From Patescibacteria group bacterium (GTDB taxonomy: Bacteria > Patescibacteriota > Microgenomatia > UM-FILTER-40-11): a DNA stretch of 64,000 bases. This document shows, one piece after another, positions 1 through 64,000 of this stretch (position 1 is the stretch's first letter; the number at the start of each line of letters is the position of its first letter). Both the position numbers and the translations under genes were made by a program. The notes under the pieces are model-generated. The model did not search any database, had not been told where the DNA came from, and worked only from the letters and a program-made list of their open reading frames with translations. The stretch spans positions 87,861 to 151,860 of the forward strand of contig DATKVM010000005.1 of assembly GCA_035530075.1 (NCBI GenBank), given 5' to 3'.

Positions 1-578
1 AATAAAGGGCTTTCTTTTCTAAAAGCAAAACTACTCCCCGAAAGTTCTGTTCTTTACCCATCGGATAGGCCAAGATCGCCGGGTTAACGCCTAAACGCTC
101 TACAATCATCGCTAAGGTGCCTTCAAAGTCGGCTCCCAACTTGTCCATTTTATTGATAAAGATTAGTCGCGGCACATGATATTTATCGGCTTGGCGCCAA
201 ACTGTCTCGGATTGGGATTGCACCCCTTCTTGAGCATCAAAAACCGTCACTCCGCCATCAAGAACGCGCATTGATCGCTCCACCTCCGCTGTAAAATCCA
301 CATGACCCGGAGTGTCGATAATATTAATTCGGTAATCTTTCCAGAAGGTGGTAATCGCCGCGGAAACAATCGTGATGCCTCTTTCTCTTTCCTGGTCCAT
401 CCAGTCGGTGACCGTTGTCCCTTCGTCAATATTGCCGAGCTTATAAGTTTTCCCGGTATAGAAAAGAATTCTTTCGGTCGTAGTAGTTTTGCCCGCGTCA
501 ATGTGGGCAATAATGCCAATGTTCCTCACTTTGCTAAGAGGAACTTCGCGTTGAGTCGTTTTCTGAATTTGCGCCATA
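1..578 (-). CDS. fusA: Elongation factor G, N-terminal part (gene continues beyond the window start)
   Basis: Reverse-strand translation from the ATG at 578 reads [43 protein letters not shown]...DTPGHVDF, a translational GTPase G-domain; it lies downstream of rpsL-rpsG as in str operons. Confidence 0.9.
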
Positions 579-603
579 CAAAATTTCCCTTTAAATACCT
601 TTC

Positions 604-645
604 AATCAAGAAAACTCCGCCTTCCTGTTGCTTTTTCTGGCGGAG
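604..645 (-). terminator. Hairpin (CTCCGCC/GGCGGAG, 17-nt loop) followed by a U-run on the minus strand, after the ATP-cone gene
   Basis: Inverted repeat 615-621/639-645 with TTTTCTTGATT downstream on the minus strand; the large loop lowers confidence. Confidence 0.3.
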
Positions 646-759
646 CTAGCCTACTTACCCTCCGAAGCTTCTAGCGAAGGAGAGCTTCAACTCTATTTAT
701 TTTACCAAAACCCCAGGCTCAAAGCAACCAGAATTAAATTAATGCCTTTCTTTTAACTC

Positions 760-1014
760 TTAAAATTGCTTTTTGTAGGCTTGGTAATCACCGGCGACAG
801 TTGGGTTAAGGGGGGTCAAAATCTCAATTATTTTCGCTCGGACCGCTTGAGAATCAATTACCCCGCTAACTGCAACCGAAGGCAGCCAAGTTTCAACCTC
901 GGTGGCAATTTTTTCCGCTTCTTCTCGGGTAGCCCCCGCTCGCATAATACTTTCAAAAACCTTGTTGCGGTCAAAATCCTGCAAGCTCCCATCTTTCTTT
1001 TTGACTTTAAACAA
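760..1014 (-). CDS. Stand-alone ATP-cone domain protein (84 aa)
   Basis: MFKVKKKDGSLQDFDRNKVFESIMRAGA matches the ATP-cone pattern (KRDG..E.FD..KI); TTG start preceded by a GGAGGTGA Shine-Dalgarno. Confidence 0.5.
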   Translation of the reverse strand: MFKVKKKDGSLQDFDRNKVFESIMRAGATREEAEKIATEVETWLPSVAVSGVIDSQAVRAKIIEILTPLNPTVAGDYQAYKKQF

Positions 1015-1175
1015 TTTTTCTCACCTCCTTTTTGAGGAAACTACTAATGTTGACTAAAACCAGGTTAACACAGTTTGGAAAATGAGAAAAGGCTTTGTTG
1101 TCTTTCGCCATATCTTCTGTATCGCTCCATGTTAATATGGAAATAACTATAGTTTTCTGAAAGAGACTTAAATTT

Positions 1176-2759
1176 ATGGGCAAAATACCGAAAGCGACGA
1201 AGATCCCCTGGTTAATTTTTCTTCTTTCGGTGATTTTTGTTGGACATTTTTCTAAAAAACTTTATTATTTCCGTTGGATAGGCTATGAGAGTATTCCTGG
1301 AGGAACCGCCATCCTCGATGAAAAAAACTACGTTAGTGCTGGGTATAGTTTCCGTAAAACCGGTATCCCCACTGCTTGGTCTAACCTTGATGCCTACGTC
1401 ATTTTGGCTAAGGAAAAGAAAAGAGCGAATTCAACCGAATTCAATGGTATTAGCATAACCCTTGGCGGGAATACTCCTGACCTTAAAAACAAAAAAAACT
1501 TTGACTACCCAATAATTCATGTTGCTGATGTGGATATTGGCAAAGGGCAAGAGAGTATCCTTATCGTTCAGCCTTTTTTTGACCATTCTCCTCTATCTGG
1601 TATTTTTTATTCGTTAGGAGTAAAAAATCCCCCCCGTTTTTTTGCCGATTTTAAAATGGAAGAATATCGAAAGGGTGCCCTTGTTTTGGGTATTTTAACG
1701 AGCGTTCTTCTCTTCTATTGTGCTTATCTTTTGACAAAAAGTTGGTGGGCAGCCGGTTTTTCTTTCTTTGTCTATTCGCTGGCACCGACATACATTCTAA
1801 CCTCTCGTTATGCCCTAATTGAAAATTTCCTAATTCCCCTCTCCCTACTCGTCATCATTTTTCTACAACTGTTTAAACAAAAAAGGCAATCAATCTGGCT
1901 AATATTGGGAGGAATTGCCACTGGCCTGGCGATTTCAACCAAAGAAACCGGAATATTCGTACTCATTATGGGGCTGGTAATACTCATAAGGGAAAGATTG
2001 CCAATTAAAAAATTGTTAATTTACTTAATCCCTGGTTTAATTATTGGGCTGATATTTTACTTTTACGCCTTTTGGCTAGCTCCAGAATTATGGCAAAATC
2101 TATTCTTAAATCAGGCAAACCGTGGTTTTTTTGGGCCTTTGAATATCCTCTATTCGGCTAGCCAGTTACACTTTGCCGGATTTCCTCTTGATGGGTTTTG
2201 GTTGTGGGGATTAATCTTGATACCGGTTTTGTTTTTTAGAAAAGAAAGGCCGGGGGAAATACTTATTGGTTTTGCCAGTTACTTATTGGTTCTCCTGATA
2301 TTTGCCGGCAGTAACTATCCCTGGTATTATCTGCCGTTCATTCCCTTCCTGGTTTTAGCGAGCGGCTGTGAGCTCGCCTATCTCCTTAAACAGCCCAATA
2401 TTGCTTCCTTAGCGCTTTTTTTCCTCTTACCTTTTTCAACGGCATTGTATTGGGGAAGAAACGTTTACAGAAGGGGTGGGCAAGTGGGTTTTTACAGATT
2501 AATCATTATGCTTTTCCTTGCCTCCCTAGTCGTTGCCAAACTAAGAAGGGTGAATTGGGCAATAGTAAAGAGAAAAACACCAAAATTTCTTTTGCCAATA
2601 ATCGATCTTTTCGGATGGAAAGACGGCCTTGTGTTCCAAGTAGGATGGTATTTATCTTTTGGATTATTCCTTTATCTTACCTATAAATGGAGTCGACAGG
2701 GATTTCAGTATATTATCGCCAATTGGAATAAGCTCCCCGAACAGTTCAGGCTAAAGTAA
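1176..2759 (+). CDS. Polytopic membrane protein, GT-C type glycosyltransferase-like (PMT/ArnT-like)
   Basis: 527 aa with many hydrophobic segments and a STKETG-like loop typical of PMT/ArnT family GT-C enzymes; inserted on the opposite strand between rpsG and fusA. Confidence 0.5.
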   Translation: MGKIPKATKIPWLIFLLSVIFVGHFSKKLYYFRWIGYESIPGGTAILDEKNYVSAGYSFRKTGIPTAWSNLDAYVILAKEKKRANSTEFNGISITLGGNTPDLKNKKNFDYPIIHVADVDIGKGQESILIVQPFFDHSPLSGIFYSLGVKNPPRFFADFKMEEYRKGALVLGILTSVLLFYCAYLLTKSWWAAGFSFFVYSLAPTYILTSRYALIENFLIPLSLLVIIFLQLFKQKRQSIWLILGGIATGLAISTKETGIFVLIMGLVILIRERLPIKKLLIYLIPGLIIGLIFYFYAFWLAPELWQNLFLNQANRGFFGPLNILYSASQLHFAGFPLDGFWLWGLILIPVLFFRKERPGEILIGFASYLLVLLIFAGSNYPWYYLPFIPFLVLASGCELAYLLKQPNIASLALFFLLPFSTALYWGRNVYRRGGQVGFYRLIIMLFLASLVVAKLRRVNWAIVKRKTPKFLLPIIDLFGWKDGLVFQVGWYLSFGLFLYLTYKWSRQGFQYIIANWNKLPEQFRLK

Positions 2760-2784
2760 TTTGTCTAAAGAAGTTATCCAAATC

Positions 2785-3264
2785 TTACCAACGGAAGTGA
2801 GCAAAAGCTTTATTCGCTTCGGCCATACGATGAGTATCTTCTCTTTTCTTAACGGCCCCCCCGGTATTATTAAAAGCATCAAGAAGTTCCGCCGCTAATT
2901 TTTCGGCAAAAGTGTGAAATTCAGTACTGGGCCGCTTCTGAGCCGCCAAAATAATCCAGCGAATCGCCAGCGATTCCCGACGGTCACCCCGAACGGGAGC
3001 CGGCACTTGATAAGCCGCTCCACCAATACGCCGAGAACGAACTTCCATCTGCGGCTTAACATTTTCCAAAGCTTGGCGAAAAACCAAAAGCGGGTCCTGG
3101 TTAATTTTAGCCTTAATAATTTCCAAAGCGCCGTGGACCTGCTTTTCCGCGGCCGATTTCTTACCGCTGCGCATCACGCGGTTAACTAATTTTGCCACTA
3201 ACTTATCGCCGTAAACGGTATCTGGAATAACCTCTCTTTTGGAAATTTTTCCCGCTCTTGACAT
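2785..3264 (-). CDS. rpsG: 30S ribosomal protein S7
   Basis: [15 protein letters not shown]...[21 protein letters not shown]... canonical S7 sequence. Confidence 0.95.
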
Positions 3265-3280
3265 CTTTCTCCTCTAAAAA

Positions 3281-3730
3281 TTAAGCTTTAGCCGCTGCTG
3301 CCGGGGCCCGACCGCCCTTACCTTCCTCCGCCTTAGTCCCATATTTGGAGCGACTGCTTTTGCGACCAATAACCCCTGAAGTATCAAATTTGCCCCGGAC
3401 AATATGATATTTTACTCCCGGTAAATCCCTGACCCGGCCGCTCCGAACTAAAACAATGGCGTGCTCTGATAAATCGTGGCCGATTCCCTGAATGTAGGCC
3501 GTGACTTCTTGCTTATTGGAGAGTCTTACCCGGGCGACTTTCCGCAAAGCGGAGTTAGGTTTCTTGGGGGTCATTGTCTTTACCAAAGTTACGACACCCC
3601 GCTTTTGGGGGTTAATTGACTCAACCATTCGTCGAGTACGAGCATTAAAAGAACGCCGCATCGCGGTCGCTTTTACTTTTTTCGGGAGTTTCTTTCTCCC
3701 CTTACGCACTAATTGTGAAATTGTGGGCAT
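3281..3730 (-). CDS. rpsL: 30S ribosomal protein S12 (with an internal insertion and a C-terminal Ala/Gly-rich extension)
   Basis: [14 protein letters not shown]...[16 protein letters not shown]...HNLQEH-like...[12 protein letters not shown]; 149 aa against roughly 124 aa for canonical S12. Confidence 0.93.
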
Positions 3731-3810
3731 CTTTTTTAAAATCCTTTCTTTAGGAAATCGCTCTCATTCCTCCAGGAATCCATCTATTTTAGCAGTTTTG
3801 GCTTCAAAAC

Positions 3811-6800
3811 TCAAGGCTTCAGTTTCGCCCTTTCCGGGCTAACCGGAATTAAGCGGCCGATAATGACATTTTCTTTCAGTCCGAGTAACTGGTCTTCTTT
3901 GCCCAAAATCGCCGCGTCGGCCAAAATATTGCTGGTTTCTTGGAAAGAGGCCGCCGATAGCCAAGATTCAGTGTATAAAGCAGCGCGAGTTATTCCCAAG
4001 ATAACTTGTTCCGCCGTTGCCAGCGTGCCTTTCTGGGACTTAACTAATTCATTTTCTTCCTCCAGACGCTGTTTGTTAACCAAATCACCAACCAAGAAAA
4101 CGGTTGTCCCTGGGTTCTTAATCCGGACATTTTCGCTCATCATCCGCACCACCGTCTCAAAATGGCGATCGTTAATGGGAATCCCCTGAGATTCATACAC
4201 TGCCTGAATTTCGTTCACCAAATAGCTTTGAGCGTCTCGCAAGCCTTTAACCGCCAAAATGTTTCTCACGTCCAAAGCCCCGGAGGCCAGCTGAGTCCCG
4301 GCAGTCACTTCTTCACCATCCTGAACCTTAAGAGTACTGGTCAATGGAATAATATATTCTCTTTTTTCTCCACCCTTTTTGCTTTCGGCAACCACTATTC
4401 GATAACCGTTATCTTCGGAAACTACTTCTACCTTACCGTCAATTTCCGCCAGCGGAGAAAGCGTTTTCGGCATTCTCACTTCCAAAAGCTCAGTCACCCG
4501 CGGCAGACCCTGGGTCACATCCAAACCGACAATTCCCGCCTGATGCTTCGTTTTGAGAGTTAATTGAGTCCCCGGCTCACCGATAGACTCGGCCGCCAAA
4601 ACCCCTACCGGCACTCCCAATTCTACCGGCTTACGGTTAGCAAAGTTCCACCCATAACATTTCTGGCAAACCCCATGTCGGGCTCGACAAGTTAGGGGCG
4701 AACGAACCACCACCCTTTTAACTTCGCTTTCATCCAAAATCCGAACCTTTACCTCGTCAATTTCCTCATCCCGTTTAAAAAGCGGTTTACCTGTCTTTGA
4801 ATCAATTACCGGCTCCGCCAGATATCGGCCCAAAATTCGAGCAGCAAAGGCTTTACCGCGCGGACCCTCCTTACTAATCTCAACTCCTTCTTTGATGCCG
4901 CAATTTTCCTCGCGTACAATCGCTTCATGAGAAACATCAACTAATTTCCGCGTTAAGTAACCGGCATCTGAGGTCTTCAAGGCCGTATCGGTCAAACCCT
5001 TCCGGGAACCGCGGGTAGTCGTCACATACTCAAAGACGGAAAGACCTTCCCGGAAATTGCTCTTGGTCGGCAAATCCACGATTCTTCCCATCGGGTCGAC
5101 GACTAAACCTCTCATTGCCGAAATCTGTTTAATCGTATCTCGGGAAACCCGGCCCACTCGGGCATCAATGACCAACTTAATGGGATTAGTCTCGTCAATC
5201 ACTTCCCAAGTTTTATCGGCCAGTTCCTCCGTCGTCTCCATCCAAACCCCGCGCACCAATCTCCTTTCTTCATCCAAAGTAATTAAACCCTGGCGGTAAG
5301 TTTCTTCGATTTCAGCCACTCTCTTATCCGCATTGGCGATAATTTGGGCTTTTTCCGGACTCATCTGGCAATCTCTAATGGACAAAGAAACACCGGAAAC
5401 GGTCCCGGCATAAAAACCCAAACTTTTCAAATTGTCAATCAAGGTCACTACTTCTTCGTGGGAGCATTGCTTTAAAGCCTTAGTGAAAAGCTGCTTAATC
5501 GTTCCTTGCTGAACGGCCGTATTAACAAAGCGCAAATTTTCCGGTAAGGCTTCATTGAAAAACAAGCGACCGACCGAAGTCTCCAACACTCCACTGTCGT
5601 TTGGTTTGACCAAAATCGGTTCCCGCAGTTGAGCTTTGCCGCTCTGGTAAGCCAAAATTGCTTCCCGCTCACTATAAACCTTTTCTTTTGCTTTCAGGGT
5701 TGGCTCAAAGGAGGTCAAGTAATAAATGCCCAAAGCCATTTCCTTGCGGTCAGGGGCGTTAATTGGGGTACCGTCCGCCGGTCGCAATAAGTTGTGGTCC
5801 GGCATCATTAAGCTAATCGCTTCTTCCCTCGATTTCCGAGAAAGCGGAACATGAACCGCCATTTGGTCACCATCAAAGTCCGCATTATACCCCTGACAGA
5901 CGCAGGGGTGAATTCTAATGGCGTTCCCCTCAATTAAAATAGGATAAAAAGCCTGAATTCCCAATTTATGGAGGGTGGGGGCACGGTTTAGCAAAACCGG
6001 GTGATTACGGGTAATTTCCTCCAAAATATCGAAAACCTCCGGCGGCCTTCTCTCCAGGATGTTTTTAGCGCTCCGAACATTAGGCGCCACTCCCCGGACA
6101 ATCATTTCCCGTAAGACAAACGGCTTAAACATCTCCAGAGCCATTTCTTTGGGTAAACCACACTGGTTTAAATTCAACTCCGGACCGACAACAATGACTG
6201 ACCGGCCGGAATAATCAACTCTTTTGCCCAAAAGATTTTGTCTAAAGCGACCCTGTTTGCCGCGCAACATATCAGATAAAGAGCGCAAGGCTAGCGTTCT
6301 TCTCGCCCTTTTCTCCCGAACACTCTTCGTCGAATCAATTAGGGAATCAACCGCTTCCTGCAGCATTCTTTTCTCATTGCGCAGAATAATCTCCGGTGCT
6401 CCCAAATCAATTAAATGCTTTAAGCGGTTATTGCGGTTAATGACTCGCCGATAAAGATCATTTAAATCGCTGGTGGCGAACCGGCCACCCGTTAGCTGGA
6501 CCATTGGCCGCAAGTCAGGGGGAATAACGGGCAGAATGGTCAAAACTAGCCAAGAGGGCTCCTGATTGGAACGCAACATTCCCTCAGCCACCCTTAGTCG
6601 CTTAACCGCTCTGATGTACCGCTGTCCGCTAGATTTCTGCATTTCTTCCTTAAGCTCAGCGGTTAATTTTTTAAGGTCAAGTTTCTCAAGGACTTCCAGA
6701 AGGCTTTCTGCTCCCATTGCCACTTTAAAGAAACCGGCAGCGCCGACATCTTTAAGCCGCAGAAAATCTTCTTCTGAAAGAGTCGAGAGTTTCTTTAAGG

Positions 6801-7509
6801 TTTTAACCCGGTCGGTTAAAATCGCTAATTCTTCTTTCAGCTGATTAAGCTCGGAAGTAAGTTTATCTTCAAACCATTTCTCCTTCTGTTTATGAGATAA
6901 CTCCAACTCTTTTTCCGCCAAGGCCAAGGCCTCTTTATTTTTAACTTTCTCTTTGAGCTCTGCTTTCGCCTTTTTAAAATCTTCGACCAACTCTTTTTTC
7001 TTTTCTGCTGTATTCTTTTTCGCCTCTTCTTCCCGTTTTTGATAGTTCTCCGTCAAGGTCTCAATTGCTTTTTTCCTCTTTTCTTCTTCCACCTCCACTA
7101 TCAAATATTGAGCAAAATAGACTACCGCTTCCAAACTCTTAGCGGGGATATCCAAAAGTAAAGACAATCTTGAAGGAGCTCCCCTAAAGTACCAAACATG
7201 AGCCACCGGGCAAGCCAAATCGATATGACCCATTCTTTCTCGTCTTACCCGCGAGAGGGTAACTTCCACTCCACACTTGTCGCAAACAATGCCACGGTAA
7301 CGAATCCTCTTATACTTGCCGCAATAACACTCCCAGTCCTTCGTCGGCCCAAAAATCCGCTCGCAGAAAAGGCCGTCTTTTTCCGGCTTTAGAGTCCGGT
7401 AATTAATTGTCTCTGGTTTGGTAACTTCACCGTGAGACCACCCCTGAATTTCCTCGGGCGAGGCAATTTTAATTAACAAAGACTTAAAATCAGCAATACC
7501 TTTAATCAT
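3811..7509 (-). CDS. rpoC: DNA-directed RNA polymerase subunit beta'
   Basis: 1232 aa with CYCGKYKRIRYRGIVCDKCGVEV zinc motif and NADFDGDQMAVH catalytic motif; overlaps the rpoB stop by 4 bp. Confidence 0.97.
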   Translation of the reverse strand: MIKGIADFKSLLIKIASPEEIQGWSHGEVTKPETINYRTLKPEKDGLFCERIFGPTKDWECYCGKYKRIRYRGIVCDKCGVEVTLSRVRRERMGHIDLACPVAHVWYFRGAPSRLSLLLDIPAKSLEAVVYFAQYLIVEVEEEKRKKAIETLTENYQKREEEAKKNTAEKKKELVEDFKKAKAELKEKVKNKEALALAEKELELSHKQKEKWFEDKLTSELNQLKEELAILTDRVKTLKKLSTLSEEDFLRLKDVGAAGFFKVAMGAESLLEVLEKLDLKKLTAELKEEMQKSSGQRYIRAVKRLRVAEGMLRSNQEPSWLVLTILPVIPPDLRPMVQLTGGRFATSDLNDLYRRVINRNNRLKHLIDLGAPEIILRNEKRMLQEAVDSLIDSTKSVREKRARRTLALRSLSDMLRGKQGRFRQNLLGKRVDYSGRSVIVVGPELNLNQCGLPKEMALEMFKPFVLREMIVRGVAPNVRSAKNILERRPPEVFDILEEITRNHPVLLNRAPTLHKLGIQAFYPILIEGNAIRIHPCVCQGYNADFDGDQMAVHVPLSRKSREEAISLMMPDHNLLRPADGTPINAPDRKEMALGIYYLTSFEPTLKAKEKVYSEREAILAYQSGKAQLREPILVKPNDSGVLETSVGRLFFNEALPENLRFVNTAVQQGTIKQLFTKALKQCSHEEVVTLIDNLKSLGFYAGTVSGVSLSIRDCQMSPEKAQIIANADKRVAEIEETYRQGLITLDEERRLVRGVWMETTEELADKTWEVIDETNPIKLVIDARVGRVSRDTIKQISAMRGLVVDPMGRIVDLPTKSNFREGLSVFEYVTTTRGSRKGLTDTALKTSDAGYLTRKLVDVSHEAIVREENCGIKEGVEISKEGPRGKAFAARILGRYLAEPVIDSKTGKPLFKRDEEIDEVKVRILDESEVKRVVVRSPLTCRARHGVCQKCYGWNFANRKPVELGVPVGVLAAESIGEPGTQLTLKTKHQAGIVGLDVTQGLPRVTELLEVRMPKTLSPLAEIDGKVEVVSEDNGYRIVVAESKKGGEKREYIIPLTSTLKVQDGEEVTAGTQLASGALDVRNILAVKGLRDAQSYLVNEIQAVYESQGIPINDRHFETVVRMMSENVRIKNPGTTVFLVGDLVNKQRLEEENELVKSQKGTLATAEQVILGITRAALYTESWLSAASFQETSNILADAAILGKEDQLLGLKENVIIGRLIPVSPERAKLKP

Positions 7510-10500
7510 TGGGCTTCCTCCTCACTTAATTTTTGAATTCCTTCCGTTGGTTGGCCTTTTTCAACCTCCGCTTCCATTGTTGCCCCGGCTATTTCCGCCA
7601 GCTCTTCCGCCGCTTTGCCCATTTTGGCTTCCTCTGCCGTGATCGCTTCATCAACTGGCTTTTCGATTACTCCCTGCGGAATAACATTTAAACCTAAAGC
7701 TTTCAATTCGTTGACCAAAACATTAAACGATTCGGGAACCGAAGCTTCAGGAATATCCACTCCTTTAACTATCGCCTCAAATGCTTTGGCCCGGCCAACC
7801 ACATCATCGGATTTAATCGTCAACATTTCTTGTAAAACATGGGCTGCCTGATGAGCCTCCATCGCCCAAACTTCCATCTCTCCCAAGCGCTGGCCACCCA
7901 TTTGCGCCTTACCGCCAAGCGGCTGTTGAGTGACTAAAGAGTAAGGTCCGGTGGAACGGGCATGGGTTTTGTCTTCCACCATGTGGATTAACTTCATAAT
8001 GTAAGCCACGCCAACCGTTACCTCTTGGTTCATCGCTTCGCCAGTTCTCCCGTCATAAAGCTTGACTTTACCGTTAGCGGGAATATTGGCTTTCTTCATT
8101 TCCTCTTCCATCCGCTCTTCGGCAAACTCTTCGAAAACCGGGATGGCCACTCGATAACCTAACTTCTTGGCTGCCCAGCCTAGATGAGCCTCCAACAATT
8201 GACCCAAGTTCATTCTCGCCAGCACCGAAAGGGGAGAAATAACAATGTCGACTGGTGTTCCATCGGCCAAATAAGGCATATCTTCCACCGACACGACTTT
8301 GGAAATCACTCCCTTGTTGCCGTGTCGACCGGCTAATTTGTCTCCTTCGGTGATTTTTCTGATTTGGGCAACTTTCACTTTGACGACCACATTGACCCCC
8401 GGCTCTAGTTCATCGCCTTTTTCCCGATCTAAAACCTGCACTCCGACGACAATTCCCCGCTCGCCGTGAGGCATTCTTAAGGAAGTATCCCTCACTTCCC
8501 GAGCCTTCTCACCGAAAATCGCCCGGAGGAGCCTTTCTTCCGCTGAAAGCTCAGTTTCTCCCTTGGGAGCAATTTTCCCAACCAAGATATCATTCGGTTC
8601 GACTTCGGCCCCAACGACCACAATTCCATCTTCGGCTAAGTTAGCCAAGTCATGCTCACTAACATTCGGAATGTCACGAGTGAGTTCTTCTGGCCCCAAC
8701 TTTGTATCTACTACTTGCGCTTCGTATTCTTCAATTGAAATCGAGGTGAAAAGGTCTTCCTTGACCAAACGATCAGAAACCACAATCGCATCCTCAAAAC
8801 CCAAACCCTCATATTGAGCATAAGCGATAAGCAAATTTCGACCCAAAGCCAGTTCACCTTCTTCGCATGAAGGGCCATCGATAATCAGCTGACCTTCTTT
8901 TACTGTCTCACCAATCTTAACTAAAGGCTTTTGGGAATAGCAGGTACCAACCGGATTGGTTCGGCGAAATTTAACTACCCGATAAGTTTCCAAATCTCCT
9001 TCTTTGCGATAGAAATCCTCGATAATCTTTTCCTTAACCTTTTTATCGCTTTTAATGACCACTTTCTCGCTATCAACATAAACAACTTTCCCTTTGCCTC
9101 TAGCCTTGATAACCATTCCCATCGCTTCCGCAATTTTATTTTCCATTCCCGTTCCGATAATGGGGGCTTCCGGCGACAATAACGGCACCGCCTGAGTCTG
9201 CATATGAGTTCCCATCAGGGCTCGGTTTGGCTCATCGTTAGCAATAAAAGGAATTAAAGAAGCAGAAGTCCCGACAACCTGTTGCGGAGAAACATCGATT
9301 AAATCCACTCGGTCGCGGGTTACTTCCAAAAAGTCCCCCTTATAACGGACCGGCACCAGCTCGTCTCCAATATAACCATGGCGGTCAATCTTAATCCCCG
9401 CGTGAGTAATGCAAAAATCCTTTTCGTCATCGGCTTGCAGGTAGACAATTTTGTCCGTCACTTTCATTTTCGCCTTGCCATCCACTTTGACTTTTTCTAC
9501 CCGACGATAAGGCGCTTCCAAAAAACCAAATTCATTCACTCGGGCATAAAGGGAAAGATAAGTGACCAAACCGATATTTGGGCCCTCAGGAGAACGCACT
9601 GGGCAAATCCGACTGTACTGCGAAGCATTAATATCTCTAATGGAGAAGGAGGCGCGCTCACGAGTGATTCCTCCTTGACCCATAACCGAAAGCCGGCGCA
9701 AATTATCCAGTTCGGAAAGAGGATTGGTCTGGTCAAGAATTTGCGACAATTGCCCTTGGCGGTAAAATTCATTAATCGCTGAAATAAGCGGTCGAGCATT
9801 AATTAAGGCGCTGGGCTGGACTTTTTCCTCCGTGCTCATCAGAGCCATTCTTTCCTTAATCATTCTCTCCAAACGCAATAGTCCCACTTTAACCGCCGTT
9901 TGAAGAACTAACTCGCCGACTCGCCGAACCCGGCGGTTGGCTAGATGGTCAATATCATCCACTTCGCCTCGGCCAGTCTGCAGATTAACCAGATAAGTGA
10001 TAATTGCGTTCAAATCGGTCCGATTCAAAGTCCAGTTCTCTGGGGCATTGGGAAAATTGAGGCCTAAGCGCTTATTGATTTTGTAGCGGCCAACTTTACT
10101 TAAATCATACCGTCGATTGCTTAAAAACAAATTACGGAAAAATTCTTGAGCATTTTCTAAAATCGCTGGCTCACCCGGACGCAACTTCTTATAAATTTCA
10201 ATTAGGGCTTCTTCGCGAGTCTTAGTCGGATCATATTTGAGAGTCTTTTCAATGAAGGAGCGACCTTTTTCGCCCAAAGTGTCAAAGGCGGAAAGAATTT
10301 CTTCGTCCGTAGAAAAACCAAATGCTCGCAAAAGAACGGTGATGGGAAATTTCCGGCGTCGGTCAATCCGAACGGAAACAACATCATTCCGACCAACAAA
10401 GAATTCTAGCCAAGAACCCTTGACGGGCCTGACTTCAGCCATAAAAAGAGTCCGGCCAGTATTAGGATCAACTTCGCCGGAAAAATAAACACCGGGGGCT

Positions 10501-10940
10501 CGGACAATTTGATTAATGACGCAGCGCTCAATCCCGTTAATGATAAAGGTGGCCCGAGGGGTCATCTCGGGAATATCCCCCAGAAAAATTTCTTGCTCGA
10601 CTGCTTTTCCCGTCTGTTTATTAAGAAGGCGAGCCTTCACTTTAAGAGACCGCTCATAAGAAAGGCCTTTGACTTGCGCCTCTTCAATCGCTCGCACCGG
10701 CTCGCTTAAGGAATAATCTAAAAATTCCAGCTGCCAGTTTTTTCCGGCAAAATCTTCAATCGGAGAAATTTCTTGAAGTGCCTCCCCCAACCCTTCTTTT
10801 TTAAACCATTCCCAAGATCCCTTTTGGACTTGAATTAAGTCCATTGGCGGCAAAACGGAGTAAGTTTTCCCCCAATTAATGCGTTCTTTGCTGGCTTTAC
10901 TGGCTTTTAAATTTAGGCTAGTTTGGCTGGCTTTTTTCAT
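7506..10940 (-). CDS. rpoB: DNA-directed RNA polymerase subunit beta
   Basis: 1144 aa; the conserved beta-subunit motif run ...GDKLAGRHGNKGVISKV... is present in the ORF-track translation. Confidence 0.97.
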   Translation of the reverse strand: MKKASQTSLNLKASKASKERINWGKTYSVLPPMDLIQVQKGSWEWFKKEGLGEALQEISPIEDFAGKNWQLEFLDYSLSEPVRAIEEAQVKGLSYERSLKVKARLLNKQTGKAVEQEIFLGDIPEMTPRATFIINGIERCVINQIVRAPGVYFSGEVDPNTGRTLFMAEVRPVKGSWLEFFVGRNDVVSVRIDRRRKFPITVLLRAFGFSTDEEILSAFDTLGEKGRSFIEKTLKYDPTKTREEALIEIYKKLRPGEPAILENAQEFFRNLFLSNRRYDLSKVGRYKINKRLGLNFPNAPENWTLNRTDLNAIITYLVNLQTGRGEVDDIDHLANRRVRRVGELVLQTAVKVGLLRLERMIKERMALMSTEEKVQPSALINARPLISAINEFYRQGQLSQILDQTNPLSELDNLRRLSVMGQGGITRERASFSIRDINASQYSRICPVRSPEGPNIGLVTYLSLYARVNEFGFLEAPYRRVEKVKVDGKAKMKVTDKIVYLQADDEKDFCITHAGIKIDRHGYIGDELVPVRYKGDFLEVTRDRVDLIDVSPQQVVGTSASLIPFIANDEPNRALMGTHMQTQAVPLLSPEAPIIGTGMENKIAEAMGMVIKARGKGKVVYVDSEKVVIKSDKKVKEKIIEDFYRKEGDLETYRVVKFRRTNPVGTCYSQKPLVKIGETVKEGQLIIDGPSCEEGELALGRNLLIAYAQYEGLGFEDAIVVSDRLVKEDLFTSISIEEYEAQVVDTKLGPEELTRDIPNVSEHDLANLAEDGIVVVGAEVEPNDILVGKIAPKGETELSAEERLLRAIFGEKAREVRDTSLRMPHGERGIVVGVQVLDREKGDELEPGVNVVVKVKVAQIRKITEGDKLAGRHGNKGVISKVVSVEDMPYLADGTPVDIVISPLSVLARMNLGQLLEAHLGWAAKKLGYRVAIPVFEEFAEERMEEEMKKANIPANGKVKLYDGRTGEAMNQEVTVGVAYIMKLIHMVEDKTHARSTGPYSLVTQQPLGGKAQMGGQRLGEMEVWAMEAHQAAHVLQEMLTIKSDDVVGRAKAFEAIVKGVDIPEASVPESFNVLVNELKALGLNVIPQGVIEKPVDEAITAEEAKMGKAAEELAEIAGATMEAEVEKGQPTEGIQKLSEEEAQ

Positions 10941-11064
10941 TAAAAATCGAGTAAGGCTCTATTCTTTTTTCTAATAAAAAAATATCGCCAAAAATTCTCT
11001 TTTGGCGACGCAAAAGATACGGACAATATAAATGTCCGTTACCATTTCTTTTACTGACAAAGCC

Positions 11065-11093
11065 AGTATAACCCGCTAATTTTCCTTTGTCAA
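11065..11093 (-). promoter_or_regulatory. Sigma70-like promoter for rpoB-rpoC (-35 TTGACA, 17-nt spacer, -10 TATACT on the minus strand)
   Basis: Reverse complement of 11088-11093 is TTGACA and of 11065-11070 is TATACT with exact 17-nt spacing; about 120 nt upstream of the rpoB ATG. Confidence 0.45.
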
Positions 11094-11105
11094 GGGGGGA
11101 TATAA

Positions 11106-12230
11106 TTATCTTAGGTATTTCCCAATATTGGCCACCTGTTCTTCGTCGGTTTTGGCGTAATGCATTGTCCCGTTTTCATCGTTAAGATAATACCAATAGG
11201 GAGAATCTTCCGGATTTAAAACCGCTTTAACCGAAGAAAGGCCGGGGTTACAAATTGGTCCCGGAGGCAAGCCCTGATAAACATAAGTATTATAAGCGGA
11301 TTTAACTTGTAAATCGCTTTGGTTCAGACCCTTGGGCCACCATTCACAAAAAAGTCCCGGCACTTTGCATTTAGCGCTAGCCACCGCGTACTGAACCGTT
11401 GCATCTGCCTGAAGCGGCCAGCCGCGGCGCCACCTTTTTAAAATAATGCTGGCGACCAAGCGACGATCCTTATCGGCCCGAGCTTCTCTTTCAACTATCG
11501 AAGCCAGCGTCAAAACCCCTTTTAAGCTCAAACCGCTCGCCTGGATTTCTGCCTCCAACCCGACTTTGGCTTTTTTCTCAAAATTACGACTAATAATCTT
11601 TAAGATTGCCCCCTGAGTCGCTTTGGGCGGGAAAAAGTAAGTATCGGGAAAAAGCTCACCCTCCAACTTTTGATCGGCAATTGTCTGACACCACTCCTTT
11701 AAGTCAATCACAAAGCCTTTTTCCACCAAAAGTTCGCCAATTTCCTCCTGCCGCAAACCCTCAACAATCGTCACCCGCTGGTCAGTTATCCCTTTAATCA
11801 GTAGCCGGGCAATTTCCGAAACGCCCATCGAAGGGGCAAACTGGTAGACCCCGGCCTGAACTTTCTTGGCTTTACCCGTTAAAAAAAGATAAAGCTTGAA
11901 ATGAAAAGGGCTTCTGATTAAATTGACCTCCTTTAAGCGACTGGCAATCTGAGCCATTGTCTCTCCACGGTCAATCGTAAAAACAACGGTTTTTTGTTTA
12001 CTGGAATCGACCGGCCGTAAACCGCCCAGCCACCAAAAAATTATGGCCAACCAAAGGACAAAAATTAAAATTAGGCCGTAAAAAGCCCACGAAAAAAGTT
12101 CTCTTTTACCAATTTTGGGTTTTAACATCAACTGCCGACTTTTAAACTTCTTCAAAAAGAGCCCGTCGATACTTCTTTGTTTTCCTATCAAGAATGAAAA
12201 TTCGACCGCATTTACAAGTGATTTTCTCAC
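11106..12230 (-). CDS. mltG: Endolytic murein transglycosylase MltG (YceG-like); the true start may be the internal Met at 12128
   Basis: N-terminal TM segment followed by a YceG-like domain (…LPPGPICNPG…, QADATVQYA). Confidence 0.8.
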   Translation of the reverse strand: MRKSLVNAVEFSFLIGKQRSIDGLFLKKFKSRQLMLKPKIGKRELFSWAFYGLILIFVLWLAIIFWWLGGLRPVDSSKQKTVVFTIDRGETMAQIASRLKEVNLIRSPFHFKLYLFLTGKAKKVQAGVYQFAPSMGVSEIARLLIKGITDQRVTIVEGLRQEEIGELLVEKGFVIDLKEWCQTIADQKLEGELFPDTYFFPPKATQGAILKIISRNFEKKAKVGLEAEIQASGLSLKGVLTLASIVEREARADKDRRLVASIILKRWRRGWPLQADATVQYAVASAKCKVPGLFCEWWPKGLNQSDLQVKSAYNTYVYQGLPPGPICNPGLSSVKAVLNPEDSPYWYYLNDENGTMHYAKTDEEQVANIGKYLR

Positions 12231-12342
12231 TCTCTCCCTGCCAATTTTCTTTCTTCCCCGCGCTCAATAAAGCCCCGCAACCAACGCATTGGCCCCGCGA
12301 GAGTAACCAAGCCTGAACCGGAGCGATAATATTCTTGAACAT
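12142..12342 (-). CDS. Small Cys-rich (zinc-ribbon-like) protein, 66 aa
   Basis: CVGCG...CKCG pattern; ATG preceded by AAGGAGGG 7 nt upstream and by a conserved leader hairpin shared with infB. Confidence 0.4.
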   Translation of the reverse strand: MFKNIIAPVQAWLLSRGQCVGCGALLSAGKKENWQGESEKITCKCGRIFILDRKTKKYRRALFEEV

Positions 12343-12371
12343 CTTAGGCCCTCCTTCGACTCGCCGTAGTT

Positions 12372-12755
12372 TTAATGAAGGCGGTCTAAATAAAATTCTA
12401 ACATAATTGCTGCCGCAAAAGCATCCTCTTTTTCGTGCCTAAATTTCCTTTTTCTCTTCAGCTTAAGGAGGAGTTTCTGAGCCTCCTGGCTCGTGAGCGT
12501 TTCATCGAAAAATTCCACTGCCAATCCCGTCTGCTTTCGCAACCGTTCACCAAACCGCCTAATTTCTTCTTCCATCTTCCCTCCCGGCACCCCGACAACA
12601 ATCTTCTCCACTCCTAATTCTTTGGCTAACTTTGCACTTTGCACTTTGAACTTTGAACTTGGCCAGACGGCCAACGGTTCCACCAACCGCGTTTGGGTCT
12701 CCCCCACGGCCAGCCCAATTTTCGCTCTCCCATAATCTATTCCTAATATTTTCAT
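12372..12755 (-). CDS. ruvX: Holliday-junction resolvase-like / pre-16S rRNA nuclease YqgF (RuvX)
   Basis: MKILGIDYGRAKIGLAVGE... canonical RuvX N-terminus, 127 aa. Confidence 0.85.
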   Translation of the reverse strand: MKILGIDYGRAKIGLAVGETQTRLVEPLAVWPSSKFKVQSAKLAKELGVEKIVVGVPGGKMEEEIRRFGERLRKQTGLAVEFFDETLTSQEAQKLLLKLKRKRKFRHEKEDAFAAAIMLEFYLDRLH

Positions 12756-12764
12756 ATGCTTGCT

Positions 12765-12803
12765 ACTAACTACTGGCTACTGGCTACTGGCTACTGGCTA
12801 CTA
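12765..12803. repeat. Tandem heptanucleotide repeat (ctactgg/ctggcta), about 5.5 copies
   Basis: ctactaa ctactgg ctactgg ctactgg ctactgg ctactat read directly; lies between the sortase stop and the ruvX start, and the last unit supplies the sortase stop codon. Confidence 0.9.
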
Positions 12804-13547
12804 TATTTTCGTCAGTCTCGCCCTGATAATCAACCTTCTTAAGTAAGTTCCTGGGGGAACACAAGTAATTAAAGTCAAATAAGCATCATCATAGCGCTGG
12901 GCCAAGATGGAAATATCGTTCGGCGCCACTTCGATCATTTGTTCTATCACAAATTTGTACCTAACCTGGCCATAATCAACAAAGATTTCATCACCGATTT
13001 TTAAGGTCGGCAGAGTCGAAAAAATTGTCAGATAGTTTTTCGGATTAAAAAATTGGGGCAAAACTGAATGGCCAAAAATAACCGTGTTACCAAACCGACC
13101 AGGGGAGGCGGTGCCCGGATATTGAACAAGACTCTTCTTCAAATCCTCCATTCCCACTACAACCACCGCTTTATCAATCCCCAGCTTGGGAATAGAAAAT
13201 TGATAAGTGTTAACCGCCTCTTCCGCAAAGGCGGTGTTTTCTTCCGGAAACCAATTGCTAGCTTTAGTGTAATCTACCAAATCAATTTCCGTTCCCAAAA
13301 CTTCCGTCTCGCCGTTGGGCGGGCCAAAAGTCTGAGCAATCGCGGCGTCCGAATTGGGACTAATAAAAGCCGTCGAAAAACGCGGGGAAATTAAGAGCTG
13401 ATAAGAAATAATGGGATAAGCGGCATTAATGAAAAAAAAGAGGCCAACGACGACTAACAAAACGGCCATAAACCGCGCGTTTAAGCGGCTAGCCTTACCC
13501 GCCGCTTTAGAGGGAGTCTGCCTTTTAACGTAGCGATAAGGGACCAT
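12801..13547 (-). CDS. Sortase family transpeptidase
   Basis: N-terminal TM, VIFGHS (His) and TLITCVPPG (catalytic Cys TLxTC) motifs. Confidence 0.8.
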   Translation of the reverse strand: MVPYRYVKRQTPSKAAGKASRLNARFMAVLLVVVGLFFFINAAYPIISYQLLISPRFSTAFISPNSDAAIAQTFGPPNGETEVLGTEIDLVDYTKASNWFPEENTAFAEEAVNTYQFSIPKLGIDKAVVVVGMEDLKKSLVQYPGTASPGRFGNTVIFGHSVLPQFFNPKNYLTIFSTLPTLKIGDEIFVDYGQVRYKFVIEQMIEVAPNDISILAQRYDDAYLTLITCVPPGTYLRRLIIRARLTKI

Positions 13548-15941
13548 TTAGAGTGTTTCAATCGTGACGTTAATATTCTGCTCTCGCAGAGGGAAAATCC
13601 TGAAGAAAGCAAAAAAACGGGGTTTGACCGTGACTTCCAAGCCAATTGACTGGCTCAAGCTCTTCAGGTAATTTTCTCCTTTACTAAAAGTCTTTCCCTT
13701 CAGCTCAACCGGGATTTTCTCCACCGCCATCTCGGGCAAAAATTCCTCTTTGACCCGCGCGGTATAAATTCCTTTCACCTTATCTTTAACTGCCGAGCTT
13801 CTCTCTTCCTTAAGCGGCTCTTTTTGATAACCGGATGGCACTAGACCGGCTACCGCTTTATCCGCTAAAATCCGGAAATTTTCATCCTTAATATAGGCCA
13901 GGGCAAAAACCGCTTTTTCCTCCAGGGTTAAGCTAGTCACTTCATCTCCAACCTCATGATTAAAACGGTCAGTTTTATTTTTTAATAATATGGTGCCAGT
14001 TAACGGGTGATCATTTTCTCCCAGTTTAGCTAAAAGCTCCTCCTTTGCCTTGGCTTCCAGCTCTGCTAAAAGGGCCTTTTGTAAATTTTCCCGGTCCTCG
14101 CGAGAAACTGCCTGGATTTCTCGGCTAGCGCCGCCGGAAAAAGCAGTGGTATTTTTGATTTTCAAATTACTAAAGAGGCCCTTTTCCGGAGAAAACTCCG
14201 AATTATTCGCTACATTATACTGGGTGCCAATATCAGCCGCCGTCACTGTCACTTTACCCTCACCCAGTTTAGCTTGAGGCGGGTTAGCCGCCCAATCAAC
14301 GCTGGCAGAAGCGATTTTCACTTCCTGGTCTAGGACAAATTTGGTTCCACTCGGACCTTTAATGACTGCTCCCTTAGCAAAAATCACCACCTTCGTATCC
14401 CCATTGTAAATCGTCACTTCGCCCTTGGCCTTGTCTCCCACTGTCTTTTTACCCTTCACTTCAGCCGCTTTGCTGCCTGATATCTCTGTCGTTATTTCGC
14501 TAGCCGGAACAATCATCTTCTCACTGTCCACCGCGCCCACTTCGTCAGAAACGGAGAATTCAAACTCTTTATCCACTCGCTGCGGCTGAACAAATATCTT
14601 CACTTGAGCCCGAGCAAAACGCCAAAAGCCGAAAAAAACCATTCCCAAAACAAAAATTAGGCTCGCCCCCAATAAAACCAAAGCGCGGTGCGAGGCAAAA
14701 CTAAAAGCCAACCGAGGAGTCGGCAAATGAAGCCCCGTCCCTGATTGAGGAACTTTTAATCGGCCAAAAGCTTTTTTGGGCAGAGAGAAAATAGCGGCTA
14801 AGGCGGAAAGCCGAGAACTTTGGGGAAAGGGGGCTTCCGGCAGGGACATTTCCGACTCCGCCGGTACTGTTTCTTCAGGTGAAGCAAAAGTTCCTGGCGG
14901 CGAAGGTGACTCATTGGCCATCGCCTCTACCGCTCCCGTCAATAAAATATCCTCTCCTTTGACGAAACCAAAATCACCCCCTGAAAGGCTTTCTTCTCTT
15001 TTCTCGCGGCTGACTTCCTCTTCCAGCTTTTCGGCTGATTCTTCTTTCACTACAGCGGGCGTTTCAACTTTCGCCTCGACAGTCTCTTCTTTCGCCGCTA
15101 CCTCCGACGCCGGGGCCGTCTCTTGAAGAGTCGCTTCAACTTTCTCTGCTGCCAAACCCAACTCGTGTTTACCGGCAATCATCACTGCCTTGACCTCAAA
15201 ACCGTCCAGAGCAATTTCCACTTTAGGGAACTGCAAAAAATTAAGCTTCTTGCCATTTTCCGGCCCCACCCACGGATAAGCAACTAAAGCTTGACGCAAT
15301 TCTTCAATCTCGCCAATCTCCGCGTCCTCAATTAAAAAGATACGGTTAGGCAAAACCCCCTGATAATTGAACCTCAATAATCCTTCCTCTAAATCAAGTG
15401 CCACGCTATCACTGCGGCCCACGACTTTACTCCCTACAAATTTCCCTTGGTTAATCAGAGAAACAACCATCTCGGTCTCGCCCAAATTTAGCAAAATAAT
15501 ATTCGGTAAGCCGCCCTCTTCTTTTTTAAGATAATGAGCGATCGCTTCCGGCGTCACCACAAACCCCAGTGATTTCAAAAGCAATTTCTTACAAAGGGCT
15601 TGAAGAATAATTCCCCTTTTCTTCTCCACATTATTACCCTCTACCCAATGCTCCGGTAAACCCAAGATTACTTTCGTCGGTTGCTGACCATCCAGATGGG
15701 GAAGTTTTGTCACCGCCGTCGCAATCGAAGCATCGGCCGCCACTACCAGCTCTTCCGCACTGTCATTACTCCAGCTTTCAGTTGAACCAAAAGTAATTTC
15801 TTCGCTTCCTGCTCCTCCCAGATTCCAAATGGCGCTCTTGACTTTTCTTTCGCTAATGACCAGGCCAAGACAGAATTCTACTGAAGATTGATTTTTTTCC
15901 AAAGGATTGATTTTATCTAAAATATTGGACAGTGGCAGCAT
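13548..15941 (-). CDS. Large membrane protein: N-terminal actin-like (FtsA/PilM-like) ATPase domain, E/K-rich linker, one TM helix, about 380-aa extracytoplasmic C-terminal domain
   Basis: Motifs LGLVISERKVKSAIWNLGG and ILLNLGETEMVVSLINQGKF...GRSDSV resemble the phosphate-1/phosphate-2 motifs of the actin fold; TM ALVLLGASLIFVLGMVFFGFW; start set at the Met at 15941 so that it abuts rather than overlaps alaS. Confidence 0.45.
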   Translation of the reverse strand: MLPLSNILDKINPLEKNQSSVEFCLGLVISERKVKSAIWNLGGAGSEEITFGSTESWSNDSAEELVVAADASIATAVTKLPHLDGQQPTKVILGLPEHWVEGNNVEKKRGIILQALCKKLLLKSLGFVVTPEAIAHYLKKEEGGLPNIILLNLGETEMVVSLINQGKFVGSKVVGRSDSVALDLEEGLLRFNYQGVLPNRIFLIEDAEIGEIEELRQALVAYPWVGPENGKKLNFLQFPKVEIALDGFEVKAVMIAGKHELGLAAEKVEATLQETAPASEVAAKEETVEAKVETPAVVKEESAEKLEEEVSREKREESLSGGDFGFVKGEDILLTGAVEAMANESPSPPGTFASPEETVPAESEMSLPEAPFPQSSRLSALAAIFSLPKKAFGRLKVPQSGTGLHLPTPRLAFSFASHRALVLLGASLIFVLGMVFFGFWRFARAQVKIFVQPQRVDKEFEFSVSDEVGAVDSEKMIVPASEITTEISGSKAAEVKGKKTVGDKAKGEVTIYNGDTKVVIFAKGAVIKGPSGTKFVLDQEVKIASASVDWAANPPQAKLGEGKVTVTAADIGTQYNVANNSEFSPEKGLFSNLKIKNTTAFSGGASREIQAVSREDRENLQKALLAELEAKAKEELLAKLGENDHPLTGTILLKNKTDRFNHEVGDEVTSLTLEEKAVFALAYIKDENFRILADKAVAGLVPSGYQKEPLKEERSSAVKDKVKGIYTARVKEEFLPEMAVEKIPVELKGKTFSKGENYLKSLSQSIGLEVTVKPRFFAFFRIFPLREQNINVTIETL

Positions 15942-15942
15942 G

Positions 15943-17751
15943 CTATTCCAATATAGCATAAATCCGTCTTTTGCCGGCTCCCGATGATTCTTCTTTCGTG
16001 ATTTTGAACCTACCCAAGACTCCAGTCCGTTCCGCATGAGGACCGCCACACACCTCTTTGGAGAGTTCACCAATGGTATAAACCTTTACCTGCTCCGCAT
16101 ATTTTTGTTCAAAAAAAGCTAAAGCGCCTTTTTCTTTCGCTTCCGCCAACCCCATGGTTTCCGCCGTCACCGGCAAATCCTTTTCAATTTGCTCATTCAC
16201 TAAATCTTCCACTTCTTTAATTTGCTCCTCAGTTAATTTTTCCGGCCAAGTAAAATCAAAACGCAAACGCTCGGCAGTTAAGTTTGACCCGACTTGATGA
16301 ACTTCGGATCCCAAAACTTGCCGCAAAGCCGCGTGCAAAAGATGAGTGGCAGTATGGTATTTGACTACCTGTTCCGACTGATCAGCCAATCCCCCAGCAA
16401 ACTTCTTTTCCGCCCCCGCCCGGGAAAGTTTTTGATGCTCGGCCGAAGCTCGGTCAAATTCTGCTTCATTCACATTGATATCTTTTTCTTTGGCCATCTC
16501 GGCCGTCAGTTCAATTGGAAAGCCAAAAGTCTCATACAAGAAAAAGGCAGTTTTACCTGGTAGTTTTTCTCCACTCGGGAGCCCGCCGATGATTTTTTCA
16601 AATTCTTTAATCCCTCGGGATAAAGTCTTACTAAACCTTTCCTCTTCTTTACTCAATTCCGCCAAAATTTTAACTTTTTCTTGAATAATTTCTGGGTAAA
16701 CCTCGCCCATTGTCTCCATCACCGACTCGGCCACTTCGGTGGCAAAAGGTTTCTCAATCCCGAGCATTTTTCCAAAACGAATGGCTCTTCGGATTAATCT
16801 TCTTAAAACATAGCCCTGCTCCGTGTTTGAAGGAATTATTCCATCTGCAATCAAAAACGTGGCCGCTCTAATATGGTCTGCTATAATTCTGAACCGCTTC
16901 CTTACATCAACCCAGCATTGCTTACCATCCTTTATATACTCCTCATCTGACTTTTCGCCATATTTCAAACCCGATAATCCTTCAATCTTTTGAACAATCG
17001 GCCAAAGAACATCTGTTCTGTAAGCGTCATACTCATTGTTCATAACCATTAGCATCCGCTCGACCCCCATGCCCGTATCAATATTCTTTTGCTTCAGCGG
17101 CTCAAATCTTCCCTCGGCCGTACAGTTATACTGCATAAAGACATCGTTCCAGAATTCTAGATACTTTCCACAACCACAGCCGGGGCGGCAATCAGGCCCA
17201 CAGGCTTCCTCCCCTGTGTCGTAATACATTTCCGAGTCTGGCCCACACGGCCCAATTTTACCAGCCGGACCCCACCAATTATCTTTTTTTCCGAGAAAGT
17301 AAATTCTTTCTTTAGGAATGCCGACTTTCTCCCACAAAGCGGCGGTCTCATCATCGCGCGGAGCATCTTCATCCCCGGCAAAACAAGTGACAGAAATCTT
17401 CTCTTCTGGAATTCCCATCACTTTCGTCATGAATTCATAACTCCAAGGAATCATCTCTTTCTTCCAATAATCGCCAAGCGACCAGTTTCCCATCATCTCA
17501 AAAAATGTCTGATGGCAAGTATCACCAACCTCGTCAATATCCACCGTCCGCAAACATTTTTGGACACTGGCCAGTCTTTTTCCTAAAGGATGCGGCTCAC
17601 CCAAAAGATAGGGGACTAAAGGGTGCATGCCGGCGGAAATAAATAAAGTGGTGGGGTCATTTTCCGGAATCAGCGAAGCCGAAGGTAAAACCTTATGCCC
17701 TTTTTCCCTAAAAAAATCCAAATACTTTTTCCTAAGTTCTTTAGAAGTCAT
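15943..17751 (-). CDS. alaS: Alanine--tRNA ligase, short form (602 aa, lacks C-terminal DHHA1 region)
   Basis: MTSKELRKKYLDFFREKGHKVLPSASLIP...FTNAGM-like...editing-domain HTATHLLHAAL...CGGPH. Confidence 0.93.
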   Translation of the reverse strand: MTSKELRKKYLDFFREKGHKVLPSASLIPENDPTTLFISAGMHPLVPYLLGEPHPLGKRLASVQKCLRTVDIDEVGDTCHQTFFEMMGNWSLGDYWKKEMIPWSYEFMTKVMGIPEEKISVTCFAGDEDAPRDDETAALWEKVGIPKERIYFLGKKDNWWGPAGKIGPCGPDSEMYYDTGEEACGPDCRPGCGCGKYLEFWNDVFMQYNCTAEGRFEPLKQKNIDTGMGVERMLMVMNNEYDAYRTDVLWPIVQKIEGLSGLKYGEKSDEEYIKDGKQCWVDVRKRFRIIADHIRAATFLIADGIIPSNTEQGYVLRRLIRRAIRFGKMLGIEKPFATEVAESVMETMGEVYPEIIQEKVKILAELSKEEERFSKTLSRGIKEFEKIIGGLPSGEKLPGKTAFFLYETFGFPIELTAEMAKEKDINVNEAEFDRASAEHQKLSRAGAEKKFAGGLADQSEQVVKYHTATHLLHAALRQVLGSEVHQVGSNLTAERLRFDFTWPEKLTEEQIKEVEDLVNEQIEKDLPVTAETMGLAEAKEKGALAFFEQKYAEQVKVYTIGELSKEVCGGPHAERTGVLGRFKITKEESSGAGKRRIYAILE

Positions 17752-17878
17752 AATTTTCTTATTTCTTATCTCCTATTTCTTATTTCTTAAATAGAAGTAT
17801 ATCCCAAATCAGCCTCATGGGCAAACGGGAAAAAGCAGATGACGACAAAAAGAGTTCCTGGAAAAAAATTTAAAATAA

Positions 17879-17900
17879 CCCTTGGCCTCAGAATTTTCTC
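17879..17900 (+). repeat. Island motif copy 1 (degenerate): ccttggcctcagaattttctc
   Basis: Member of a 9-copy family with consensus tCCCCTTGCCCCCGAATTTTCTG; preceded by cctggaaaaaaatttaaaataac, which recurs at 18398. Confidence 0.6.
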
Positions 17901-17960
17901 ATCAAAGATTTCATAACTGTACTGTTGAAAGTTACCACATTTTTGTCATAATTAAATAAG

Positions 17961-18383
17961 ATGAGTTGGAGCAAAATTGTTTACCTTATTTTTTCAAACT
18001 TCTTGGCTTTTTTGTTTTATTATGTTGCAACCGCTTTCCTGTTTGATTATTCCCAATTTTGGTTGTTTTGGGTATTCTTCTCTTTGAATTTTGCCCTCTC
18101 CTTGGTTCTGATTTTAACCACAAAAAATAAAGGCATAAGCAAGAAAAGTTTTTTGTTGCATTTGGCTCCTGCAATTATCTTTATCGACATCTTTTTCCTT
18201 CCTTCAAAATTTTGCGGAACTGAAAGCAAAGGGGGAACCATAAGCTCATGTGAATGTCGGGGAATTCTAAAGAATAGGAGTCTTTTTTCTACTGCTTGTA
18301 TCGGCAAAAGGGTCAAGTGCTATGAGCATTTGCTCTATTCTCAAGGTGGAGGCGTAGTTGAAATACCTTGCCCCGATTACTAG
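17961..18383 (+). CDS. Hypothetical small membrane protein (140 aa)
   Basis: ORF with hydrophobic N-terminal half; plausible promoter TTGAAA-16-CATAAT upstream; bracketed by two copies of a 23-nt direct repeat. Confidence 0.3.
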   Translation: MSWSKIVYLIFSNFLAFLFYYVATAFLFDYSQFWLFWVFFSLNFALSLVLILTTKNKGISKKSFLLHLAPAIIFIDIFFLPSKFCGTESKGGTISSCECRGILKNRSLFSTACIGKRVKCYEHLLYSQGGGVVEIPCPDY

Positions 18384-18420
18384 AAAAAACTCAATATCCT
18401 GGAAAAAAATTTAAAATAAC

Positions 18421-18444
18421 TCCTTGTTTCCCTCCGAAATTCTC
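18421..18444 (+). repeat. Island motif copy 2 (degenerate): tccttgtttccctccgaaattctc
   Basis: Preceded by the identical 23-mer cctggaaaaaaatttaaaataac (18398-18420), as in copy 1. Confidence 0.6.
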
Positions 18445-18457
18445 TTAAAAGCACATA

Positions 18458-18949
18458 TCAGGGTAAAAGCTCTTGGAGGACTTGGTTGATAAATTCCCAC
18501 TGGCCGGGAAAGACAAAGTGACTGGAAAGGTTTTCTCTTTTAACCCACTTGACTTGACGAATCTCGTCTTTTTTAAATTTAATTTCTTTCATTGAACCAG
18601 TAAACTTTACCAAAAAATGCGTTTGTTGTTGACCTCTCCAAGTTTCACCTTCTTTTCTGAGCCTACTCAAAATTACTCCCATTGGCCATTCATATTGGCT
18701 GCGGTATTGACTAACGCCAATTAGTTCAAAATTACTGGTTCCCAACTCTTCTACTAGTTCCCTCAATAGTGCCCCCTGAGGGCTTTCTCCATCATCAATT
18801 CCTCCACCCGGAAACCGCCACTCGTTTTCTTTATAATCAACCATCTGGACAATCAAAAAATTGTTGTTTTTATCGACAACCACCCCTACTGTCCCCTGGC
18901 GATAACCAAGTTTTTCTATATCAATACTGTTTTCATCGATAGCCGCCAT
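18458..18949 (-). CDS. NUDIX hydrolase
   Basis: Nudix box GGGIDDGESPQGALLRELVEELG (G-x5-E-x7-REUxEExGU). Confidence 0.8.
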   Translation of the reverse strand: MAAIDENSIDIEKLGYRQGTVGVVVDKNNNFLIVQMVDYKENEWRFPGGGIDDGESPQGALLRELVEELGTSNFELIGVSQYRSQYEWPMGVILSRLRKEGETWRGQQQTHFLVKFTGSMKEIKFKKDEIRQVKWVKRENLSSHFVFPGQWEFINQVLQELLP

Positions 18950-19014
18950 TCGTAATCATATTTTACCAAATAATTATTTTCTTGCCTTACCTAACATTCT
19001 TCGATGCTTGATTT

Positions 19015-19110
19015 TTCTATGTTTATATTGAAAAGCCAGTTAAAACAGGTGTCGGTTCTGAATTCAGCGTTTTTGGGCCGTATAAGACCTGTTACACCTG
19101 GAAGCTATAA
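19015..19110 (+). pseudogene. 3'-terminal gene fragment homologous to the C-terminus of the 22203-22817 gene
   Basis: 19023-19110 is about 85% identical to 22721-22810, encoding ...EKPVKTGVGSEFSVFGPYKT..., but there is no upstream ORF; part of a direct repeat that also carries the island motif. Confidence 0.5.
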
Positions 19111-19162
19111 AGCTAGATAACAAAATAGCAATGTAACAATTTAACAATGGAACAATGAAATT

Positions 19163-19188
19163 CTCCCCTTTTCCCCCGAATTTTCTTA
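19163..19188 (+). repeat. Island motif copy 3: ctccccttttcccccgaattttctta
   Basis: 28 nt upstream of the ASCH-like gene ATG; followed by TGgTAAAAT extended -10-like sequence. Confidence 0.7.
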
Positions 19189-19215
19189 TTTCCCACTTCT
19201 GGTAAAATTAAAGAA

Positions 19216-19515
19216 ATGAACTGTATTCCTTTCCCTTCCTCCTACAAAAAGTCTCTGCTTAGTAAAACCAAAAACATAACGATTCGAATTAAGAATGAAT
19301 TGGGCAAATATAAAGTCGGAAAAATCTATAAAGCAACTTCTTGTTCCGGGAAAGAATGGGGTATTAGACTTAAAGTTAATCGGGTAAACAAAACCACGGT
19401 TGATAAACTATCAAGTTATGCTATCCCCCAAAAAACAATTAATCCACTTCTTAAAAAAGGAGATGTTTCACCCAAAAGTATGGTTGAAGTTGTTAGCTTT
19501 GAAGTAATTGATTAA
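19216..19515 (+). CDS. Small protein, possibly ASCH/PUA-like (99 aa)
   Basis: Size and the pattern ...KNITIRIKN...YKVGKIY...VVSFEVID loosely fit ASCH domains; weak. Confidence 0.35.
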   Translation: MNCIPFPSSYKKSLLSKTKNITIRIKNELGKYKVGKIYKATSCSGKEWGIRLKVNRVNKTTVDKLSSYAIPQKTINPLLKKGDVSPKSMVEVVSFEVID

Positions 19516-19539
19516 CTCACTTACTGGCACAATGTTTTT

Positions 19540-19570
19540 CTTTCCCCATTTTTGCCCCCGAATTCTCTGG
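19540..19570 (+). repeat. Island motif copy 4: ctttccccatttttgcccccgaattctctgg
   Basis: 40 nt upstream of the GNAT gene ATG. Confidence 0.7.
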
Positions 19571-19610
19571 AGCCAAATCATTCAACATTAGTTTTGTTAT
19601 AATCAGGACA

Positions 19611-20159
19611 ATGAAAAGATTTGAAATTCCAGTTGATAAGGATCTGGTTATTCAATCCTGGAAACTGGAAAGTGCGGCTGAATTATTTCAACTAACCGAT
19701 AAAAACAGGAAACAACTCCAAGGATGGTTAGTTTGGGTTCCAGAAACAAAGGGGGAAGAAGATTCCCGAAAATTCATCCAAAGGTGCCTTAAAGAGTATG
19801 AGGAGCAAACCGGTTTGGAATTGGGAATTTGGTATAAAGATAAATTAATTGGTTGTATCGGACTTCATGATATTAATAAAAACAGCCGAAGAGCTAGCAT
19901 TGGTTATTGGTTAGCAGCTGAATATCAAGGAAAGGGAATAATGACAAAGGCAGTCAGGAATTTAATAAATTTTGGCTTCAAGAAGCTCGATTTAAACAGA
20001 ATCGGTCTTGGGGCGGGAAAAGAAAACTTAAAAAGCCGAGCAATTGCTGAAAGACTAGGATTTACCCAAGAAGGAACTTTAAGGAAATATGAGTTTATTG
20101 ATGGCCGATTTGTTGACCATGTAGTCTACAGTATTCTTCAAGAAGAGTGGAAGGGATAG
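19611..20159 (+). CDS. GNAT family N-acetyltransferase (RimL/RimJ-like)
   Basis: ...IGCIGLHDINKNSRRASIGYWLAAEYQGKGIMTKAV...RIGLGAGKENLKSRAIAERLGF typical of RimL-type GNATs. Confidence 0.8.
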   Translation: MKRFEIPVDKDLVIQSWKLESAAELFQLTDKNRKQLQGWLVWVPETKGEEDSRKFIQRCLKEYEEQTGLELGIWYKDKLIGCIGLHDINKNSRRASIGYWLAAEYQGKGIMTKAVRNLINFGFKKLDLNRIGLGAGKENLKSRAIAERLGFTQEGTLRKYEFIDGRFVDHVVYSILQEEWKG

Positions 20160-20169
20160 AATTAAAGAG

Positions 20170-20508
20170 ATGCGGCCCATTGCCCCTTATTTAAAAAAGA
20201 ACCGACTTCTTTTTTGGAAAATAATCCTTTGGTTGATTTTGCTTTACGCCATCCAACACACAGTAAGAGATATCCTTCAGCAGTTCTTTGGAATTAATAA
20301 TGTCTTTACGGGATTCGCTCACAGAGAAGCCTCGAACGCCATCTGGTGCGGGCAGTATTGTAAATGGACCACTCTTCCGGTAAAAATCTTTTATATCTTT
20401 TCCTCAATTTATCTCTTGCGGAAGCAAAAATTTGGTTGGTTGGGATGGATGATGATTATCATTATTATCCCTGTTCTTCTTCAATACCTCGACCTTATTA
20501 TTAAATGA
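20170..20508 (+). CDS. Hypothetical membrane protein (112 aa)
   Basis: Two or three hydrophobic segments; only ORF-level support. Confidence 0.3.
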   Translation: MRPIAPYLKKNRLLFWKIILWLILLYAIQHTVRDILQQFFGINNVFTGFAHREASNAIWCGQYCKWTTLPVKIFYIFSSIYLLRKQKFGWLGWMMIIIIIPVLLQYLDLIIK

Positions 20509-20533
20509 GATTCCCCCTTGCCCCAAATTTTCG
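20509..20533 (+). repeat. Island motif copy 5: attcccccttgccccaaattttcgg
   Basis: Immediately after the stop of the 20170-20508 ORF; no plus-strand gene follows directly (a minus-strand gene does). Confidence 0.6.
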
Positions 20534-20542
20534 GTTTTTCTT

Positions 20543-20914
20543 TTAGCGAAAAAGGCGTTCCATGGAGAAATACGAAGAATGGATTATCTCTCCTACTTCC
20601 AAAAACCTAAAAACTAGGATAGTCACTAAATTCACCACTAAAAATATTGTCAGAATTTTTAATGGCCTGGTTTTGCTTTTAAACCAGAGGAAAGCAAACA
20701 AAAATAATTCCGCTAAACTCATAAATATTCCTAAATACAACGGCTGGGTTTCATTATAATGGAGATTTAAAGCCGGGAAAGGAAGATAAAACAAAAACCC
20801 TTGCCCAAGCAGTAAGCCGTCAGAAGGGAAAATTTTATTAGCAAGAGAATTCCCAACCACCAAAAAAAGAGAGTAAAGCAAAATTGCCGTCGTCCCTTTT
20901 ATTACCTTGGCCAT
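20543..20914 (-). CDS. Hypothetical polytopic membrane protein (123 aa)
   Basis: Four hydrophobic helices; the only minus-strand gene inside the island. Confidence 0.4.
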   Translation of the reverse strand: MAKVIKGTTAILLYSLFLVVGNSLANKIFPSDGLLLGQGFLFYLPFPALNLHYNETQPLYLGIFMSLAELFLFAFLWFKSKTRPLKILTIFLVVNLVTILVFRFLEVGEIIHSSYFSMERLFR

Positions 20915-20929
20915 AGTCTAATTGTATCA

Positions 20930-20955
20930 CTTTCCCCTTGCCCCCGAATTTTCTG
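20930..20955 (+). repeat. Island motif copy 6: tttccccttgcccccgaattttctga
   Basis: About 95 nt upstream of the ATG at 21053; TATAAT at 21037-21042. Confidence 0.7.
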
Positions 20956-21052
20956 AAGTCTTATTCTGGAAGAAAAATTGCTTGGGAAACCTGGAACTCT
21001 CTAAACCTATAATTTGACAAAGTTTGGAAAGCTTTCTATAATTCCAACCCAT

Positions 21053-21574
21053 ATGGCAACAGAAGATTTAACCGGCAGGCAAGACATCCCAGTTTCACGG
21101 ATCCGAACCTTGCAAGAAGGTGTTGAAGACGTAAGGACTCTACTTGGAGGAATGACAGATACGATTTTGCCTCAAGGTAGAGAGGTAATTCAACTACAAC
21201 GAGAAAATTATCAATCAAGAACCTTCCAAAGAGCAGCTTTTGATGCAATGCCAGAAAGGTATGGTCGCTTCGATAGGTCTCTAATCATTATCACTTTTGA
21301 CAATAGAGCCCAAACATTTATCGTAACCGGAAGAACTTCGTCAGGAAATCCTTTTGAAGTAATGCACGCAACAATGGAGGGTTTAGATTTAAGAGGAACA
21401 CATACTGTAATCTATGAATATGACGGAAATGAAACCATTGTTGAAAGAAATCCCACGGGAGAAATTAACACTTGCCAGGGAGAATACGGCAAACCGGAAG
21501 CATTACTGCCACTTATCAGAAAAAGATTGGGTATCTTAGTGGGGGAGGAATTTATACAACCCCAAGAAGGCTAA
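21053..21574 (+). CDS. Hypothetical protein (about 173 aa from ATG 21053; the ORF track starts at TTG 21014)
   Basis: MATEDLTGRQDIPVSRIRTLQEG...; no recognisable domain; TATAAT 10 nt upstream of the ATG. Confidence 0.5.
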   Translation: MATEDLTGRQDIPVSRIRTLQEGVEDVRTLLGGMTDTILPQGREVIQLQRENYQSRTFQRAAFDAMPERYGRFDRSLIIITFDNRAQTFIVTGRTSSGNPFEVMHATMEGLDLRGTHTVIYEYDGNETIVERNPTGEINTCQGEYGKPEALLPLIRKRLGILVGEEFIQPQEG

Positions 21575-21589
21575 TCTCTTCCAAGCTAA

Positions 21590-21617
21590 TTTTTCCCCTT
21601 GCCCCCGAATTTCCTGA
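21590..21617 (+). repeat. Island motif copy 7: tttttccccttgcccccgaatttcctga
   Basis: Followed by TGgTAGAAT and the ATG of the NUDIX gene 20 nt later. Confidence 0.7.
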
Positions 21618-21636
21618 TTTCTGGTAGAATTGGGTT

Positions 21637-22155
21637 ATGGCTGATTTTCAAAAAGTCCCAAAACTGGGAGATGAATATTTATATATCCCTTTTGTCGGGG
21701 CAATCATTGAAAGAAGTTTCCAGGGAGAAAAACAAATCTTAGTCCAAACCAGGGTAAAGAAGGTGGATGTAAAATACAGCGGCAGTTTGGAAATTCCTGG
21801 GGGAAAATTAAGGGCCTTTGAAGATGTTTACGAAACCCTAAGAAGAGAGGTAAAAGAAGAGTGCGGCTTAGAACTTATTTCTATTGAAGGAGAGGATAAG
21901 AGAGAGTCGTTTATCAACCGAGAGGATAAATCAGACTTGATTGAACCGCTCTGTGTTACTCAAATGAAAAATGGTCCATTTATTGGCTTAATTTTTCTTT
22001 GCCGAGCGGAAGGGGAACCTTTAATCAAAACCGATGAAACGAAAGAGGCTCAATGGATGAACGTTAGTGAACTGAAGAAAATCGTTGAAGAAACTCCGGA
22101 ACAAATATATACTGCTTTTTTGGCTCCTCTGAAAAAATATATAAGGCAAGTTTAG
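21637..22155 (+). CDS. NUDIX hydrolase (second, divergent)
   Basis: Nudix box GGKLRAFEDVYETLRREVKEECGL. Confidence 0.75.
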   Translation: MADFQKVPKLGDEYLYIPFVGAIIERSFQGEKQILVQTRVKKVDVKYSGSLEIPGGKLRAFEDVYETLRREVKEECGLELISIEGEDKRESFINREDKSDLIEPLCVTQMKNGPFIGLIFLCRAEGEPLIKTDETKEAQWMNVSELKKIVEETPEQIYTAFLAPLKKYIRQV

Positions 22156-22160
22156 TAATT

Positions 22161-22177
22161 GTTCCCGAATTTTTTGA
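22161..22177 (+). repeat. Island motif copy 8 (truncated): gttcccgaattttttga
   Basis: Followed by GGTAGAAT and the ATG at 22203. Confidence 0.5.
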
Positions 22178-22202
22178 TTTCTTCTTTTGGTAGAATTAGT
22201 AA

Positions 22203-22817
22203 ATGAGTAATATCGCTTCAGCAAAAGCATTTGGGCGCTTTGCAACTTCAATAATCCCTCAAAAAGCCACTGATCAAGAAAAAATAGAAGTTATCCAAAA
22301 AGCAGCCAAAAGATACAACTCAGCTGCAGAACCCGAAAAACAGATTTCTCTTTTGTATCATTTTACTGACACGCAAGGAGCGCAGGCAATCAAAGAAACG
22401 CAAATAATAGGTAGAAGAGGGGCAAGACTATATCTTACCCCCGTTTCTCCTAAAATGGCTCAACCATTATGTTCGCCTGAAAATGCCCGCGGGTATGAGA
22501 AATATTTTCGGGACAAAGTTATGCCGGCAAACCTAAAAGAACACTTGGAAAGATTTGTTCTCGGACTTAAGTTTAAATGGGAATATGGTATCCAAATGAA
22601 GGCAAGACAAAAGAAAGGAGAAGCAGTTATTCCCGTTGGAGCTCACAAGCTGGAGAATGTGTTCGCGCTAGCCACTAAAGTCAATAACCCCTCTCTTAAA
22701 AGAGACCAGCAGGGAGAAATTTATATTGAAAAGCCCGTTAAAACAGGTACCGGTTCTGAATTTAGCGTTTTTGGACCGTATAGGCCTGTTACGCCTGGAA
22801 GGTATAAAGCTAGATAA
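22203..22817 (+). CDS. Hypothetical protein (204 aa); its C-terminus is duplicated as a fragment at 19015-19110
   Basis: No domain recognised; ...LLYHFTDTQGAQAIKETQIIG...; 3' end followed by a GC-rich hairpin at 22837-22880. Confidence 0.55.
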   Translation: MSNIASAKAFGRFATSIIPQKATDQEKIEVIQKAAKRYNSAAEPEKQISLLYHFTDTQGAQAIKETQIIGRRGARLYLTPVSPKMAQPLCSPENARGYEKYFRDKVMPANLKEHLERFVLGLKFKWEYGIQMKARQKKGEAVIPVGAHKLENVFALATKVNNPSLKRDQQGEIYIEKPVKTGTGSEFSVFGPYRPVTPGRYKAR

Positions 22818-22898
22818 CGAGATAACAATCTAGCAACCCGCCTGCCTTCGCCTAATGGCAAAACCCATGGCGGGCAGGTGTAACAATGAAACAATAGA

Positions 22899-22925
22899 AT
22901 CTCCCCTTGCCCCCGAATTTTCTGA
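22899..22925 (+). repeat. Island motif copy 9: atctccccttgcccccgaattttctga
   Basis: Part of the 22713-22927 direct repeat that matches 19015-19190. Confidence 0.7.
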
Positions 22926-23109
22926 GGCCGGTTTTGGACTTTGGGGTAACTTATGTTTGCCTGTTAAAGGCTATTGTGATATACTACTTTCAGAACAGAT
23001 TGGAACTAATCAATTTGTTTAAATTTGATTTTGCCTCTCGAAGGACAGAGACTTCTCCAATTTAGACAGCTTCATTCGTTTACAATCAGTTTGCAGGAGG
23101 AGGCAGTCA

Positions 23110-23373
23110 ATGACTAATCCAGCGGGAAATGTTTGCATTCGTTGCGGTAAAATCCGGGTAATCGCCAAGACCTGGGAAGAACAATCAGGGACATCGACCC
23201 TTACCTGCTCTTCTTTTGTCTGCCCGAATGCGGATTGTCAAAAAATTGTCGAGAAAGAGTTGGCTAAAAGGAAAAGGGACAAAGAAACGAGCGAAAGAGA
23301 ACGGGCAGAAAGAATCCTAGCCAACAGAAAACCTCGTCCCGCCTCGCCGGGAGAAAAGAAAGACAAGAGGTAA
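23110..23373 (+). CDS. Small zinc-ribbon protein with a K/R/E-rich tail (87 aa)
   Basis: CIRCGK...CSSFVCPNADC four-Cys pattern; strong SD GCAGGAGGAGG upstream. Confidence 0.5.
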   Translation: MTNPAGNVCIRCGKIRVIAKTWEEQSGTSTLTCSSFVCPNADCQKIVEKELAKRKRDKETSERERAERILANRKPRPASPGEKKDKR

Positions 23374-23374
23374 T

Positions 23375-23671
23375 TTATTTTTTCTTGCGCCAGAAGAACC
23401 TTTTGCTGGGCTTACTTATTTTCTTCACTACCGGCTCAATCTTTTCCGGTAATTCTTCTACCTTTTCCAAAACCGCTTTCCCCAGCTCTCCCCCTTTTTC
23501 CGCCGCTTCTTTACTAAAATCTTCCAGGCTCTCCAAAATCTCTTTACCTTTGGCAATCAGTTTCTTTTTATCTTTTTCATCTGCCACGGCCAAATAGGAA
23601 GCCACTGCCCCGGCTAACCCACCAACAACTATCCCTAGCCAAAAGCCATTGTGATTTTCTTCATTCTCCAT
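23375..23671 (-). CDS. YtxH-like small membrane-anchored protein
   Basis: N-terminal TM with GxxxGxxxA spacing followed by a K/E-rich coiled region. Confidence 0.45.
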   Translation of the reverse strand: MENEENHNGFWLGIVVGGLAGAVASYLAVADEKDKKKLIAKGKEILESLEDFSKEAAEKGGELGKAVLEKVEELPEKIEPVVKKISKPSKRFFWRKKK

Positions 23672-23957
23672 TCTTTTTAGCCTCCGAAGTTTTCTTGCCT
23701 GAGCGGTTCTTAATAAAGAAATTAAATAAATCCGTTCCGCTTTTTAGGCCGGTCACAAAACCGGAAATGCCGGCAATCGGCTTGGCTATCGAAGAAGTAA
23801 CTACTTGAAAATCATCCACAATTTTATTGGTTTTTTTCATCATTGTCTTTAGCTCGCTCAAAATGTGGATAACCTGAATACCGGCAATGGTTAAAAGAGT
23901 CGTTAAAACAGCCACAACAAGGAAAAGAAGAATTTGATTAAGGTAAGGTATTTGCAT
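23661..23957 (-). CDS. Small membrane protein (DUF948-like)
   Basis: Single N-terminal TM followed by an amphipathic region; 98 aa. Confidence 0.4.
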   Translation of the reverse strand: MQIPYLNQILLFLVVAVLTTLLTIAGIQVIHILSELKTMMKKTNKIVDDFQVVTSSIAKPIAGISGFVTGLKSGTDLFNFFIKNRSGKKTSEAKKNGE

Positions 23958-24015
23958 TTGGCTAAATCTAGTCTAAGAGTTTCCGAAAACCTTGTCAACG
24001 GTTAAGCAAGGAGAT

Positions 24016-24648
24016 TTACTCTACCTTCACTTTTAAAGTGACTGTCCTTTTTTTCCCCTGACGGTTACTGGATTCTACAATCAGCATATTCTCCCCCCGT
24101 GGCAAAATAATTTCTTCCTTGAAGCTTCCGTCTTCGGCAATAGAAATGAGACTGCCATTGATTTTCACCGAAGCATCTTTATCGGTTTTACCTACTATTG
24201 GCACTTTCTCCTTAAAAAGCTGGCCATCTTTCGGCGAAGTCACCTCCAAAGGAGGCGCGGAAGAAAAACTCATATATTGCCGGACAAAGAAAAAGACAAA
24301 GCCCAAAATCAAAAGGGAGACCCCGGCAATGAGCGTGGCCTTGGGCGTCCAGTAATAATTTTTCTCGGCCAAAGACTCCACCATTCCTCGGGGAATAATT
24401 TGTCCCTTTTGGTTTTCCCGAAAATCCCGCCGGAAAACCGCCAAAACGCTGCTCACTTCTAACTCCAAAGCTTGGGCGTAATTACGGATAAAGCCCTTAA
24501 CAATGGTGCTTTCCGCGATGACGGCAAAATCATTCTTTTCAATTGCTTCCAGATACTTGCGCCGGATTTTGGTTTCCTTTTCAATTTCTTCTAAAGAAAG
24601 CCCCAAGTCTTTTCTTTTTTCGGAAAGAATTTCGCCGACAGTCCTCAT
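24016..24648 (-). CDS. rodZ: RodZ-like cytoskeleton protein (XRE-type HTH + TM + C-terminal domain)
   Basis: N-terminal HTH LSEKRKDLGLSLEEIEKETKIRRKYLEAIE, one TM, C-terminal beta-rich domain. Confidence 0.65.
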   Translation of the reverse strand: MRTVGEILSEKRKDLGLSLEEIEKETKIRRKYLEAIEKNDFAVIAESTIVKGFIRNYAQALELEVSSVLAVFRRDFRENQKGQIIPRGMVESLAEKNYYWTPKATLIAGVSLLILGFVFFFVRQYMSFSSAPPLEVTSPKDGQLFKEKVPIVGKTDKDASVKINGSLISIAEDGSFKEEIILPRGENMLIVESSNRQGKKRTVTLKVKVE

Positions 24649-24654
24649 GAAGCT

Positions 24655-26721
24655 TTAACCTTCCTGGGAAGCGTAATCGCCGGCATTTTTCATTAACACT
24701 TCTCTTGGTTTGGCTCCCTCTCCCAGGCCAATAATGCCTGCCGCTTCCAGCTGGTCAATAATGCGAGCCGCCCGGTTATAACCAATCGATAGTCGCCGCT
24801 GCAGCAAAGAAGCGGAGGCCCGGTCAAACTGGCAAACAATTTTCACCGCTTCCTCAAAAAATTCATCTCGGTCGCCGGCACCCCCCGCCCCACCGCCAGC
24901 AGCTGGTCCCACATCTTCCGTCACTTCTTCGGTATAAACCGGCCGGACGCCGGTTTTGTTCAGGAATTCAATGAGCTTCTGAACCTCACCATCGGAAACA
25001 AAAGCACCTTGAATCCGACTCGGTTTAGCCTGATCCGGCGGAATATAAAGCATATCTCCTCGACCCAAAAGCTTCTCCGCCCCCGGGCTGTCTAAAATTA
25101 CCCGAGAGTCAGTCATTGAGGCGACGGCAAAGGAAAGCCGGGCCGGAATGTTGGCCTTAATTAAGCCTGTCAAAACATCAACGGAGGGTCGCTGAGTCGC
25201 AATCACTAAGTGAATTCCTGTTGCTCGGGCCATTTGGGCCAGGCGGCAGATATTATCCTCCACTTCCGCCGGGGCAAACAAAATAATATCAGCCAGCTCG
25301 TCAATGATAATGACAATGTAGGGCAAGGCCTGGAAACCGGAAAGCTCATTAAACATTTCAATATTACGCGCTCCTGCCTGGGCAAAGAGCTTGTAGCGAC
25401 GGTCCATTTCCCGAGTGGCCCACTTTAAAGCCTTAACGACATTTTCCGGCTCGACAATCACCGGCGTTAGCAAATGAGGCACACCGGCGTATTGAGTGAA
25501 TTCTACTCGTTTAGGGTCAACTAAGATTAGTCTCACTTCAGAAGGAGTGGTCCGAAAAAGGAAAGTGGAAATCCAAGAGTTAAGGAGAACCGATTTTCCG
25601 CTACCGGTTTGGCCGGCAATCAAAACATGAGGCATTTTACTGATGTTGGCTGTTTTTGGCTGGCCAGAAACATCTAACCCCAAGGGGGTCAAAAGCTTGT
25701 TTTTTGGATCGCGCATCGCGGAGCTACTAAGAATTTGCCTTAGGGTCACTATTTCCAAAGAGCGGTTAGGCAGTTCAATTCCCACTAAAGACCGGCCGGG
25801 AATCGGCGCTTCCACCCGGATTTGGCCGGTCGGGGCCGCTAAAGCTAAGGCTAGGTCATTGGCTAAAGCGGTAATTTTAGAAAGCTTGGTCCCTAAAGCA
25901 ACTTCAATCGCATATTGAGTCACTGCCGGCCCATCATTAATTTCCACCACCCGGGCAGAAATGCCAAAAGAATCAAATGTCCGTTCAATGGTCGCCGCAT
26001 TGGTCTTTACATCCCCTCGGTCTGCTTTACCCCCGGCACTATCAATTAAGAGCGAAAGGGGCGGATAATTCCAAACCGCATTTTGCGCCCCCGGCACATT
26101 GGCTGCCGCTGCCGGTAAATCTTCGATTTCATCTGTCCCCGGCTTTGTCTGCTCCCGAGTCATTTCAGAACGAGTCACCACCGATTTATTCCCCAACTTC
26201 CCCTGAATAAATTGAGGGGTCTTCGCTTTACCCGAGACGCCTCTAAAAGAGCGGAAAAATTCCAAAACCGCTAAGATAATTTGGTCAAATGAAGTATTCG
26301 AAAGAACCACAAAACCAACCAGGGTGCAACTCACCAAAACTAAATAAGTCCCCACCGGCGTGATTAAATAAGCCAACTGGGCAAAAATTTGCTCGCCCAC
26401 CAAACCGGACTTAGTTAAGCTCATTAAGGCCGTGGCCATCAACCCTCCACCCGCTAAAACCGCCGCCTGATTCCAGGGAAGGTCAAACCGCGTCAGCATT
26501 AACCCGCCTAAGAGGGAGAAAAAAACCAAGAAAATCGTTCCCCAGCCGAAAATCTTTAACAAAAACAAATTGAGTTGATATAAAACTATTCCCTGTTGAG
26601 TAAAAGAAAGCGCTACCAATAAGGCAAAACAAAAAAGGAAAATGTAAGAAATAGAGTAAAGGGCGTCTTTTTTAAGCTTCAGCCGAAAACGGCGCTTTAA
26701 CCAACCTTTTCTCCTGGCCAT
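24655..26721 (-). CDS. ftsK: DNA translocase FtsK/SpoIIIE
   Basis: Four N-terminal TM helices; Walker A GQTGSGKS; gamma domain ...LLQRRLSIGYNRAARIIDQLE. Confidence 0.92.
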   Translation of the reverse strand: MARRKGWLKRRFRLKLKKDALYSISYIFLFCFALLVALSFTQQGIVLYQLNLFLLKIFGWGTIFLVFFSLLGGLMLTRFDLPWNQAAVLAGGGLMATALMSLTKSGLVGEQIFAQLAYLITPVGTYLVLVSCTLVGFVVLSNTSFDQIILAVLEFFRSFRGVSGKAKTPQFIQGKLGNKSVVTRSEMTREQTKPGTDEIEDLPAAAANVPGAQNAVWNYPPLSLLIDSAGGKADRGDVKTNAATIERTFDSFGISARVVEINDGPAVTQYAIEVALGTKLSKITALANDLALALAAPTGQIRVEAPIPGRSLVGIELPNRSLEIVTLRQILSSSAMRDPKNKLLTPLGLDVSGQPKTANISKMPHVLIAGQTGSGKSVLLNSWISTFLFRTTPSEVRLILVDPKRVEFTQYAGVPHLLTPVIVEPENVVKALKWATREMDRRYKLFAQAGARNIEMFNELSGFQALPYIVIIIDELADIILFAPAEVEDNICRLAQMARATGIHLVIATQRPSVDVLTGLIKANIPARLSFAVASMTDSRVILDSPGAEKLLGRGDMLYIPPDQAKPSRIQGAFVSDGEVQKLIEFLNKTGVRPVYTEEVTEDVGPAAGGGAGGAGDRDEFFEEAVKIVCQFDRASASLLQRRLSIGYNRAARIIDQLEAAGIIGLGEGAKPREVLMKNAGDYASQEG

Positions 26722-26797
26722 AAGGAAATTATAACAGCTAGGGCCAAAGAGTGGAAGAGTTGAAGTATTCAGTTTATGATGACCTTAGCCAAATTAT

Positions 26798-28303
26798 ATG
26801 AGCAAAAGTGTCGCCACCTTCTGTTTGGGAGTTATTCTTCTTACGGGCTTTTTAATTAAAGTTATCCCTCCAAAAAATAATAATTTTTACTTTACGATGG
26901 ACCAGGGGAGAGACAGTATTCAAGTTCGAGAAATCTTAGCCCAGCATCGCCTACCTTTAAAAGGACCCGAAACCGGCATTCCCGGATTTTTTGCCGGCCC
27001 GCTCTGGTATTACTTTATTGCTAGCGGTTACTGGTTTTCCCGCGGTCACCCTTTCGGGGCTCTTTTCACCCTTATCCTCCTTAACACTCTCTTAACCGGT
27101 ATCCTGATGTGGCAGCTTACCAAAAAGGTTTCTCTCTCCGCTGCCTTTTCGATCGGGATTTCTCTTCAGTTTTTTTGGCCGTTCTATGACACTTCCCGTT
27201 ACGCTTTTAATCCCTTCCCCCTGGTTTTTCTTTCTTTTCTCTTAATTCTTCTTTTAACTAAAGTGCTGGAAGGGAAAGAAAAATATTTTCTCTTTGCTGC
27301 CCTTCCGGTCGGGCTGGCTTTTCAAACTGAAATCGCTGGCGCGATTGCCTTCCTCCTTTTTTTCCTCTTCCTCGGCGGGGTTTTTATCGCTAAGCATATT
27401 ATTGCTCCCAAAATCTTGGCCGCAGCGATTTTATTAATCTCTTTTTTCTTTTTACCCCATGTAATCTCGGAACTAAATTCTAACTTTGCTCAAGCCAAAG
27501 CTTTGCTCAATCACCTCACTGCCACCGAGAGCGTGCTTGCCGGCACCAATTTTAAAGTTATTTCCGTTGAGTTTTTAGGACTGATTAGCCAAAGCGCGAT
27601 TCCTCAAAGTCCGCTTGTAAGCTTACTTTTATTTTTGGCGACGGGATTCCTTTTTATTCGCTCAAAAACTAATGATTTTACTAAACGATTCGTCTATCTA
27701 ACCTTAATCATCTTTTTCATCTCTTGGCTTTGGTTTAGTAGCAGTAAGGGGTGGCAGACCTGGCAGACCGTTTATCTACCCCCACTTCTTTTCGTTTCAC
27801 TCATCTTAATGATTTGGCAGCTGCCCAAGAAAATCGCTTTGGTGGTTTTAACTTTGCTTCTGGCCTCCCAATTTTGGTTTTTCAAAGACCGCTATTTTCA
27901 AAACCTTTACCCCTCAGATGATCCAAGTTTGCTTTCAAACGAAATCAAGGCCGTTGATTGGGTTTACCAACAGGCTGAAGGCAAGGGGTTTTTTGTTTAT
28001 CATTATCTTCCTTCCGTTCTTGATTATCCTTATCAATATCTTTTTGGGTGGTATGGGCGGCAAAAATATCACTACCTCCCTTGTGAATATTCCAGTTACC
28101 CCGGCTCACCTAAACTTTTTATTCGTGACAGCCAAAAGTATCAAGAACCCCAAAGACCTTGCACCAAACTGCGGTTCTTAATTATTGAACTAGACGAGAA
28201 TCTGGAAAATCAGAACCGCTGGCTGGAAGGAACTAGAGAAGGAACGACACCCGTTAAACAAAGTGAAGTGGGGAAAATCAAGATTGAGATGAGATCTTAT
28301 TAA
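26798..28303 (+). CDS. GT-C type membrane glycosyltransferase (PMT/ArnT-like) with a C-terminal soluble domain
   Basis: 501 aa, about 10 TM segments, conserved acidic loop near the N-terminus; paralogous in architecture to 56789, 58446 and 60210. Confidence 0.55.
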   Translation: MSKSVATFCLGVILLTGFLIKVIPPKNNNFYFTMDQGRDSIQVREILAQHRLPLKGPETGIPGFFAGPLWYYFIASGYWFSRGHPFGALFTLILLNTLLTGILMWQLTKKVSLSAAFSIGISLQFFWPFYDTSRYAFNPFPLVFLSFLLILLLTKVLEGKEKYFLFAALPVGLAFQTEIAGAIAFLLFFLFLGGVFIAKHIIAPKILAAAILLISFFFLPHVISELNSNFAQAKALLNHLTATESVLAGTNFKVISVEFLGLISQSAIPQSPLVSLLLFLATGFLFIRSKTNDFTKRFVYLTLIIFFISWLWFSSSKGWQTWQTVYLPPLLFVSLILMIWQLPKKIALVVLTLLLASQFWFFKDRYFQNLYPSDDPSLLSNEIKAVDWVYQQAEGKGFFVYHYLPSVLDYPYQYLFGWYGRQKYHYLPCEYSSYPGSPKLFIRDSQKYQEPQRPCTKLRFLIIELDENLENQNRWLEGTREGTTPVKQSEVGKIKIEMRSY

Positions 28304-29978
28304 TTACTTCTTCCAAACTCATAAGATCACTCTCTTTTTTATCTCTTTCCCTATATTCTATTTTGTTTTCGGTTTTCTCGCTCACTACCAAGCGCACCGG
28401 AATCCCGATTAAATCCGCGTCGGCAAATTTTACTCCAGCCGAAACATCCTCCCGGTCGTCATAAAGGACATCAACACCACTTCTTCTTAATTCCTCATAA
28501 ACTTTCTCTGCCCGCCCGCCATTAAGTCCAATTAAATGAACATCGAACGGGGCTACCGCTTTGGGCCAAATAATTCCCTTCTCGTCATGGTGACCTTCAA
28601 CAATAATCGCCATTGCCCGCTCAATCCCAATCCCATAAGCGCCCATTAACAAAAACTTTTCCTGGCCATCCTTGTCAACGAAAGTCGCACCCATCGCTTT
28701 TGAATAAAAATCGTCATACTTAAAAACATGACCAAACTCAATTCCCCGAACTTCTTTTAATTTGTCTTTCTTGCAAGTGCTGCACAAAAAGCCTGCTTTG
28801 GCTTCAGCAACATCGCCGACTAAACCCGGCTGATAATCCCGACCAAAGTTAATGTTCACTAAGTCACGATATTTTTTGTTGGCGCCGCCATAAGCATTTT
28901 TAACTGATTTCAAAGACTCATCTGCTACTATGATAAGTTCCACTCCCGCTGCTAAGTTATCTTTAATGCCAACTGGAGAAATAAAGCCTGGCTCACTGCC
29001 AAGCTTTTCTCTAATTTCTTCATCTTCGGCGTGCCGCAGCTCGTGAGCATCGGTCAAATTCATCAATCTAATCTCATTAACATCCAAATCACCCCTAATA
29101 ACTGCCAAGATAAAGCGGCCTTTCTCATCGACGAACATTACGTCCTTAATCTGTTGCCAAAGCGGTTTTTCGTGTAACTTCACCCCATCCTCCATCGTGT
29201 TACCTCGTTTCGCTTCCACTTCCTCAAGCAGTCTTTCTTCTTCTCCTGGGTTTAAATCTTCTTTAAAAAAAGTTGCCCGCTCACGATTAGCTCGGTATCC
29301 GCACTCGCAAGTAAAAATCGTGTCCTCTCCATATGGAGTCGGGGAAATAAACTCATGGCAAAAGTCCCCGCCTAAAGCGCCAGGATCAGCTTCAACAGCA
29401 ACTACTTTAATCCCCAACTTTTCCGCAATCCGCTCATAAGCATGATAATGATCCCAATAAGTTTTCATAAAGCTCTCTTCATCCGCGGCAAAAGAATAAG
29501 AATCTTTCATAATAAATTCCCGAACTCGAATTAGGCCACCCCGGGCACGAAGTTCATCTCTAAACTTTTGTGAGAATTGATAGATCACAATTGGTAAATC
29601 TTTCCAGGAAGGCTTGAATTTCTTGACAAATTCCGTCATTACTGCCTCGGCTGTCGCGCCAATGGCAAACCAAGCACCTCGGCGGTCTTTGACTCGCATT
29701 AGCCCGGCGCCAAATGCCTCATCACGATGAGTCGCTTGCCAAAGCTCTAAGGGGTGCAAGGTAGGGGTTACAACTCTTTCTCCGCCAATTGCCTTCATCT
29801 CCTCGTCAATAATCTTCATTATCTTTTCGATAACTCGATAACCAAGAGGGGTAAACATATAGCGGCCGGCAACCAAATCACGAATATATCCTGCCCGATA
29901 AAGAAGTTTGTGGCTCGCCAAAACTGCATCTTTAGGAGCTTCTCTAACCGTTTTCCCAAAAAGTTTTGAGTATCTCAT
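28278..29978 (-). CDS. proS: Proline--tRNA ligase
   Basis: MRYSKLFGKTVREAPKDAVLASHKLLYRAGYIRDLVAGRYMFTPLG..., class II aaRS motifs. Confidence 0.95.
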   Translation of the reverse strand: MRYSKLFGKTVREAPKDAVLASHKLLYRAGYIRDLVAGRYMFTPLGYRVIEKIMKIIDEEMKAIGGERVVTPTLHPLELWQATHRDEAFGAGLMRVKDRRGAWFAIGATAEAVMTEFVKKFKPSWKDLPIVIYQFSQKFRDELRARGGLIRVREFIMKDSYSFAADEESFMKTYWDHYHAYERIAEKLGIKVVAVEADPGALGGDFCHEFISPTPYGEDTIFTCECGYRANRERATFFKEDLNPGEEERLLEEVEAKRGNTMEDGVKLHEKPLWQQIKDVMFVDEKGRFILAVIRGDLDVNEIRLMNLTDAHELRHAEDEEIREKLGSEPGFISPVGIKDNLAAGVELIIVADESLKSVKNAYGGANKKYRDLVNINFGRDYQPGLVGDVAEAKAGFLCSTCKKDKLKEVRGIEFGHVFKYDDFYSKAMGATFVDKDGQEKFLLMGAYGIGIERAMAIIVEGHHDEKGIIWPKAVAPFDVHLIGLNGGRAEKVYEELRRSGVDVLYDDREDVSAGVKFADADLIGIPVRLVVSEKTENKIEYRERDKKESDLMSLEEVINKISSQS

Positions 29979-30060
29979 TGATTAATTTTAACACACCCAA
30001 GGCTAAGAGCGCCATTTTGAAAATCGCATTGTATACTTAGTTAACTAGCTTTCCAATTTT

Positions 30061-31509
30061 ATGGCTGAAGAACCAATAGAAGTTGCTGAAGTAGGAGAAG
30101 AAGCAGAAACACTACCCCAAGAGAGAACAACTGAAAAAGGGTCGTTTAACCCCCCTTGGGAAAAAATCGAACTTAAGGACGACCAGACAGATCTAAAAAG
30201 AACTTTATACGTTTTTAAAGCAGAAGCCTTGGGAGTAAGGGGCAGAAAAGAAATTCCCATCGTTTTTAAGCACCTGCTAGACCCTTTAACTTCAGCAGAT
30301 TTAGGTAACAAAGCAATTCCTACTAGAAAGAGTTTTGACTCTGTTTTAAAAGCTCTCGACTACTTTGAAGTTCCCAGAACACAACTTGCAACTTCATTCT
30401 CGCCCAGGAGCATCCCCCGACCCGGCAATTTCGATTATGAAATTGTTACTGCTATCGCCACCTGTTCTTTATATGACGAAGAAGGAAAGTTAAAGCCTTA
30501 CGATGATGCCGAGGGTTGGGCTTTCTTCACCTCATATTTGATGTCGGCGGAGCCTAATCCCGAAATGGCCGATCAATGTTTGTCAAGATTAAAGCAAAGA
30601 ATGAGATTTTTGCCGATCGAAGAAAGTGGCGATACTCAGTCAACAATGAGATTATTAGGAGAAAAACCATCGTGGGGAAAGATCCCTTTGGAGAAAGTTA
30701 CTATGGTCCATGTGACTAATTATTTACCGAAATTAGGAGTCGAAGGGGCCGCAATTTTACCAAGAATTGACACCGATGGGGTTCCACGCTGGACTATCCA
30801 TTTTTTTGGCAATGGAATGGTAGAAGAACATGGTATTGCCGGGCTAAATCAACAATCATGGGAAATACAAAAATACGTAATTATTGCAAATTTTGCTGAA
30901 GCGGTTTTAACCAATGGGCTCCCGGCCAATATTTTTAGGCCAGATACTTTTTGGTCAATTTTCCCAGGCAGAGGCTTCAGGTTGACTCCGAGAACTACAA
31001 TTATAGCTCCGCTGCCAGAAGTTGAAGGCCTGGAAGAAAAGTATAGTCCTTTTGGTGTCGAAGTTAGGGGTTACCAAGAAAGCACCCCTCTAAGAACAGC
31101 CACATCGGAAATGTTCAGACAAAAAGATATTCCCTGGATTGAAGGGCTCGATCCAAAAGTTGCTGGCGAAGGAGATCATCGTTTGGGAAATTTTCTGGGG
31201 CTCCCCGACAAAAGTCATGAACGCACTAATGAGGGCCATTTAGACTATGGATATGGAAGATGTTGGGAAGCAGTTCTTCTTGGTTCTGAGTACACAACAA
31301 AACCGGGAAGAAGATACCTAGATGATAAAGAGGCTAAAAACATCGCCCCCCTAGGAACACAATTTGGACCTTTAGTTGAAAGAGCTCGAGCGCTTTCAAC
31401 AGCAATAGGAAATACCAGAGAATACGTTGTTGAAAGGCTGAGAAGGAAAGACAATGATAGGATTAGCGAAAAAGCCTTGCAAGTGGCGCTACTATCCGGC
31501 TTCCTTTAA
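30061..31509 (+). CDS. Hypothetical protein (482 aa), no recognisable domain
   Basis: Long ORF with an acidic N-terminus; nothing I can assign from the sequence. Confidence 0.55.
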   Translation: MAEEPIEVAEVGEEAETLPQERTTEKGSFNPPWEKIELKDDQTDLKRTLYVFKAEALGVRGRKEIPIVFKHLLDPLTSADLGNKAIPTRKSFDSVLKALDYFEVPRTQLATSFSPRSIPRPGNFDYEIVTAIATCSLYDEEGKLKPYDDAEGWAFFTSYLMSAEPNPEMADQCLSRLKQRMRFLPIEESGDTQSTMRLLGEKPSWGKIPLEKVTMVHVTNYLPKLGVEGAAILPRIDTDGVPRWTIHFFGNGMVEEHGIAGLNQQSWEIQKYVIIANFAEAVLTNGLPANIFRPDTFWSIFPGRGFRLTPRTTIIAPLPEVEGLEEKYSPFGVEVRGYQESTPLRTATSEMFRQKDIPWIEGLDPKVAGEGDHRLGNFLGLPDKSHERTNEGHLDYGYGRCWEAVLLGSEYTTKPGRRYLDDKEAKNIAPLGTQFGPLVERARALSTAIGNTREYVVERLRRKDNDRISEKALQVALLSGFL

Positions 31510-31680
31510 GGCAAATACTTTCCCTTGGTAATCTTACCAACGCCGTTGGCTTTTTGCCCAGGCTTATTAACCCCTAAGACTAGCCATAAAAATTGACATT
31601 AACGCTCTGGCGTTAACTTGTCAAAGATCTAGCTCCTTCAGGAAACAATTTAAGTATTAAGGTAAGTGGGATTTTGAAAG

Positions 31681-32757
31681 GTGAAGACTGTAATAGAAAG
31701 TGCTAAAATCTACCCCATGAATCTCGCTTTCACCTATCATGACCCAGAAGAAAAATTTGCCGACGATTTTGTCTATTTTTTAGGATTAATGTCGGATATG
31801 AGGGCGGGGGGTAAAATATATGTCCAGGCATCAAGCGCCATGCGTGGTACCCAAGTTTTAAGCTTGCTTGATTCCATCGCCAGAAGATCCCTGGAGGGTT
31901 TAATCCTTGGCATTGCACCTGAAGGTCCTCTCGGACCGGGAAGAGACTTTGAATGTCTTGCTACCGGAATTAAACGGCTTTCCGGCCCAACCTTGATAAT
32001 TGACGCTGACAAGGGAACAATGGTGGGCCGTTATTTCCCTGAAGATTTGGATTGGTTTGTCAGGAGAACTAAAGACGCCTTTAAAGATGGTGACGTTGGT
32101 GTGGTTGAGCTTGAAAGGTCCCAAAAGGCAATGGAAACCTATCCCCCTTCTCAAAGATTAACTGAACCTGTAATTAATGGCGCTTTCGGGAAGTATGCTG
32201 GAATTGAAGCGACAGATGTCACCTCAGGAGCGTTTGCCATTAGCGAGGAAGTAGCCAAGGAATGGAGAAAGGGGACCTTGTCTTTTTCGCCATATCTCCA
32301 CCGCAGCAATTTCATGCCCGAACCCCCTCTTCTTGCCCAATATCTTGGAAAAAGAGTAATCGGCATTCCGGCAAAATACCTGGGAGCTTTTGAAACTCAA
32401 ATTATGTCGTTAGACAGTGAACTTAGACCGAAGAAGTATACCTTTAGTCAAACCACTGAGGAAAGACCAACCTTTCCTCGGGAAAAAGAGAGATGGTTAA
32501 AAAGGCTTGACACGACAATCGACTGGCTCTATGCTTTGTCAGATTATTGCATAACACAGGAAAAAGAGGCTTCCCAAAAAGAAGTAGGCGATTTAAAAAG
32601 AATGGTATGGGAGACACTACTTGCCAAGGATCCACAGGCAGCTTTTCTCCACGCATTATTAGAGGAAGGCTGGATAGAGAAATTGAGTCTTCAAGAGCAT
32701 CCGGGGTTCGGACCCGAATTCTTAAATCATCAAATAAGAGGGGTTGAAAGAAGATAA
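31681..32757 (+). CDS. Hypothetical protein (358 aa, GTG start), no recognisable domain
   Basis: Co-directional with and 170 nt downstream of the 30061 gene; likely a two-gene unit. Confidence 0.5.
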   Translation: MKTVIESAKIYPMNLAFTYHDPEEKFADDFVYFLGLMSDMRAGGKIYVQASSAMRGTQVLSLLDSIARRSLEGLILGIAPEGPLGPGRDFECLATGIKRLSGPTLIIDADKGTMVGRYFPEDLDWFVRRTKDAFKDGDVGVVELERSQKAMETYPPSQRLTEPVINGAFGKYAGIEATDVTSGAFAISEEVAKEWRKGTLSFSPYLHRSNFMPEPPLLAQYLGKRVIGIPAKYLGAFETQIMSLDSELRPKKYTFSQTTEERPTFPREKERWLKRLDTTIDWLYALSDYCITQEKEASQKEVGDLKRMVWETLLAKDPQAAFLHALLEEGWIEKLSLQEHPGFGPEFLNHQIRGVERR

Positions 32758-32763
32758 CTCATT

Positions 32764-33723
32764 TTATTTATTCAGACTTATGAGAGTTTCTTTTAGTTCC
32801 TGGATACTTTCATAATCATAAATTGAAGAAACCAAAATCTCTCTTTTGGTTGGCTTAAGCTCAGCTTGGATTTTTTTAATCTTCTCCGGCGTCACTAAAT
32901 CCGACTTGTGAATCAAAATCATCTCAGGTTTTTCGAGAAGCTGCGGGTCATATTCTCTTAATTCTTTTCTCACTACCTCATAATCATAAAAAGGAGTTCT
33001 TGATTCAGCAGAAATCACATGAACCAAAGCTTTGGTTCGGCGGATATGTTTTAAGAATTTAATTCCCAAACCCTTGCCAGTTGAGGCACCGGCAATCAAT
33101 CCCGGCAAATCAGCCAAGATAAGTCTGTCCATTGCTCCCAAATTCGGCTCCAAAGTCGTAAAAGGATACTCTGCGGTTTTCACTGAGGCAGCCGTCAGCT
33201 CGTTAAGCAAACTGGATTTACCCACTGAAGGCAAGCCAATAAAGCCAATATCAGCAATCAAGCGCAATTCCAAAAACAATTCTCTTTTTTGGCCATATGT
33301 GCCATACTCAAATTTTCTTGGTGCCTGGTTAGTAGCAGAACGAAAATGCCAATTACCCCGTCCGCCCTTACCTCCTTGGGCAACGAGAAGTTTCTCTTCT
33401 ATCGCTCTCACTTCCCACTTTCCCCCGCTTCCATCCGCAATCACTGTTCCCACGGGTACTGTTAAAACCAAATCTTCTCCTGAAACTCCGGTTTTGCGGC
33501 TCTTACCCCCAGGTTTTCCATCTTCCGCCTTAAATTCCTTTTGATATTGATAACGGTTTAAGGCAGTAATATCTTCTACTCCTACCAGATACACATTCCC
33601 ACCGTCTCCACCGTCACCGCCATCCGGCCCGCCTTTGGGAACAAACTTTTCTCGGCGAAAGGAAACCGCTCCATTTCCGCCATCCCCGGCCTTAACCTTA
33701 ATTTGTACCTCATCAACTAACAT
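32764..33723 (-). CDS. obg: GTPase Obg (short form)
   Basis: Gly-rich N-terminal Obg fold (GGDGGDGGNV...) and GTPase motifs GLPSVGKSS / DLPG. Confidence 0.9.
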   Translation of the reverse strand: MLVDEVQIKVKAGDGGNGAVSFRREKFVPKGGPDGGDGGDGGNVYLVGVEDITALNRYQYQKEFKAEDGKPGGKSRKTGVSGEDLVLTVPVGTVIADGSGGKWEVRAIEEKLLVAQGGKGGRGNWHFRSATNQAPRKFEYGTYGQKRELFLELRLIADIGFIGLPSVGKSSLLNELTAASVKTAEYPFTTLEPNLGAMDRLILADLPGLIAGASTGKGLGIKFLKHIRRTKALVHVISAESRTPFYDYEVVRKELREYDPQLLEKPEMILIHKSDLVTPEKIKKIQAELKPTKREILVSSIYDYESIQELKETLISLNK

Positions 33724-33784
33724 ATTTGAAAACTTAAAACTTAAAACTACAATTTAAAAAAATAACTCCAACTAGTATTCTATC

Positions 33785-34555
33785 TCAAACGGTCTCTATC
33801 TCCAACATTATCGGGCAATGGTCAGAGCCAAAAACATTTTTCAATATCACGGATTTTTTGACTTTGTCTTTCAAGTTTGAAGAAATTAAAAAATAATCAT
33901 AACGCCAACCCTTGTCCTGCAATCTTTTTGGGTCACGTAAACTCCACCAGGTATCGTGCCCGCCACCTTTTTCAAAAAGCCGGAAAGTGTCGGTCAGCCC
34001 GATTGCCAACAGCTGGTCAAATATTTTCCTGGCCTCAAGGAGAAAACCGGAGCTTTGCAGATTTGTTTTTGGCGAATAAAGATCAAGTTCCGTATGGGCA
34101 ACATTCATATCCGCCCCAATAACCACTGATTGCTTTGCTGATAAAAGCTTTTGGATAAAGTCGCCTATTTGTTGTAAGAATTGATGTTTGTACTTCAATC
34201 TTTTCCCACCACCACTACCGTTGGGGACATAAAAATTGAAAAGGTGCCAATTGGCCAAAAGGCCATAAATAGCTCTTCCTTCCGTATCCAAAACCTCATT
34301 ACCGACTTTGGTAGTGATTTGCGAGAATGGCAGCTGCCGACGATAATAAATCGCTGTCCCGCCATAGCCGGGTCGGCCGGAATGATTGAAAATCGCCTCG
34401 TAACCCGGAACAAACTTTAGAAAAAGCGAAAGCTGGTCCGGATGGGCTCTTACCTCCTGAAGCATGACCACCTCTGGCTGCTCAGAGTTTAGAAACTGCA
34501 GAAATTTTTCCTCGGCCGATCTTAAACTATTAACATTCCAAGAAACCAATTTCAT
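33785..34555 (-). CDS. xth: Exodeoxyribonuclease III (EEP family AP endonuclease)
   Basis: MKLVSWNVNSLR...VVMLQEV...GSDHCPIMLE motifs. Confidence 0.85.
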   Translation of the reverse strand: MKLVSWNVNSLRSAEEKFLQFLNSEQPEVVMLQEVRAHPDQLSLFLKFVPGYEAIFNHSGRPGYGGTAIYYRRQLPFSQITTKVGNEVLDTEGRAIYGLLANWHLFNFYVPNGSGGGKRLKYKHQFLQQIGDFIQKLLSAKQSVVIGADMNVAHTELDLYSPKTNLQSSGFLLEARKIFDQLLAIGLTDTFRLFEKGGGHDTWWSLRDPKRLQDKGWRYDYFLISSNLKDKVKKSVILKNVFGSDHCPIMLEIETV

Positions 34556-34557
34556 AG

Positions 34558-35154
34558 TCAGATTATACAACCCGCTATTGAAAACAATTTCTTTCTCTTT
34601 TTCAAATAACTTTTCTCTAATTTTTTAGCTAAAAAAGAAAATTGATTGACATCTCGCCAGTCTCTTTCCAATTTGGCTAGGACGAATTTTGCTCTTTCTC
34701 GCATTCCTCCTAGTCTTTCATCAGTCATTATTGACTCGTGGGTTCCATCGGTAAAGTGAGCAGTCGAATCAGCGGCAACGACGATCTTTGCCTCAATCGT
34801 CTCTGGTTCAACATCCCGGTTACGATGGCATCTCACTATATGAGTAACGGATTTTATTAATTCCTCTCTAGCCCCTAGAGATAACAGAATTTCCCTTGCT
34901 CTGATTTCGCCCAAAATCGCGTGGTCGGTCGTTAAAAAATCCCTGCCCATAATTAGACCACAATCGTGGAGCCAGGCGCCCAAAAGGACTATCTCAATAT
35001 TTGCTTCCGGAGCCTTTTTACTCAAATACTTAGTCCATTTGATCACTTCAGGGATATGCGATGCCATTTTAGCTTTTATTATTTGCCAGGAATCAAAAAC
35101 ATCTGCCTGGGGAAGAATAATTTCCTCAGCCTGAGTAATTAGTTTATTTTTCAT
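34558..35154 (-). CDS. HD-domain phosphohydrolase
   Basis: ...LGAWLHDCGL... H..HD...D pattern. Confidence 0.65.
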   Translation of the reverse strand: MKNKLITQAEEIILPQADVFDSWQIIKAKMASHIPEVIKWTKYLSKKAPEANIEIVLLGAWLHDCGLIMGRDFLTTDHAILGEIRAREILLSLGAREELIKSVTHIVRCHRNRDVEPETIEAKIVVAADSTAHFTDGTHESIMTDERLGGMRERAKFVLAKLERDWRDVNQFSFLAKKLEKSYLKKRKKLFSIAGCII

Positions 35155-35194
35155 TAGACATCTTTATAATTAATAATCTGCAAGACAAAAAATA

Positions 35195-35869
35195 TTAGGA
35201 AATTTTAGCTTGTAGAGAAAAGCGACCCAAAATCTTCGTATTTTCCGGAGTCAAAAATTTGTCATTCAGGACCAAATCCGCCTTGTTAAAAGTTACGCTC
35301 GGAACCTCAATCACTGTCAGGTTTTTTAGGATTTGCTTTTCGCCTTTGGTAAATTCAGCAGAATGTCGGGTCAAACTTCCCCAAATTAAGTCGTAGTATT
35401 CCTCCCTAAATCCCGGAGCTACCCCGAAAGAAAGAAAAATCTCCTCTAATTTTCTCCTTAAAGAACGAATCTCTTCTTCCATTTCGGTAGTAAAAATGCT
35501 AAGCATTCCCCCTCTACCAAAATGAGGAAAGGAGATTGTCCCGGTTATGGACGGGGTTTTTGAGAACAGCTGATTCAAAGTTTGGGAAAATTGCGGAACA
35601 TCCAAACCTTCAAGATTATCCTTGGGCGACCAGAAAAGAGTCAGATGATACCCTTCCGAAGGCTGAAAAATTATTTTGCCTTTTAAGTTTTCCGGAACAA
35701 CCCGATTCAAATCCTCTCTTATTTTCTGGCTTAAATCTGGAGAAAGTCTGAAAACCAAAGACAAAGCCCTTTTAAAATTACTTTCTTCTTTAAAAACTTC
35801 AACATTACCCTCCTCAATAATCTTCCAATGTTCGCCAAGAAGTTTCTGCCAACTTTTAGACAAAGGCAT
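35195..35869 (-). CDS. Hypothetical; possibly 2H-phosphoesterase (LigT-like) fold
   Basis: GYHLTLFW resembles the first H-x-T-x motif of the 2H family; the second motif is unclear. Confidence 0.35.
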   Translation of the reverse strand: MPLSKSWQKLLGEHWKIIEEGNVEVFKEESNFKRALSLVFRLSPDLSQKIREDLNRVVPENLKGKIIFQPSEGYHLTLFWSPKDNLEGLDVPQFSQTLNQLFSKTPSITGTISFPHFGRGGMLSIFTTEMEEEIRSLRRKLEEIFLSFGVAPGFREEYYDLIWGSLTRHSAEFTKGEKQILKNLTVIEVPSVTFNKADLVLNDKFLTPENTKILGRFSLQAKIS

Positions 35870-35872
35870 AAC

Positions 35873-37540
35873 TTAAACCTCAATAATTACCACCAAGACC
35901 ATTGGTCTTCTTCCGGTTTTGGCAAAGAAGAGCTTTTCCAAAAAGTCCTGGACCCGCTCCCGAATTAAGCGATGGTCAATTCTGGCGCGCTGTGGCAGGG
36001 ACTTAAGCGCCCGGTGAATACCCTGACGGGTTTCTTCCAAAAGCTCCAGGTTCTCCCGAATGTAAACAAAGCCGCGGGAAACTATTTCCGGCTCCCCTTC
36101 CAGCTTAAAGGTAGTTTCATTAATCGGCAAAATGGTCACCACAATCCCTTCTTCGGACAAAATCTTCCGGTCACGCAAAACGACATTGCCAACATCGCCC
36201 ACTCCCAGAGCGTCAACCATTATTTGACCAATTTGAACTCGGCCCTTAGTCGGGACCAAACCTTTTTCGTTAAATTCGATGATTTCTCCATCGTCTTTTA
36301 AAAGCACTTGATTTGGGCGATAGCCATTTTTCTCCGCTAATTTTTGGTAGGCGACCATATGCCGGAAGTTGCCCCCAATCGGCACTAAGTACCCAGGTTT
36401 AACCAACTCCATTAATTTGGTTAAATCTCCTTGAGAGCCGTGACCGGAGACATGAATAATGCTCCGAACATCCGAGTAAGCGACATCCGCCCCCAGCCGG
36501 TAGATATTATCGATAAGGTTGTAAATGGCGCTTTCGTTACCGGGAATGTAATCGGTCGAGAAAACCACTTTGTCGCCCGGCTTAATCTTAATTTGCTCAA
36601 TTTCACCGCTGACCAACCGGTCCATGGCTGACCCTAACTGGCCTTGACTGCCCGCTACCAGTAAAGTCAGTTCACTGGGTTTAAAGCGATTAATTATCTT
36701 TTTCGGGACAAAAGTCTCGGGCGAATAGTTAATATACTTAAGCTTCGTCGCAATGCTCATATTTTTATCAATTGAGCGCCCGACTAAAACCACTTTTCGG
36801 CCGTGTTTAATCGAAACATCAATTGCCTGCTTCAGCCGAGACAAATTGGAAGACATTGTCGTCACAATAAATTTTCCCTGGCAATTTTCAATTTCTTCTT
36901 CGAAAACTTCTTCCAGCCTTGCTTCCGGCGGAGTAAAGCCCGGATTTTCTGCTCGCAGACAGTCGGAAAGCATGCAAGCCACACCCCGGCTGCCAATCGC
37001 CCGAATTAACTCCTGATTGGTCGGTGGCCCCATTACCGGCCGCAAATCCAACTTAAAGTCCGGCGCGTGGTAAAAAAGCCCGACCGGAGTTTTAATCACC
37101 AAATGGAGCGTATCGGGGATGGAATGCGTCACTCGGACAAATTCCACCGAAAAATCTCCCACATTGACTCGTTTACCTTCGCCAACTTCTTCCAAATTTG
37201 GCGTAACTCCAAATTCAGCTAATTTATCGGTCACTAAAGCGCCCGCCCAACGAGAAGCAAAAATCGGCAGCCTCTCACCTAACTTTGGCAAAAGGTAAGG
37301 TAGAGCCCCAATATGATCATCATGACCATGAGTAAGAAAAATGGCTCTAATCTTGTCTTTTTTATCTTGTAAATAACTGACGTCGGGAATGACTAAATCG
37401 ACTCCCAACATTTCCTCTTCAGGAAAACCGACGCCGCAATCGACAATAATAATGTCGCGCGCCGTTTCGTAAACAAACATATTTTTCGTTACGTGACCAA
37501 AACCACCCAACGAAACAATTCTTAAAAAATTTCTGGCCAT
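35873..37540 (-). CDS. rnj: Ribonuclease J (metallo-beta-lactamase / beta-CASP)
   Basis: ...IFLTHGHDDHIGALPYLL... and beta-CASP architecture, 555 aa. Confidence 0.9.
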   Translation of the reverse strand: MARNFLRIVSLGGFGHVTKNMFVYETARDIIIVDCGVGFPEEEMLGVDLVIPDVSYLQDKKDKIRAIFLTHGHDDHIGALPYLLPKLGERLPIFASRWAGALVTDKLAEFGVTPNLEEVGEGKRVNVGDFSVEFVRVTHSIPDTLHLVIKTPVGLFYHAPDFKLDLRPVMGPPTNQELIRAIGSRGVACMLSDCLRAENPGFTPPEARLEEVFEEEIENCQGKFIVTTMSSNLSRLKQAIDVSIKHGRKVVLVGRSIDKNMSIATKLKYINYSPETFVPKKIINRFKPSELTLLVAGSQGQLGSAMDRLVSGEIEQIKIKPGDKVVFSTDYIPGNESAIYNLIDNIYRLGADVAYSDVRSIIHVSGHGSQGDLTKLMELVKPGYLVPIGGNFRHMVAYQKLAEKNGYRPNQVLLKDDGEIIEFNEKGLVPTKGRVQIGQIMVDALGVGDVGNVVLRDRKILSEEGIVVTILPINETTFKLEGEPEIVSRGFVYIRENLELLEETRQGIHRALKSLPQRARIDHRLIRERVQDFLEKLFFAKTGRRPMVLVVIIEV

Positions 37541-37589
37541 ATTTTTCCTTTTTTCAAAAAATAAATTTTGATATTTAATTTTAAATTGA

Positions 37590-38231
37590 TTATATTAACG
37601 TTAATTGTTCTTCTTTATCCGGCTTTTTTTCCTCGGGCCCAGCCGGCGAATTAAGGGATTTTCCCAATCTTTTTACTTCCGCCGGGATATTCTTAAAGTC
37701 TTCTTTAAGCTGCCGGTTCACTTCTCCGGCTCGCAAAGCTGCCGCCGGATGATACATCGGGATTAAAATTAACCGCTGGCCGGCAGACTCAATTACCTTC
37801 CCCTGACCGTGGTCACGGCTGATTTTCCCCAGGGGCAAAAAGTGATACATCGCAAACCGCCCCAAGGTAATAATTACTTTAGGCTGAATCACATTAATCT
37901 GCCGCTCTAAAAACGGCTGGCAGACTTTAACTTCCTCTGGCGAAGGGTCACGATTATTCGGCGGCCGATGTTTCAAGACATTAGTAACGAAAACCTTTTC
38001 CCGACTAAGGTCAATCGAGGCTAAAAGTTCATCTAAAAGTTTGCCCGCTACTCCGACAAAAGGAATGCCTTTTTGATCTTCCCAATACCCCGGCGCTTCC
38101 CCAATAAGCATTATTTCAGCATTCGGATTACCATTCCCGGGAACAGGATGAGTCGCCGATTTAGCCAGAGAGCAGGTGCGGCAAACCTCCACTTCTTGGG
38201 CAACTTTTCCCAATTCTTTTTGCTTATCCAT
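37590..38231 (-). CDS. Uracil-DNA glycosylase, family 4
   Basis: CRTCSLAK Fe-S Cys and the GEAPGYWED family-4 motif. Confidence 0.85.
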   Translation of the reverse strand: MDKQKELGKVAQEVEVCRTCSLAKSATHPVPGNGNPNAEIMLIGEAPGYWEDQKGIPFVGVAGKLLDELLASIDLSREKVFVTNVLKHRPPNNRDPSPEEVKVCQPFLERQINVIQPKVIITLGRFAMYHFLPLGKISRDHGQGKVIESAGQRLILIPMYHPAAALRAGEVNRQLKEDFKNIPAEVKRLGKSLNSPAGPEEKKPDKEEQLTLI

Positions 38232-38258
38232 TAAAGACTTCTTCCTCTCCGGCGCAGG

Positions 38259-39323
38259 CTACCAAGTTTGGACAAATTCTTTTAAATTTTCTTCGCCAAC
38301 CACGATCTTCCCTCTTTGGCCTTCGACAATCATTTTAGCCGCCTTCCGGCAAATGGCGGCAATATTGCGCTCCAGCGTTCTGACCCCGGCATCAAATCCC
38401 AAAGGCCGGACAATTTTCGGCCAAACTACCGAGGCAATCTCCAAATCATTAACCGAAAGTCCCATTGACTTCATTGTCCTCGGCAAAATGTAGCGCTGGC
38501 CAATAGTCGTCTTTTCCTCATCATTATACGAAGGCATTTGCATCGGCTCAAGCCGGTCTAAAACGGCCGTGGAAATATTGGTGGTATTGTTGGCGGTCGC
38601 AATAAAGAGAACCTCGCTTAAGTCAAACGGATAGTCAAGATAATTATCGGCGAAGCGTTCATTTTGCTCCGGATCCAGTAACTCCACTAAGACACCCATA
38701 ATGGTTGCTCGTGATTCTTCAACTACCCGGTCGACCTCATCCAGTAAGATAACCGGGTTTTTTGAACTGGCTGACTTTAGAGCCTTAATGACTTGCCCAG
38801 GCTCTGAATCGGGAAACATCCGTGATTGGCCCCTTAAAAAACCCGGGTCGCCCAAACCTCCGAAAGGAATACGAGCAAATTTTCGGCCTAAACTTTGGGC
38901 AATTGAATAAGCCAAAGTGGTTTTCCCCGTCCCGACCAAGCCGACAAAACAAAGAATCGGGGCGCGGACTTTTTCCTTACCGCCTCTGTCCTTTTGCAAT
39001 TTTAAAACCGCTAGGTACTCCAAAATTCTTTCTTTAATCAGGGCCAAACCATAGTGATTTCCATCCAACACTTTGCGGGCAAAATTAAGGTCTAAAATGT
39101 CTTCCGTCTTTTTATTCCAAGGCAAATTGCTTACCCAATCCACATATCGGCTCACTTCTTCCAGACTCCGGGAATAGTTTTCGTAGCGAAAGGCTCGCTT
39201 CAGCCTTTCAATGGAGGCAACGACATTCTCTCGCAAATCCGGGGGTAAATCGACCGCCGCAATTTTTTCTTCCAGCTTTTTGATTTCTAAGGAAAAATCA
39301 TCCGTGGAGTTCTGATTCATCAT
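38259..39323 (-). CDS. Lon-like AAA+ ATPase module without LON N-domain or S16 protease domain
   Basis: ...ILCFVGLVGTGKTTLAYSIAQSLGRKFARIPFGGLGDPGFLRGQSRMF...VILLDEVD...VLFIATANN...LDRLEPMQMPSY parallels the Lon AAA+ core; the ORF ends right after the alpha-helical lid. Confidence 0.7.
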   Translation of the reverse strand: MMNQNSTDDFSLEIKKLEEKIAAVDLPPDLRENVVASIERLKRAFRYENYSRSLEEVSRYVDWVSNLPWNKKTEDILDLNFARKVLDGNHYGLALIKERILEYLAVLKLQKDRGGKEKVRAPILCFVGLVGTGKTTLAYSIAQSLGRKFARIPFGGLGDPGFLRGQSRMFPDSEPGQVIKALKSASSKNPVILLDEVDRVVEESRATIMGVLVELLDPEQNERFADNYLDYPFDLSEVLFIATANNTTNISTAVLDRLEPMQMPSYNDEEKTTIGQRYILPRTMKSMGLSVNDLEIASVVWPKIVRPLGFDAGVRTLERNIAAICRKAAKMIVEGQRGKIVVGEENLKEFVQTW

Positions 39324-39367
39324 GCAACCCCTGTCCTAATCAATGATACCACAAGGAAGGAGAAAAA

Positions 39368-41575
39368 TTAGCGGCGAAAACGGGAACGGTCACCGCCTGA
39401 GCCCCGACTACCAAAGCCAAACGAGCTATTTCTGAAAGACGGCTGCTTAGGCGCAAATTCTCTTCTGGGCCGTCTATCTTCCTCAATTTTCTTTTCCCCG
39501 TCTAAAAGCATTGTTAAGTTAATCCGACCCCTCTCGTCAATTTCGGTTACTTTAACCTTAACTTTCTGACCTAAAGAAACCACTTCGTTGGGGTCTTTAA
39601 CAAAGCCTGCTCCCATCCGGGAAACATGAACTAACCCCTCCTTGCCGGGCAATATCTCGACAAACGCGCCAAATGGTTGAATTCGCTTCACTTCTCCTTC
39701 ATAGATTTGGCCGACTTCTGCCTCTTGAGTTAAGCCTTCAATTTTTTGAATGGCTGAAGCGACGGAGGCGTCGTCCACTCCGGAAATACTCACTGAACCG
39801 TCATCTTGCACTTCAATATTGGTGCCGGTTTCTTCAATCAGCTTCCGAATTATTCGGCCACCCGGCCCAATTACTTCGCCAATTTTATCCTGGTCAATAT
39901 GGACAACCGCTACCCGCGGCGCATATTGAGAAATCTTTTGTCGCGGTTGGGCCAAAACCGCCAGCATCTTCCTTAAAATAAACGCTCGCCCTTCCTTTGC
40001 TTGATCAAGAGTCTTTTCAATTATCTCATCTGTCAAACCAGAGATTTTTACATCCAGTTGAACCGCGGTAATCCCTTTTTCTGTGCCCGTAATTTTAAAA
40101 TCCATATCGCCGTTAAAATCTTCAATGCCAGCAATATCCGTCAAAACCACATAGTCACCCTCCGCCCCCGCTTTTTCACCCGTCACCAATCCCATCGCTA
40201 CTCCGGAAACCGGAGCCGCAACTGGAACCCCGGCATCCATTAAAGATAAGGTCGAGCCGCAAGTTGAGGCCATCGAAGTCGACCCGTTAGAAGAAAGCAC
40301 TTCGGAAACTACCCGGACAGTGTAAGGAAACTTATCTTCTCTCGGAATCACTGGCCCAAGGGCTCTTTCCGCTAAAGCCCCATGACCGATTTCCCGGCGG
40401 GAAAGGCCGCCGATACGACCGACTTCACCCATGGAATAGGGAGGCATCGAATAATGATGAATATAGCGTTTGGATTCTTCCCCCGTCGCACTTTCAATTA
40501 GTTGCTGCAAAGACGGTGCTCCCAGGGTAGTTACGGTTAAGACTTGAGTTAAGCCGCGTTTAAACATTGCGCTGCCGTGAGTTCGCGGTAAAATTCCTAC
40601 CTCAACTTCAATCGGCCTAACTTCTGTCACCGCCCGACCATCGATTCTCTTCCCGACCATAACTTTTTCGCGGAAAATTTTCTTCCAAAAATAATCAAAG
40701 GCCCCAGCCGCTTCTTTTTTCTCCTCACCAGCGTAATCAAGCAAGAAAGTCTCTCGAACGCCTTCCATGCCGCTACCGGCAATCTCTTTCCCTTTTTCCG
40801 CCGCAAAAACTTCATCTAAATGTTTTTTGACAAATTTTTGGGCCGCATTCTTGATATCAGAATTAAGCTCTTTCTTTATAATTTTTACTTTGGGCCTGCC
40901 AACAGCTTTTTGGAGCTCTTCGATTAAAGCAATTATCTTTTGGGCCTCGCTTTTGGCAAATTTAACCGTTTCCAGCAACTGGTTTTCCGGAATTTCATTG
41001 GCCTCACCCTCAATCATCACTACCCGTTCCTTGGTCGCCGCAATTACCATATCCAAGTCGGAAAACTGTTGTTCCGTCTCAGTCGGATTAGTAAAGGCAA
41101 CATTCTCTTTAAGACCCGCCGCCACCGCCCCAATCGGGCCATTCCAAGGAATCTCGGAAATCGCCAAAGCGGCAGAAGTGGCAATAATCGAAAGCACATC
41201 CGGATCATTCTCCAGATCGACGGATAAAACCGTAATCGTTACTTGAACCTCTTCGTTATAATCTTTAGGAAAAAGCGGCCTAATCGAGCGGTCGACTAAA
41301 CGACCAGCCAATATCGCCTCGTCTGAAGGCCGGCCTTCCCGCTTCACCCAGCGGGACCCCTTAATCCGGCCGCCAGCATAAAGCCGCTCGACATATTCAA
41401 CGCTCAGAGGGAAATAACCCAAATCCTCTTTCGGAGTCGCCCGAACCACACTAGCCAAGACCATCGTTTCTCCATATTGGGCGAGAACCGAGGCGCTGGT
41501 TTGCGGAGCAAAGCGGCCTACTTCTAGGCGCAATTTTCGGCCGCCAATTTCACTCTCTTTGGAAACAATATTCAT
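39368..41575 (-). CDS. pnp: Polyribonucleotide nucleotidyltransferase (PNPase) with KH/S1 and an RGG-rich tail
   Basis: 735 aa; two RNase PH domains, KH and S1 at the C-terminus, ...GSRGSGGDRSRFRR. Confidence 0.95.
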   Translation of the reverse strand: MNIVSKESEIGGRKLRLEVGRFAPQTSASVLAQYGETMVLASVVRATPKEDLGYFPLSVEYVERLYAGGRIKGSRWVKREGRPSDEAILAGRLVDRSIRPLFPKDYNEEVQVTITVLSVDLENDPDVLSIIATSAALAISEIPWNGPIGAVAAGLKENVAFTNPTETEQQFSDLDMVIAATKERVVMIEGEANEIPENQLLETVKFAKSEAQKIIALIEELQKAVGRPKVKIIKKELNSDIKNAAQKFVKKHLDEVFAAEKGKEIAGSGMEGVRETFLLDYAGEEKKEAAGAFDYFWKKIFREKVMVGKRIDGRAVTEVRPIEVEVGILPRTHGSAMFKRGLTQVLTVTTLGAPSLQQLIESATGEESKRYIHHYSMPPYSMGEVGRIGGLSRREIGHGALAERALGPVIPREDKFPYTVRVVSEVLSSNGSTSMASTCGSTLSLMDAGVPVAAPVSGVAMGLVTGEKAGAEGDYVVLTDIAGIEDFNGDMDFKITGTEKGITAVQLDVKISGLTDEIIEKTLDQAKEGRAFILRKMLAVLAQPRQKISQYAPRVAVVHIDQDKIGEVIGPGGRIIRKLIEETGTNIEVQDDGSVSISGVDDASVASAIQKIEGLTQEAEVGQIYEGEVKRIQPFGAFVEILPGKEGLVHVSRMGAGFVKDPNEVVSLGQKVKVKVTEIDERGRINLTMLLDGEKKIEEDRRPRREFAPKQPSFRNSSFGFGSRGSGGDRSRFRR

Positions 41576-41600
41576 TTTTTATCTAAAATTACGAGGAACC

Positions 41601-41870
41601 TTATTTGGAAAGTCCTAAATCTTTCACGACCCGGCGGTATCGCTCTTCGTCCTTTTTCAAAAGATAATTCAGCAATCTTCTTCTTTTAGAGACCATAGAG
41701 AGTAGCCCCCGACGAGAATGGACATCCTTCTTATTAATCTTCAAGTGAGAGGTTAACCGATCAACTTTCCCCGACAATAAAGCAATCTGCACTTCCGGAG
41801 AACCGGTATCATCCTTAGCGGTGGCATATTTCTCAATGATTTTTTTCTTTTCTGTTGTATCTAAAGCCAT
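41601..41870 (-). CDS. rpsO: 30S ribosomal protein S15
   Basis: [44 protein letters not shown]... Confidence 0.95.
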
Positions 41871-41906
41871 TTAAATTTAAAGTTAAAAATTAATCTTTCT
41901 TTGCTT

Positions 41907-41935
41907 ATTATATTAAATTTCTTGCTCTACCGCAA
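41907..41935 (-). promoter_or_regulatory. Sigma70-like promoter for rpsO-pnp (-35 TTGCGG, 17 nt, -10 TATAAT on the minus strand)
   Basis: Reverse complement of 41930-41935 is TTGCGG and of 41907-41912 is TATAAT; preceded by two small hairpins that may terminate the upstream gene. Confidence 0.4.
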
Positions 41936-41946
41936 GAAGGAAAGCT

Positions 41947-42870
41947 TTACGAAGTAAAGTTCGTCCCTTTAAAAATTTTCGGTTCGAACCAATCAGCCGG
42001 TGGTTTGCTTGGAGGTTGAGGTTTTTCTTCGCTTGCCTTCTTTTCTTCCTGGGGCTTAACAAAAGTGGGGGTAGCCGGCGCTCCCTCCCGCCCCTCAGAT
42101 TTTGCCTTGGGAGTAAAAATCGCTTCCCTTTTAAACGGGGCCGTTTCTTCAAGAGGTTTTTGAGCCCCACTTCTCAAGGCAATCGCCACCGCCTCGTAAG
42201 TGTTCGCTCCTGTTTGGGGTGCCGTTAATCCTCTCGTTCGCCGCCATATTCCCGAAAGCACATTCTGAGCAATATCCACGCTTACCTTTAAACCCAACCC
42301 GACAACTAATCCCAAAGCCACTTCTGACAAAGCCGCCGCTTCTAAATCCACAATATTCAAATGCCCGAAACCAACATTTTGAGGGTCGGCGTCAATATTA
42401 ACTAAAAAACTGTCATTTAAGTTAAAACCCAACGACTGAAGCTGATTTAAGTCCTTAATTCCCAAAGTCATTATTAAGTCTGCTCCCGCTCCCGCGTAAG
42501 CAAAGCCTACTTGATTTCCCTTCAGGGCAGGAGCGCCCACTTTCGGCTGAATGATCACATTTGGACGGTTGTTATCGTCATTGTAGCTCACCTTTTCCAC
42601 CTGGTCGGCCGGATAATTCAAAGAGATAATTAAATCTGTCCCTTGAGCTTCTCCCGCAATCCGATTGACACCAACTAAATGGTTAAATTCCACCGTCATC
42701 GCTGTTGAACAAACTACCGAAACGTTTTTGGCCATTTCTTCCAAGGCCAAAGAAAGCGACAGCCCCGCCGCCACTTGGTCAAAAGAAGGCTTGGCCGGAA
42801 GTAAAATCAAAATCTTTTGGGCCTGATCAAGTCTTTGTCTTAATTCGGGGAAAGGGTAGTCTTGGTTCAT
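41947..42870 (-). CDS. DHH-family-like protein (degenerate; canonical DHH residues not obvious) with a Pro/Lys-rich C-terminal tail
   Basis: N-terminus KILILLPAKPSFDQVAAGLSL resembles the NrnA/DHH start; sits in the infB-...-rpsO operon position where a DHH protein occurs in some bacteria. Confidence 0.45.
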   Translation of the reverse strand: MNQDYPFPELRQRLDQAQKILILLPAKPSFDQVAAGLSLSLALEEMAKNVSVVCSTAMTVEFNHLVGVNRIAGEAQGTDLIISLNYPADQVEKVSYNDDNNRPNVIIQPKVGAPALKGNQVGFAYAGAGADLIMTLGIKDLNQLQSLGFNLNDSFLVNIDADPQNVGFGHLNIVDLEAAALSEVALGLVVGLGLKVSVDIAQNVLSGIWRRTRGLTAPQTGANTYEAVAIALRSGAQKPLEETAPFKREAIFTPKAKSEGREGAPATPTFVKPQEEKKASEEKPQPPSKPPADWFEPKIFKGTNFTS

Positions 42871-42892
42871 CTTTTTTCTATGTTAGCCCTTA

Positions 42893-44320
42893 TTATTTTT
42901 CCTCTAGGCTGTAAGATAATATCATATCCCCTTCTTTAAAATCAACTTTGCCGGCAAAGACAATACCAAATTCTGTGCCCACCACTGCCTCATTAATGTC
43001 TTGCTTTTCCTGCTTTAACGAGGTAACTTTAGTTTCGGCAATAATTTGGTTATCTCTCTGCACCACAATCGGCCGATTGCGATTGATTTTCCCTTCTAAA
43101 ACCCGGGCACCCGCAATTTTTTCGCCTCGGATATCAAAAGCGGCAATAATCTCCGCTTTGCCTAGTATTTTACGATCAATTGTCGGCTCCAATATCTTTA
43201 AAATTCTTTTCTCTAGGTCTCCTAAAAGATCATAAATGATTCTAAAACTCTTCACTTTTACTCCTTCGGTTTCCGCCAATTTAGCCACTGTTCCCCGGAG
43301 AGGCAAATTAAAAGTATAGATTCCCACTCCAAAGGTTTTAGCCAGCAGAACATCTGATTCCGTTACCTCCCCAACCCCGGCTTCGGCCACCTGAACTTCA
43401 TCTGGTAAACAATTTAAAATTGCTTCCAAAGAACCGGCCACATCGGCTTTAAGAATAATGCTTAATTTTCCCTCTGGTTTCGGCGCTAAAGCCGGCCTTT
43501 GACTAACAGCGGCTGCCTCCCCCTCCGGGGGTATTTCACCCAAGCGCCGAACTACGGCTCCCACCGCCGGCAAAGAAGTGAAACCTAGAATCTGCGCCGG
43601 GTCAGCCGGTTTAGCGTCGCTAACTGCCCGACCCCACTCATCTTTTAAAAGCTTCACTTTAGCCGTCACCCCATCCGCCGTTAGCCGGTCACCTTTCTTC
43701 AGCGTGCCGTTCTTAATCACCACGGTTCCCACTGGTCCGCAGAATTTATCGGCTTTAGCCTCAATAACTTCCGCTTCTAGAGTTCCGGCCGGGTCAGCTT
43801 TTAGCTCTTCCATTTCCGCTGTCAGCAAAATCATTTCCAAAAGCTGGTCTACTCCTTGACCGGTTTTAGCCGAAAGGGGAACGGCCACGACATTACCACC
43901 ATAGCCTTCCACTAAAACTCCATTCTCCGCCAGCTGGGTTTTAACTTTGTCAATTGATGCTCCCGGCAAGTCAATTTTGTTTAACGCAATAATCACGGGA
44001 ACATTGGCCTCCTTAATAATCTTAATTGACTCCAGGGTCTGAGGCATCACTCCATCGTTGACCGCGATAACCAAAACCACGATGTCAGCTACCTTTGCTC
44101 CTCGACTGCGCATTTCGGAAAAGGCAGCGTGACCTGGGGTATCGATAAAAGTGATTTTTTTGCCCTTAAACTCAATCTGGTAAGCGCCAATCGCCTGGGT
44201 AATTTCCCCAATCTCTTTGGCGGCCAGTTTAGTTTTGCGGATATAATCCAAAAGCGTCGTTTTGCCGTGGTCAACATGGCCTAAGATAGTCACGACTGGT
44301 GGTTTTTCTGGAAGTGCCAT
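42893..44320 (-). CDS. infB: Translation initiation factor IF-2 (short form, G domain onward)
   Basis: PVVTILGHVDHGKTTLLD...DTPGHAAF...NKID GTPase motifs; 475 aa. Confidence 0.93.
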   Translation of the reverse strand: MALPEKPPVVTILGHVDHGKTTLLDYIRKTKLAAKEIGEITQAIGAYQIEFKGKKITFIDTPGHAAFSEMRSRGAKVADIVVLVIAVNDGVMPQTLESIKIIKEANVPVIIALNKIDLPGASIDKVKTQLAENGVLVEGYGGNVVAVPLSAKTGQGVDQLLEMILLTAEMEELKADPAGTLEAEVIEAKADKFCGPVGTVVIKNGTLKKGDRLTADGVTAKVKLLKDEWGRAVSDAKPADPAQILGFTSLPAVGAVVRRLGEIPPEGEAAAVSQRPALAPKPEGKLSIILKADVAGSLEAILNCLPDEVQVAEAGVGEVTESDVLLAKTFGVGIYTFNLPLRGTVAKLAETEGVKVKSFRIIYDLLGDLEKRILKILEPTIDRKILGKAEIIAAFDIRGEKIAGARVLEGKINRNRPIVVQRDNQIIAETKVTSLKQEKQDINEAVVGTEFGIVFAGKVDFKEGDMILSYSLEEK

Positions 44321-44405
44321 ATCTTCCCTCCTTGGTTTGCCGTAGTTTTAACGAAGGCAACCTTAAACTGCCCATATCTACCAGCTGCCAAGAAGGCAAC
44401 TAATT

Positions 44406-45512
44406 TTATTTTGGCTCGGCTGGCTTTTCTTCTTTTTTCTTTCTTTTCGCCTTAACCGGCTTTCTCGCCGGTTTCTGACTCGCTTTTTCTTTCTCTTCTT
44501 CGGCTTTCTCGCCGGTTTCTTCGACCGTCGCTTTCTCTTCCGGTTTCATTCCCTTGCCTTGAATATCAATTTTAAAACCGGTCAATTTCATTGCTAAACG
44601 GACATTCTGGCCACCTTTCCCAATCGCCAAAGACAACTGGTCTTCCGGGGCTAAAACCAACGCCGTCTTTCTTCCCTCATCCACTTTAATTTCTAAATTC
44701 TCTGCCGGCGCTAACGCGGCCGAGATAAATTTCTGCAGGTCCTCGCTAAACTGAATAATATCGATTTTTTCGCCGTTAAGTTCATTGATAACCGCTTGAA
44801 CCCGGACGCCTTTTTGGCCGACACAAGAGCCAACGGGGTCAACTCCCACCTGCTGGGAAGAAACAGCCATTTTGGTCCGCGAGCCAGCTTCACGAGCAAT
44901 GACCGCAATTTCCACTGCCCTGGAAGCGACTTCTGGTACTTCGCGCCGGAAAAGGCCAATTACCAAACCTTCATGGGCCCGAGAAACAATAATTTGCCGT
45001 CCTTTCATCGTTTCCCGAATCCCCTCAAGGTAAAAAACCATCCGCAGATTGAGTCGATAAGAATCGCCTTTACTCTGTTCTGACGGTGGCATCAAGGCCT
45101 CGCCTTTGCCTAAATCAACCAGGATATTATCGCCCTCAAAGCGTAAAATCATCCCATTGACCAGAGTACCAATTCTTTTTTCGTATTCTTCCAAGATGGA
45201 GTTTTTCTCCGCTTCGCGGATTTTCTGGACAATGATATTACGGGCTTGCTGAGCGGCAATCCGGCCAAAACCGGCCGGCGTAATTTCTTCTCTCTTCTCC
45301 GCGTGTTCTACCGGCCAAGCAAAAAGGTGCGATTCCCCCGTTTGAGGATCAACTTCCACTTCATATTCATAATCATCCTGGGTCCCATAATCCTTCTTAT
45401 AAGCGGTTAAAATCGCCAGTTTAATTGACTCCAAAACTTGAGAAACATCAATTCCTCGCTCAGCCGCAACTTGAGCTAAAGCGGCCGCAAATTCAGTTCT
45501 TGGTATATTCAT
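44406..45512 (-). CDS. nusA: Transcription termination/antitermination factor NusA with a Lys-rich tail
   Basis: N-terminal domain, S1 and two KH domains recognisable; 368 aa. Confidence 0.93.
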   Translation of the reverse strand: MNIPRTEFAAALAQVAAERGIDVSQVLESIKLAILTAYKKDYGTQDDYEYEVEVDPQTGESHLFAWPVEHAEKREEITPAGFGRIAAQQARNIIVQKIREAEKNSILEEYEKRIGTLVNGMILRFEGDNILVDLGKGEALMPPSEQSKGDSYRLNLRMVFYLEGIRETMKGRQIIVSRAHEGLVIGLFRREVPEVASRAVEIAVIAREAGSRTKMAVSSQQVGVDPVGSCVGQKGVRVQAVINELNGEKIDIIQFSEDLQKFISAALAPAENLEIKVDEGRKTALVLAPEDQLSLAIGKGGQNVRLAMKLTGFKIDIQGKGMKPEEKATVEETGEKAEEEKEKASQKPARKPVKAKRKKKEEKPAEPK

Positions 45513-45533
45513 ATTTTTAATAAAAACTTAATT

Positions 45534-45556
45534 AAAAAGGCGAGTTTCCTCGCCCC
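45534..45556 (-). terminator. Hairpin GGCGAG-gaaa-CTCGCC plus UUUUU on the minus strand, 22 nt upstream of the nusA ATG (terminator or attenuator)
   Basis: Perfect 6-bp GC-rich stem at 45539-45544/45549-45554 followed by a T5 run on the minus strand. Confidence 0.4.
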
Positions 45557-45682
45557 TATTTCTTTTCAAAGCTAGTAAACTCTATTAACTCACCACTGGA
45601 CTTATTCTACCACTAAAAAACCAAATGGTCAACCAAGGCCGGCCCTAGTTTTTACTCCTCAAACCCCTCCAGGATTTCTCTC

Positions 45683-46276
45683 TTAGAAAGAATCATATCC
45701 TGCTTTCCAAGGAATTTTACCTTTTTGGTATTGTTTTTTTAACTCTTTTTTAACAATAACCAAAACTTCCCTTAGCTCGGGCACTTTCTTAACCTGGATA
45801 TCGGCATAACCAGCGATAAAATCAGTCGCCTCATGAAAAATCTTATAACCGGTTTCCGCAAATTGAGTCAATGTTTCCAGTTTGTCCAAGGCTTTAATAT
45901 ATTTTGCCTCGGCCGTTTCTTGCTGTTCATATTCTTCCCCTAAAGAATAAACTTCATTTCCGCGCTCTTTCGGCAATAATCGCTGAAGCTTCTTCATTCC
46001 CATCTTTTCCGCTTTTTCTTTATCCCTTTTTGAGATTTTACCCTGAGCAACATCATAGGAATCAAAATCGCCCACTACCGCCTCCGCCAAATCATGGACC
46101 AAGGCCATTTTTACCGCCTTAAGGTAATCAATCTTAAGATTCAATTCCTCCGCAATTAAGAAGGCCATTAGAGAAAGCCGCCAGCTATGCTCAGCCGAAG
46201 ATTCCTTTCTCTCACTGGTAGTTGTGTTGTATCTTAAGGGTCGACTTGAGCTTCTCGATTTGATGGAGGAAGTCAA
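45683..46276 (-). CDS. HD-domain 5'-deoxynucleotidase-like (YfbR-like)
   Basis: ...SAEHSWRLSLMAFLIAEEL...ALVHDLAEAVVGD... HD motif. Confidence 0.7.
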   Translation of the reverse strand: MTSSIKSRSSSRPLRYNTTTSERKESSAEHSWRLSLMAFLIAEELNLKIDYLKAVKMALVHDLAEAVVGDFDSYDVAQGKISKRDKEKAEKMGMKKLQRLLPKERGNEVYSLGEEYEQQETAEAKYIKALDKLETLTQFAETGYKIFHEATDFIAGYADIQVKKVPELREVLVIVKKELKKQYQKGKIPWKAGYDSF

Positions 46277-46297
46277 AAATCTTGGAAAGATTGCTTT

Positions 46298-47185
46298 TCA
46301 TTCTTCCTCGAACTCCTGCAAAATTTCTTTTTGGCGACGGGATAAGTGGGAAGGAACCGTTACTTGCAAGCGGACATATTCATCGCCGACGCCACCTCCA
46401 CGAGGATTCTTAATGCCTTTGCCGCGCAGCCGGACCATGGTTCCCGGTTGCGTCCCGGGCCGGACGCGCAAGCTAACTTCTCCATCAATGGTCGGCACTT
46501 CCACAACTGCCCCTAAAGCCGCCTGGGAAAAGCTAATTTCTTCCTCCGTGTAAACATCCAATCCCTCCCGGCGGAAAATTTTATCCGGCAAAACCTCAAC
46601 CGTCACATAAAAGTCCCCGAAATTAACCACCGAGCCGTCATCCACCCCGGCGGGAATTTTCAACTTTCTCTTCTTTCCCTCGACATTGACCGTTTTCTCC
46701 ACTCCCTTAGCCGCTTCCATAAAAGTCAGCGAAATGCCATATCGAGGTTTTCTTGACGCTCGGCCACCAAAAGGGGAAGCGCCCCCAAAAAATTGAGCAA
46801 AAATTTCAAACGGGTCGGAAAAGCCGTCGAAATCAAAACCGATATCCGGTCCTTGGCCACCCCCATAAGTAGTGTAAGTATAAGTAAACGGCCCTTGTCT
46901 GTAAGTTTGCTCTCGGCCGGCAAAAGGCCCCTGCGCCCCGCCAAATCCCGCTCCCGGCTCAAAAGCGGCGTGTCCAAACTGATCATAAGCCGCCCTTTTA
47001 TCTTTATTGAATAAAACTTCGTAAGCTTCGTTTATTTCCTTAAACCGGGCTTCCGCCTCTTTAGATTTATTTTTATCCGGATGCCACTGCAACGCCTGTT
47101 TCCGGTAAGCCGATTTTATCTCCGCTTCGGTGGCATTTTTGGAAATCCCTAAGACCTCGTAATAATCTCTTTTCGTAGCCATCAT
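46298..47185 (-). CDS. dnaJ: DnaJ-family co-chaperone, type II/CbpA-like (J domain + G/F region + C-terminal domains, no CxxCxGxG zinc finger)
   Basis: YYEVLGISKNATEAEIKSAYRKQALQWHPDKN J-domain with HPD. Confidence 0.85.
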   Translation of the reverse strand: MMATKRDYYEVLGISKNATEAEIKSAYRKQALQWHPDKNKSKEAEARFKEINEAYEVLFNKDKRAAYDQFGHAAFEPGAGFGGAQGPFAGREQTYRQGPFTYTYTTYGGGQGPDIGFDFDGFSDPFEIFAQFFGGASPFGGRASRKPRYGISLTFMEAAKGVEKTVNVEGKKRKLKIPAGVDDGSVVNFGDFYVTVEVLPDKIFRREGLDVYTEEEISFSQAALGAVVEVPTIDGEVSLRVRPGTQPGTMVRLRGKGIKNPRGGGVGDEYVRLQVTVPSHLSRRQKEILQEFEEE

Positions 47186-47197
47186 CTAGCACTAAAA

Positions 47198-47217
47198 TGG
47201 CGGGGCCAACCCCACCA
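47198..47217 (-). promoter_or_regulatory. GC hairpin (TGGTGGGG-uugg-CCCCGCCA) plus U-run on the minus strand, 13 nt upstream of the dnaJ start
   Basis: Inverted repeat read directly; possible dnaK-dnaJ intergenic attenuator. Confidence 0.3.
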
Positions 47218-47329
47218 TCTAGTTTAAAATTCAAAGTTAAAAATTAAAAGTTACAATTTAAAGTTAAAAGCTTGAAGACTTTGAACTTTACTCGCCTCGC
47301 TTTGTGGTCGAAGCGGGCACTTTGCACTT

Positions 47330-49237
47330 TTAACTGACTACCTCGCCTTCTTCGACTTTATCCTCGGCTTTGGGTTCTTCACCTTTAGTCTCTGCCTCGC
47401 CCGCCGAAGCTTCGGCGGAGGCGGGTCCACCTTGCTGTCCTGCCGAACCATACATCGCCGCTCCGACTTTCTGGATGGCTTCGGATAAAGCGTTGGTTCC
47501 GCTCTCGATCTCTGAAACCTGCTCGCTTTTAAGCGCTTCTCTTAGAGTCGCAATTTTATCTTCGACTGCCTTCTTCTCGGCCGCCTTCACTTTATCACCA
47601 GCGTCTTTAAGCGTTTTCTCGCTGGTATAGATAAGGTTTTCCGCTTGGTTCTTGGTCTCAATGACTTTCCTTTTCGTCTCGTCCTCGGTCGCATGCGCCT
47701 CCGCTTCCTTAGTCATCTTCTCCACTTCGTCCTTAGAAAGGCCGGTGGAACCCTTAATAGAAACGCTTTGACTGCGACCAGTCGCCTTATCCTTGGCGGT
47801 AACATTCAAAATGCCATTGGCATCCAAATCAAAGGAAACTTCAATTTGGGGCACTCCTCGCGGAGCCGGGGGAATTCCGTCCAGAATAAACCGTCCCAAC
47901 GACTGGTTGTCCACTGCCATTGGCCGTTCTCCCTGCAAGACATTAATTTCCACCTGAGTCTGGTTATCAGCGGCGGTGGAAAAAACCTGAGATTTGGCGG
48001 TTGGAATAGTAGTGTTCCGGGCAATCAAAGGCGTAGAAACCCCTCCCAAGGTTTCAATCCCCAAAGTTAGAGGAGTCACATCCAGCAAGAGGACATCTTT
48101 CACTTCACCCCCCAAAACTCCTCCTTGAATCGCGGCGCCAATGGCCACCACCTCGTCCGGATTTACCGAACGGTTCGGTTCTTTGCCAAAAAATTTCTTG
48201 ACTGTCTCAAAAACTTTCGGCATCCGGGTCATTCCTCCCACCATCACGATTTCATCAATGTCTTTAATCTCTTTGCTAGCATCCTTCAGGCAAAGTTTAA
48301 CCGGTTCTACCGTTTTTTGAACCAGCTCGTCAACTAAGCTTTCCAACTTAGATCGACTTAGCTTCATCGTTAAGTGAAGCGGATTGCCGTTTTTGCCCTG
48401 AGTAATAAATGGCTGGTTAATCTCTGCCTCCATTGAGGAAGAGAGTTCAATTTTGACTTTCTCTGCCGCTTCGCGCAATCGCTGCAAAGCCTGGGGGTCC
48501 TTACGCAAATCAACCCCGTTTTCTTTCTTAAATTCCTCGGCGATAAAATTCAAAATCACCTGGTCAAAATCATCACCACCCAGATGAGTATCACCATTAG
48601 TTGCCTTAACCTCATAAACACCGTCGCCCAGCTCCAAAATGGAAATATCGAAAGTTCCCCCTCCTAAATCATAAACGGCAATGGTGTGAGCATTTTTCTT
48701 ATCCAAGCCATAAGCCAAAGCGGCCGCCGTCGGCTCATTAATAATTCTTAAAACTTCGAGTCCGGCGATTTCTCCTGCTTGCTTAGTTGCTTGCCTTTGT
48801 GAATCATCAAAGTAAGCAGGAACAGTGATTACCGCTTGAATAACTTTGCCCCCTAAGTAGGCCTCGGCATCCGCTTTAATTTTCTGCAAAATCATCGCGG
48901 ATATCTCTTGAGGGGTAAAATTCCTGCCTCGAACTTCGACTACCGCCATACCGTCTCGCCCCTCTTTAATGCTGTAAGGCAGCCACTGAATATCATGCTG
49001 TACCGACTTCTCGGAATATTTTTTGCCCATCAGCCTTTTAATAGAAAAAACCGTCTCTTTAGGCTTAATCACCATTTGCCTTTTAGCAACATCTCCAACG
49101 ACATGAGCAATCGGATCGACGATTGAAGGAATCACGTTTCTTCCCTCGGCCGAATAAATTACTTTTGGGCTGCCACCCTCCATTACGGCGACGCAAGAGT
49201 TGGTAGTACCTAAATCAATGCCAATTATTTTTCCCAT
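47330..49237 (-). CDS. dnaK: Molecular chaperone DnaK (Hsp70)
   Basis: [18 protein letters not shown]...DLGGGTFD... canonical Hsp70. Confidence 0.97.
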
Positions 49238-49250
49238 AAAAGCCTCCTTT

Positions 49251-49709
49251 TTACTGATGGCGCTTACTAACTTTAACTTTGGCCACCCTAATAACTTTAT
49301 TCTTTAAGCGATACCCCTTACTGACCACTTCAACCGCTTCATTTTCTTCCTCACCCTCAACCGTTTCCACCGCCTCCATCTCCTGCGGGTCAAATTGCTT
49401 GCCCAAAACTTCAATCTCCATCAACCCTTCCTCAGCCAAAACGCGCTTAAACTCTTTTATGGCCATCGCCAAACCTTCATCCTGCAAATGGCCTTGGGCC
49501 CTTTCTAAATGGTCCAAGACCGAAAGCTGCTTTAGAATCAAATTGTTATTGGCATGCTGAACAAAATCGGCTTTTTCTCGCTCAAATCTTCTTTCCAAAT
49601 TTTGATAATCAGCCAGCGCCCTTTTCCATAGGTTAGTCAATTCTTCAACCCGACTCTTTAATTCTACCAGGTTTTTTTCCGCCCCTAATTTTTTCTCCTG
49701 TTTAACCAT
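49251..49709 (-). CDS. grpE: Nucleotide exchange factor GrpE
   Basis: Coiled-coil N-terminus and GrpE core; operon position between hrcA and dnaK. Confidence 0.9.
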
Positions 49710-49712
49710 CTT

Positions 49713-50441
49713 TTAGCGTCCTCCCAAAATCTCATCAATTAATTCGCCAAAATAACGCATTGTTGGAAAAACACGATTGAAATTCACTCTCGCCGGCCCG
49801 ATGACACCAATGACTCCTCGATAAGAATCGGTTTCAAAACGATGGAAAATAAAGCCGCAGGGCTCAAAAAGCTCATCACCCAAATCATCGCCCAAAAGTA
49901 ATTCAATTGGACCTTGAGTTGTTGGCCGATTGATTAAGTTCAGCCAAAAGCCGATTTCATCAAGATGGGAAAGCAGAGCTTTAGTCAAATCGATATCAAA
50001 AAATTCGGGTGCTTCCAGGATGTTAGCCATTCCCGCGGCATAAAGATCTCCTCGATCCGTCGTGGCGACGGCTAACTCTTTGGTCCGCATAGCCAACTCT
50101 CGAGTCATTTCCCGCAAAAGCCGGTCTAACTCATGTCGATGATCCCAAACTTTTTCCTTGACCGCGACTTCCTCAGCCACTGAAAGCTGTTGTTCCTTCA
50201 GTAAATTATTAACATAATATTTAAGGGCCAGCGGAGTTGGCATCCGGCCGGAAGAAGAATGAATCTTTTTAAAAAATCCCGCCTCCGTAAGGGCCATCAT
50301 TTCGTTGCGGATAGTCGCTGGAGAAACATTAAGGCTGTATTTCTTTTCCAAGGTGTTGGAGCCCACGGGCAAAGCCGTTGCGATATATTCGTCAATAACG
50401 GCCTTAAGAATCTTGATTTGTCTGTCCGTCAAGTCTGCCAT
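49713..50441 (-). CDS. hrcA: Heat-inducible transcription repressor HrcA (start at ATG 50441 = MADLTDRQ)
   Basis: LTDRQIKILKAVIDEYIATALPVGSNTLEKKY winged-helix N-terminus typical of HrcA. Confidence 0.88.
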   Translation of the reverse strand: MADLTDRQIKILKAVIDEYIATALPVGSNTLEKKYSLNVSPATIRNEMMALTEAGFFKKIHSSSGRMPTPLALKYYVNNLLKEQQLSVAEEVAVKEKVWDHRHELDRLLREMTRELAMRTKELAVATTDRGDLYAAGMANILEAPEFFDIDLTKALLSHLDEIGFWLNLINRPTTQGPIELLLGDDLGDELFEPCGFIFHRFETDSYRGVIGVIGPARVNFNRVFPTMRYFGELIDEILGGR

Positions 50442-50467
50442 TAGCAATGATATAACACGATTGCTAA
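50441..50467. promoter_or_regulatory. CIRCE operator (TTAGCAATG-N9-GATTGCTAA) abutting the hrcA start codon
   Basis: 9-9-9 inverted repeat matching CIRCE TTAGCACTC-N9-GAGTGCTAA at about 14/18 positions; located exactly where CIRCE is expected for the hrcA-grpE-dnaK operon. Confidence 0.7.
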
Positions 50468-50477
50468 AATTTGTCAA
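50449..50477 (-). promoter_or_regulatory. Putative hrcA operon promoter (-35 TTGACA, 17 nt, -10 TATATC on the minus strand) overlapping CIRCE; would give a leaderless or near-leaderless transcript
   Basis: Reverse complement of 50472-50477 is TTGACA and of 50449-50454 is TATATC. Confidence 0.4.
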
Positions 50478-50498
50478 TAGTAAAAGAGGGGAAAATAA

Positions 50499-52175
50499 TT
50501 AAATTCCGCTGACGGTATCCGGATGAGGCTCGATAATTTCTTCTACTGCGAATAAAGCTTTTTGCCATTGGGAAATTTTCCTTCCCAGCCCCAAAACAGC
50601 CTCCAATTCCTTAAATTTAAATAATCGCGCTAACAGCAAATAAATCAACAGGCCACCCAAAGCTGCCATAATAGTTAAAACTAAAAGCGGAAGAGCTCGG
50701 CTAGTTTCAAAAACGAACAGGTCTAAAATTCTCATTAGCCCCCAAGAAGACAACCCAGCCAAACCGGCGGCAAAAGTCATCTTTAACCAAGAAAACACAT
50801 CTCTGCTTTCAATGAACCGCACTTTTCTCCAGTTAAAAAGAAATAAAAGCAGGAGGAAATTCAAAAAGTTGGCCAGAGAAAAAGCCAGGGCCAGGCCAAA
50901 AATTCCCAGCTGAAAACTGAAAATAAAAAGCAAGCTAAGAAAGACATTAACCGCCACCGAAAGCAAGCTAACCAAAAAAGGATTGGCTGTATCATGCAAG
51001 GCATAAAAACCCCTCACCAAGAGTTGGACGGCGCTTTGGGAAAAGATGGAAAAAGTCACCGCGGCTAGAGTTTGGCCAGTAATAATCGTCGCCGTCCAGG
51101 GGAAAGTTTTCGCCCCATAAGCAAAACGAACCAATTGAACTCGCAAAACTAAGAAAATGGCCGTTATCGGGAGAGCGATAAATAAAATCTGTCCTAAAGA
51201 ATGATTTAAAGTTCCTTTGAATTCTTCCTCTTTCCCCTCGGCAAGCTGCCGGGAAAGCAAGGGCAGAGCCGCCTGACCGACTGAAGTCCCCAGAAGCCTG
51301 ACCGGTAAATCAACTAATCTCTGGGCCAAATAATAGATTGTCAGCGAGCCGGGCGAAAGTGAGGTGGCCAAGAAAAGAGAAACCGTCGCTTCTACTTGAC
51401 TAGCCGCTAAGGCCAAAGTCCGGGGCAACATTAATTTAATCACTCGCCGGACGCCAGAATTCTGCCAATCAAGAGCAAAAGAATACCGAAAACCTAACTT
51501 GATAGCTAAAGGAACCTGAATAAGAAAATGGAAAAAAGCTCCAATTAAAACTCCAATCGAAGCCGCCCATATCCCCAACGGTCCGGAAAAAAGAAAAACC
51601 GAAAGGATAATCCCCAGGTTATAAACAACGGGCGAAAGCGCCGGTAAAAGAAAACGCTGATGAGACTGAGCAATCGCCGAGAGAAAGTTAGAGAGTAAGA
51701 AAAAAATCTGGGCCAGAAGCATCACTCGAGTCATCTGAGCCATCAAATCCACTTGCCAAACGGTAAAGTTGCCAGTAATTAAAGCGGAAAAGGGCCGAGC
51801 CGCCGCAAAAATTACCAGGGCCAAAATCACGAAAAAACCCAAAAGCAAATTGATTAAAGAAGACGCTAACCGGTAGGCGCCTTCTTCGTCTCGAGAAAGC
51901 TTTTCCGAAAAGACCGGAATAAAGGCCGCGGCCAAAGCGCCAATGACCACCAGCTGAAAAATCATATCCGGTAAACGGAAGGCCGCGTAATAAACATCCA
52001 GGTGCTGCCGGCAGCAGGCATAAAAACGGGCAACCAAAAGTCTCTCTCTTAAAATTCCCAAAACCATGGAAACACCATAAGTAGCGGCGATAACGAAGGC
52101 CGCGGAGAGAATGCTCGATTGCCGGCGAGTCAAAAGATTGCGCCCATTGAGCCAGAAATTTTTAACTTTAACCAT
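50499..52175 (-). CDS. murJ: Lipid II flippase MurJ (MviN)
   Basis: 558 aa, about 14 TM segments, N-terminus ...SAAFVIAATYGVSMVLGILRERLLVARF typical of MurJ. Confidence 0.85.
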   Translation of the reverse strand: MVKVKNFWLNGRNLLTRRQSSILSAAFVIAATYGVSMVLGILRERLLVARFYACCRQHLDVYYAAFRLPDMIFQLVVIGALAAAFIPVFSEKLSRDEEGAYRLASSLINLLLGFFVILALVIFAAARPFSALITGNFTVWQVDLMAQMTRVMLLAQIFFLLSNFLSAIAQSHQRFLLPALSPVVYNLGIILSVFLFSGPLGIWAASIGVLIGAFFHFLIQVPLAIKLGFRYSFALDWQNSGVRRVIKLMLPRTLALAASQVEATVSLFLATSLSPGSLTIYYLAQRLVDLPVRLLGTSVGQAALPLLSRQLAEGKEEEFKGTLNHSLGQILFIALPITAIFLVLRVQLVRFAYGAKTFPWTATIITGQTLAAVTFSIFSQSAVQLLVRGFYALHDTANPFLVSLLSVAVNVFLSLLFIFSFQLGIFGLALAFSLANFLNFLLLLFLFNWRKVRFIESRDVFSWLKMTFAAGLAGLSSWGLMRILDLFVFETSRALPLLVLTIMAALGGLLIYLLLARLFKFKELEAVLGLGRKISQWQKALFAVEEIIEPHPDTVSGI

Positions 52176-52260
52176 ATTTTCTCGTCTCTCAAAAGAGGCC
52201 GGAAGGAAACAGATGAAGAAATTCCCCTCCCTTGCTAACCCGCAGTATACGAAAAAAGGC

Positions 52261-52289
52261 TTGCATTTTAAAGGGGTAATTGATAGGAT
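52261..52289 (+). promoter_or_regulatory. Sigma70-like promoter for rpsT (-35 TTGCAT, 17 nt, -10 TAGGAT)
   Basis: Read directly; 24 nt upstream of the rpsT ATG. Confidence 0.45.
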
Positions 52290-52312
52290 ATACCAGCACT
52301 AGAGGTCAAAAA

Positions 52313-52579
52313 ATGCCCATTATCAAAAGCGCCAAAAAGGCTTTAAGACAAACAAAGAAAAGAACGCTCGCTAATCGAAGCAAGAAAAATCTTTTGCAAA
52401 CCCAAATGCGAGCTTTCAAAAAAGGGAAAAATCAAAAATCGCTTTCAGCGATTTACGCCTTAGTGGACAAAATGGCTAAGACTGGCGTTATTCACAAAAA
52501 CAAAGCGGCTCGGATTAAGAGCCGGTTTAGCCGTCTAACCGCTAAAGCCAACCCGCCCAAAAAAACGGCTACCGCTTAA
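52313..52579 (+). CDS. rpsT: 30S ribosomal protein S20
   Basis: MPIIKSAKKALRQTKKRTLANRSKKN... canonical S20 N-terminus. Confidence 0.9.
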   Translation: MPIIKSAKKALRQTKKRTLANRSKKNLLQTQMRAFKKGKNQKSLSAIYALVDKMAKTGVIHKNKAARIKSRFSRLTAKANPPKKTATA

Positions 52580-52650
52580 ACTCCTTTTTAGCAAAATTTA
52601 GCTTCGCTGCGGCTTTGACAATCAACCTTTGGCTTTAATATACTAGTTTT

Positions 52651-53220
52651 ATGCCTCAAGATAAGAGAATCAACCTTCTTCCTAAGGATAAGTTCGAATC
52701 CTCTACTCTGGGCAGATTTCTCAAGTGGTCCACTTCCACTGGTCGAGCCATTGTTGTTCTAACTGAGTTCGTGGTTATTTGCGCCTTTCTCTCCCGTTTC
52801 TATTTCGATACTCGACTAGCTAATCTTTTTGATGAAATCAATCAAAAAAAAGCGATTGTTGCTTCGGCGGCTGCCTTTGAAGAGGACTTTCGCCGAACCC
52901 AAGAAAAAATTCAAGTCATCAAAGTTCTCTTGACCCAAGAATCAAAACCCTCCGTTTTAATTAGCGAAATCAGTCAGCTTTTGCCCTTGGATGTTTCTCT
53001 AACCGCTCTCAATTTGGAGGAAAAGGACATCACTCTCAGTGGCTATACTTTTACCGAAAATGGCTTACGCCTTTTCTGGATTAGTCTTAATCAATATCCG
53101 GAATTGGAAGAAGTAACCCTGACTAATATCTCTTCTCGCAAAGAAGGTATGCCCGGTCTTGATTTCGTCATCAAGGCCACAATTAAAGCTAAAAAGACAG
53201 TTGGTGAAACTAAAAAATAA
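52651..53220 (+). CDS. pilN: PilN-like type IV pilus assembly protein
   Basis: RINLLP N-terminal signature, single TM, about 190 aa. Confidence 0.55.
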   Translation: MPQDKRINLLPKDKFESSTLGRFLKWSTSTGRAIVVLTEFVVICAFLSRFYFDTRLANLFDEINQKKAIVASAAAFEEDFRRTQEKIQVIKVLLTQESKPSVLISEISQLLPLDVSLTALNLEEKDITLSGYTFTENGLRLFWISLNQYPELEEVTLTNISSRKEGMPGLDFVIKATIKAKKTVGETKK

Positions 53221-53253
53221 ACTGAAAAATAAAAAAGGGAAGAAAAATCGACT

Positions 53254-53919
53254 ATGAATTTCGACTGGAAAACGGAATATTATCGTTACCGACGCTACTT
53301 CTTTAGCCTGGGCAAAATCGGCAAAACAGCGCCAGTGCGTTCTTTCGCTTGGCTTTCTTTAACGCTTTTTGCCATTGCTTTTTTCGCGGTAATGGCAATT
53401 CGGCCGACTTTAATAACCATCGCTAAACTTAATCGAGAAATTAAGGACAAGAAAGACGCCAGTCAAAAACTACAAACTAAAATCAATGCGATCGTTGCCG
53501 CTCAAGCTCTCTACGCGCGAAACTTAGACCATCTCCCTTTGTTGGAGGAAGCGCTCCCGGAAAAAAGCGAATTTCCCCGGCTGGCCTTCTTTTTCGAAGA
53601 AAACGCCACTGCCTCAAACGTAGAGCTTAAAACTCTAAACTTTGAAAAAATCGGCGTAAGCGAAAAAGGCTCTTCGTCTTCATCTTCGACGGCGAATTCT
53701 CTTTATTTCTCCCTCAATGTTGCGGGTGATTATGCCTATCTCAAAGACTTCACTCGCCGCTTGGAAACTTCCCGCCGAATTCTTAAAATTGATTCCGCCG
53801 CCTTTAGTCAAGTTAAAAAGGAAGAAGGCTGGCAACTTACTTTGCGAGTAACTGGCCAAGCTTCATTTAGTAAAAATCAAGTTGAGCCTAAACCGACTCA
53901 AGCACCGAGCCAAAAATGA
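53254..53919 (+). CDS. pilO: PilO-like type IV pilus assembly protein
   Basis: Single TM followed by a coiled-coil and a C-terminal alpha/beta domain; directly downstream of the PilN-like gene. Confidence 0.45.
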   Translation: MNFDWKTEYYRYRRYFFSLGKIGKTAPVRSFAWLSLTLFAIAFFAVMAIRPTLITIAKLNREIKDKKDASQKLQTKINAIVAAQALYARNLDHLPLLEEALPEKSEFPRLAFFFEENATASNVELKTLNFEKIGVSEKGSSSSSSTANSLYFSLNVAGDYAYLKDFTRRLETSRRILKIDSAAFSQVKKEEGWQLTLRVTGQASFSKNQVEPKPTQAPSQK

Positions 53920-54113
53920 AAAAAAACTATAGCCAAGAAATTTTTATTATTTCCATTTTAACTCTGACTATCACCGTCCTTTGGGTTTATCTAGGCATCC
54001 ATTTTGCCCTGCAAAAGAGTGAAAAGCCGGCTTTAACCCCTCAAGAAACTCGCATTTTAAACCCCCAACTCGATGAAAGCGTTTTCGAAGAATTAAAAGC
54101 CAGAAAAATTTAA
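53916..54113 (+). CDS. Small single-TM protein (65 aa)
   Basis: Overlaps the upstream gene stop by 4 bp (translational coupling); one hydrophobic helix. Confidence 0.3.
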   Translation: MKKNYSQEIFIISILTLTITVLWVYLGIHFALQKSEKPALTPQETRILNPQLDESVFEELKARKI

Positions 54114-54122
54114 GGGCAAGAA

Positions 54123-55481
54123 GTGAAAAAACTTCTCCAACCAAAAAGCTTACCCGCTCCTCTTGGCCTCGCACTGGCCCTATTGGGGCTTTTAGGGGGC
54201 GTTTTAGCGATTAATCGCATCCAAAACTTGGCCTCCCGCGCTTCTTTAGAAACCGTTCCCCAGCAGCTGAAAATTACCAATATCGGCAGTTCTTCCTTTG
54301 TCGTCAGTTGGACCACGGCCGAAAAAACCACCGGGGCCATTGCTGTCGGTGAAACGACAGAAATGGGAGAAATTAAAAAGGACTTTCGTGACCTAGAATC
54401 ATCAACCTTCACTTCTTCCTCGGTTCATTTTGTTTTTATCGATAACCTCAAACCCCAAACCAAGTATTACTTCAAAATTATTTGCGGTGGCAAAAATTAT
54501 GACGATTCAGGAAAGCCTTTCGAGGTTGTCACTGCTCCAGCCAAAGTGCCCCCCGATAACGATTTAGCTTTTGGGAAAATCCTAACTCCTGAGGGTCAAC
54601 CGGCAGCAGGAGCAATTGTCTATCTCTCCCTCGCCAACACTCTTCCTCAAGCGGCGCTTACGGATAAGGAGGGTAATTGGGTTATCGCTCTTTCGACGGC
54701 TCGGACGACCGACCTGCAAGACTTTTCTCACTATGATCGGAGCGCTCAAATCGAAGAAATTTATGTCCGAGCCGAAAACGAGACTGCCACCGCAACGATC
54801 TCGACCGGCAATGACAGTCCTGTTCCCGATATTATTCTTGGCCAAAATTATAACTTTTTGAGCATAATGCCGATTCTTTCCCCAACCCCCAACCCGGTAG
54901 TAGGCCGCGGTGGCTTACCCCAAAGCGACTTGTCCCATACTTCTGTCGAAGAATTGGAATTGGCGATTACTTCTCCGGCCGAAAATGAAGAAATCAGTAC
55001 GGGGTTACCGGAATTTTTTGGCACTGGACCAAAAAGCGAAAGACTCCAAATCACGGTAGAATCTAACGAAAAAATTAATAGCCAAGTCACCGTTAATTCG
55101 ACCGGAGAGTGGAGTTGGACACCTCAAGCTTCCCTTTCTCCAGGCGAACACCAATTAACCGTTTCCTATACGGACGCCAAAGGAATATTGCAAAAGGTAA
55201 CCCGCTCCTTTATTGTCTTGGCCGCCGGTGAAAGTAGCTTGCCGTCTTTTACCGCTACTCCCTCGGGGGAAACTGCTGTTCCCCCGCCAACGGCGACCCC
55301 CACTCCCAAAGCAAAAGCTTCACCCACGGCGACGCCCAAACCGACCGCCACTCCTCAACCCACTACTTTGCCTTCAACTGAAAGCGCGGCTCCCTCTTCC
55401 GGTAACTTCTTGCCCACTAAAATTTTCTTAGGCATAGGAGCCGCTATTCTCATTGTCGGTGCAGCTCTTTTGCTACTCTAA
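54123..55481 (+). CDS. Surface protein with signal/TM anchor, fibronectin-III-like domain(s), Pro/Thr-rich linker and a C-terminal LPTK + hydrophobic anchor
   Basis: ...SSFVVSWTTAEKTTGAIAVG...KPQTKYYFKI... FN3-like; ...PTATPTPKAKASPTATPKPTATPQPTT... linker; C-terminus NFLPTKIFLGIGAAILIVGAALLLL. Confidence 0.6.
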   Translation: MKKLLQPKSLPAPLGLALALLGLLGGVLAINRIQNLASRASLETVPQQLKITNIGSSSFVVSWTTAEKTTGAIAVGETTEMGEIKKDFRDLESSTFTSSSVHFVFIDNLKPQTKYYFKIICGGKNYDDSGKPFEVVTAPAKVPPDNDLAFGKILTPEGQPAAGAIVYLSLANTLPQAALTDKEGNWVIALSTARTTDLQDFSHYDRSAQIEEIYVRAENETATATISTGNDSPVPDIILGQNYNFLSIMPILSPTPNPVVGRGGLPQSDLSHTSVEELELAITSPAENEEISTGLPEFFGTGPKSERLQITVESNEKINSQVTVNSTGEWSWTPQASLSPGEHQLTVSYTDAKGILQKVTRSFIVLAAGESSLPSFTATPSGETAVPPPTATPTPKAKASPTATPKPTATPQPTTLPSTESAAPSSGNFLPTKIFLGIGAAILIVGAALLLL

Positions 55482-55518
55482 CCTCGTTTTGCGGTCAACA
55501 TTGTATTAAAATACCGGT

Positions 55519-56805
55519 ATGAAAATCGCCATTATTGGCGGAGGGTTCACCGGATTAACGGCTGCCCTCCGTTTAGCTAAAGAAGGTCATCTGGTGACTC
55601 TCTTTGAGAAAGAGGATCAGCTGGGAGGATTGGCCTCCTCGTTCAAAAAAAACGGCTGGGATTGGCCCTTGGAACATTATTTCCACCATTATTTTAGTTC
55701 CGATCAAGCAGTAAAAAGGTTAGTCCAAGAGCTGCATCTGGAAAAAAAATTATCTTACTTTAAACCGAAAACCTCGGTTTATCTTGAAGGAAAGGTCTCT
55801 CGTTTTGATAGTTTCTCAAGCCTCCTTTTTTTTCCCAAACTAAAATTGACCGACAAATTAAGAACCGGACTGACTATTCTTTTTTTGAAATTTAACCCTT
55901 TTTGGCAACCCTTAGAAAAGATTCCGGCAGCCACTTTTATCCAAAAAACCATGGGGAAAGAAACTTACCGTCTAATCTGGCAGCCACTTTTGCAAAGTAA
56001 GTTTGGAGCCTTGGCTAACCAAATTCCCGCTTCTTGGTTTTGGACAAGAATCAAAAAAAGAAGTTTTGCCTTAGGATATTTAAACGGGGGAACTGCCGCT
56101 CTCCTTAGCGCCTTAACAGAAGAAATCAAAAAGAAACAGGGGCAAATTCTTCTGGGCCAAGCAGTCAGCCAGATTAAAAAAGCTCCAGACGGATTTGTCC
56201 TTTATTTCCAAAGCCAGCCGTATCCGACCAAATTTGAAAAAGTAATGGCCACCGTTCCTCCAGCCACTTTGGCCAAAATCGCTAGCGAACTTCCATTGAC
56301 AGAGAAAGCCAGCCTCCAAGCCCTTAAAAGTTTGGGCAGTCTTTGCCTGATTCTGGCTCTCAAGAAAAGCCTGCTTACCGACGGGACTTATTGGCTTAAT
56401 GTTAACGAAAGCCATTTCCCCTTCGTCGCTGTCGTTGAACATACCAATTTAATAGACAAAAAACATTACGGTCAAAATGTTCTTTTATATATTGGCGGTT
56501 ATTACCCGGCCCAACATCCCTTTTTCCGCCAAAATAAAGCGGCTCTTTTCCGGAAATTTCTTCCTTATTTGCAAAAGATTAATCCTTCCTTCGACTTTAA
56601 TCAAAACCTGAACGAATACTGGCTTTTCAAGAATGAATACAGTCAGCCGATAGTTTCGGCTAACTATTCTCAGAATCGGCCATTGGTTAAAACTAGCCTT
56701 CCGGGTCTTTATTGGGCTAGCCTTCATCATATTTACCCGGAAGACCGTGGGGTTAACTCTGCTATTCTTTTAGGAGAAAAACTTGCCAATGAAATTGTTT
56801 CTTAA
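55519..56805 (+). CDS. FAD/NAD(P)-binding oxidoreductase (amine-oxidase/protoporphyrinogen-oxidase/UGM-like superfamily)
   Basis: MKIAIIGGGFTGLTAALRLAKEGHLVTLFEKEDQLGG Rossmann dinucleotide-binding motif. Confidence 0.7.
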   Translation: MKIAIIGGGFTGLTAALRLAKEGHLVTLFEKEDQLGGLASSFKKNGWDWPLEHYFHHYFSSDQAVKRLVQELHLEKKLSYFKPKTSVYLEGKVSRFDSFSSLLFFPKLKLTDKLRTGLTILFLKFNPFWQPLEKIPAATFIQKTMGKETYRLIWQPLLQSKFGALANQIPASWFWTRIKKRSFALGYLNGGTAALLSALTEEIKKKQGQILLGQAVSQIKKAPDGFVLYFQSQPYPTKFEKVMATVPPATLAKIASELPLTEKASLQALKSLGSLCLILALKKSLLTDGTYWLNVNESHFPFVAVVEHTNLIDKKHYGQNVLLYIGGYYPAQHPFFRQNKAALFRKFLPYLQKINPSFDFNQNLNEYWLFKNEYSQPIVSANYSQNRPLVKTSLPGLYWASLHHIYPEDRGVNSAILLGEKLANEIVS

Positions 56806-58471
56806 AAAGAATTTCAAGCTACTGGCAATTCTTTTGGTCGCTTTTTTTCTGCGTTTTGTGGGAATTTCCTGGGGACTTCCTTATCACTTCCACCCTGATG
56901 AGTGGAATATGGCCAATGCTGTTTCTCAACTTTCTTGGGCCGATAAACTGCAGCCTCACTTTTTTGCCTATGGCCAGCTACCTCTTTACCTAAGCTTTTT
57001 TTCTGGCCGACTTTATAACCTTATCCCCTGGATTAATCTTGACCAAGTAAGTCCAACTGAGGCAACCTTTTTTCTGCGTTTCTGGTCCGCCCTCGCTGGC
57101 GTCGGCACTGTCTCCCTCGTTTACCTAATTACAAAGCGTCTGCTGACTACTAACTACTGTCTACTGGCTACTCTGTTGGCCGCTTTCACTCCCGGCTTAA
57201 TTCAAATTGCCCATTTTGGCACTACCGAATCCTTGCTCTCCTTTTTCTTTCTGGCAACTGTCTATTTTTCAATAAAAATCGTTGAAGAAAATCGATCAAG
57301 AAACTATTTTTTTGCCGGATTGCTTTTAGGACTGGCCTTAGGAACTAAAATCAGCGCCCTGGTTTTTGCCTTTCCGATCATTTTTGCTCTTCTCTTAAAA
57401 CTTCGGCAAGCGATGATTAAGAAGTCTTCGTGGTGTAGAGGGGGTGGTCTCTTCTTCCTTTTTCTTTGCGCCACCGCCATCTTTTTCTTTGTCTCTTCCC
57501 CATATGTTATCCTCAATTTCTCGGAAACAAAAAGAATCCTTCTTTACGAGGCTCAAGTGGCCAGTGGCCAAATCCCTGTCTTTTACACCCGACAATTCTT
57601 GAAGACCACTCCTGTTTTGTTTCAACTGGAAAAAATTTTCCCTTATGCCCTCGGCTGGCCAATTTTTATCCTCGGAATGGCCGGATTTCTTTTAATATTA
57701 TTTTTAATAGCCAAAAAATTACTCAAAACAAAACATTTTTCTTTTACCCTTACTACTTACTACTTACTACTGACTACTTTTCTGGTTTACTTCTTTTCCC
57801 AGGCTTTTCTTTTTTGCAAATGGACGCGCTTTATGGCCCCCATTTTTGCCTTCTTCCCCATCTTCGCCACTTTCTTCCTAAGTTACCTAAGTAACTTAAG
57901 AATTAAGGCTTTTTTAGTCGGAATTGCTCTTCTTCCGGGAATAGTCTTTTCTTCAATCTATTTCCGGCCCGATATCCGCTTTCAGGCCTCGGACTGGATT
58001 TATAAAAACATTCCTGCCAGCTCGCGAATTTTATCGGAGACCGGTAATGTCATCGACATCCCTATTCTCCCGCTTTCTAATCCTGACCACTCCCTCTCTT
58101 CCGTATCCTTCGACTTTTATCGCCTCGATGAAAATCCCCGGCTTCTCTCCCAATTGCTAGATTCACTCAGCAACAGCGACTACGTCTTTGTTCCTAGTCG
58201 CCGGTTATTCGCCAACCACTTAAGACTACCCCAAGACTACCCACTCACCGCCAAATATTATAAGCTTTTGTTTTCGGGTCAATTAGGTTTCACCGAAATT
58301 AAAAAATTCCAACCCTTTCCCAACTTATCACTTATCACTTATCACTTATCACTTTCCGACGAATCTGCCGAAGAAACTTGGTCAGTCTTTGACCACCCGG
58401 TCGTTAGAGTTTTCCAAAAAAAGGTCAGTCTAACTCGCCAGCAATATGAAGAACTATTTAAAGAAGATTAA
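56789..58471 (+). CDS. GT-C type membrane glycosyltransferase (PMT/ArnT-like, HPDE loop) containing heptanucleotide repeats
   Basis: GLPYHFHPDEWN loop, at least 10 TM segments, C-terminal soluble domain; ATG 56789 preferred over TTG 56783. Confidence 0.6.
   Translation: MKLFLKKNFKLLAILLVAFFLRFVGISWGLPYHFHPDEWNMANAVSQLSWADKLQPHFFAYGQLPLYLSFFSGRLYNLIPWINLDQVSPTEATFFLRFWSALAGVGTVSLVYLITKRLLTTNYCLLATLLAAFTPGLIQIAHFGTTESLLSFFFLATVYFSIKIVEENRSRNYFFAGLLLGLALGTKISALVFAFPIIFALLLKLRQAMIKKSSWCRGGGLFFLFLCATAIFFFVSSPYVILNFSETKRILLYEAQVASGQIPVFYTRQFLKTTPVLFQLEKIFPYALGWPIFILGMAGFLLILFLIAKKLLKTKHFSFTLTTYYLLLTTFLVYFFSQAFLFCKWTRFMAPIFAFFPIFATFFLSYLSNLRIKAFLVGIALLPGIVFSSIYFRPDIRFQASDWIYKNIPASSRILSETGNVIDIPILPLSNPDHSLSSVSFDFYRLDENPRLLSQLLDSLSNSDYVFVPSRRLFANHLRLPQDYPLTAKYYKLLFSGQLGFTEIKKFQPFPNLSLITYHLSLSDESAEETWSVFDHPVVRVFQKKVSLTRQQYEELFKED
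57749..57776. repeat. Heptanucleotide tandem repeat (cttacta x3 + ctgacta) inside a GT-C CDS
   Basis: Read directly; encodes TLTTYYLLLTT. Confidence 0.8.
58324..58354. repeat. Perfect heptanucleotide tandem repeat (cttatca x4.4) inside a GT-C CDS
   Basis: cttatcacttatcacttatcacttatcactt read directly; encodes LSLITYHLSLS. Confidence 0.9.
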
Positions 58472-60200
58472 AGTTTTTTTCCCCAGATTAAGCCCAAAAC
58501 TAATTCTCGGGCTTATTCTTTTCTTGGCGGCTTTTCTGCGTCTATATGGTCTTAATTGGGACCAGGGCCAGCATCTCCATCCGGATGAGCGCTTTTTAAC
58601 GATGGTGGAAACTGCCCTCAGCCTTCCTCAAACTTTCAACGAATACCTTAACCCTCAAACTTCCCCGATGAATCCTCACAACCGAGGCTATCAATTTTTT
58701 GTTTATGGAACTTTTCCTCTTTTCCTAACGAAGCTGGCCGGGGAACTGACTAATTATTCCGACTACGATCAGATTCATTTTATCGGTCGATTCCTTTCCG
58801 CCCTGTTCGACTTAAGTACGATATTAATCATATTTAAAATCGGTCAAAGGGTTTTTAACACTAAGGCCGGCATCCTCGCTGCTTTCTTATACTCCTCCAT
58901 GGTCCTCCCACTTCAACTTTCTCACTTCTTTGCGGTGGACACTTTCCTAACTTTTTTCCTCGTACTTTCGTTTTACTTTCTTGTTTTGCTGACAACTGAC
59001 TTTCGATTGCTAACTACTGCCACTCTCGGCATTTCCTTCGGTTTCGCCCTCGCTTGCAAAATTTCGGCTTTGTTTTTTGGGCCAGTTATTGTCGGGGGGT
59101 TACTTTTTATCTTAATTAAGAAATCAAAACAGCCAATTAAAATCTGCCTTGGGTTAATTACCGTCTTGGCTTTTTCCGCCCTCGCTTTTAGGCTTAGTCA
59201 GCCTTCTGCTTTCGCGACCGCCTCATTTGGCCAATGGCGGATTAACCCTCAGTTCGTGGTTAACTTAAAAGAACTAAGACAATATGACAATCCGGAAACT
59301 CTTTTTCCACCCTCAATCCAATGGCTGGCCACTAAACCAATACTGTTTCCCTTGAAAAATTTAATTTTCTGGGGGGTAGGATTACCTTTAGGAATCACGG
59401 CTGTTTTTTCTCTTCTTTACGCCATCGCTCAACTACTTAACTTTTCGATTTCCGTCAGAGGGAGAACCTTCAAACTAGAGGCGAAAAAATTTTTATATTT
59501 TTTGGCTCTTTTCTGGATTCTTGGCATTTTTTTCTATCAAGGCAGTCAGTTTTCTAAAAATATGCGCTATTTTTTGCCAATTTATCCCTTTTTGGCCCTC
59601 TTGTCGGCCGATTTCTTGCTTAAAATTATCGATTTATTGAGAGGAAAACTGTCGAAAAGGGCTCTTTTTGTTTCCGTTAGCCTGTTTTTTTCTCTCTTCT
59701 TAATTTATCCTCTCTCTTTTATGTCAATTTACGCCCAGCCCAACACCCGCATGGCCGCCTCAAATTGGATTTATCAAAATATCCCGGCCGGAGCCACTCT
59801 TCTTAATGAAGAATGGGACGACCCGCTCCCCCTTAACTTACCTCAAGAAAATTCTTCAATTTACACTCAAGAATATGTTTTTATGTATGCCCCCGATACC
59901 CCCGAGAAGTGGAAAAAGATTAATTCCCAACTAGAGAAAGTTGACTATATTGTTCTTTCCTCCAATCGAGCTTACGGCTCCACTATGCGCCTCGCCGATA
60001 GGTACCCTCAAACCATCGCCTATTATCAATCGCTTTTTACGGGAAGTGGAAAGTTTCAAAAGGTAGCCGAGTTTTACTCCTATCCTTGTCTTCCCCACCT
60101 CGGAGCACTTTCAATTTGTTTTAATGACGACGACGCCGAAGAATCCTTTACCGTCTACGATCATCCCAAAGTTATCATTTTTAAGAAAGCTTCTCACTAA
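58446..60200 (+). CDS. GT-C type membrane glycosyltransferase (PMT/ArnT-like, HPDE loop), paralogue of 56789
   Basis: GLNWDQGQHLHPDERF loop; same architecture and C-terminal ...DDAEESFTVYDHPKVIIF ending as the upstream paralogue (…SAEETWSVFDHPVVRVF). Confidence 0.6.
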   Translation: MKNYLKKIKVFFPRLSPKLILGLILFLAAFLRLYGLNWDQGQHLHPDERFLTMVETALSLPQTFNEYLNPQTSPMNPHNRGYQFFVYGTFPLFLTKLAGELTNYSDYDQIHFIGRFLSALFDLSTILIIFKIGQRVFNTKAGILAAFLYSSMVLPLQLSHFFAVDTFLTFFLVLSFYFLVLLTTDFRLLTTATLGISFGFALACKISALFFGPVIVGGLLFILIKKSKQPIKICLGLITVLAFSALAFRLSQPSAFATASFGQWRINPQFVVNLKELRQYDNPETLFPPSIQWLATKPILFPLKNLIFWGVGLPLGITAVFSLLYAIAQLLNFSISVRGRTFKLEAKKFLYFLALFWILGIFFYQGSQFSKNMRYFLPIYPFLALLSADFLLKIIDLLRGKLSKRALFVSVSLFFSLFLIYPLSFMSIYAQPNTRMAASNWIYQNIPAGATLLNEEWDDPLPLNLPQENSSIYTQEYVFMYAPDTPEKWKKINSQLEKVDYIVLSSNRAYGSTMRLADRYPQTIAYYQSLFTGSGKFQKVAEFYSYPCLPHLGALSICFNDDDAEESFTVYDHPKVIIFKKASH

Positions 60201-60209
60201 CCCTTAAGA

Positions 60210-61745
60210 TTAAAATCCATTTTGGTATTCCCAGAAAATGACTTTTCCTTCTGGGCTTTTGACTTCCTTAAAAATCCCCCCTGGAAAGCACAATTCAAGC
60301 TGCGACAAGAAATCTTTTCCCCGGGGGTCAAGGGCAAAATAATAATTTCCCTTTCTCGAGCGGCAATAAAAACTGCCTTCCTTAAGGAAATTAATTTCTT
60401 TTGGGCTTCTAAGAGAAAACTTAATTGCCTCCGGCTCCGGTTGGCCCCATTCTCCCCAGCAACAAGAATAAACAAAAACTTCCGCGCTCTCAGGTAGTTG
60501 GTCTATTCTGGAAGCAATAATCTTCCCAAAAGGAACATTGCCGTTGGGCAGTCCCCGGGTATAGTCAAAAAAATAACTTTTGAAATTCAGAGCCAAAGCC
60601 ATCAAAAAAAGCCAGGCAAACATAAGTTTCGCCAATAAAGGCTTTCTTTCACTTATTTTCCGAAAAGACCAACTTGCCCCTAGAGCGACGATTAAACAAA
60701 CAAAGGGCAAAGCCCCAATTGAACGAGTCGCCGAAGGAATATCAATGGGAAAATTAAGCACCAAAACGGAAGGTAACTGAAGGACAATCAGGGGCAATAA
60801 AACAAACGGCCAAAGTTGGCGCTTACCGAATAAGTAAACGCCGCCGAGAAGGAAGAAAAGCCCGCTTAATAAATCCAGCTGAGGTGCTCGGGGAGGATTG
60901 ACTCTAAAGACAATATCTCCCCTTAAATGAAGCATTGCCGCCTGGTTAACTAAATTAGTCAGCAACACTTTTATTAAATCGGAAAGTGTCTTTCCCTGAG
61001 AATTAATCATTCTGGCGGGGTGATGCCAATAACTGAGGGGGGATTTCCAAGCATAAATTGCCAACGGAGCAAAAACTAGGGCAAAACTTAAAGAGACTAT
61101 CGCCATCCCTTTTAAGAGAAAAATCTTCTCTCGCCTTTGCTTTTGCCAAAAAGCCCAAAAATAACCAGTCAGAATCAAAATCGGCATCACCCTAAAAGCG
61201 GTGTAAGTATACATTCCTAGGCCTAAGAATAAACCCGTGACCAAAAAATCAACTAACTTTAATTTCCGAATCGATTTGAGGAAAAAAATAAAAACCAAGG
61301 AAACAAACAGGGGCATTAAAATCGCCCGCAACCCCAACCGGCTAAAGGTCAGGTGCCAACGGGAGATAGCTAGAAAGAAAGCGGCTAACAAGCCCACCTT
61401 TTTATCCACTAGTTCCTTCCCTAAAAAGTAAATCGCCAAAACCCCCGCTAAACCGATCAGCGCCGTAGTGATTTTTTGCGTTAAATAACTTAAGCCAAGA
61501 AACCGGGCAATAATCGCAGTTAAATAAAAAAGCATTCCTTCGCGTCCGGTATTTTTGGGGAAAAAAATGGCCAGTTTTCCCGACATAATCTCAGCGATGT
61601 CTTTAAAATTTTCGTTGACATCACCAAACATTTCTCCGGGTAACTCCTCCAAAAGATAAAATCTTAAAAAAACCGCTACCGAAAAAATCAGAAAAAAAGG
61701 TAAGATTTTCTTCAGAGTGGATAGAAGCAGTTTCTTGCTTATCAT
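60210..61745 (-). CDS. GT-C type membrane glycosyltransferase (ArnT-like)
   Basis: 511 aa, polytopic, N-terminal acidic loop ...EELPGEMFGDVNENF... Confidence 0.55.
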   Translation of the reverse strand: MISKKLLLSTLKKILPFFLIFSVAVFLRFYLLEELPGEMFGDVNENFKDIAEIMSGKLAIFFPKNTGREGMLFYLTAIIARFLGLSYLTQKITTALIGLAGVLAIYFLGKELVDKKVGLLAAFFLAISRWHLTFSRLGLRAILMPLFVSLVFIFFLKSIRKLKLVDFLVTGLFLGLGMYTYTAFRVMPILILTGYFWAFWQKQRREKIFLLKGMAIVSLSFALVFAPLAIYAWKSPLSYWHHPARMINSQGKTLSDLIKVLLTNLVNQAAMLHLRGDIVFRVNPPRAPQLDLLSGLFFLLGGVYLFGKRQLWPFVLLPLIVLQLPSVLVLNFPIDIPSATRSIGALPFVCLIVALGASWSFRKISERKPLLAKLMFAWLFLMALALNFKSYFFDYTRGLPNGNVPFGKIIASRIDQLPESAEVFVYSCCWGEWGQPEPEAIKFSLRSPKEINFLKEGSFYCRSRKGNYYFALDPRGKDFLSQLELCFPGGIFKEVKSPEGKVIFWEYQNGF

Positions 61746-61760
61746 TAAATTTCCTTCCGA

Positions 61761-62927
61761 CTAATAATCAAATTTATTTCCCGAGGGGAAAAGTAAGCTT
61801 TGAAATTGGTCAATGGCTTTCTCCAGGGAAAAAATTTCTTTTGCCCGCCGCCCATTTTTAACATAACGGTTTTTATTCTTAATCACTTTAATAATGGCCC
61901 GGCTGATTTCTTGAGGGTTTCGGGGAGAGACGACTTCCCCCATTTGAGTTAATTTCACCGGCACCCTTACCCCCGGTAAATTACTGGCCACTACCGGGCA
62001 ACCACTGACCATCGCTTCCATTTGAATCATACCAAAAGCTTCCGTAGAATTGACACTGGGTAGAACTAAAACATCCAGTTTTCGAAGAAAGGAAACCAAC
62101 TCTTCATCGGTCAGTTTGCCCAAGAAAACAGCTTTCCCTAAATATCTCTGGGACAAAGAATTAATCTCCCGCCAATATTTTTCTTCCCCGACCGTCTCCT
62201 TGGGCCCAACCAAAAAAAGCCCAAAATCTTTTAGTTCTTCTCCCAAGTAAGGTATAGCCTGAAGTAAATATTCAATTCCTTTGTCGGCGGCCACTCTTCC
62301 CACATAACCAATTTTGTCTTTCCTTCCCTTAAGTTTCTCAAGAACAATTTTATCCGCTTCCGTTTCACCTGAGTCTTTCCTCAAGAAAATTTTATCCAGT
62401 GGCGGATAAATAATAACCACTTTATTTAAAAAATGCCTCAGGACGGGAGAATGCTTGGCATAATCTTCACTAGAATTAATAACTTTTTGAGCCAGGGCGC
62501 AACAGAGAAAATTAATTGCCATTAGCGTTTTCCCAATAATCTTATTGACCAAACTCGAAGCGAAAACAACATCACAGTGGTAAACGACCAAAGCTTTTTT
62601 CTTAAAAAGCCTGGCCAGGAAAAGCAACCATAATGATTCCGGCTGAGGTAAATGACAAATAACGCTATCGGCCGCCCTTACTTTTTGGTAACCTTGCCAT
62701 AACCAGGCGGGCATAACCAGGCCCTTATTTACCCGCCAAAGAAAAGGCACCCGGGTAACCAAAACTTTCCCTATTTTCTCTTTTTTGGCCAATTTCTTGT
62801 CATACTGTGCCGTGAGAATCTCTACCGTCTCTCCTTTGTCACTCAACCCCTCGGCTAACCGTTTAGCATAAACGCTCACGCCAGAAAGATAGGGATCATA
62901 ATAGGAAAGTGAAAAAAGGACTTTCAT
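61761..62927 (-). CDS. GT-B glycosyltransferase, family 4-like
   Basis: ...EAFGMIQMEAMVSGCPVVAS... E-x7-E motif. Confidence 0.85.
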   Translation of the reverse strand: MKVLFSLSYYDPYLSGVSVYAKRLAEGLSDKGETVEILTAQYDKKLAKKEKIGKVLVTRVPFLWRVNKGLVMPAWLWQGYQKVRAADSVICHLPQPESLWLLFLARLFKKKALVVYHCDVVFASSLVNKIIGKTLMAINFLCCALAQKVINSSEDYAKHSPVLRHFLNKVVIIYPPLDKIFLRKDSGETEADKIVLEKLKGRKDKIGYVGRVAADKGIEYLLQAIPYLGEELKDFGLFLVGPKETVGEEKYWREINSLSQRYLGKAVFLGKLTDEELVSFLRKLDVLVLPSVNSTEAFGMIQMEAMVSGCPVVASNLPGVRVPVKLTQMGEVVSPRNPQEISRAIIKVIKNKNRYVKNGRRAKEIFSLEKAIDQFQSLLFPSGNKFDY

Positions 62928-62938
62928 TTTTCCTCAAG

Positions 62939-63460
62939 TTAATTACAAATTGAAGAAATTTCAATCTTTTTATTTGAAGGACAAACAACTTTTAGGGAAG
63001 AAAGTTTCTCTTTCAGAAAGGAAGCAATTTCTTCATCGTCTTCAACGAAAATATCTGCTTTTATCTTCCTCAGCATTCTTTCCTTAAATAAGTGCGGCTG
63101 CTCATCGCCAAGATTAACGAATACTTCGGCGAAAAGATCCTCTAGTTCTCTTTTTTTCAACCAGTTTTTGGTTTCGTCTTTCAAAAAAGAGTAACGCCCC
63201 GAGATAACAAAAAGCTCATACTCCTTTTCCCGGGCAAGCCGGCGAATAAGAGCAATATTATTGCCGATAGGCGGCCGGAATAAATAATAATGAGATATCT
63301 TTCTCAGATATTTTTCCAACTTAAATCTGGGAAAACGATACCGAAGCTCTCTCTGATTGCCACCTTTAAAAAGCCGGTCAATTAATCGCTGAGGAATTAA
63401 CGGTGGTTTATCGACAATGACGCCGTCCAGGTCAAAAGCAACCCTGATTTTCCTCGCCAT
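62939..63460 (-). CDS. HAD-superfamily hydrolase-like protein
   Basis: VAFDLDGVIVD motif I (DxDG). Confidence 0.55.
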   Translation of the reverse strand: MARKIRVAFDLDGVIVDKPPLIPQRLIDRLFKGGNQRELRYRFPRFKLEKYLRKISHYYLFRPPIGNNIALIRRLAREKEYELFVISGRYSFLKDETKNWLKKRELEDLFAEVFVNLGDEQPHLFKERMLRKIKADIFVEDDEEIASFLKEKLSSLKVVCPSNKKIEISSICN

Positions 63461-63553
63461 TTGGCTGATTATACCCCGAGATAGGCAACCAGCGCAAAAA
63501 AAGATAAAGTCCCGCCTGATTGCAATCCAGAGAGGGTAATTTTAAAATACGCT

Positions 63554-64000
63554 TATGCTCGCGGACCTAAAAATTATTTTTGTTTGGTGGGGTTATCTTT
63601 TTGCCATTGGTTTGATATTTCTACCGCTTAGCCGACGCCTCTTTTCCTCCTTCTTCGATCAAGGTTATCTCTTCGCCAAAGTTTTAGGAATTTTGTTTTC
63701 TTCTTACTTGGTCTGGCTTCTGGCTTCTTTAAAAATCTTACCTTTTACCCTTATGTCGATTTGGGGGGCTTTCCTTTTGGGTTTATTTTGCAACCTTTTT
63801 CTTCTCAAACAAGATACCACCCTAAGGAAAGCAACCCGCCCGCTGGCGCTTACCTGGATGGGAGAGGAGCTCTTATTCCTTCTAGCTTTGGCGACTTGGT
63901 CTTTTGTCCGTGGTTTTCAGCCAGATATTCAAGGCCTAGAAAAATTTATGGATTTTGGCTTTGTTAACTCGATTCTGCGCAGCCGTTTTTTTCCGCCAGC
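63554..64000 (+). CDS. Polytopic membrane protein, DUF2298-like (N-terminal part; continues beyond the window end)
   Basis: ...EKFMDFGFVNSILRSRFFPP... resembles the MDFAFLNSILRS..FPP signature I recall for DUF2298 / chlor_Arch_YYY proteins. Confidence 0.4.

What the first reader, a model, noticed from the sequence alone, without database searches (positions are those of the whole stretch)
13548..15941. Actin-like (FtsA/PilM-type) ATPase domain fused to a TM helix and a large extracytoplasmic domain, adjacent to sortase
The N-terminal roughly 330 aa show actin-fold phosphate motifs (LGLVISERKVKSAIWNLGG; ILLNLGETEMVVSLINQGKF...GRSDSV). An E/K/A-rich low-complexity linker follows, then one TM and a roughly 380-aa C-terminal region with no match I recognise. 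Canonical FtsA and PilM are entirely cytoplasmic; PilM-PilN fusions exist but their periplasmic parts are short. The gene abuts the sortase gene with no gap (13547/13548). It may be a trans-membrane coupling protein linking a cytoplasmic actin-like filament to cell-wall or surface assembly.
Basis: partly seen in the sequence, partly recalled or inferred. Interest (0 to 1): 0.6.

Follow-up and report, generated by a model that had tools for sequence, protein, structure and literature searches.

The report
Actin-fold/baseplate-like membrane protein beside sortase
A conserved membrane-spanning protein of ultrasmall (Patescibacteria/Microgenomatia) bacteria joins a degenerate FtsA/PilM-like actin-fold domain inside the cell to a complete phage-baseplate-wedge-like domain outside it, always followed by a sortase gene. 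Its job is unknown, but its two-gene counterpart matters for growth in a cultivated relative.

Summary

In Saccharimonadia-type relatives the same neighbourhood (alaS ... ruvX-mltG) holds two genes. One is an intact ATP-site FtsA-like protein; the other is a J-like bitopic protein. The window's N-domain is homologous to that partner (hhalign 97.6%, E 4e-12), so the gene is a fusion of the pair.

Published Tn-seq tables for Southlakia epibionticum list this pair separately from the canonical ftsA-ftsZ and the pilus pilM. They show fitness loss on disruption.

In Microgenomatia a sortase gene follows in every locus long enough to show it, with spacers of 46 nt or less.

Most likely it is a GspL/PilM-PilN-style transmembrane scaffold serving the cell wall or surface. 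An actin-like filament role is unsupported.

The parts
13548..15941 (-). Gene X, 797 aa: bitopic fusion protein (actin-fold domain, linker, TM helix, baseplate-J-like ectodomain)
   Evidence: ORF; start supported by homologues; 64 homologues; 10,319 representatives
15894..15941 (-). Conserved N-terminal peptide MLPLSxILxKINPL (aa 1-16). It is modelled as disordered or a short helix; K10 is nearly invariant.
15156..15884 (-). Degenerate FtsA/PilM-like actin (ASKHA) core, aa 20-262. It contains subdomains 1A and 2A only. The phosphate-1 position reads LVISERKVKS and the phosphate-2 position reads LNLGETEM.
14688..15146 (-). Acidic, low-complexity cytoplasmic linker, aa 266-418 (pI 4.65)
14943..14978 (-). 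Near-invariant linker motif GDFGFVKGEDIL. Of 196 members, G325 is kept in 184, F326 in 193 and D331 in 166. Probably a short binding motif.
   Evidence: similar motifs in unfused relatives P0069 and P0073
14619..14687 (-). Single transmembrane helix, aa 419-441
   Evidence: Hydropathy peak of 2.58, unique in all 37 members; sequence
13551..14618 (-). Extracytoplasmic domain, aa 442-797: a complete baseplate J/gp47-like wedge fold
14112..14444 (-). Beta-barrel core of the J-like domain, aa 500-610. It carries the family's invariant motifs GKKTVGDKAxGEVxIYN, AxxIGxxYN and FSGGxSRE.
   Evidence: Pfam PF04865; phrog_6 E 1.2e-8; PDB 8v3w_E alignment; sequence
12801..13547 (-). Sortase, 248 aa, with an N-terminal TM helix and the catalytic TLITC motif. 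Its ATG directly follows the stop codon of X.
   Evidence: Pfam Sortase 2.3e-22; no NCBIfam class cut-off reached; motif; junction; conserved adjacency
15943..17751 (-). alaS (short AlaRS, 602 aa), upstream neighbour and part of the conserved block
12372..12755 (-). ruvX, part of the conserved block
11106..12230 (-). mltG (YceG-like endolytic transglycosylase), part of the conserved block

Best explanation
Gene X is the fused, hard-wired form of a two-protein, envelope-spanning module that is enriched in Patescibacteria.

The unfused module. In Saccharimonadia-type genomes the module has two parts. The first is a dedicated third FtsA/PilM-like actin-fold paralogue with an intact ATP site. The second is a bitopic protein: its cytoplasmic N-terminus is a small STAS/SpoIIAA-like domain and its ectodomain is a complete phage-baseplate-wedge (J/gp47) fold.

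The fused form. In Microgenomatia the actin-fold protein has lost subdomains 1C and 2B and its nucleotide-binding residues. It has replaced the small N-terminal domain of the bitopic partner, so one polypeptide spans the membrane.

Mechanism (inferred). The protein works like GspL or PilM-PilN. A non-catalytic actin-fold docking module and a conserved linker peptide ([DE][FL]GF...D[IV]) engage cytoplasmic partners. The J-like ectodomain forms a platform in the wall zone. In Microgenomatia the translationally coupled sortase, and perhaps the neighbouring wall enzyme MltG, act at or are positioned by this platform.

Shown: the anatomy, the homologies, the fusion history, the synteny, and a fitness phenotype of the unfused pair in Southlakia.
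Inferred: docking, platform formation, and any functional tie to sortase or cell-wall enzymes.
For: Anatomy:
- One TM helix in every member.
- The N-domain has an ASKHA fold; the top hits are FtsA and PilM.
- The ectodomain has a J/gp47 fold over its full length and sequence-level hits.

Fusion history:
- Unfused J-like relatives (P0069, P0073, P0075, P0077) lie immediately downstream of an FtsA-like gene of 407-433 aa in L044, L046, L047, L049, L050 and L051. Five of those six loci carry alaS and/or ruvX-mltG around the pair.
- hhalign of the X N-domain family against the partner family gives Prob 97.6%, E 4e-12 over 235 columns. There are two large deletions, at the 1C and 2B positions, and a shared YPW...F..PK.E motif.
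- Direct tblastn hits of the partner to X N-domains reach E about 1e-4.

Degeneracy:
- The partner keeps DIGT, DIGGGTTD and LCGGG.
- In X the phosphate-1 Asp position is E/V/Q, the phosphate-2 Asp position is G/N/S/R, and the GGG motif is lost.

Importance (supplementary tables of Wang et al. 2023, Cell, PMC10633639):
- SEML1_0656 (actin-fold) and SEML1_0655 (baseplate J/gp47 family) sit between alaS and ruvX-mltG.
- Both are flagged as core and Patescibacteria-enriched families.
- Tn-seq calls are NE/NE/GD for SEML1_0656 and NE/ES/ES for SEML1_0655.
- They are distinct from canonical FtsA (SEML1_0174, beside FtsZ) and from the pilus PilM (SEML1_0104).

Wall or surface link:
- A sortase follows X in 36 of 39 GTDB loci, and the other three contigs end first.
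- Spacers are 46 nt or less. Ten loci have 4-nt overlaps, and the spacer is 0 nt in the window.
- mltG is always nearby, and LysM-CHAP hydrolases lie nearby in the unfused lineages.
Against: - No interaction has been shown.
- The whole alaS-X-srt-ruvX-mltG-rpoB block is syntenic, and it includes genes with no plausible functional tie (alaS, rpoB). Adjacency alone is therefore weak evidence.
- alaS-ruvX-mltG is a widespread cluster in other bacteria without X (own knowledge).
- The sortase linkage is limited to Microgenomatia. In Southlakia the sortases are elsewhere.
- No LPXTG-type substrate is encoded in the window or in any fetched locus.
- The Tn-seq depletion of SEML1_0655 could partly reflect polarity on the essential ruvX just downstream.
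Confidence: 0.45

Rival explanations
1. X is a pilus or secretion assembly platform: a PilM-PilN/GspL-type alignment component of a type IV filament-like machine, or of a sortase-dependent pilus.
For: - The bitopic architecture with an actin-fold domain matches GspL.
- PROKKA names the Southlakia partner 'pilus assembly protein PilM'.
- A distant relative with only a TM helix and ectodomain (P0079) lies directly after a PilB/T2SSE-family ATPase in L048.
- A sortase gene is adjacent.
Against: - The stand-alone partner scores far higher on the FtsA model than on the pilM model (TIGR01174 115 bits against TIGR01175 37.6 bits).
- The window encodes genuine pilN (with the INLLP N-terminus) and pilO about 37 kb away, not next to X.
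- Southlakia has a separate pilus PilM-PilN pair.
- No pilin, PilB, PilC or PilD gene lies in any X locus.
- X lacks subdomain 1C, which forms the PilN-binding groove in PilM.
- No ferredoxin-like PilN/GspL periplasmic domain is present.
Confidence: 0.15
2. X is a divisome component: an FtsA-derived membrane anchor that links the Z-ring to extracellular wall enzymes at the septum.
For: - The N-domain derives from an FtsA-like family. PF14450 and TIGR01174 are the best models for the partner.
- MltG, LysM-CHAP and sortase are neighbours.
- The gene lies in the core genome and the family is near-universal in Microgenomatia.
Against: - Southlakia has a canonical, essential FtsA beside FtsZ that is distinct from the J-like protein's partner.
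- X lacks subdomain 2B, the FtsZ-peptide site of FtsA, and subdomain 1C.
- No ftsZ lies in the window or in any fetched locus.
- Disruption of the partner gives only a growth defect in Tn-seq.
Confidence: 0.15
3. X is a domesticated phage-baseplate part used as a surface device for host attachment or puncturing by these presumed episymbionts.
For: - The ectodomain is a complete J/gp47 wedge fold.
- The family is enriched in Patescibacteria.
- Tn-seq depletion occurs during passage on the host.
Against: - No other baseplate, sheath, tube or spike genes are nearby.
- The gene has a housekeeping neighbourhood and very broad conservation.
- The Tn-seq design cannot separate host interaction from basic physiology, a limitation the authors state.
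Confidence: 0.12
4. One reading: an active actin-like ATPase filament is coupled across the membrane to wall assembly.
For: Actin fold; transmembrane architecture.
Against: - The phosphate-1, phosphate-2 and adenosine motifs are not conserved.
- The polymerisation subdomains are deleted.
Confidence: 0.05
5. X is an artefactual fusion of two genes, caused by a frameshift or misassembly.
For: None found.
Against: - The same full-length architecture appears in independent assemblies from many sources.
- Loci that first looked split (L030, L041) contain single ORFs of 743 and 798 aa.
Confidence: 0.01

Closest known systems
SEML1_0656 / SEML1_0655 pair of Southlakia epibionticum (Saccharibacteria). 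It is listed only in the supplementary tables of Wang et al. 2023, Cell (PMC10633639).
   Same: - Same neighbourhood (alaS ... ruvX-mltG).
- The ectodomain is homologous; unfused relatives are found with the C-domain profile.
- The actin-fold partner family is homologous to the X N-domain.
- Both are Patescibacteria-enriched core families.
   Different: - Two genes instead of one.
- The partner keeps its ATP-site motifs and subdomains 1C and 2B.
- The J-like protein has an N-terminal STAS/SpoIIAA-like domain that X lacks.
- No sortase gene is adjacent.
- The pair is not discussed in the paper's main text.
GspL (type II secretion) and the PilM-PilN pair (type IV pili)
   Same: An actin-fold cytoplasmic module is coupled through a single TM helix to an extracytoplasmic domain. 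GspL is likewise a nucleotide-independent, reduced actin fold in one polypeptide (established knowledge).
   Different: - No sequence match to the GspL, PilM or PilN models.
- The ectodomain has a J/gp47 wedge fold, not a ferredoxin-like fold.
- No secretion or pilus genes are adjacent, and genuine pilN/pilO are elsewhere.
FtsA (TIGR01174, PF14450)
   Same: - The phosphate-1 and phosphate-2 segments align with S. aureus FtsA.
- The ancestral partner family scores best on FtsA models.
   Different: - Lacks the 1C (SHS2) and 2B subdomains, the ATP-site residues and the C-terminal amphipathic helix.
- It is an integral membrane protein, not a peripheral one.
- It is not encoded with ftsZ.
Baseplate J / gp47 / gp6-type wedge proteins of contractile tails (PF04865, phrog_6); for example diffocin CD1371 and Mu gp47
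   Same: - Same multi-domain fold over about 350 residues.
- Shared sequence motifs (A..IG..YN, F.GG.S).
   Different: - A cellular, membrane-anchored protein in a core housekeeping locus.
- No other tail or baseplate genes are nearby.
- Domain orientations differ (TM-score about 0.22).
GlxA beta-barrel domain (PF21110), Streptomyces lividans
   Different: Only the barrel is shared. GlxA is a copper oxidase with unrelated further domains.

Membership tests
FtsA | Matches curated FtsA models (TIGR01174, PF14450) | tested here: not met
   No hit at E<=1 in Pfam or NCBIfam. The profile against PDB FtsA gives only E 0.36.
FtsA | Four subdomains 1A-1C-2A-2B (SHS2 insert) | tested here: not met
   The model shows two bare RNase-H-like halves. 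hhalign shows deletions of about 95 and about 55 residues at the 1C and 2B positions.
FtsA | Conserved nucleotide-binding motifs | tested here: not met
   Across 196 members the phosphate-1 Asp position is E75/V59/Q18 and the phosphate-2 Asp position is G51/N39/S35/R20. The GGG motif is not kept.
FtsA | Peripheral membrane protein with a C-terminal amphipathic helix, encoded with ftsZ, binding the FtsZ tail | tested here: not met
   A true TM helix is followed by a 356-aa ectodomain. No FtsZ signature is present in the window. Binding itself cannot be tested here.
PilM | Matches PF11104 / TIGR01175 and is encoded with pilN/pilO | tested here: not met
   No model hit. pilN and pilO lie at 52651-53919, unlinked to X.
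PilM | Binds the INLLP N-terminal peptide of PilN in the 1A/1C groove | not testable with these tools
   Subdomain 1C is absent, which argues against it. No binding assay or complex prediction was available.
GspL | Actin-fold cytoplasmic domain, one TM helix and an extracytoplasmic domain in one chain | tested here: met
GspL | Ferredoxin-like periplasmic domain; GspL Pfam models; T2SS operon with GspE/GspM | tested here: not met
   No Pfam hit. The ectodomain is J/gp47-like. No T2SS genes are nearby.
Baseplate J/gp47 (PF04865) | Sequence match to the family model | tested here: inconclusive
   This protein scores 15 bits, below the 21.1 cut-off. However, 32 of 37 members hit the model (best E 2.3e-6), phrog_6 gives E 1.2e-8, and PGAP names relatives 'baseplate J/gp47 family protein'.
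Baseplate J/gp47 (PF04865) | Wedge-protein fold | tested here: met
   [not shown]
Baseplate J/gp47 (PF04865) | Part of a contractile-tail or injection-system gene cluster | tested here: not met
   The neighbours are alaS, sortase, ruvX, mltG and rpoBC in all loci.
Patescibacteria FtsA-like + J-like module (SEML1_0656/0655 type) | Ectodomain homologous to the J-like bitopic protein | tested here: met
   The C-domain profile finds P0069, P0073, P0075 and P0077 (E 1e-79 to 1e-17).
Patescibacteria FtsA-like + J-like module (SEML1_0656/0655 type) | Actin-fold part homologous to the dedicated partner | tested here: met
   hhalign 97.6%, E 4e-12; tblastn E about 1e-4
Patescibacteria FtsA-like + J-like module (SEML1_0656/0655 type) | Located between alaS and ruvX-mltG | tested here: met
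Patescibacteria FtsA-like + J-like module (SEML1_0656/0655 type) | STAS/SpoIIAA-like N-terminal domain on the J-like protein; separate ATP-competent partner | tested here: not met
   In X the small domain is replaced by the degenerate actin fold.
Sortase substrate | C-terminal LPXTG-type motif, hydrophobic segment and basic tail | tested here: not met
   X ends ...NINVTIETL with no C-terminal TM helix. No such signal is found in the window or the loci.

The most novel reading that the evidence does not exclude
Patescibacteria carry a previously undescribed core envelope structure. J/gp47-like ectodomains, a domesticated phage-baseplate wedge, assemble into a baseplate-like ring or platform outside the membrane. 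The platform is controlled or anchored from inside by a dedicated third actin-fold paralogue. In Microgenomatia the two parts are fused and nucleotide-independent, and the platform is the working site of the housekeeping sortase. That would make it a new kind of cell-wall or surface-assembly organiser, with no counterpart in studied bacteria.
Probability: 0.2. Interest if true: 0.85.

Novelty: new variant of a known kind. Interest (0 to 1): 0.62.

Why it matters
Patescibacteria are a large share of bacterial diversity, and almost nothing is known about how their envelope is built.

This family is very large: 2,460 representatives at 50% identity with E<=1e-30. It sits in the core genome. Its unfused form shows a fitness phenotype in the only genome-wide screen available for the group. 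Yet it is labelled only 'hypothetical' or 'baseplate J/gp47 family protein', and no paper found here discusses it.

The fusion in this window works as a Rosetta stone. It shows that the actin-fold paralogue and the J-like membrane protein act together. It also shows that ATP turnover by the actin-fold part is dispensable in one whole class.

This gives a concrete, testable pair of genes in genetically tractable Saccharibacteria, and a candidate partner for the near-universal sortase of Microgenomatia. It would also be a clear case of a phage baseplate fold recruited to a cellular housekeeping role.

Tried and rejected
1. 'The partner is the organism's own FtsA.' I first inferred this from three observations. 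The best model for the partner is TIGR01174. Sources name it FtsA. In TM7x, ftsA and ftsZ lie far apart. I rejected the idea after the Southlakia tables showed a separate canonical FtsA beside FtsZ and a separate pilus PilM.

2. Frameshift artefact. Rejected.

3. X as a sortase substrate. No C-terminal sorting signal was found.

4. Search for sortase substrates near the cluster. None was found in the window or in 51 loci. The only weak candidate is the 452-aa Ig/fn3 protein at 54123-55481, which has a C-terminal TM helix but no LPXTG motif or basic tail.

5. Prophage origin of the locus. No phage genes are nearby, and the gene lies between alaS and rpoBC.

6. Literature searches. I searched for sortase with Microgenomates, baseplate J with Patescibacteria or FtsA, and CPR divisome papers. 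Nothing describes this protein. The Pam pilus preprint is unrelated.

7. The afdb50 fold library was unavailable, so relatives outside the PDB could not be surveyed by fold.

8. Whether Microgenomatia also keep a canonical FtsA could not be settled. Only the window and locus flanks were searchable, and they contain none.
Full report
1. THE OBSERVATION

The minus-strand ORF is real. The longest reading frame runs 13548-16073. Homologues begin at MLPLS, which is the ATG at 15941. The alaS stop codon lies 1 nt upstream of that ATG, and the TAA of the gene is followed at once by the ATG of the sortase gene.

A first search found 64 homologues at 28-100% identity. Nearly all are 700-840 aa and cover the whole query. 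A profile of 37 of them found 10,319 cluster representatives at E<=1e-3 and 2,460 at E<=1e-30. The best 150 are all long, and nearly all are full-length fusions. Loci where the match at first seemed partial contain single ORFs of 743 and 798 aa. An assembly artefact is excluded.

2. ANATOMY

All 37 aligned members have exactly one strongly hydrophobic segment at the same alignment position (aa 419-441 here). There is no signal peptide, and 418 residues precede the helix. The N-terminus is therefore cytoplasmic and the C-terminus outside (inference from topology rules).

N-terminal domain (aa 1-265).
- AF2 gives pLDDT 85.9 and pTM 0.82. The model is two bare RNase-H-like beta-beta-beta-alpha-beta-alpha-beta-alpha halves.
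- No Pfam or NCBIfam model matches. A profile search of PDB sequences gives only FtsA, at E 0.36.
- In an alignment of 196 family members the phosphate-1 Asp position is E/V/Q and the phosphate-2 Asp position is G/N/S/R. The adenosine GGG is not kept.
- In contrast, P198, W224, F235 and P239 are essentially invariant.

Linker (aa 266-418). It is acidic and of low complexity. It carries one of the best conserved motifs of the whole protein, [DE][FL]GF[VI]xxxD[IV] (GDFGFVKGEDIL here). Of 196 members, G325 is kept in 184 and F326 in 193.

Ectodomain (aa 442-797).
- The model has pLDDT 88.9.
- Foldseek aligns 338-365 columns, the whole ectodomain, to J/gp47 proteins of about 350 aa at probability 1.0. 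TM-scores are low (about 0.22) because the domain orientations differ.
- Sequence evidence agrees: phrog_6 'baseplate wedge subunit' at E 1.2e-8; Pfam Baseplate_J in 32 of 37 members, best E 2.3e-6; PDB 8v3w_E at E 0.004 with a shared A..IG..YN / F.GG.S pattern.

3. SURROUNDINGS

The gene lies in the block rpoC-rpoB-mltG-(66-aa ORF)-ruvX-sortase-X-alaS, all on the minus strand.

The sortase has the catalytic TLxTC motif. It reaches no NCBIfam class cut-off.

The same order is found around homologues of 49%, 40% and 28% identity. It is also found in 39 species-level genomes from GTDB: Shapirobacteria, Woesebacteria, the Microgenomates group, and 'Patescibacteria group'. Several of these records carry obviously misleading titles.

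tblastn finds the sortase directly after X in 36 of the 39. The other three contigs end before that point.

The X-to-sortase spacer never exceeds 46 nt in the 37 loci where it could be computed. It is a 4-nt overlap in ten loci and 0 nt in the window.

Méheust et al. [quoted passage not shown]

No LPXTG-type substrate is encoded in the window or in any fetched locus.

4. THE KEY RELATIVES

A search with the ectodomain profile found shorter proteins of 513-617 aa. They have the same TM helix and J-like ectodomain, but the N-terminus is a small domain of about 85 aa instead of the actin fold.

In all six loci examined (L044, L046, L047, L049, L050, L051), the gene immediately upstream encodes a protein of 407-433 aa that matches PF14450 (FtsA). 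Its best NCBIfam model is TIGR01174 ftsA, at 84-115 bits, which is below the cut-off. pilM scores only 29-38 bits. Five of the six loci carry alaS and/or ruvX-mltG around the pair.

These partners keep DIGT, DIGGGTTD and LCGGG.

Profile-profile comparison of the X N-domain family with the partner family gives 97.6% probability and E 4e-12 over 235 columns, spanning X residues 1-247. There are two large gaps in X exactly where FtsA-type proteins carry subdomains 1C and 2B. There is also a shared C-terminal YPW...F..PK.E motif. Plain tblastn already links the partner to some X N-domains at E about 1e-4.

Gene X is therefore a fusion. A reduced, nucleotide-site-degenerate copy of the partner has taken the place of the small N-terminal domain of the J-like protein. 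DFGF-like motifs in the linkers of unfused P0069 and P0073 show that this motif belongs to the J-like half.

5. WHAT IS ALREADY ON RECORD

No paper found here discusses this protein.

The supplementary tables of Wang et al. 2023 (Cell; PMC10633639) list the unfused pair in Southlakia epibionticum.
- SEML1_0656 is annotated 'pilus assembly protein PilM' (K03590, PF14450, FtsA-like ECOD domains).
- SEML1_0655 is annotated 'baseplate J/gp47 family protein', 556 aa. Its ECOD domains are STAS/SpoIIAA-like at 6-105, a beta-barrel, a G3P-like domain, and gp6 C-terminal domain III.
- The pair is flanked by alaS (0657), ruvX (0654), mltG (0653) and a LysM protein (0652).
- Both are flagged as core and Patescibacteria-enriched families.
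- Their Tn-seq calls over three time points are NE/NE/GD (reads 2427, 660, 221) for SEML1_0656 and NE/ES/ES (reads 373, 34, 24) for SEML1_0655.

The same genome has a canonical FtsA (SEML1_0174) beside FtsZ, both essential. It also has a pilus PilM (SEML1_0104) with a PilN-like neighbour.

This corrected my earlier working idea that the partner was the cell's own FtsA. It is a dedicated third paralogue.

One caveat applies to the Tn-seq result. Insertions in SEML1_0655 may be polar on the essential ruvX.

The Southlakia sortases (SEML1_0327 and SEML1_0711) are unlinked to the pair.

In the window itself, genuine pilN (N-terminal INLLP) and pilO lie at 52651-53919. X is therefore not the pilus alignment protein.

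6. HOW IT MOST LIKELY WORKS

Shown:
- a bitopic protein with a cytoplasmic, non-catalytic actin-fold core;
- a conserved linker peptide;
- an extracellular J/gp47-like wedge fold;
- descent from a two-protein module whose parts must act together, by the logic of gene fusion and strict adjacency.

Inferred:
- The module works like GspL or PilM-PilN. An actin-fold clamp on the cytoplasmic side of a bitopic protein couples inside to outside.
- In Microgenomatia this coupling has become covalent and independent of nucleotide.
- The J-like ectodomain forms a platform in the wall zone. Wedge proteins of this fold oligomerise in baseplates (established knowledge), but I did not test that here.
- The translationally coupled sortase, together with the recurrent wall-enzyme neighbours MltG and LysM-CHAP, points to a role in cell-wall or surface assembly.

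I put 0.45 on this package as a whole. The anatomy and fusion history alone stand at about 0.9, and the wall/sortase role at about 0.35.

7. RIVALS

- Pilus or secretion platform: 0.15.
- Divisome anchor: 0.15.
- Host-contact device derived from a baseplate: 0.12.
- Artefact: 0.01.

The evidence for and against each is given in the rival entries.

8. COMPARISON AND NOVELTY

X fails the tests for FtsA, PilM and GspL membership on models, subdomains, motifs and gene context. It shares GspL's overall architecture.

Its ectodomain has the J/gp47 fold but is not part of a tail or baseplate cluster.

It belongs to the Patescibacteria FtsA-like plus J-like module as a fused, degenerate variant that is linked to sortase. 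I rate it a new variant of a known kind. The unfused pair is catalogued but uncharacterised. The fusion, the loss of the ATP site and of subdomains 1C and 2B, and the invariant sortase coupling are not described in anything I could find.

Interest is 0.62. The architecture is surprising and the family is huge and unexplored. It gives a testable handle in tractable Saccharibacteria. The function remains inferred.

Noticed in passing
window 52651-53919 (+) and 54123-55481 (+): Genuine pilN (N-terminal INLLP motif, PF05137 1.8e-10) and pilO (PF04350) genes with no pilM next to them. They are followed by a 452-aa Ig/fn3-domain surface protein that ends in a TM helix (...NFLPTKIFLGIGAAILIVGAALLLL). 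That protein has no LPXTG motif and no basic tail.
   Followed up: partly
window 56783-58471 (+), 58446-60200 (+), 60210-61745 (-): Three consecutive multi-pass PMT_2 (dolichyl-phosphate-mannose protein mannosyltransferase-like) glycosyltransferases, with a GT4 glycosyltransferase at 61761-62927. This suggests heavy surface glycosylation capacity.
   Followed up: partly
window 12142-12342 (-): A 66-aa ORF with a CxxC...CxC pattern (zinc-ribbon-like) between ruvX and mltG. It overlaps the longest mltG ORF start and has no Pfam hit. ORFs of 66-67 aa occupy the same position in L002, L003 and L004.
   Followed up: partly
window 15943-17751 (-): AlaRS is only 602 aa. It has the catalytic and tRNA_SAD editing domains but no C-terminal domain. 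The homologous loci have AlaRS of 581-659 aa.
   Followed up: no
window 24016-24648 (-), next to ftsK at 24655-26721 (-): A 210-aa protein with HTH_25 (RodZ-type helix-turn-helix) and a Glucodextran_B-like domain, conserved beside ftsK in L001-L003. It may be a RodZ-like bitopic protein.
   Followed up: no
window 1-64000: GC skew is negative in almost every 2-kb bin, and most genes are on the minus strand. This resembles the strand-composition disparity reported for a complete Microgenomates genome (PMC7143001).
   Followed up: no
L005, L008, L009, L010, L014, L015 and others: Many GTDB records that carry this typical Patescibacteria gene block are titled 'uncultured Gammaproteobacteria', 'Pseudomonadales', 'Clostridia' or 'Bacillota'. 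These are evidently placeholder or wrong taxonomic labels.
   Followed up: no
L048 5302-8266: A distant relative that has only a basic tail, a TM helix and the ectodomain (P0079, 421 aa) lies directly downstream of a PilB/T2SSE-family ATPase. This hints that some branches of the J-like ectodomain family are tied to type IV filament-like machines.
   Followed up: partly
P0069, P0073, P0075, P0077; L051 9281-10927: Unfused J-like proteins share a conserved N-terminal cytoplasmic domain of about 85 aa (LYIDxDDDIxxIIxKI...PKRSTxLQSxVNLKLLKK). It has no Pfam hit. Wang et al. assign it a SpoIIAA/STAS-like fold. A (V/I)PDF(D/G)RFKK motif lies just before the TM helix.
   Followed up: partly
L050 12086-13387: A 433-aa protein with no Pfam hit follows the J-like gene in a 1.19-Mb Saccharimonadia-type contig, ahead of ruvX-mltG. 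It could be an additional module component in that lineage.
   Followed up: no

What the first reader, a model, noticed from the sequence alone, without database searches (positions are those of the whole stretch)
17857..23373. Cassette-like accessory island: nine copies of a conserved 23-nt motif, each upstream of an unrelated small gene
The motif has consensus tCCCCTTGCCCCCGAATTTTCTG. Nine copies are listed as island motif copies in the features, all in the same orientation. Full-length copies 4, 6, 7 and 9 are about 19-20/23 identical to the consensus, copies 3 and 5 less so, and copies 1, 2 and 8 are degenerate or truncated. Seven of the nine lie 20-185 nt upstream of a plus-strand ORF; copies 2 and 5 are not directly followed by a plus-strand gene. 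The ORFs belong to unrelated families: a membrane hypothetical, ASCH-like, GNAT, NUDIX, unknowns and a zinc-ribbon. The distance from motif to the -10-like element and ATG varies, so it is not simply a fixed promoter. The gene content (NUDIX x2, GNAT, small membrane proteins) is typical of variable accessory regions. This is neither a classical integron (no attC-type imperfect palindromes, no intI seen) nor any repeat family I recognise. It could be a recombination site of an unknown cassette system, a shared operator for a regulon, or a mobile promoter.
Basis: seen in the sequence. Interest (0 to 1): 0.85.

Follow-up and report, generated by a model that had tools for sequence, protein, structure and literature searches.

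The report
Gene-cassette array with conserved junction repeats
A small-genome groundwater/soil bacterium (Patescibacteria) keeps a swappable row of small self-expressed genes at one fixed chromosomal spot. Each gene is followed by the same 23-base sequence, which marks where genes are gained, lost or exchanged between related genomes, so the layout is integron-like but has no integrase and no hairpin sites.

Summary
The 23-nt motif (here "B") occurs 8-9 times on the + strand between 17.88 and 22.93 kb and nowhere else in the window. Copies 6 and 9 match the consensus 23/23 and copy 7 matches 22/23.

The host is a Microgenomates-type Patescibacterium. The island lies between alaS and a ytxH-like/rodZ-like/ftsK operon.

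Five related genomes carry the same motif in the same orientation at the same site, with different genes between copies. Two more distant relatives lack the motif: one has a different island and one has an empty site.

Homology between genomes starts or stops within about 25 nt of the motif at nearly every junction. Two cassettes are present/absent insertions flanked by perfect 24-nt or 21-nt repeats of an adjoining AT-rich element ("A").

B abuts the stop codon of the preceding gene. Each cassette has its own extended -10 promoter, and most are read leaderless, so B is not the promoter. B has no hairpin, and no recombinase gene lies in the 64 kb.

Best reading: a cassette-junction element at which recombination assembles an accessory-gene array. 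The enzymology is unknown. It is integron-like in logic and PeSL-like in form, but a member of neither family.

The parts
15943..17751 (-). alaS (alanyl-tRNA synthetase), the conserved left flank of the array. Its promoter is TTGCCC-N17-TATACT at 17824-17796.
   Evidence: Pfam annotation; promoter scan; flank conserved in all relatives.
17856..17901 (+). Junction 1. A element 17856-17879 (TCCTGGAAAAAAATTTAAAATAAC) plus a degenerate B at 17879-17901. About 10 nt to its left match the 3' end of the NUDIX145 gene of relative L022.
   Evidence: 89% identity over 54 nt to L022. Six metagenome contigs break at 17847-17875.
17961..18383 (+). It is inserted between the alaS promoter region (to which only a ~10-nt NUDIX145-type remnant and junction 1 adjoin) and the ancestral minus-strand NUDIX gene.
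   Evidence: comparison with L025 and L013.
18397..18446 (+). Junction 2. A perfect second copy of the A element (18397-18420) plus a degenerate, indel-bearing B (18421-18446).
18458..18949 (-). NUDIX hydrolase, 163 aa, RppH-like below threshold. It is the oldest resident of the site: orthologs lie next to alaS in L025 and next to the single B copy in L013.
   Evidence: 74% nt identity to L025 and 83% to L013.
18980..19004 (+). Tentative decayed B copy, at the position orthologous to the strong B copy of L013.
   Evidence: By eye; scores below the matrix threshold. Treat as a lead only.
19022..19139 (+). Orphan 3' fragment (last ~30 codons plus 3' UTR) of a paralog of the 204-aa gene, 85-92% identical to 22720-22836.
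   Evidence: Repeat families D3 and D4.
19166..19188 (+). B copy 3.
19216..19515 (+). Cassette ORF of 99 aa with a weak ASCH/YqfB-like match. The extended -10 TGGTAAAAT ends 7 nt before the ATG, so the mRNA is predicted to be leaderless.
19548..19570 (+). B copy 4.
19611..20508 (+). Two-gene cassette: a GNAT acetyltransferase of 182 aa (19611-20159, RimL-like below threshold) and a 112-aa ORF of unknown function (20170-20508). The extended -10 TGTTATAAT ends 7 nt before the first ATG.
20513..20535 (+). B copy 5, which starts 4 nt after the upstream stop codon.
20543..20914 (-). Reversed cassette: a 123-aa ORF of unknown function. Together with the following B copy it is 88% identical in nucleotides to L024, where the flanks are only 75-77% identical. 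The same unit also precedes the S51 peptidase gene in L037.
20934..20956 (+). B copy 6 (23/23 to consensus). Homology with L024 ends at 20965, just after ...TTTTCTGAAGT.
20960..20996 (+). A 37-nt remnant of the 3' end of a 161-aa-type cassette gene that is intact in L024 and L036.
   Evidence: 89% identity to L024 8373-8337.
21014..21574 (+). Cassette with a consensus promoter TTGACA-N17-TATAAT (21014-21042) and a 173-aa ORF of unknown function (ATG at 21053).
21595..21617 (+). B copy 7 (22/23 to consensus).
21637..22155 (+). Cassette ORF: NUDIX hydrolase of 172 aa. The extended -10 TGGTAGAAT ends 6 nt before the ATG.
22155..22177 (+). B copy 8. Its left half is replaced by the end of the NUDIX gene. 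Homology with the L022 cassette starts at CCCGAATT, 3 nt before the anchor G of GAATT.
22203..22817 (+). Cassette ORF of 204 aa with a weak, sub-threshold Tox-ART-HYD1 match. It is rare: 8 clusters among 5.8 billion proteins. An ortholog sits in the L022 array.
22838..22880 (+). Stable GC-rich hairpin inside a 117-nt segment that is absent from the L022 ortholog.
   Evidence: Fold of 22815-22905: -26.8 kcal/mol, z = -3.55; alignment gap.
22903..22925 (+). B copy 9 (23/23 to consensus).
23110..23373 (+). Last gene before the flank: an 87-aa zinc-ribbon protein with a basic tail, a normal GGAGG ribosome-binding site, and a TTGCCT-N17-TATACT promoter at 22957-22985. It is conserved in this terminal position in L036, L037 and L050.
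23375..26721 (-). Conserved right flank: two 98-aa ytxH-like genes, a rodZ-like HTH gene and ftsK. They are transcribed towards the island.

Best explanation
The 23-nt C-rich motif (B) is the junction element of a chromosomal gene-cassette array. Where intact, it is preceded by a 21-24-nt AT-rich element (A).

The array occupies one fixed site, between alaS and the ytxH-like/rodZ-like/ftsK operon, in a small clade of Microgenomates (Patescibacteria).

A cassette consists of:
- its own extended -10 promoter;
- a usually leaderless ORF, or occasionally two, in either orientation;
- an A/B element abutting the 3' side.
All junction elements point the same way.

Shown here: cassettes are gained, lost and replaced at these elements.

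Inferred: the route is recombination between two direct copies, which releases a circle or deletes the cassette, followed by re-insertion at another copy. Transformation with DNA from relatives may contribute.

I commit to recombination on the 23-45 nt of shared sequence, of the kind shown for the promoter/stem-loop (PeSL) cassettes of T4-like phages, as the most likely enzymology. On this view the element is kept conserved by a cis function at cassette 3' ends, for example insulating each self-expressed cassette and the convergent essential operon from read-through. That cis function is also inferred, not shown.
For: 1. Same motif, same orientation and same chromosomal site in six genomes, with different gene content: window, L022/L033, L024, L013, L036 and L037. 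One relative has an empty site (L026) and one has a motif-less island (L025).

2. The motif is confined to the islands. There are 0 hits of 18 bits or more in 322,826 background positions, against 7 in 8.9 kb of independent islands.

3. Homology blocks between genomes start or end within about -26 to +23 nt of the motif anchor, the G of GAATT:
- 204-aa gene: starts at -3/-3;
- def: starts at -4/-4;
- S51 peptidase: from +18 to +12;
- the reversed 123-aa cassette: ends at +19.

4. The same cassette-plus-motif unit has three different right-hand neighbours. The reversed 123-aa gene with B is followed by the 173-aa ORF in the window, def in L024 and S51 in L037.

5. Presence/absence insertions at one position are flanked by perfect direct repeats of A. 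L022 has a single A·B after NUDIX145, the window has A-140aa-A (24/24 nt), and L024 has A-161aa-A (21/21 nt).

6. A supplies the last codons and the stop of unrelated genes: S51 peptidase, NUDIX145/128 and the 161/162-aa gene.

7. B starts 8 nt or less after the upstream stop, or overlaps it, in 8 of 13 cases. The distance to the next start codon ranges from 19 to 184 nt.

8. Terminal B copies in L013 and L022 have no gene after them, and motif orientation ignores gene orientation. Both points argue against a promoter or operator tied to the downstream gene.

9. Every cassette has its own -10 element downstream of B.

10. Decay products sit at junctions: an orphan 3' fragment at 19022-19139 and a 37-nt remnant at 20960-20996.

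11. Some cassettes are more alike between genomes than the flanks are: 88 vs 77%, 86 vs 72% and 79 vs 71%. The last ~86 nt of S51 plus A/B are 98-99% identical between L036 and L037, against 66-88% in the rest of the gene, and homology stops right after B.

12. Six contigs from at least five samples break at the left A copy, at 17847-17875.
Against: - No recombination product was observed: no circle, deletion junction or alternative arrangement within one population. All same-strain contigs that span the island have the same gene order and are 99.6-100% identical to the window.
- The genomes compared are distant (rodZ-like gene 71-84% nt identity), so each difference sums many events.
- BLAST block ends are fuzzy. 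A test for co-variation of motif halves with their flanks was not significant, so neither a fixed nor a diffuse crossover point is shown.
- 21-45 nt is at the lower limit for RecA-dependent exchange.
- The cis function that would keep B conserved is unproven. B has no hairpin and no T-tract, so it is not a classical terminator.
- Higher cassette identity could reflect selection rather than transfer.
- Contig breaks could have technical causes.
Confidence: 0.45

Rival explanations
1. A·B is an att-type core site for a dedicated site-specific recombinase encoded elsewhere in the genome. Circular cassettes, each carrying one site, are integrated and excised at the array. This would be an integron-like capture system with a new type of linear, unstructured site.
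For: - Perfect 24-nt and 21-nt direct repeats flank presence/absence cassettes at the same position, and a single site marks the unoccupied state.
- Orientation is strictly uniform whatever the gene orientation.
- There is one site per cassette, abutting the 3' end like an attC.
- L013 holds a single strong B copy, 13 nt from the conserved flank; the contig end leaves the rest of that array unseen.
- Three independent homology starts fall at -3/-4, in the centre of B.
- Copies within the window (three at 22-23/23) are more alike than they are to L022's copies, as with species-specific attC families. That comparison with attC families is from my own knowledge.
Against: - No integrase, recombinase or transposase lies in the 64-kb window or within 10 kb of the array in the relatives.
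- B has no dyad symmetry and no hairpin on either strand.
- Breakpoints spread over about 50 nt rather than falling on one nucleotide.
- No protein is shared by all arrays.
Confidence: 0.25
2. B is purely a regulatory element, with no role in recombination. It could be an operator for one regulator that controls the island genes, or a factor-dependent (for example Rho-type, C-rich and unstructured) terminator or insulator. Gene content varies for unrelated reasons.
For: - B is C-rich, G-poor and less structured than shuffled sequence.
- It sits right after stop codons.
- In six cassettes B lies 18-25 nt upstream of the -10 element, where a repressor or activator could act. The block from B to the -10 is alignable between cassettes that carry different genes.
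- A terminal copy would shield the convergent ftsK/rodZ operon from antisense read-through.
Against: - The distance from B to the -10 element varies from 18 to about 85 nt.
- Reversed cassettes carry B in the wrong orientation for their own expression.
- This reading does not explain why homology blocks end at B, why A/B repeats flank insertions, or why gene 3' ends are fused to A.
- Rho loading sites are not known to need a conserved 23-mer (my own knowledge).
Confidence: 0.15
3. The cassettes are moved as single-stranded DNA by the REP-associated tyrosine (HUH/Y1) transposase-like gene found at the head of the array in some relatives, with A·B as its cleavage or joining site.
For: A 211-aa protein with a sub-threshold match to REP-associated tyrosine transposase (59 bits, cut-off 80) lies directly next to alaS at the head of the array in L022/L033 and L024. 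The window keeps a ~10-nt remnant of the module that follows it.
Against: - The gene is absent from the window (tblastn).
- It has its own classical REP-like hairpins, GTAGGGGCGAATCATGATTCGCCC, which are unrelated to B.
- Enzymes of this family recognise hairpins (my own knowledge), and B has none.
Confidence: 0.05
4. The repeats are passive relics of old tandem duplications of one intergenic region and have no present function.
For: Several copies are decayed (c1, c2, c8 and the possible relic at 18980-19004), and gene fragments litter the island.
Against: Three copies in the window are 22-23/23 identical although their flanks are unrelated. Near-consensus copies persist in genomes whose core genes are only 71-84% identical in nucleotides. 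That requires selection, recent spread or gene conversion.
Confidence: 0.07

Closest known systems
Integrons (sedentary chromosomal integrons; attC-bounded cassette arrays)
   Same: - A fixed chromosomal platform with a one-directional array of short, functionally unrelated cassettes.
- One conserved site per cassette at its 3' end, all in one orientation whatever the ORF orientation.
- Site copies that look homogenised within a genome.
- Gene content that varies between relatives.
   Different: - No intI within 64 kb.
- The sites are a linear, asymmetric, unstructured 23-45-nt sequence, not imperfect palindromes that fold.
- Cassettes carry their own promoters and are mostly leaderless; they are not promoterless units read from a Pc promoter.
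- No attI was recognised.
PeSL 'mobile regulatory cassettes' of T4-like phages (Arbiol et al. 2010, PMC2839356; Comeau et al. 2014, PMC4122927)
   Same: - Short conserved intergenic elements flank small non-essential ORFs in a hyperplastic region between conserved core genes.
- Insertions, deletions and replacements between relatives have their ends in these elements.
- The element lies next to a sigma-70-type promoter for the next ORF.
   Different: - The host is a bacterial chromosome, not a phage.
- The conserved part has no stem-loop terminator, and the promoter is separate from it at a variable distance.
- Mini-circles have not been shown.
- The element is confined to one locus.
Tandem accretion of integrative elements at one att site (for example arrays next to tRNA genes)
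   Same: Repeated direct copies of a short identical core separate successive inserted units. Unoccupied, singly occupied and multiply occupied states are seen in relatives.
   Different: - The units are only 0.4-1.4 kb and encode no integrase.
- The target is not a tRNA gene or the 3' end of a conserved gene.
- The repeats hug the 3' end of each cargo gene.
REP elements with their RAYT transposase
   Same: Short intergenic repeats, and a RAYT-like gene at the head of the array in two relatives.
   Different: B is not palindromic, is restricted to one locus and has one orientation. The RAYT-like gene has its own, different REP hairpins and is missing from the window.

Membership tests
Integron | Integron integrase gene (intI, a tyrosine recombinase) adjacent to the array | tested here: not met
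   Pfam scan of all ORFs of 120 aa or more in the 64-kb window, plus the island ORFs, finds no integrase, recombinase or transposase. None is annotated within 10 kb in the relatives.
Integron | attC sites: imperfect inverted repeats that fold into a hairpin on the bottom strand | tested here: not met
   70-nt windows around 13 copies were folded on both strands. No shared structure appears, and z-scores are mostly above 0. No significant Rfam hit (one sub-threshold chance match, E = 0.65).
Integron | Mostly promoterless cassettes expressed from a common Pc promoter | tested here: not met
   Each cassette has its own -10 element, ending 6-10 nt before the ATG for most of them, or a full consensus promoter.
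Integron | Array of cassettes, one recombination site each, all sites in direct orientation; content variable between strains | tested here: met
PeSL-type mobile regulatory cassettes | Composite of a stem-loop terminator and a strong sigma-70-like promoter | tested here: not met
   There is no stem-loop at or next to B. A promoter follows, but at a variable distance of 18-85 nt.
PeSL-type mobile regulatory cassettes | Elements flank small non-essential ORFs in a hyperplastic region, and indel or replacement endpoints between relatives fall in them | tested here: met
PeSL-type mobile regulatory cassettes | Mini-circles formed by recombination between neighbouring elements | not testable with these tools
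   This needs raw reads or PCR. Only assembled contigs were available.
Tandem integrative-element array at an att site | Identical att core duplicated on both sides of each inserted unit | tested here: met
   Perfect repeats of 24 nt (window) and 21 nt (L024) flank cassettes that are absent from L022, which has a single site.
Tandem integrative-element array at an att site | Each element encodes, or once encoded, its own integrase | tested here: not met
   Units are 0.4-1.4 kb with one or two small non-recombinase ORFs.
REP/RAYT | Palindromic repeat with a conserved GTAG head, dispersed in the genome, plus a RAYT gene | tested here: not met
   B is not palindromic and is confined to one locus. 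The window has no RAYT gene and no REP. The relatives' RAYT-like gene has different REP hairpins.
Xer/dif modules (pdif-type) | 28-bp site with two inverted 11-bp arms around a 6-bp spacer, in alternating orientation | tested here: not met
   B has no dyad symmetry (direct reading), and all copies are in direct orientation. The definition of the site is from my own knowledge.
Sigma-70 promoter ('mobile promoter') | -35 and -10 hexamers at 16-18 nt spacing and a fixed distance to the transcription start | tested here: not met
   The TTGCCC within B is 20-30 nt or more from the nearest -10 element. No scan hit includes B.

The most novel reading that the evidence does not exclude
This is a previously undescribed gene-cassette capture system of Patescibacteria. 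It would consist of a chromosomal array at a fixed locus whose cassettes are autonomous leaderless transcription units. Cassettes would be integrated and excised at a linear, unstructured 23-45-nt att-like site (A·B) by a recombinase that is not an integron integrase and is encoded in trans.
Probability: 0.25. Interest if true: 0.85.

Novelty: new variant of a known kind. Interest (0 to 1): 0.62.

Why it matters
Patescibacteria have tiny genomes, and little is known about how they acquire and exchange accessory genes. This locus shows a compact, repeat-organised array of self-expressed cassettes at one conserved chromosomal site. Its content turns over between lineages while the junction sequence is kept.

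If the junction element is a true recombination site, this would be a cassette system built on different principles from integrons: no hairpin sites, no adjacent integrase, and cassette-borne promoters.

If recombination instead runs on short homology, it extends the PeSL idea from phages to cellular chromosomes. In that idea, regulatory repeats double as shuffling points.

Either way the prediction is directly testable with existing metagenomic reads from the source samples.

Tried and rejected
- **Public collection scans with a degenerate 22-mer.** The GTDB species representatives gave 4 single hits in unrelated taxa, which is chance level. The JGI metagenome scan gave 9 single hits, of which only L013 proved to be a real relative. 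The pattern was too strict to catch the variants in L022, so these negatives say little about distribution.
- **Viral contigs.** No hits for B and one chance hit for A. No phage link.
- **Rfam on the island.** Nothing significant: one chance-level sub-threshold hit (E = 0.65, 23.4 bits against a gathering score of 65).
- **Hairpin or attC-like structure.** None.
- **Promoter hypothesis.** Rejected, because each cassette's -10 element lies downstream of B at a variable distance.
- **Intrinsic terminator.** No stem plus T-tract at any junction.
- **RAYT involvement.** The gene is absent from the window and has its own REP sequences.
- **Homologs of the 204-aa cassette protein.** They led to another small-gene cluster (L029, Hainich groundwater) that has no motif.
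- **Co-variation of motif halves with their flanks (Mantel test).** Not significant, because too few flanks are shared.
- **PADLOC.** Only generic NUDIX matches.
- **PDB sequence searches of three cassette proteins.** No significant match (one chance hit each for the 204-aa and 87-aa proteins, E = 0.29 and 0.14).
- **Also considered and dropped.** DNA uptake sequences and Chi sites should be genome-wide. Iterons, CRISPR repeats, MITEs (no terminal inverted repeats or target duplications) and tRNA-derived att cores show no resemblance to B.

Full report
**1. What is in the window**

The 22-mer CCCCTTGCCCCCGAATTTTCTG, with up to 3 mismatches, occurs four times. All four are on the + strand between 19.1 and 22.9 kb, and none was found in 100 shuffles. 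The 13-nt core recovers copies 1 and 3-9; the scattered weak hits elsewhere in the window match the chance expectation.

Copies 3, 4 and 5 are 20-22/23 when one indel is allowed. Copies 1, 2 and 8 are degenerate.

The island (17.86-23.37 kb) has 35.5-41% GC against about 42-50% in the flanks.

It lies between alaS and a minus-strand operon of two ytxH-like genes, a rodZ-like HTH gene and ftsK. The rest of the window is housekeeping: rpoBC, rpsLG, proS, obg, RNase J, PNPase, infB, nusA, dnaKJ/grpE/hrcA, murJ, pilNO and glycosyltransferases. No integrase, recombinase or transposase was found.

AlaRS homologs place the organism in the Patescibacteria, in the Microgenomates/Shapirobacteria neighbourhood. 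The same strain, with an island 99.6-100% identical and in the same gene order, was assembled from several metagenomes.

**2.

- **The A element.** A perfect 24-nt direct repeat, TCCTGGAAAAAAATTTAAAATAAC, lies immediately 5' of copies 1 and 2 and brackets the 140-aa gene. I call the C-rich motif "B".
- **Gene fragments at junctions.** The last ~30 codons and 3' UTR of a paralog of the 204-aa gene sit as an orphan fragment just before copy 3 (19022-19139). A 37-nt remnant of another cassette gene follows copy 6.
- **Reversed cassettes.** Two cassettes hold minus-strand genes, yet their junction motifs keep the + orientation.
- **Own promoters.** Each cassette has its own promoter downstream of B:
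  - a 12/12 consensus TTGACA-N17-TATAAT before the 173-aa ORF;
  - TTGAAA-N16-CATAAT before the 140-aa ORF;
  - extended -10 elements (TGnTAnAAT), for most of the remaining cassettes, ending 6-10 nt before the ATG, which implies leaderless mRNAs.
  
  The distance from B to the -10 element ranges from 18 to about 85 nt, so B is not the core promoter.
- **Position relative to genes.** B starts 8 nt or less after the stop codon of the preceding + strand ORF, or overlaps it, in 8 of 13 cases across all arrays. Its distance to the next start codon is 19-184 nt. B therefore belongs to the 3' side of a cassette.
- **No structure.** B and its flanks have no secondary structure on either strand (z mostly above 0), no intrinsic-terminator shape and no significant Rfam match (one chance-level sub-threshold hit, E = 0.65).

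**3. Relatives**

I used AlaRS and the rodZ-like protein as handles and fetched the same locus from related genomes.

| Genome | State of the alaS-ytxH site |
|---|---|
| L026-L028 (AlaRS 74%) | Empty: the ytxH-like gene is 53 nt from alaS |
| L025 (AlaRS 74%) | A different island (helicase, 220-aa ORF, an ortholog of the window's minus-strand NUDIX); no motif |
| L022/L033 (AlaRS 81%) | RAYT-like gene, NUDIX145, A·B, methyltransferase (reversed), B, 195-aa ortholog of the 204-aa gene, terminal B, flank |
| L024 (AlaRS 78%) | RAYT-like gene, NUDIX128, A, 161-aa ORF, A, 123-aa ORF (reversed), B, peptide deformylase, flank |
| L013 | S51 peptidase 3' end, A, NUDIX163 (reversed), one strong B 13 nt from the flank |
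| L036 | Caspase-like gene, S51, B, 156-aa ORF (reversed), NUDIX138, B, GNAT192, B, 162-aa ORF, weak A·B, 81-aa zinc-ribbon gene, flank |
| L037 | 123-aa ORF (reversed), B, S51, B, def, B, 198-aa ORF, 86-aa zinc-ribbon gene, flank |

All B copies in these arrays have the same orientation relative to the flanks.

A matrix built from the window, L022 and L024 finds no hit of 18 bits or more in 322,826 background positions of non-island DNA from these genomes. It finds 7 such hits, all in one orientation, in the three islands not used for training.

**4. Junction behaviour**

Pairwise BLAST of the islands shows that shared blocks begin or end within about -26 to +23 nt of the motif anchor, the G of GAATT, at almost every junction:
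- The 204/195-aa cassette starts at -3/-3.
- def starts at -4/-4.
- S51 runs from +18 after one B copy to +12 after the next.
- The reversed 123-aa cassette ends at +19.
- The 161/162-aa cassette runs from +23 to -26.

The unit formed by the reversed 123-aa gene plus B has three different right-hand neighbours in three genomes.

One array position, after NUDIX145/128, shows three states. L022 has a single A·B. The window has A-140aa-A with 24/24 identity. L024 has A-161aa-A with 21/21 identity. This is the footprint expected when a circular unit with one site recombines with a resident site.

A also provides the last codons and the stop codon of unrelated genes...WEKI* in S51...WKKI* in the 161-aa gene, and the ends of NUDIX145/128. 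Gene ends have therefore been joined to the element repeatedly.

Between L036 and L037 the S51 gene is 66-88% identical. Its last ~86 nt plus A/B are 98-99% identical, and homology stops right after ...CTGAAG.

Some cassettes are more similar between genomes than the rodZ-like flank gene: 88 vs 77%, 86 vs 72% and 79 vs 71%. This is compatible with lateral exchange but does not prove it.

Six contigs from at least five samples end or start at 17847-17875, which is the left A copy. None breaks at the right copy. A 24-nt repeat should not break k=31 or k=141 assemblies, and only one of the two copies is affected. This suggests population heterogeneity at that junction, but I could not test it.

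**5. Mechanism**

Shown:
- B (with A) marks the joints of a variable array at one chromosomal site.
- Cassettes are autonomous expression units.
- B is not a promoter, hairpin site, REP or intrinsic terminator.

Inferred: cassettes move by recombination at A/B.

I cannot tell whether the enzyme is the general recombination machinery acting on 21-45 nt of identity, as in the PeSL cassettes of T4-like phages (PMC2839356, PMC4122927), or a dedicated recombinase encoded elsewhere. For comparison, PeSL recombination was shown to yield mini-circles.

- For the homology-based route: breakpoints spread over about 50 nt, the similarity sometimes extends from B through the promoter to the ATG in cassettes with different genes, and no recombinase is nearby.
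- For a dedicated site: orientation is strict, repeats at insertions are perfect, a single-site state exists, and three homology starts fall at the centre of B.

A co-variation test of motif halves against their flanks was underpowered and not significant.

Sequence conservation of B across genomes whose core genes are 71-84% identical demands some function. One candidate is insulation of + strand cassette transcripts from each other and from the convergent essential operon, because B is C-rich, G-poor and unstructured in RNA. That is speculation.

**6. Comparison with known systems**

The logic is integron-like: a fixed platform and one oriented site per cassette at its 3' end. However, three defining integron features were tested and failed: intI, attC folding and promoterless cassettes.

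The form is PeSL-like: conserved intergenic elements next to promoters, flanking small ORFs in a hyperplastic region, with indel endpoints in the elements. It lacks the stem-loop, and it sits in a cellular chromosome at a single locus.

It also resembles tandem accretion at an att site, but the units carry no integrase.

I found no description of such arrays in Patescibacteria in the searchable literature. That search is limited.

**7. Verdict**

The 'promoter' option is disfavoured, and the recombination-joint role is supported by comparative anatomy only.

I rate this as a new variant of a known kind, namely cassette arrays organised by junction repeats. There is a real chance, about one in four, that it is a new site-specific capture system.

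Noticed in passing
L022 3609-4345 (= L033 8100-8790); L024 about 9430-10001: A REP-associated tyrosine transposase-like gene (211 aa; NCBIfam 59 bits, below the cut-off of 80) sits directly next to alaS at the head of the array in two relatives. It has classical REP-like hairpins (GTAGGGGCGAATCATGATTCGCCC) around it and even inside its coding sequence. Both the gene and the hairpins are absent from the window.
   Followed up: partly
window 19199-19215, 19595-19610, 21622-21636, 22188-22202 and others: Most cassette genes have an extended -10 element (TGnTAnAAT) ending 6-10 nt before the ATG and no Shine-Dalgarno sequence, which predicts leaderless mRNAs. By contrast, alaS and the 87-aa gene have leaders with GGAG-type ribosome-binding sites.
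   Followed up: partly
window 17847-17875: Six metagenome contigs from at least five samples and three assemblers end or start here. L010 and L011 end at 17850 and L012 at about 17875. L047, L044 and L048 start at 17847, 17854 and 17855. None breaks at the identical second copy at 18397. This suggests an unassembled alternative junction in the population.
   Followed up: partly
window 22783-22899 (hairpin 22838-22880): A 117-nt segment between the 204-aa gene and motif copy 9 is missing from the L022 ortholog. It contains a stable GC-rich hairpin (-26.8 kcal/mol, z = -3.55) and is unique in the window.
   Followed up: partly
window 17856-17901; L022 3089-3038; L036/L037 junctions after the S51 gene: Read together, A and B offer stop codons in all three frames: TAA, TAA, and the TGA of ...TTCTGA. 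Any ORF fused to the element is therefore terminated within it.
   Followed up: no
window 22203-22817: The 204-aa cassette protein has a weak, sub-threshold match to the Tox-ART-HYD1 ADP-ribosyltransferase toxin domain (E = 0.0011, residues 51-85, motif LYHFTD). It has only 8 homolog clusters among 5.8 billion proteins. NUDIX genes recur in every array.
   Followed up: partly
L007/L041 (= window about 23375-23671): One same-strain metagenome contig carries a 24-nt in-frame deletion in the flanking 98-aa ytxH-like gene (90 aa instead of 98).
   Followed up: no
L029 500-830 and 2560-2690: In the unrelated Hainich groundwater contig that carries a 231-aa homolog of the 204-aa protein, intergenic regions contain tRNA-like 5' and 3' halves (GCTCCCCTGTAGCTCAGCGGTAGAGCAG ... 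GGTTCGAATCCTACCGGGGGAGC) separated by more than 200 nt. ARAGORN calls no tRNA there.
   Followed up: partly
L036 9399-11162: One relative's array region holds a 587-aa caspase-like (Peptidase_C14, EACC1-associated type, sub-threshold) gene next to an S51 peptidase. This is larger and more conflict-system-like than the other cassettes.
   Followed up: no

What the first reader, a model, noticed from the sequence alone, without database searches (positions are those of the whole stretch)
19015..19190. Direct repeat carrying a 3' gene fragment plus the island motif (19015-19190 vs 22713-22927)
About 175 bp ending at motif copy 3 is roughly 85% identical to the 3' end of gene 22203-22817 plus its downstream sequence ending at motif copy 9. 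The 22.8-kb copy has a roughly 55-bp insertion containing a GC-rich hairpin (22837-22880). The 19-kb copy retains only the last 30 codons (EKPVKTGVGSEFSVFGPY...) with no upstream ORF. This is the footprint expected if cassettes are excised or exchanged at a site inside or just after the gene 3' end, or of an older tandem duplication. A second shorter repeat, cctggaaaaaaatttaaaataac, is perfect at 17857-17879 and 18398-18420 and brackets the 17961-18383 gene.
Basis: seen in the sequence. Interest (0 to 1): 0.6.

Follow-up and report, generated by a model that had tools for sequence, protein, structure and literature searches.

The report
Dead gene-cassette copy in CPR island
The repeat is the leftover tail of a second, now dead copy of a small accessory gene; it lies in a gene-cassette island of an uncultured Microgenomates (CPR) bacterium whose cassettes are separated by one conserved 22-base motif, arranged like an integron but without an integron's defining parts.

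Summary
Window 19022-19186 matches 22720-22923 at 145 of 166 columns (87%) once a clean 42-nt hairpin insertion (22837-22878) is removed. The sequences on either side are unrelated. The 19-kb copy holds the last 30 codons of a diverged copy of the 204-aa gene, its AACAAT-rich spacer and the motif CCCCTTGCCCCCGAATTTTCT ("J"). It has a 1-nt frameshift, no start codon and no promoter.

The surroundings explain it. A ~5.3-kb island of ten small genes, most with their own leaderless-type promoter, sits between alaS and a ytxH-like gene. J occurs nine times, always on the + strand whatever the gene's strand, and nowhere else in the 64 kb. Five related Microgenomates genomes form one AlaS clade and carry J islands with different, partly shared cassettes at this spot. 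Three outgroup genomes have an empty site, and a fourth has a few genes there but no J. Homology between cassette copies stops at J's 3' edge. Two more 3' gene remnants lie in the window.

It is not an integron: no recombinase gene in the window and no attC-like folding. Best reading: a remnant left by deletion in a cassette array joined at J. What J does is unproven. The remnant is ordinary; the array is moderately novel.

The parts
19022..19111 (+). Remnant: last 30 codons (with a 1-nt frameshift) of a second, diverged copy of the 204-aa gene. No start codon, no promoter.
   Evidence: It is 92% identical to 22720-22782, and the homology starts abruptly at 19022.
19112..19164 (+). 3' spacer of the dead cassette, with three AACAAT repeats. 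It corresponds to 22818-22901 minus the 42-nt insertion.
   Evidence: (D3, D9).
19165..19186 (+). J motif copy 3 (CCCCTTTTCCCCCGAATTTTCT). The repeat ends at its last base.
22203..22817 (+). Intact 204-aa gene, a member of a very small protein family with a weak, sub-threshold Tox-ART-HYD1 match. It is the last cassette of the array and sits in the same position as P0002 in L010.
22837..22878 (+). 42-nt GC-rich hairpin, a clean insertion without target duplication. It is unique in the window and in all fetched loci, and absent from the remnant and from the L010 ortholog.
22902..22923 (+). J motif copy 9 (TCCCCTTGCCCCCGAATTTTCT), the last J of the array.
17846..17899 (+). Remnant of a NUDIX gene's 3' end (17846-17879, which includes the 24-nt repeat 17856-17879) plus degenerate J copy 1 (17880-17899).
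   Evidence: (89% identical to the 3' end of the L010 NUDIX gene).
18397..18445 (+). Second copy of the 24-nt NUDIX-tail repeat (18397-18420) plus degenerate J copy 2 (18421-18445). Together with 17856-17899 it brackets the 140-aa gene cassette.
   Evidence: (D19).
19545..19568 (+). J copy 4, after the 99-aa gene.
20511..20533 (+). J copy 5 (degenerate), between the 112-aa gene and the 3' end of the minus-strand 123-aa gene.
20933..20954 (+). J copy 6 (perfect consensus), on the 5' side of the minus-strand 123-aa gene.
20960..21012 (+). Remnant: last 15 codons (GRKIAWETWNSLNL*) of a 159/161-aa gene that is intact in L099 and L224.
   Evidence: (89% identical to L099).
21594..21615 (+). J copy 7, after the 186-aa gene.
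22157..22175 (+). J copy 8 (degenerate), after the NUDIX gene 21637-22155.
17752..23109 (.). The whole cassette island: ten small genes and three gene remnants, with lower G+C (0.37-0.39, against 0.42-0.49 in the flanks). It lies between alaS (15943-17751, minus strand) and the block of an 87-aa gene and ytxH-like genes.

Best explanation
The 19-kb element is the dead, 5'-truncated remnant of a second copy of the cassette that now ends the island, i.e. the 204-aa gene, its AACAAT-rich spacer and the J motif.

The island is a lineage-specific array inserted in the alaS / ytxH-like spacer of one clade of Microgenomates (CPR). Its units are small accessory genes, and eight of the ten have their own leaderless-type promoter (a -10 box 6-11 nt before the ATG, usually with an upstream TG). 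The units are joined by a conserved, non-palindromic, unstructured 21-22-nt linker J (CCCCTTGCCCCCGAATTTTCT), which always lies on the same strand.

Shown: the homology, the truncation and frameshift, the position of the breakpoints, the array architecture, and its distribution among relatives.

Inferred:
(1) The 204-aa cassette was duplicated within the array, or re-acquired from a very close relative, after the split from the L010 lineage.
(2) An illegitimate, microhomology-type deletion then removed its promoter and first ~515 bp. The part next to J survived because J is conserved.
(3) Cassettes are gained, lost and reordered by recombination between J copies. The enzyme is unknown and is not encoded in the window.
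(4) The 42-nt hairpin entered the intact copy later.
For: Repeat and truncation:
- The remnant has a frameshift and lacks a start codon and an upstream ORF.
- The remnant is about 90% identical to the resident gene, whereas the L010 ortholog is 78.6% identical over the whole gene.

Array architecture:
- There are nine J copies, all on the + strand, including those beside the minus-strand genes 18458-18949 and 20543-20914.
- There is no strong J elsewhere in the 64 kb.
- Eight of the ten island genes have a -10 box (usually TGnTAnAAT-like) 6-11 nt before the ATG.

Comparison with relatives:
- The same spacer is empty in L218/L219, L220/L221 and L226.
- It holds J-separated cassettes of different content in L010, L099/L222, L223 and L098+L224/L225.
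- The five J-bearing genomes form one clade in an AlaS tree.

Breakpoints at J:
- The remnant vs the intact gene.
- The M48 cassette in L223 vs L225: all but two of the 83 columns up to GAATTTT are identical, and the sequences are unrelated after it.
- The 123-aa cassette in the window vs L099.

Other deletion remnants and one microhomology fusion:
- NUDIX tail at 17846-17879, also present in L223 and L224.
- Tail of the 161-aa gene at 20960-21012.
- The L099 161-aa gene is fused to the NUDIX tail at the shared CCTGGAA.

Cassette mobility or strong constraint: the 123-aa cassette is 88% identical between the window and L099, against 71-79% for core genes.
Against: - No recombination event was observed. 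All nine assemblies of this strain (L001-L009) have the same island order.
- No recombinase, integrase or transposase domain was found in any ORF of at least 110 aa in the window, so the enzyme for inferred step 3 is hypothetical.
- Because the J-bearing genomes form one clade, much of the patchy cassette distribution could be differential loss from a larger ancestral array rather than active exchange.
- J could be conserved for a function unrelated to recombination.
- Only 5 coding differences precede the frameshift, too few to tell whether the remnant diverged while it was still functional.
Confidence: 0.65

Rival explanations
1. J is primarily a cis-acting expression signal, for example a factor-dependent, orientation-specific terminator or insulator for + strand transcripts that run towards the convergent ytxH-rodZ-ftsK genes. 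Under this view the rearrangements and remnants are only by-products of having many short direct repeats, and there is no dedicated cassette system.
For: - No intrinsic terminators lie between cassettes: the count is at shuffle level and none sits at a cassette end.
- J is C-rich, G-poor and less structured than shuffled sequence (z = 0 to +1.8), as expected for Rho-loading regions (my own knowledge).
- A uniform + orientation fits the need to stop + strand read-through.
- The 24-nt perfect repeats around the 140-aa gene and the CCTGGAA fusion in L099 show that short-homology events happen here.
Against: - J is conserved base for base across species whose alaS genes are only about 71-76% identical (19 of 19 core positions in the window and in L223). 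That is far more specific than known Rho-loading sites.
- J occurs only in this island, not after other genes, in 64 kb plus about 100 kb of related loci.
- Several J copies follow the 5' end of a minus-strand gene, where no + strand gene ends.
Confidence: 0.2
2. J is the recombination site of a dedicated, integron-like site-specific system whose recombinase is encoded elsewhere in the genome. 5'-truncated copies such as the 19-kb remnant are direct products of the mobilisation mechanism (one-ended or rolling-circle, or reverse-transcription-primed from the J end) rather than later deletions.
For: - All four remnants are 3' ends. Three are contiguous with J, each with a different 5' limit.
- All roughly 19 J copies in five genomes are direct repeats in one orientation.
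- Breakpoints are sharp at J's 3' edge.
- A Y1/HUH (RAYT-like) gene lies at the alaS-proximal end of the array in L010 and L099/L222.
Against: - There is no recombinase or reverse transcriptase gene in the window.
- The RAYT-like genes are flanked by their own GTAG-hairpin REP sequences (read) and are absent from three of the five J-bearing islands.
- J has no hairpin or dyad symmetry, which known HUH, integron and Xer sites need.
- One remnant (the 161-aa gene tail) lies downstream of a J and is not joined to one at its 3' end.
- The remnant is about 10% diverged from the intact gene, so the event is old, and no circular junctions or variants are seen.
Confidence: 0.15
3. The repeat is a simple recent in-situ tandem duplication or an assembly artefact that collapses or joins two strain variants.
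For: Short-read contigs do break at this repeat. The Logan contig L007 runs from 19119 to 22968, i.e. from repeat to repeat.
Against: - Several independent assemblies from different samples and assemblers, including a 255-kb ENA contig and a 63-kb JGI contig, span both copies with 99.8-100% identity.
- The copies differ by about 10% plus a 42-nt insertion and are separated by 3.7 kb holding six genes, at least one of them ancestral to the clade. This is neither recent nor tandem.
Confidence: 0.03

Closest known systems
Chromosomal integron cassette arrays, and CALINs (clusters of attC sites lacking an integrase)
   Same: - An array of small accessory genes (NUDIX, GNAT, methyltransferase, small membrane proteins, unknowns), mostly but not always in one orientation.
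- Each unit is followed by a repeated boundary element in a fixed orientation.
- Array content differs between close relatives at one chromosomal site.
- The boundary element is homogeneous within the lineage.
   Different: - There is no IntI gene nearby.
- J is 21-22 nt, non-palindromic, and does not fold. It has no R''/L''/L'/R' architecture and no GTTRRRY core.
- Cassettes carry their own promoters, whereas integron cassettes are mostly promoterless.
Neisseria 'minimal mobile elements' (cassettes exchanged between conserved flanking genes by transformation and homologous recombination; recalled from my own knowledge)
   Same: - A fixed intergenic hot spot between conserved housekeeping genes.
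- The site holds different gene content, or nothing, in related genomes.
- The window's island contains no mobility gene.
- Pilus (PilN/PilO) genes are present in the window.
   Different: Minimal mobile elements are single units without an internal repeated linker motif. Here up to ten units are chained by J, and remnants show internal deletions.
Gene remnants (truncated pseudogenes) left by deletion in decaying genomic islands
   Same: Homology to an intact paralog, loss of the 5' part and promoter, a frameshift, and no conservation of reading frame.
   Different: Nothing essential. This is what the 19-kb element itself is. The only unusual point is that the surviving parts are repeatedly the 3' ends, three of the four directly next to the conserved linker.
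REP/RAYT systems and IS200/IS605-type HUH elements
   Same: - A RAYT-like Y1 gene with GTAG-hairpin REPs lies at the alaS end of the island in L010 and L099.
- The 42-nt hairpin entered without a target duplication, as HUH-mobilised hairpins do.
- All J copies lie on a single strand.
   Different: - J is not a hairpin.
- The 42-nt hairpin is unique, lacks the GTAG and does not resemble the REPs of L010 or L099.
- There is no RAYT gene in the window.

Membership tests
Integron / CALIN | IntI-type tyrosine recombinase adjacent to the array (required for an integron, not for a CALIN) | tested here: not met
   Pfam scans of all ORFs of at least 110 aa in the 64-kb window, plus all island ORFs, found no integrase, recombinase or transposase domain. 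None is called in the islands of L010, L099, L223 or L224 either, apart from a RAYT-like Y1 gene.
Integron / CALIN | attC sites: imperfect inverted repeats (R''-L''...L'-R') that fold as single-stranded DNA, with a GTTRRRY core at the cassette boundary | tested here: not met
   Junction regions folded as ssDNA on both strands give z-scores from -0.6 to +1.8 against shuffles. No local inverted repeats were found. No GTTRRRY is visible at the boundaries (sequence).
Integron / CALIN | Array of short cassettes separated by same-orientation boundary repeats, variable between relatives | tested here: met
   Nine J copies on one strand separate ten genes. Content differs in five related genomes and the site is empty in three.
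Xer/dif-based modules (IMEX, pdif modules) | 28-bp site made of two 11-bp partly palindromic arms around a 6-bp centre | tested here: not met
   J and the longer NUDIX-tail + J junction lack dyad symmetry. Cumulative GC skew shows no switch at the island. The dif consensus was compared from memory only.
REP / RAYT (REPIN) | Short palindromic repeats with a 5' GTAG, in many copies, plus a RAYT gene | tested here: not met
   J does not fold. The 42-nt hairpin is single-copy and has no GTAG. No Y1_Tnp hit in the window. RAYT-like genes with GTAG hairpins exist only in L010 and L099/L222.
Truncated pseudogene (gene remnant) | Significant homology to an intact gene, with loss of the start and 5' part and a disrupted frame | tested here: met
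   87-92% nucleotide identity to 22720-22923, only the last 30 codons remain, a 1-nt indel, and no upstream ORF.
Polymorphic-toxin 'orphan' C-terminal modules (Rhs/CDI-type) | A 3' fragment that encodes an alternative toxin tip plus an immunity gene, lying downstream of a full-length toxin gene | tested here: not met
   The fragment is the same C-terminus as the intact gene, not an alternative tip. It lies 3.1 kb upstream of that gene's start and has no paired small gene. The toxin assignment itself is weak: Tox-ART-HYD1 E = 1e-3 with 20 bits against a 25-bit cut-off, and the fold search gave no match with E <= 0.001.
Minimal mobile element-type hot spot | Different inserts, or none, between the same conserved flanking genes in related genomes, without mobility genes | tested here: met
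   The alaS and ytxH-like/rodZ-like/ftsK flanks are conserved in nine genomes. The spacer holds 0, 3, 4, 5, 7, at least 7, or 10 genes. Exchange by transformation was not tested.

The most novel reading that the evidence does not exclude
J is the recombination site of a previously undescribed cassette-capture system in CPR bacteria. It would resemble an integron in logic but use a short, unstructured, strand-specific site and an unknown trans-encoded enzyme. The repeated 5'-truncated 'gene tail + J' units would be products of that mechanism, for example one-ended or rolling-circle copying, or reverse-transcription-primed copying that starts at J.
Probability: 0.15. Interest if true: 0.8.

Novelty: new variant of a known kind. 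Interest (0 to 1): 0.42.

Why it matters
By itself the repeat is an ordinary gene remnant. Its value is as a marker. Together with the other remnants and the comparison of nine related genomes, it shows that a clade of Microgenomates keeps an array of self-promoted accessory genes at one chromosomal spot, chained by a base-for-base conserved 21-22-nt linker that is neither an attC, a dif site, a REP nor a terminator hairpin.

CPR bacteria have tiny genomes, and little is known about how they acquire and shed accessory genes. A cassette array of this kind would be a concrete, testable mechanism. The five J-bearing and four J-less genomes give a ready-made comparison for finding the factor that recognises J.

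Tried and rejected
Searches that gave nothing useful:
- Exact-pattern scans for J (CCCCTTGCCCCCGAATTTYCT) in genome contigs and metagenome contigs, and a shorter version in viral contigs, all returned zero. The source organism is evidently not in those collections.
- A metagenome scan with the AT-rich NUDIX-tail repeat gave 117 stretches. After filtering, only one (L198, the same organism as L010) was relevant.
- The search for related loci with AlaS in genome contigs returned only distant relatives, plus one 70% hit whose contig ends before the island.
- Rfam at gathering threshold over the whole window and at E-value threshold over the island gave no meaningful match. No tRNA genes were found.
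- The 204-aa family has no relatives in viral contigs.
- Literature searches found no description of such arrays in CPR.

Function of the 204-aa protein:
- The AlphaFold2 model is poor (mean pLDDT 62.5) and Foldseek against the PDB gave no match with E <= 0.001.
- An exhaustive profile search found only 21 representative clusters. The ADP-ribosyltransferase idea therefore stays a weak lead.

Ideas rejected:
- J as a promoter element. The distance from J to the -10 box varies over 9, 15, 16, 19, 26, 29, 39, 48 and 82 nt, and some J copies face the 3' end of a minus-strand gene.
- Sigma-54, ECF-sigma, dif and Ter resemblances were checked by eye and none holds.
- The 55-aa ORF 22855-23022, called as a gene in some assemblies, is unrelated to the 55-aa ORF that follows the homolog in L014.
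- Population variants were sought in nine assemblies of the same strain. None affects the island order.

Full report
**Observation.** The repeat exists as described.
- The repeat finder reports 19022-19084 vs 22720-22782 (63 nt, 92%) and 19085-19139 vs 22782-22836 (55 nt, 85%).
- A global alignment of 19022-19186 with 22720-22923 gives 145 identical of 166 columns (87%; 90% of ungapped columns) after removing 22837-22878. The 30 nt beyond either end are 13% and 27% identical, so both breakpoints are sharp.
- The left breakpoint lies inside the coding sequence, at 19022 = 22720.
- The right breakpoint is the last base of the motif...GAATTTTCT|.
- The extra segment in the 22.8-kb copy is a clean 42-nt insertion between AGCAA and TGTAACAAT. 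It forms a GC-rich hairpin (-12.5 kcal/mol, z = -2.3), is unique in the window and in all fetched loci, and is absent from the ortholog in a related genome. The insertion is therefore the derived state.
- The 19-kb copy encodes VYIEKPVKTGVGSEFSVFGPYKTCYTWKL*. This matches the conserved C-terminus of the family up to a 1-nt indel. It has no start codon, no promoter and no upstream ORF.
- The shorter perfect repeat at 17856-17879 and 18397-18420 is also confirmed.

**Setting.**
- The window is chromosomal DNA of a Patescibacteria (Microgenomates/Shapirobacteria-like) MAG from metagenomes. It carries rpoB/C, ribosomal proteins, alaS, proS, ftsK, dnaK and similar genes, and no recombinase or transposase domain in any sizeable ORF.
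- The region 17752-23109 has lower G+C (0.37-0.39). It holds ten small genes: two NUDIX genes, one GNAT gene, three small membrane proteins and several unknowns.
- It lies between alaS (minus strand) and a block of an 87-aa gene, two ytxH-like genes, a rodZ-like HTH gene and ftsK.
- Eight of the ten island genes have a -10 box (usually TGnTAnAAT-like) 6-11 nt before the ATG, implying leaderless transcripts. Some core genes (ftsK, proS) show the same. Each cassette is therefore its own transcription unit.

**The motif J.**
- CCCCTTGCCCCCGAATTTTCT occurs nine times in the island, five strong and four degenerate copies, always on the + strand. This includes the copies beside the minus-strand genes 18458-18949 and 20543-20914. 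There is no strong copy elsewhere in the 64 kb.
- The distance from J to the next -10 box varies from 9 to 82 nt, so J is not a promoter element.
- The junctions do not fold as single-stranded DNA on either strand (z from -0.6 to +1.8) and have no local inverted repeats. They are therefore not attC-, REP- or dif-like.
- No intrinsic terminators lie at the cassette ends, and there is no Rfam match.

**Related genomes.** AlaS homologs and homologs of two cassette proteins led to the same chromosomal site in eight other species-level genomes.
- Empty site: in L218/L219, L220/L221 and L226 the ytxH-like gene is followed by alaS after 50-130 bp.
- L100 has three genes and no J. They include the ortholog of the window's minus-strand NUDIX gene at a core-like 74% identity.
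- J-separated cassettes of different content occur in four other genomes, with every J in the same orientation relative to alaS:
  - L010: RAYT-like, NUDIX, methyltransferase, and the 204-aa ortholog.
  - L099/L222: RAYT-like, NUDIX, 161-aa gene, 123-aa gene, def.
  - L223: seven genes.
  - L098 + L224/L225: at least seven genes.
- In a neighbour-joining tree of AlaS, the five J-bearing genomes form one clade and the J-less ones lie outside it. The array probably arose once at this site and then diversified.
- J is identical at 19 of 19 core positions in the window and in L223, although their alaS genes are about 71-76% identical.

**Cassette junctions.** Where the same cassette sits in different contexts, the homology ends at J's 3' edge.
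- The remnant vs the intact gene.
- The M48 peptidase cassette of L223 vs L225: all but two of the 83 columns up to GAATTTT are identical, and the sequences are unrelated after it.
- The minus-strand 123-aa cassette of the window vs L099: 88% identity over 371 nt, against 71-79% for core genes, ending 5 nt after J.
- Conversely, the same downstream gene (204-aa, 159/161-aa, def) is preceded by different cassettes, with homology resuming just after J.
- J is therefore the linker at which the units are joined.

**Other remnants.**
Only its last ~34 nt plus J survive in the window (17846-17899, 89% identical to L010). About 60 nt survive in L223 and L224.
- Window 20960-21012 is the last 15 codons of a 159/161-aa gene that is intact in L099 and L224.
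- In L099 that gene is fused to the NUDIX tail at a shared CCTGGAA, which is a microhomology junction.
- The left limits of the remnants differ (30, ~11, ~20 and 15 codons) and share no motif.

**Interpretation.**
- The 19-kb element is a deletion remnant of a duplicated, or re-acquired, 204-aa cassette in an array whose units are joined at J. Deletions are frequent in these islands.
- The parts next to J persist because J is conserved.
- How cassettes move is not shown. Recombination between the directly repeated J copies is the simplest reading, whether by an unknown trans-encoded site-specific enzyme or by short-homology recombination.
- Rivals are that J is an orientation-specific expression signal such as a factor-dependent terminator, or that the 5'-truncated 'tail + J' units are direct products of an unknown copying mechanism that starts at J.
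- No structural variants were seen among nine assemblies of this strain, so nothing here demonstrates ongoing activity.

**Comparison with known systems.**
- The architecture works like a chromosomal integron or CALIN, and like the Neisseria-type inter-genic hot spots. It fails the defining tests for an integron (no IntI, no attC structure) and for Xer/dif and REP/RAYT elements.
- The remnant itself is a standard truncated pseudogene.
- The 204-aa protein belongs to a very small family: 8 clusters at 90% identity and 21 representatives at 50%. It has only sub-threshold similarity to HYD1-type ADP-ribosyltransferase toxins and no usable structural match.

**Verdict.** The repeat itself is ordinary. 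The J-linked cassette array it belongs to is a moderately novel variant of integron-like organisation in CPR bacteria, and the mechanism behind it is unresolved.

Noticed in passing
L010 8040-8560 and L099 9430-10060 (minus strand): A RAYT-like Y1 (IS200-like) gene lies directly next to alaS at the start of the island in two related genomes. It is surrounded, and apparently interrupted, by GTAG-plus-hairpin REP-like sequences (GTAGGGGCGAATCACGATTCGCCC in L010, GTAGGGGTTTTGCGTGCAAAACCC in L099). The window has neither the gene nor these repeats.
   Followed up: partly
window 17925-17960, 18950-18970, 19198-19215, 19598-19610, 21620-21636, 22187-22202, 24722-24735, 29979-29995: Many genes have a -10 box (usually TGnTAnAAT-like) only 6-11 nt upstream of the ATG and no Shine-Dalgarno sequence. 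This implies leaderless mRNAs for most island cassettes and for some core genes (ftsK, proS), while other core genes have normal GGAGG leaders.
   Followed up: partly
window 22837-22878: A 42-nt GC-rich imperfect hairpin was inserted without a target-site duplication into the 3' spacer of the 204-aa gene. It is single-copy in everything fetched, and its origin is unknown.
   Followed up: yes
window 22203-22817: The 204-aa protein family is extremely rare: 21 representative clusters among 1.84 billion. It carries an HFTD motif with a sub-threshold match to the HYD1 ADP-ribosyltransferase toxin domain. One distant hit (P0149, 1200 aa) also shows sub-threshold HYD1 and PARP matches.
   Followed up: partly
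L014 537-793 and 2560-2645: In a Hainich groundwater CPR contig the homolog of the 204-aa gene lies in a different context. It sits beside a tRNA-like sequence split by about 200 nt, with a second copy of the tRNA-like 3' end downstream of the gene, which looks like an integration site duplication. ARAGORN called no tRNA there. That contig also has its own repeated intergenic element (AGCCTAAARTTTGAAAAGCCT... at about 2449 and 3499).
   Followed up: no
window 12756-12795: A tandem heptamer repeat (AGTAGCC)n lies immediately upstream of the ruvX start codon on the minus strand.
   Followed up: no
window 21014-21042: A perfect TTGACA-17-TATAAT promoter lies directly after the remnant of the 161-aa gene and before the 186-aa gene, whose likely start is the ATG at about 21053 rather than the TTG at 21014.
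   Followed up: no
L220 9885-9910 (minus strand): The otherwise empty alaS/ytxH spacer of one outgroup genome contains CTTCCCCGGAATTTCG in the opposite orientation. This weakly resembles J (12 of 19 positions) and is probably chance.
   Followed up: no
window 23375-23671 vs L005: One assembly of the same strain (JGI 3300031566) has a 24-nt indel somewhere in the aligned 12-kb stretch and calls this ytxH-like gene as 90 aa instead of 98 aa. I did not check that the indel lies in this gene. It is the only length variant seen among the nine assemblies.
   Followed up: no
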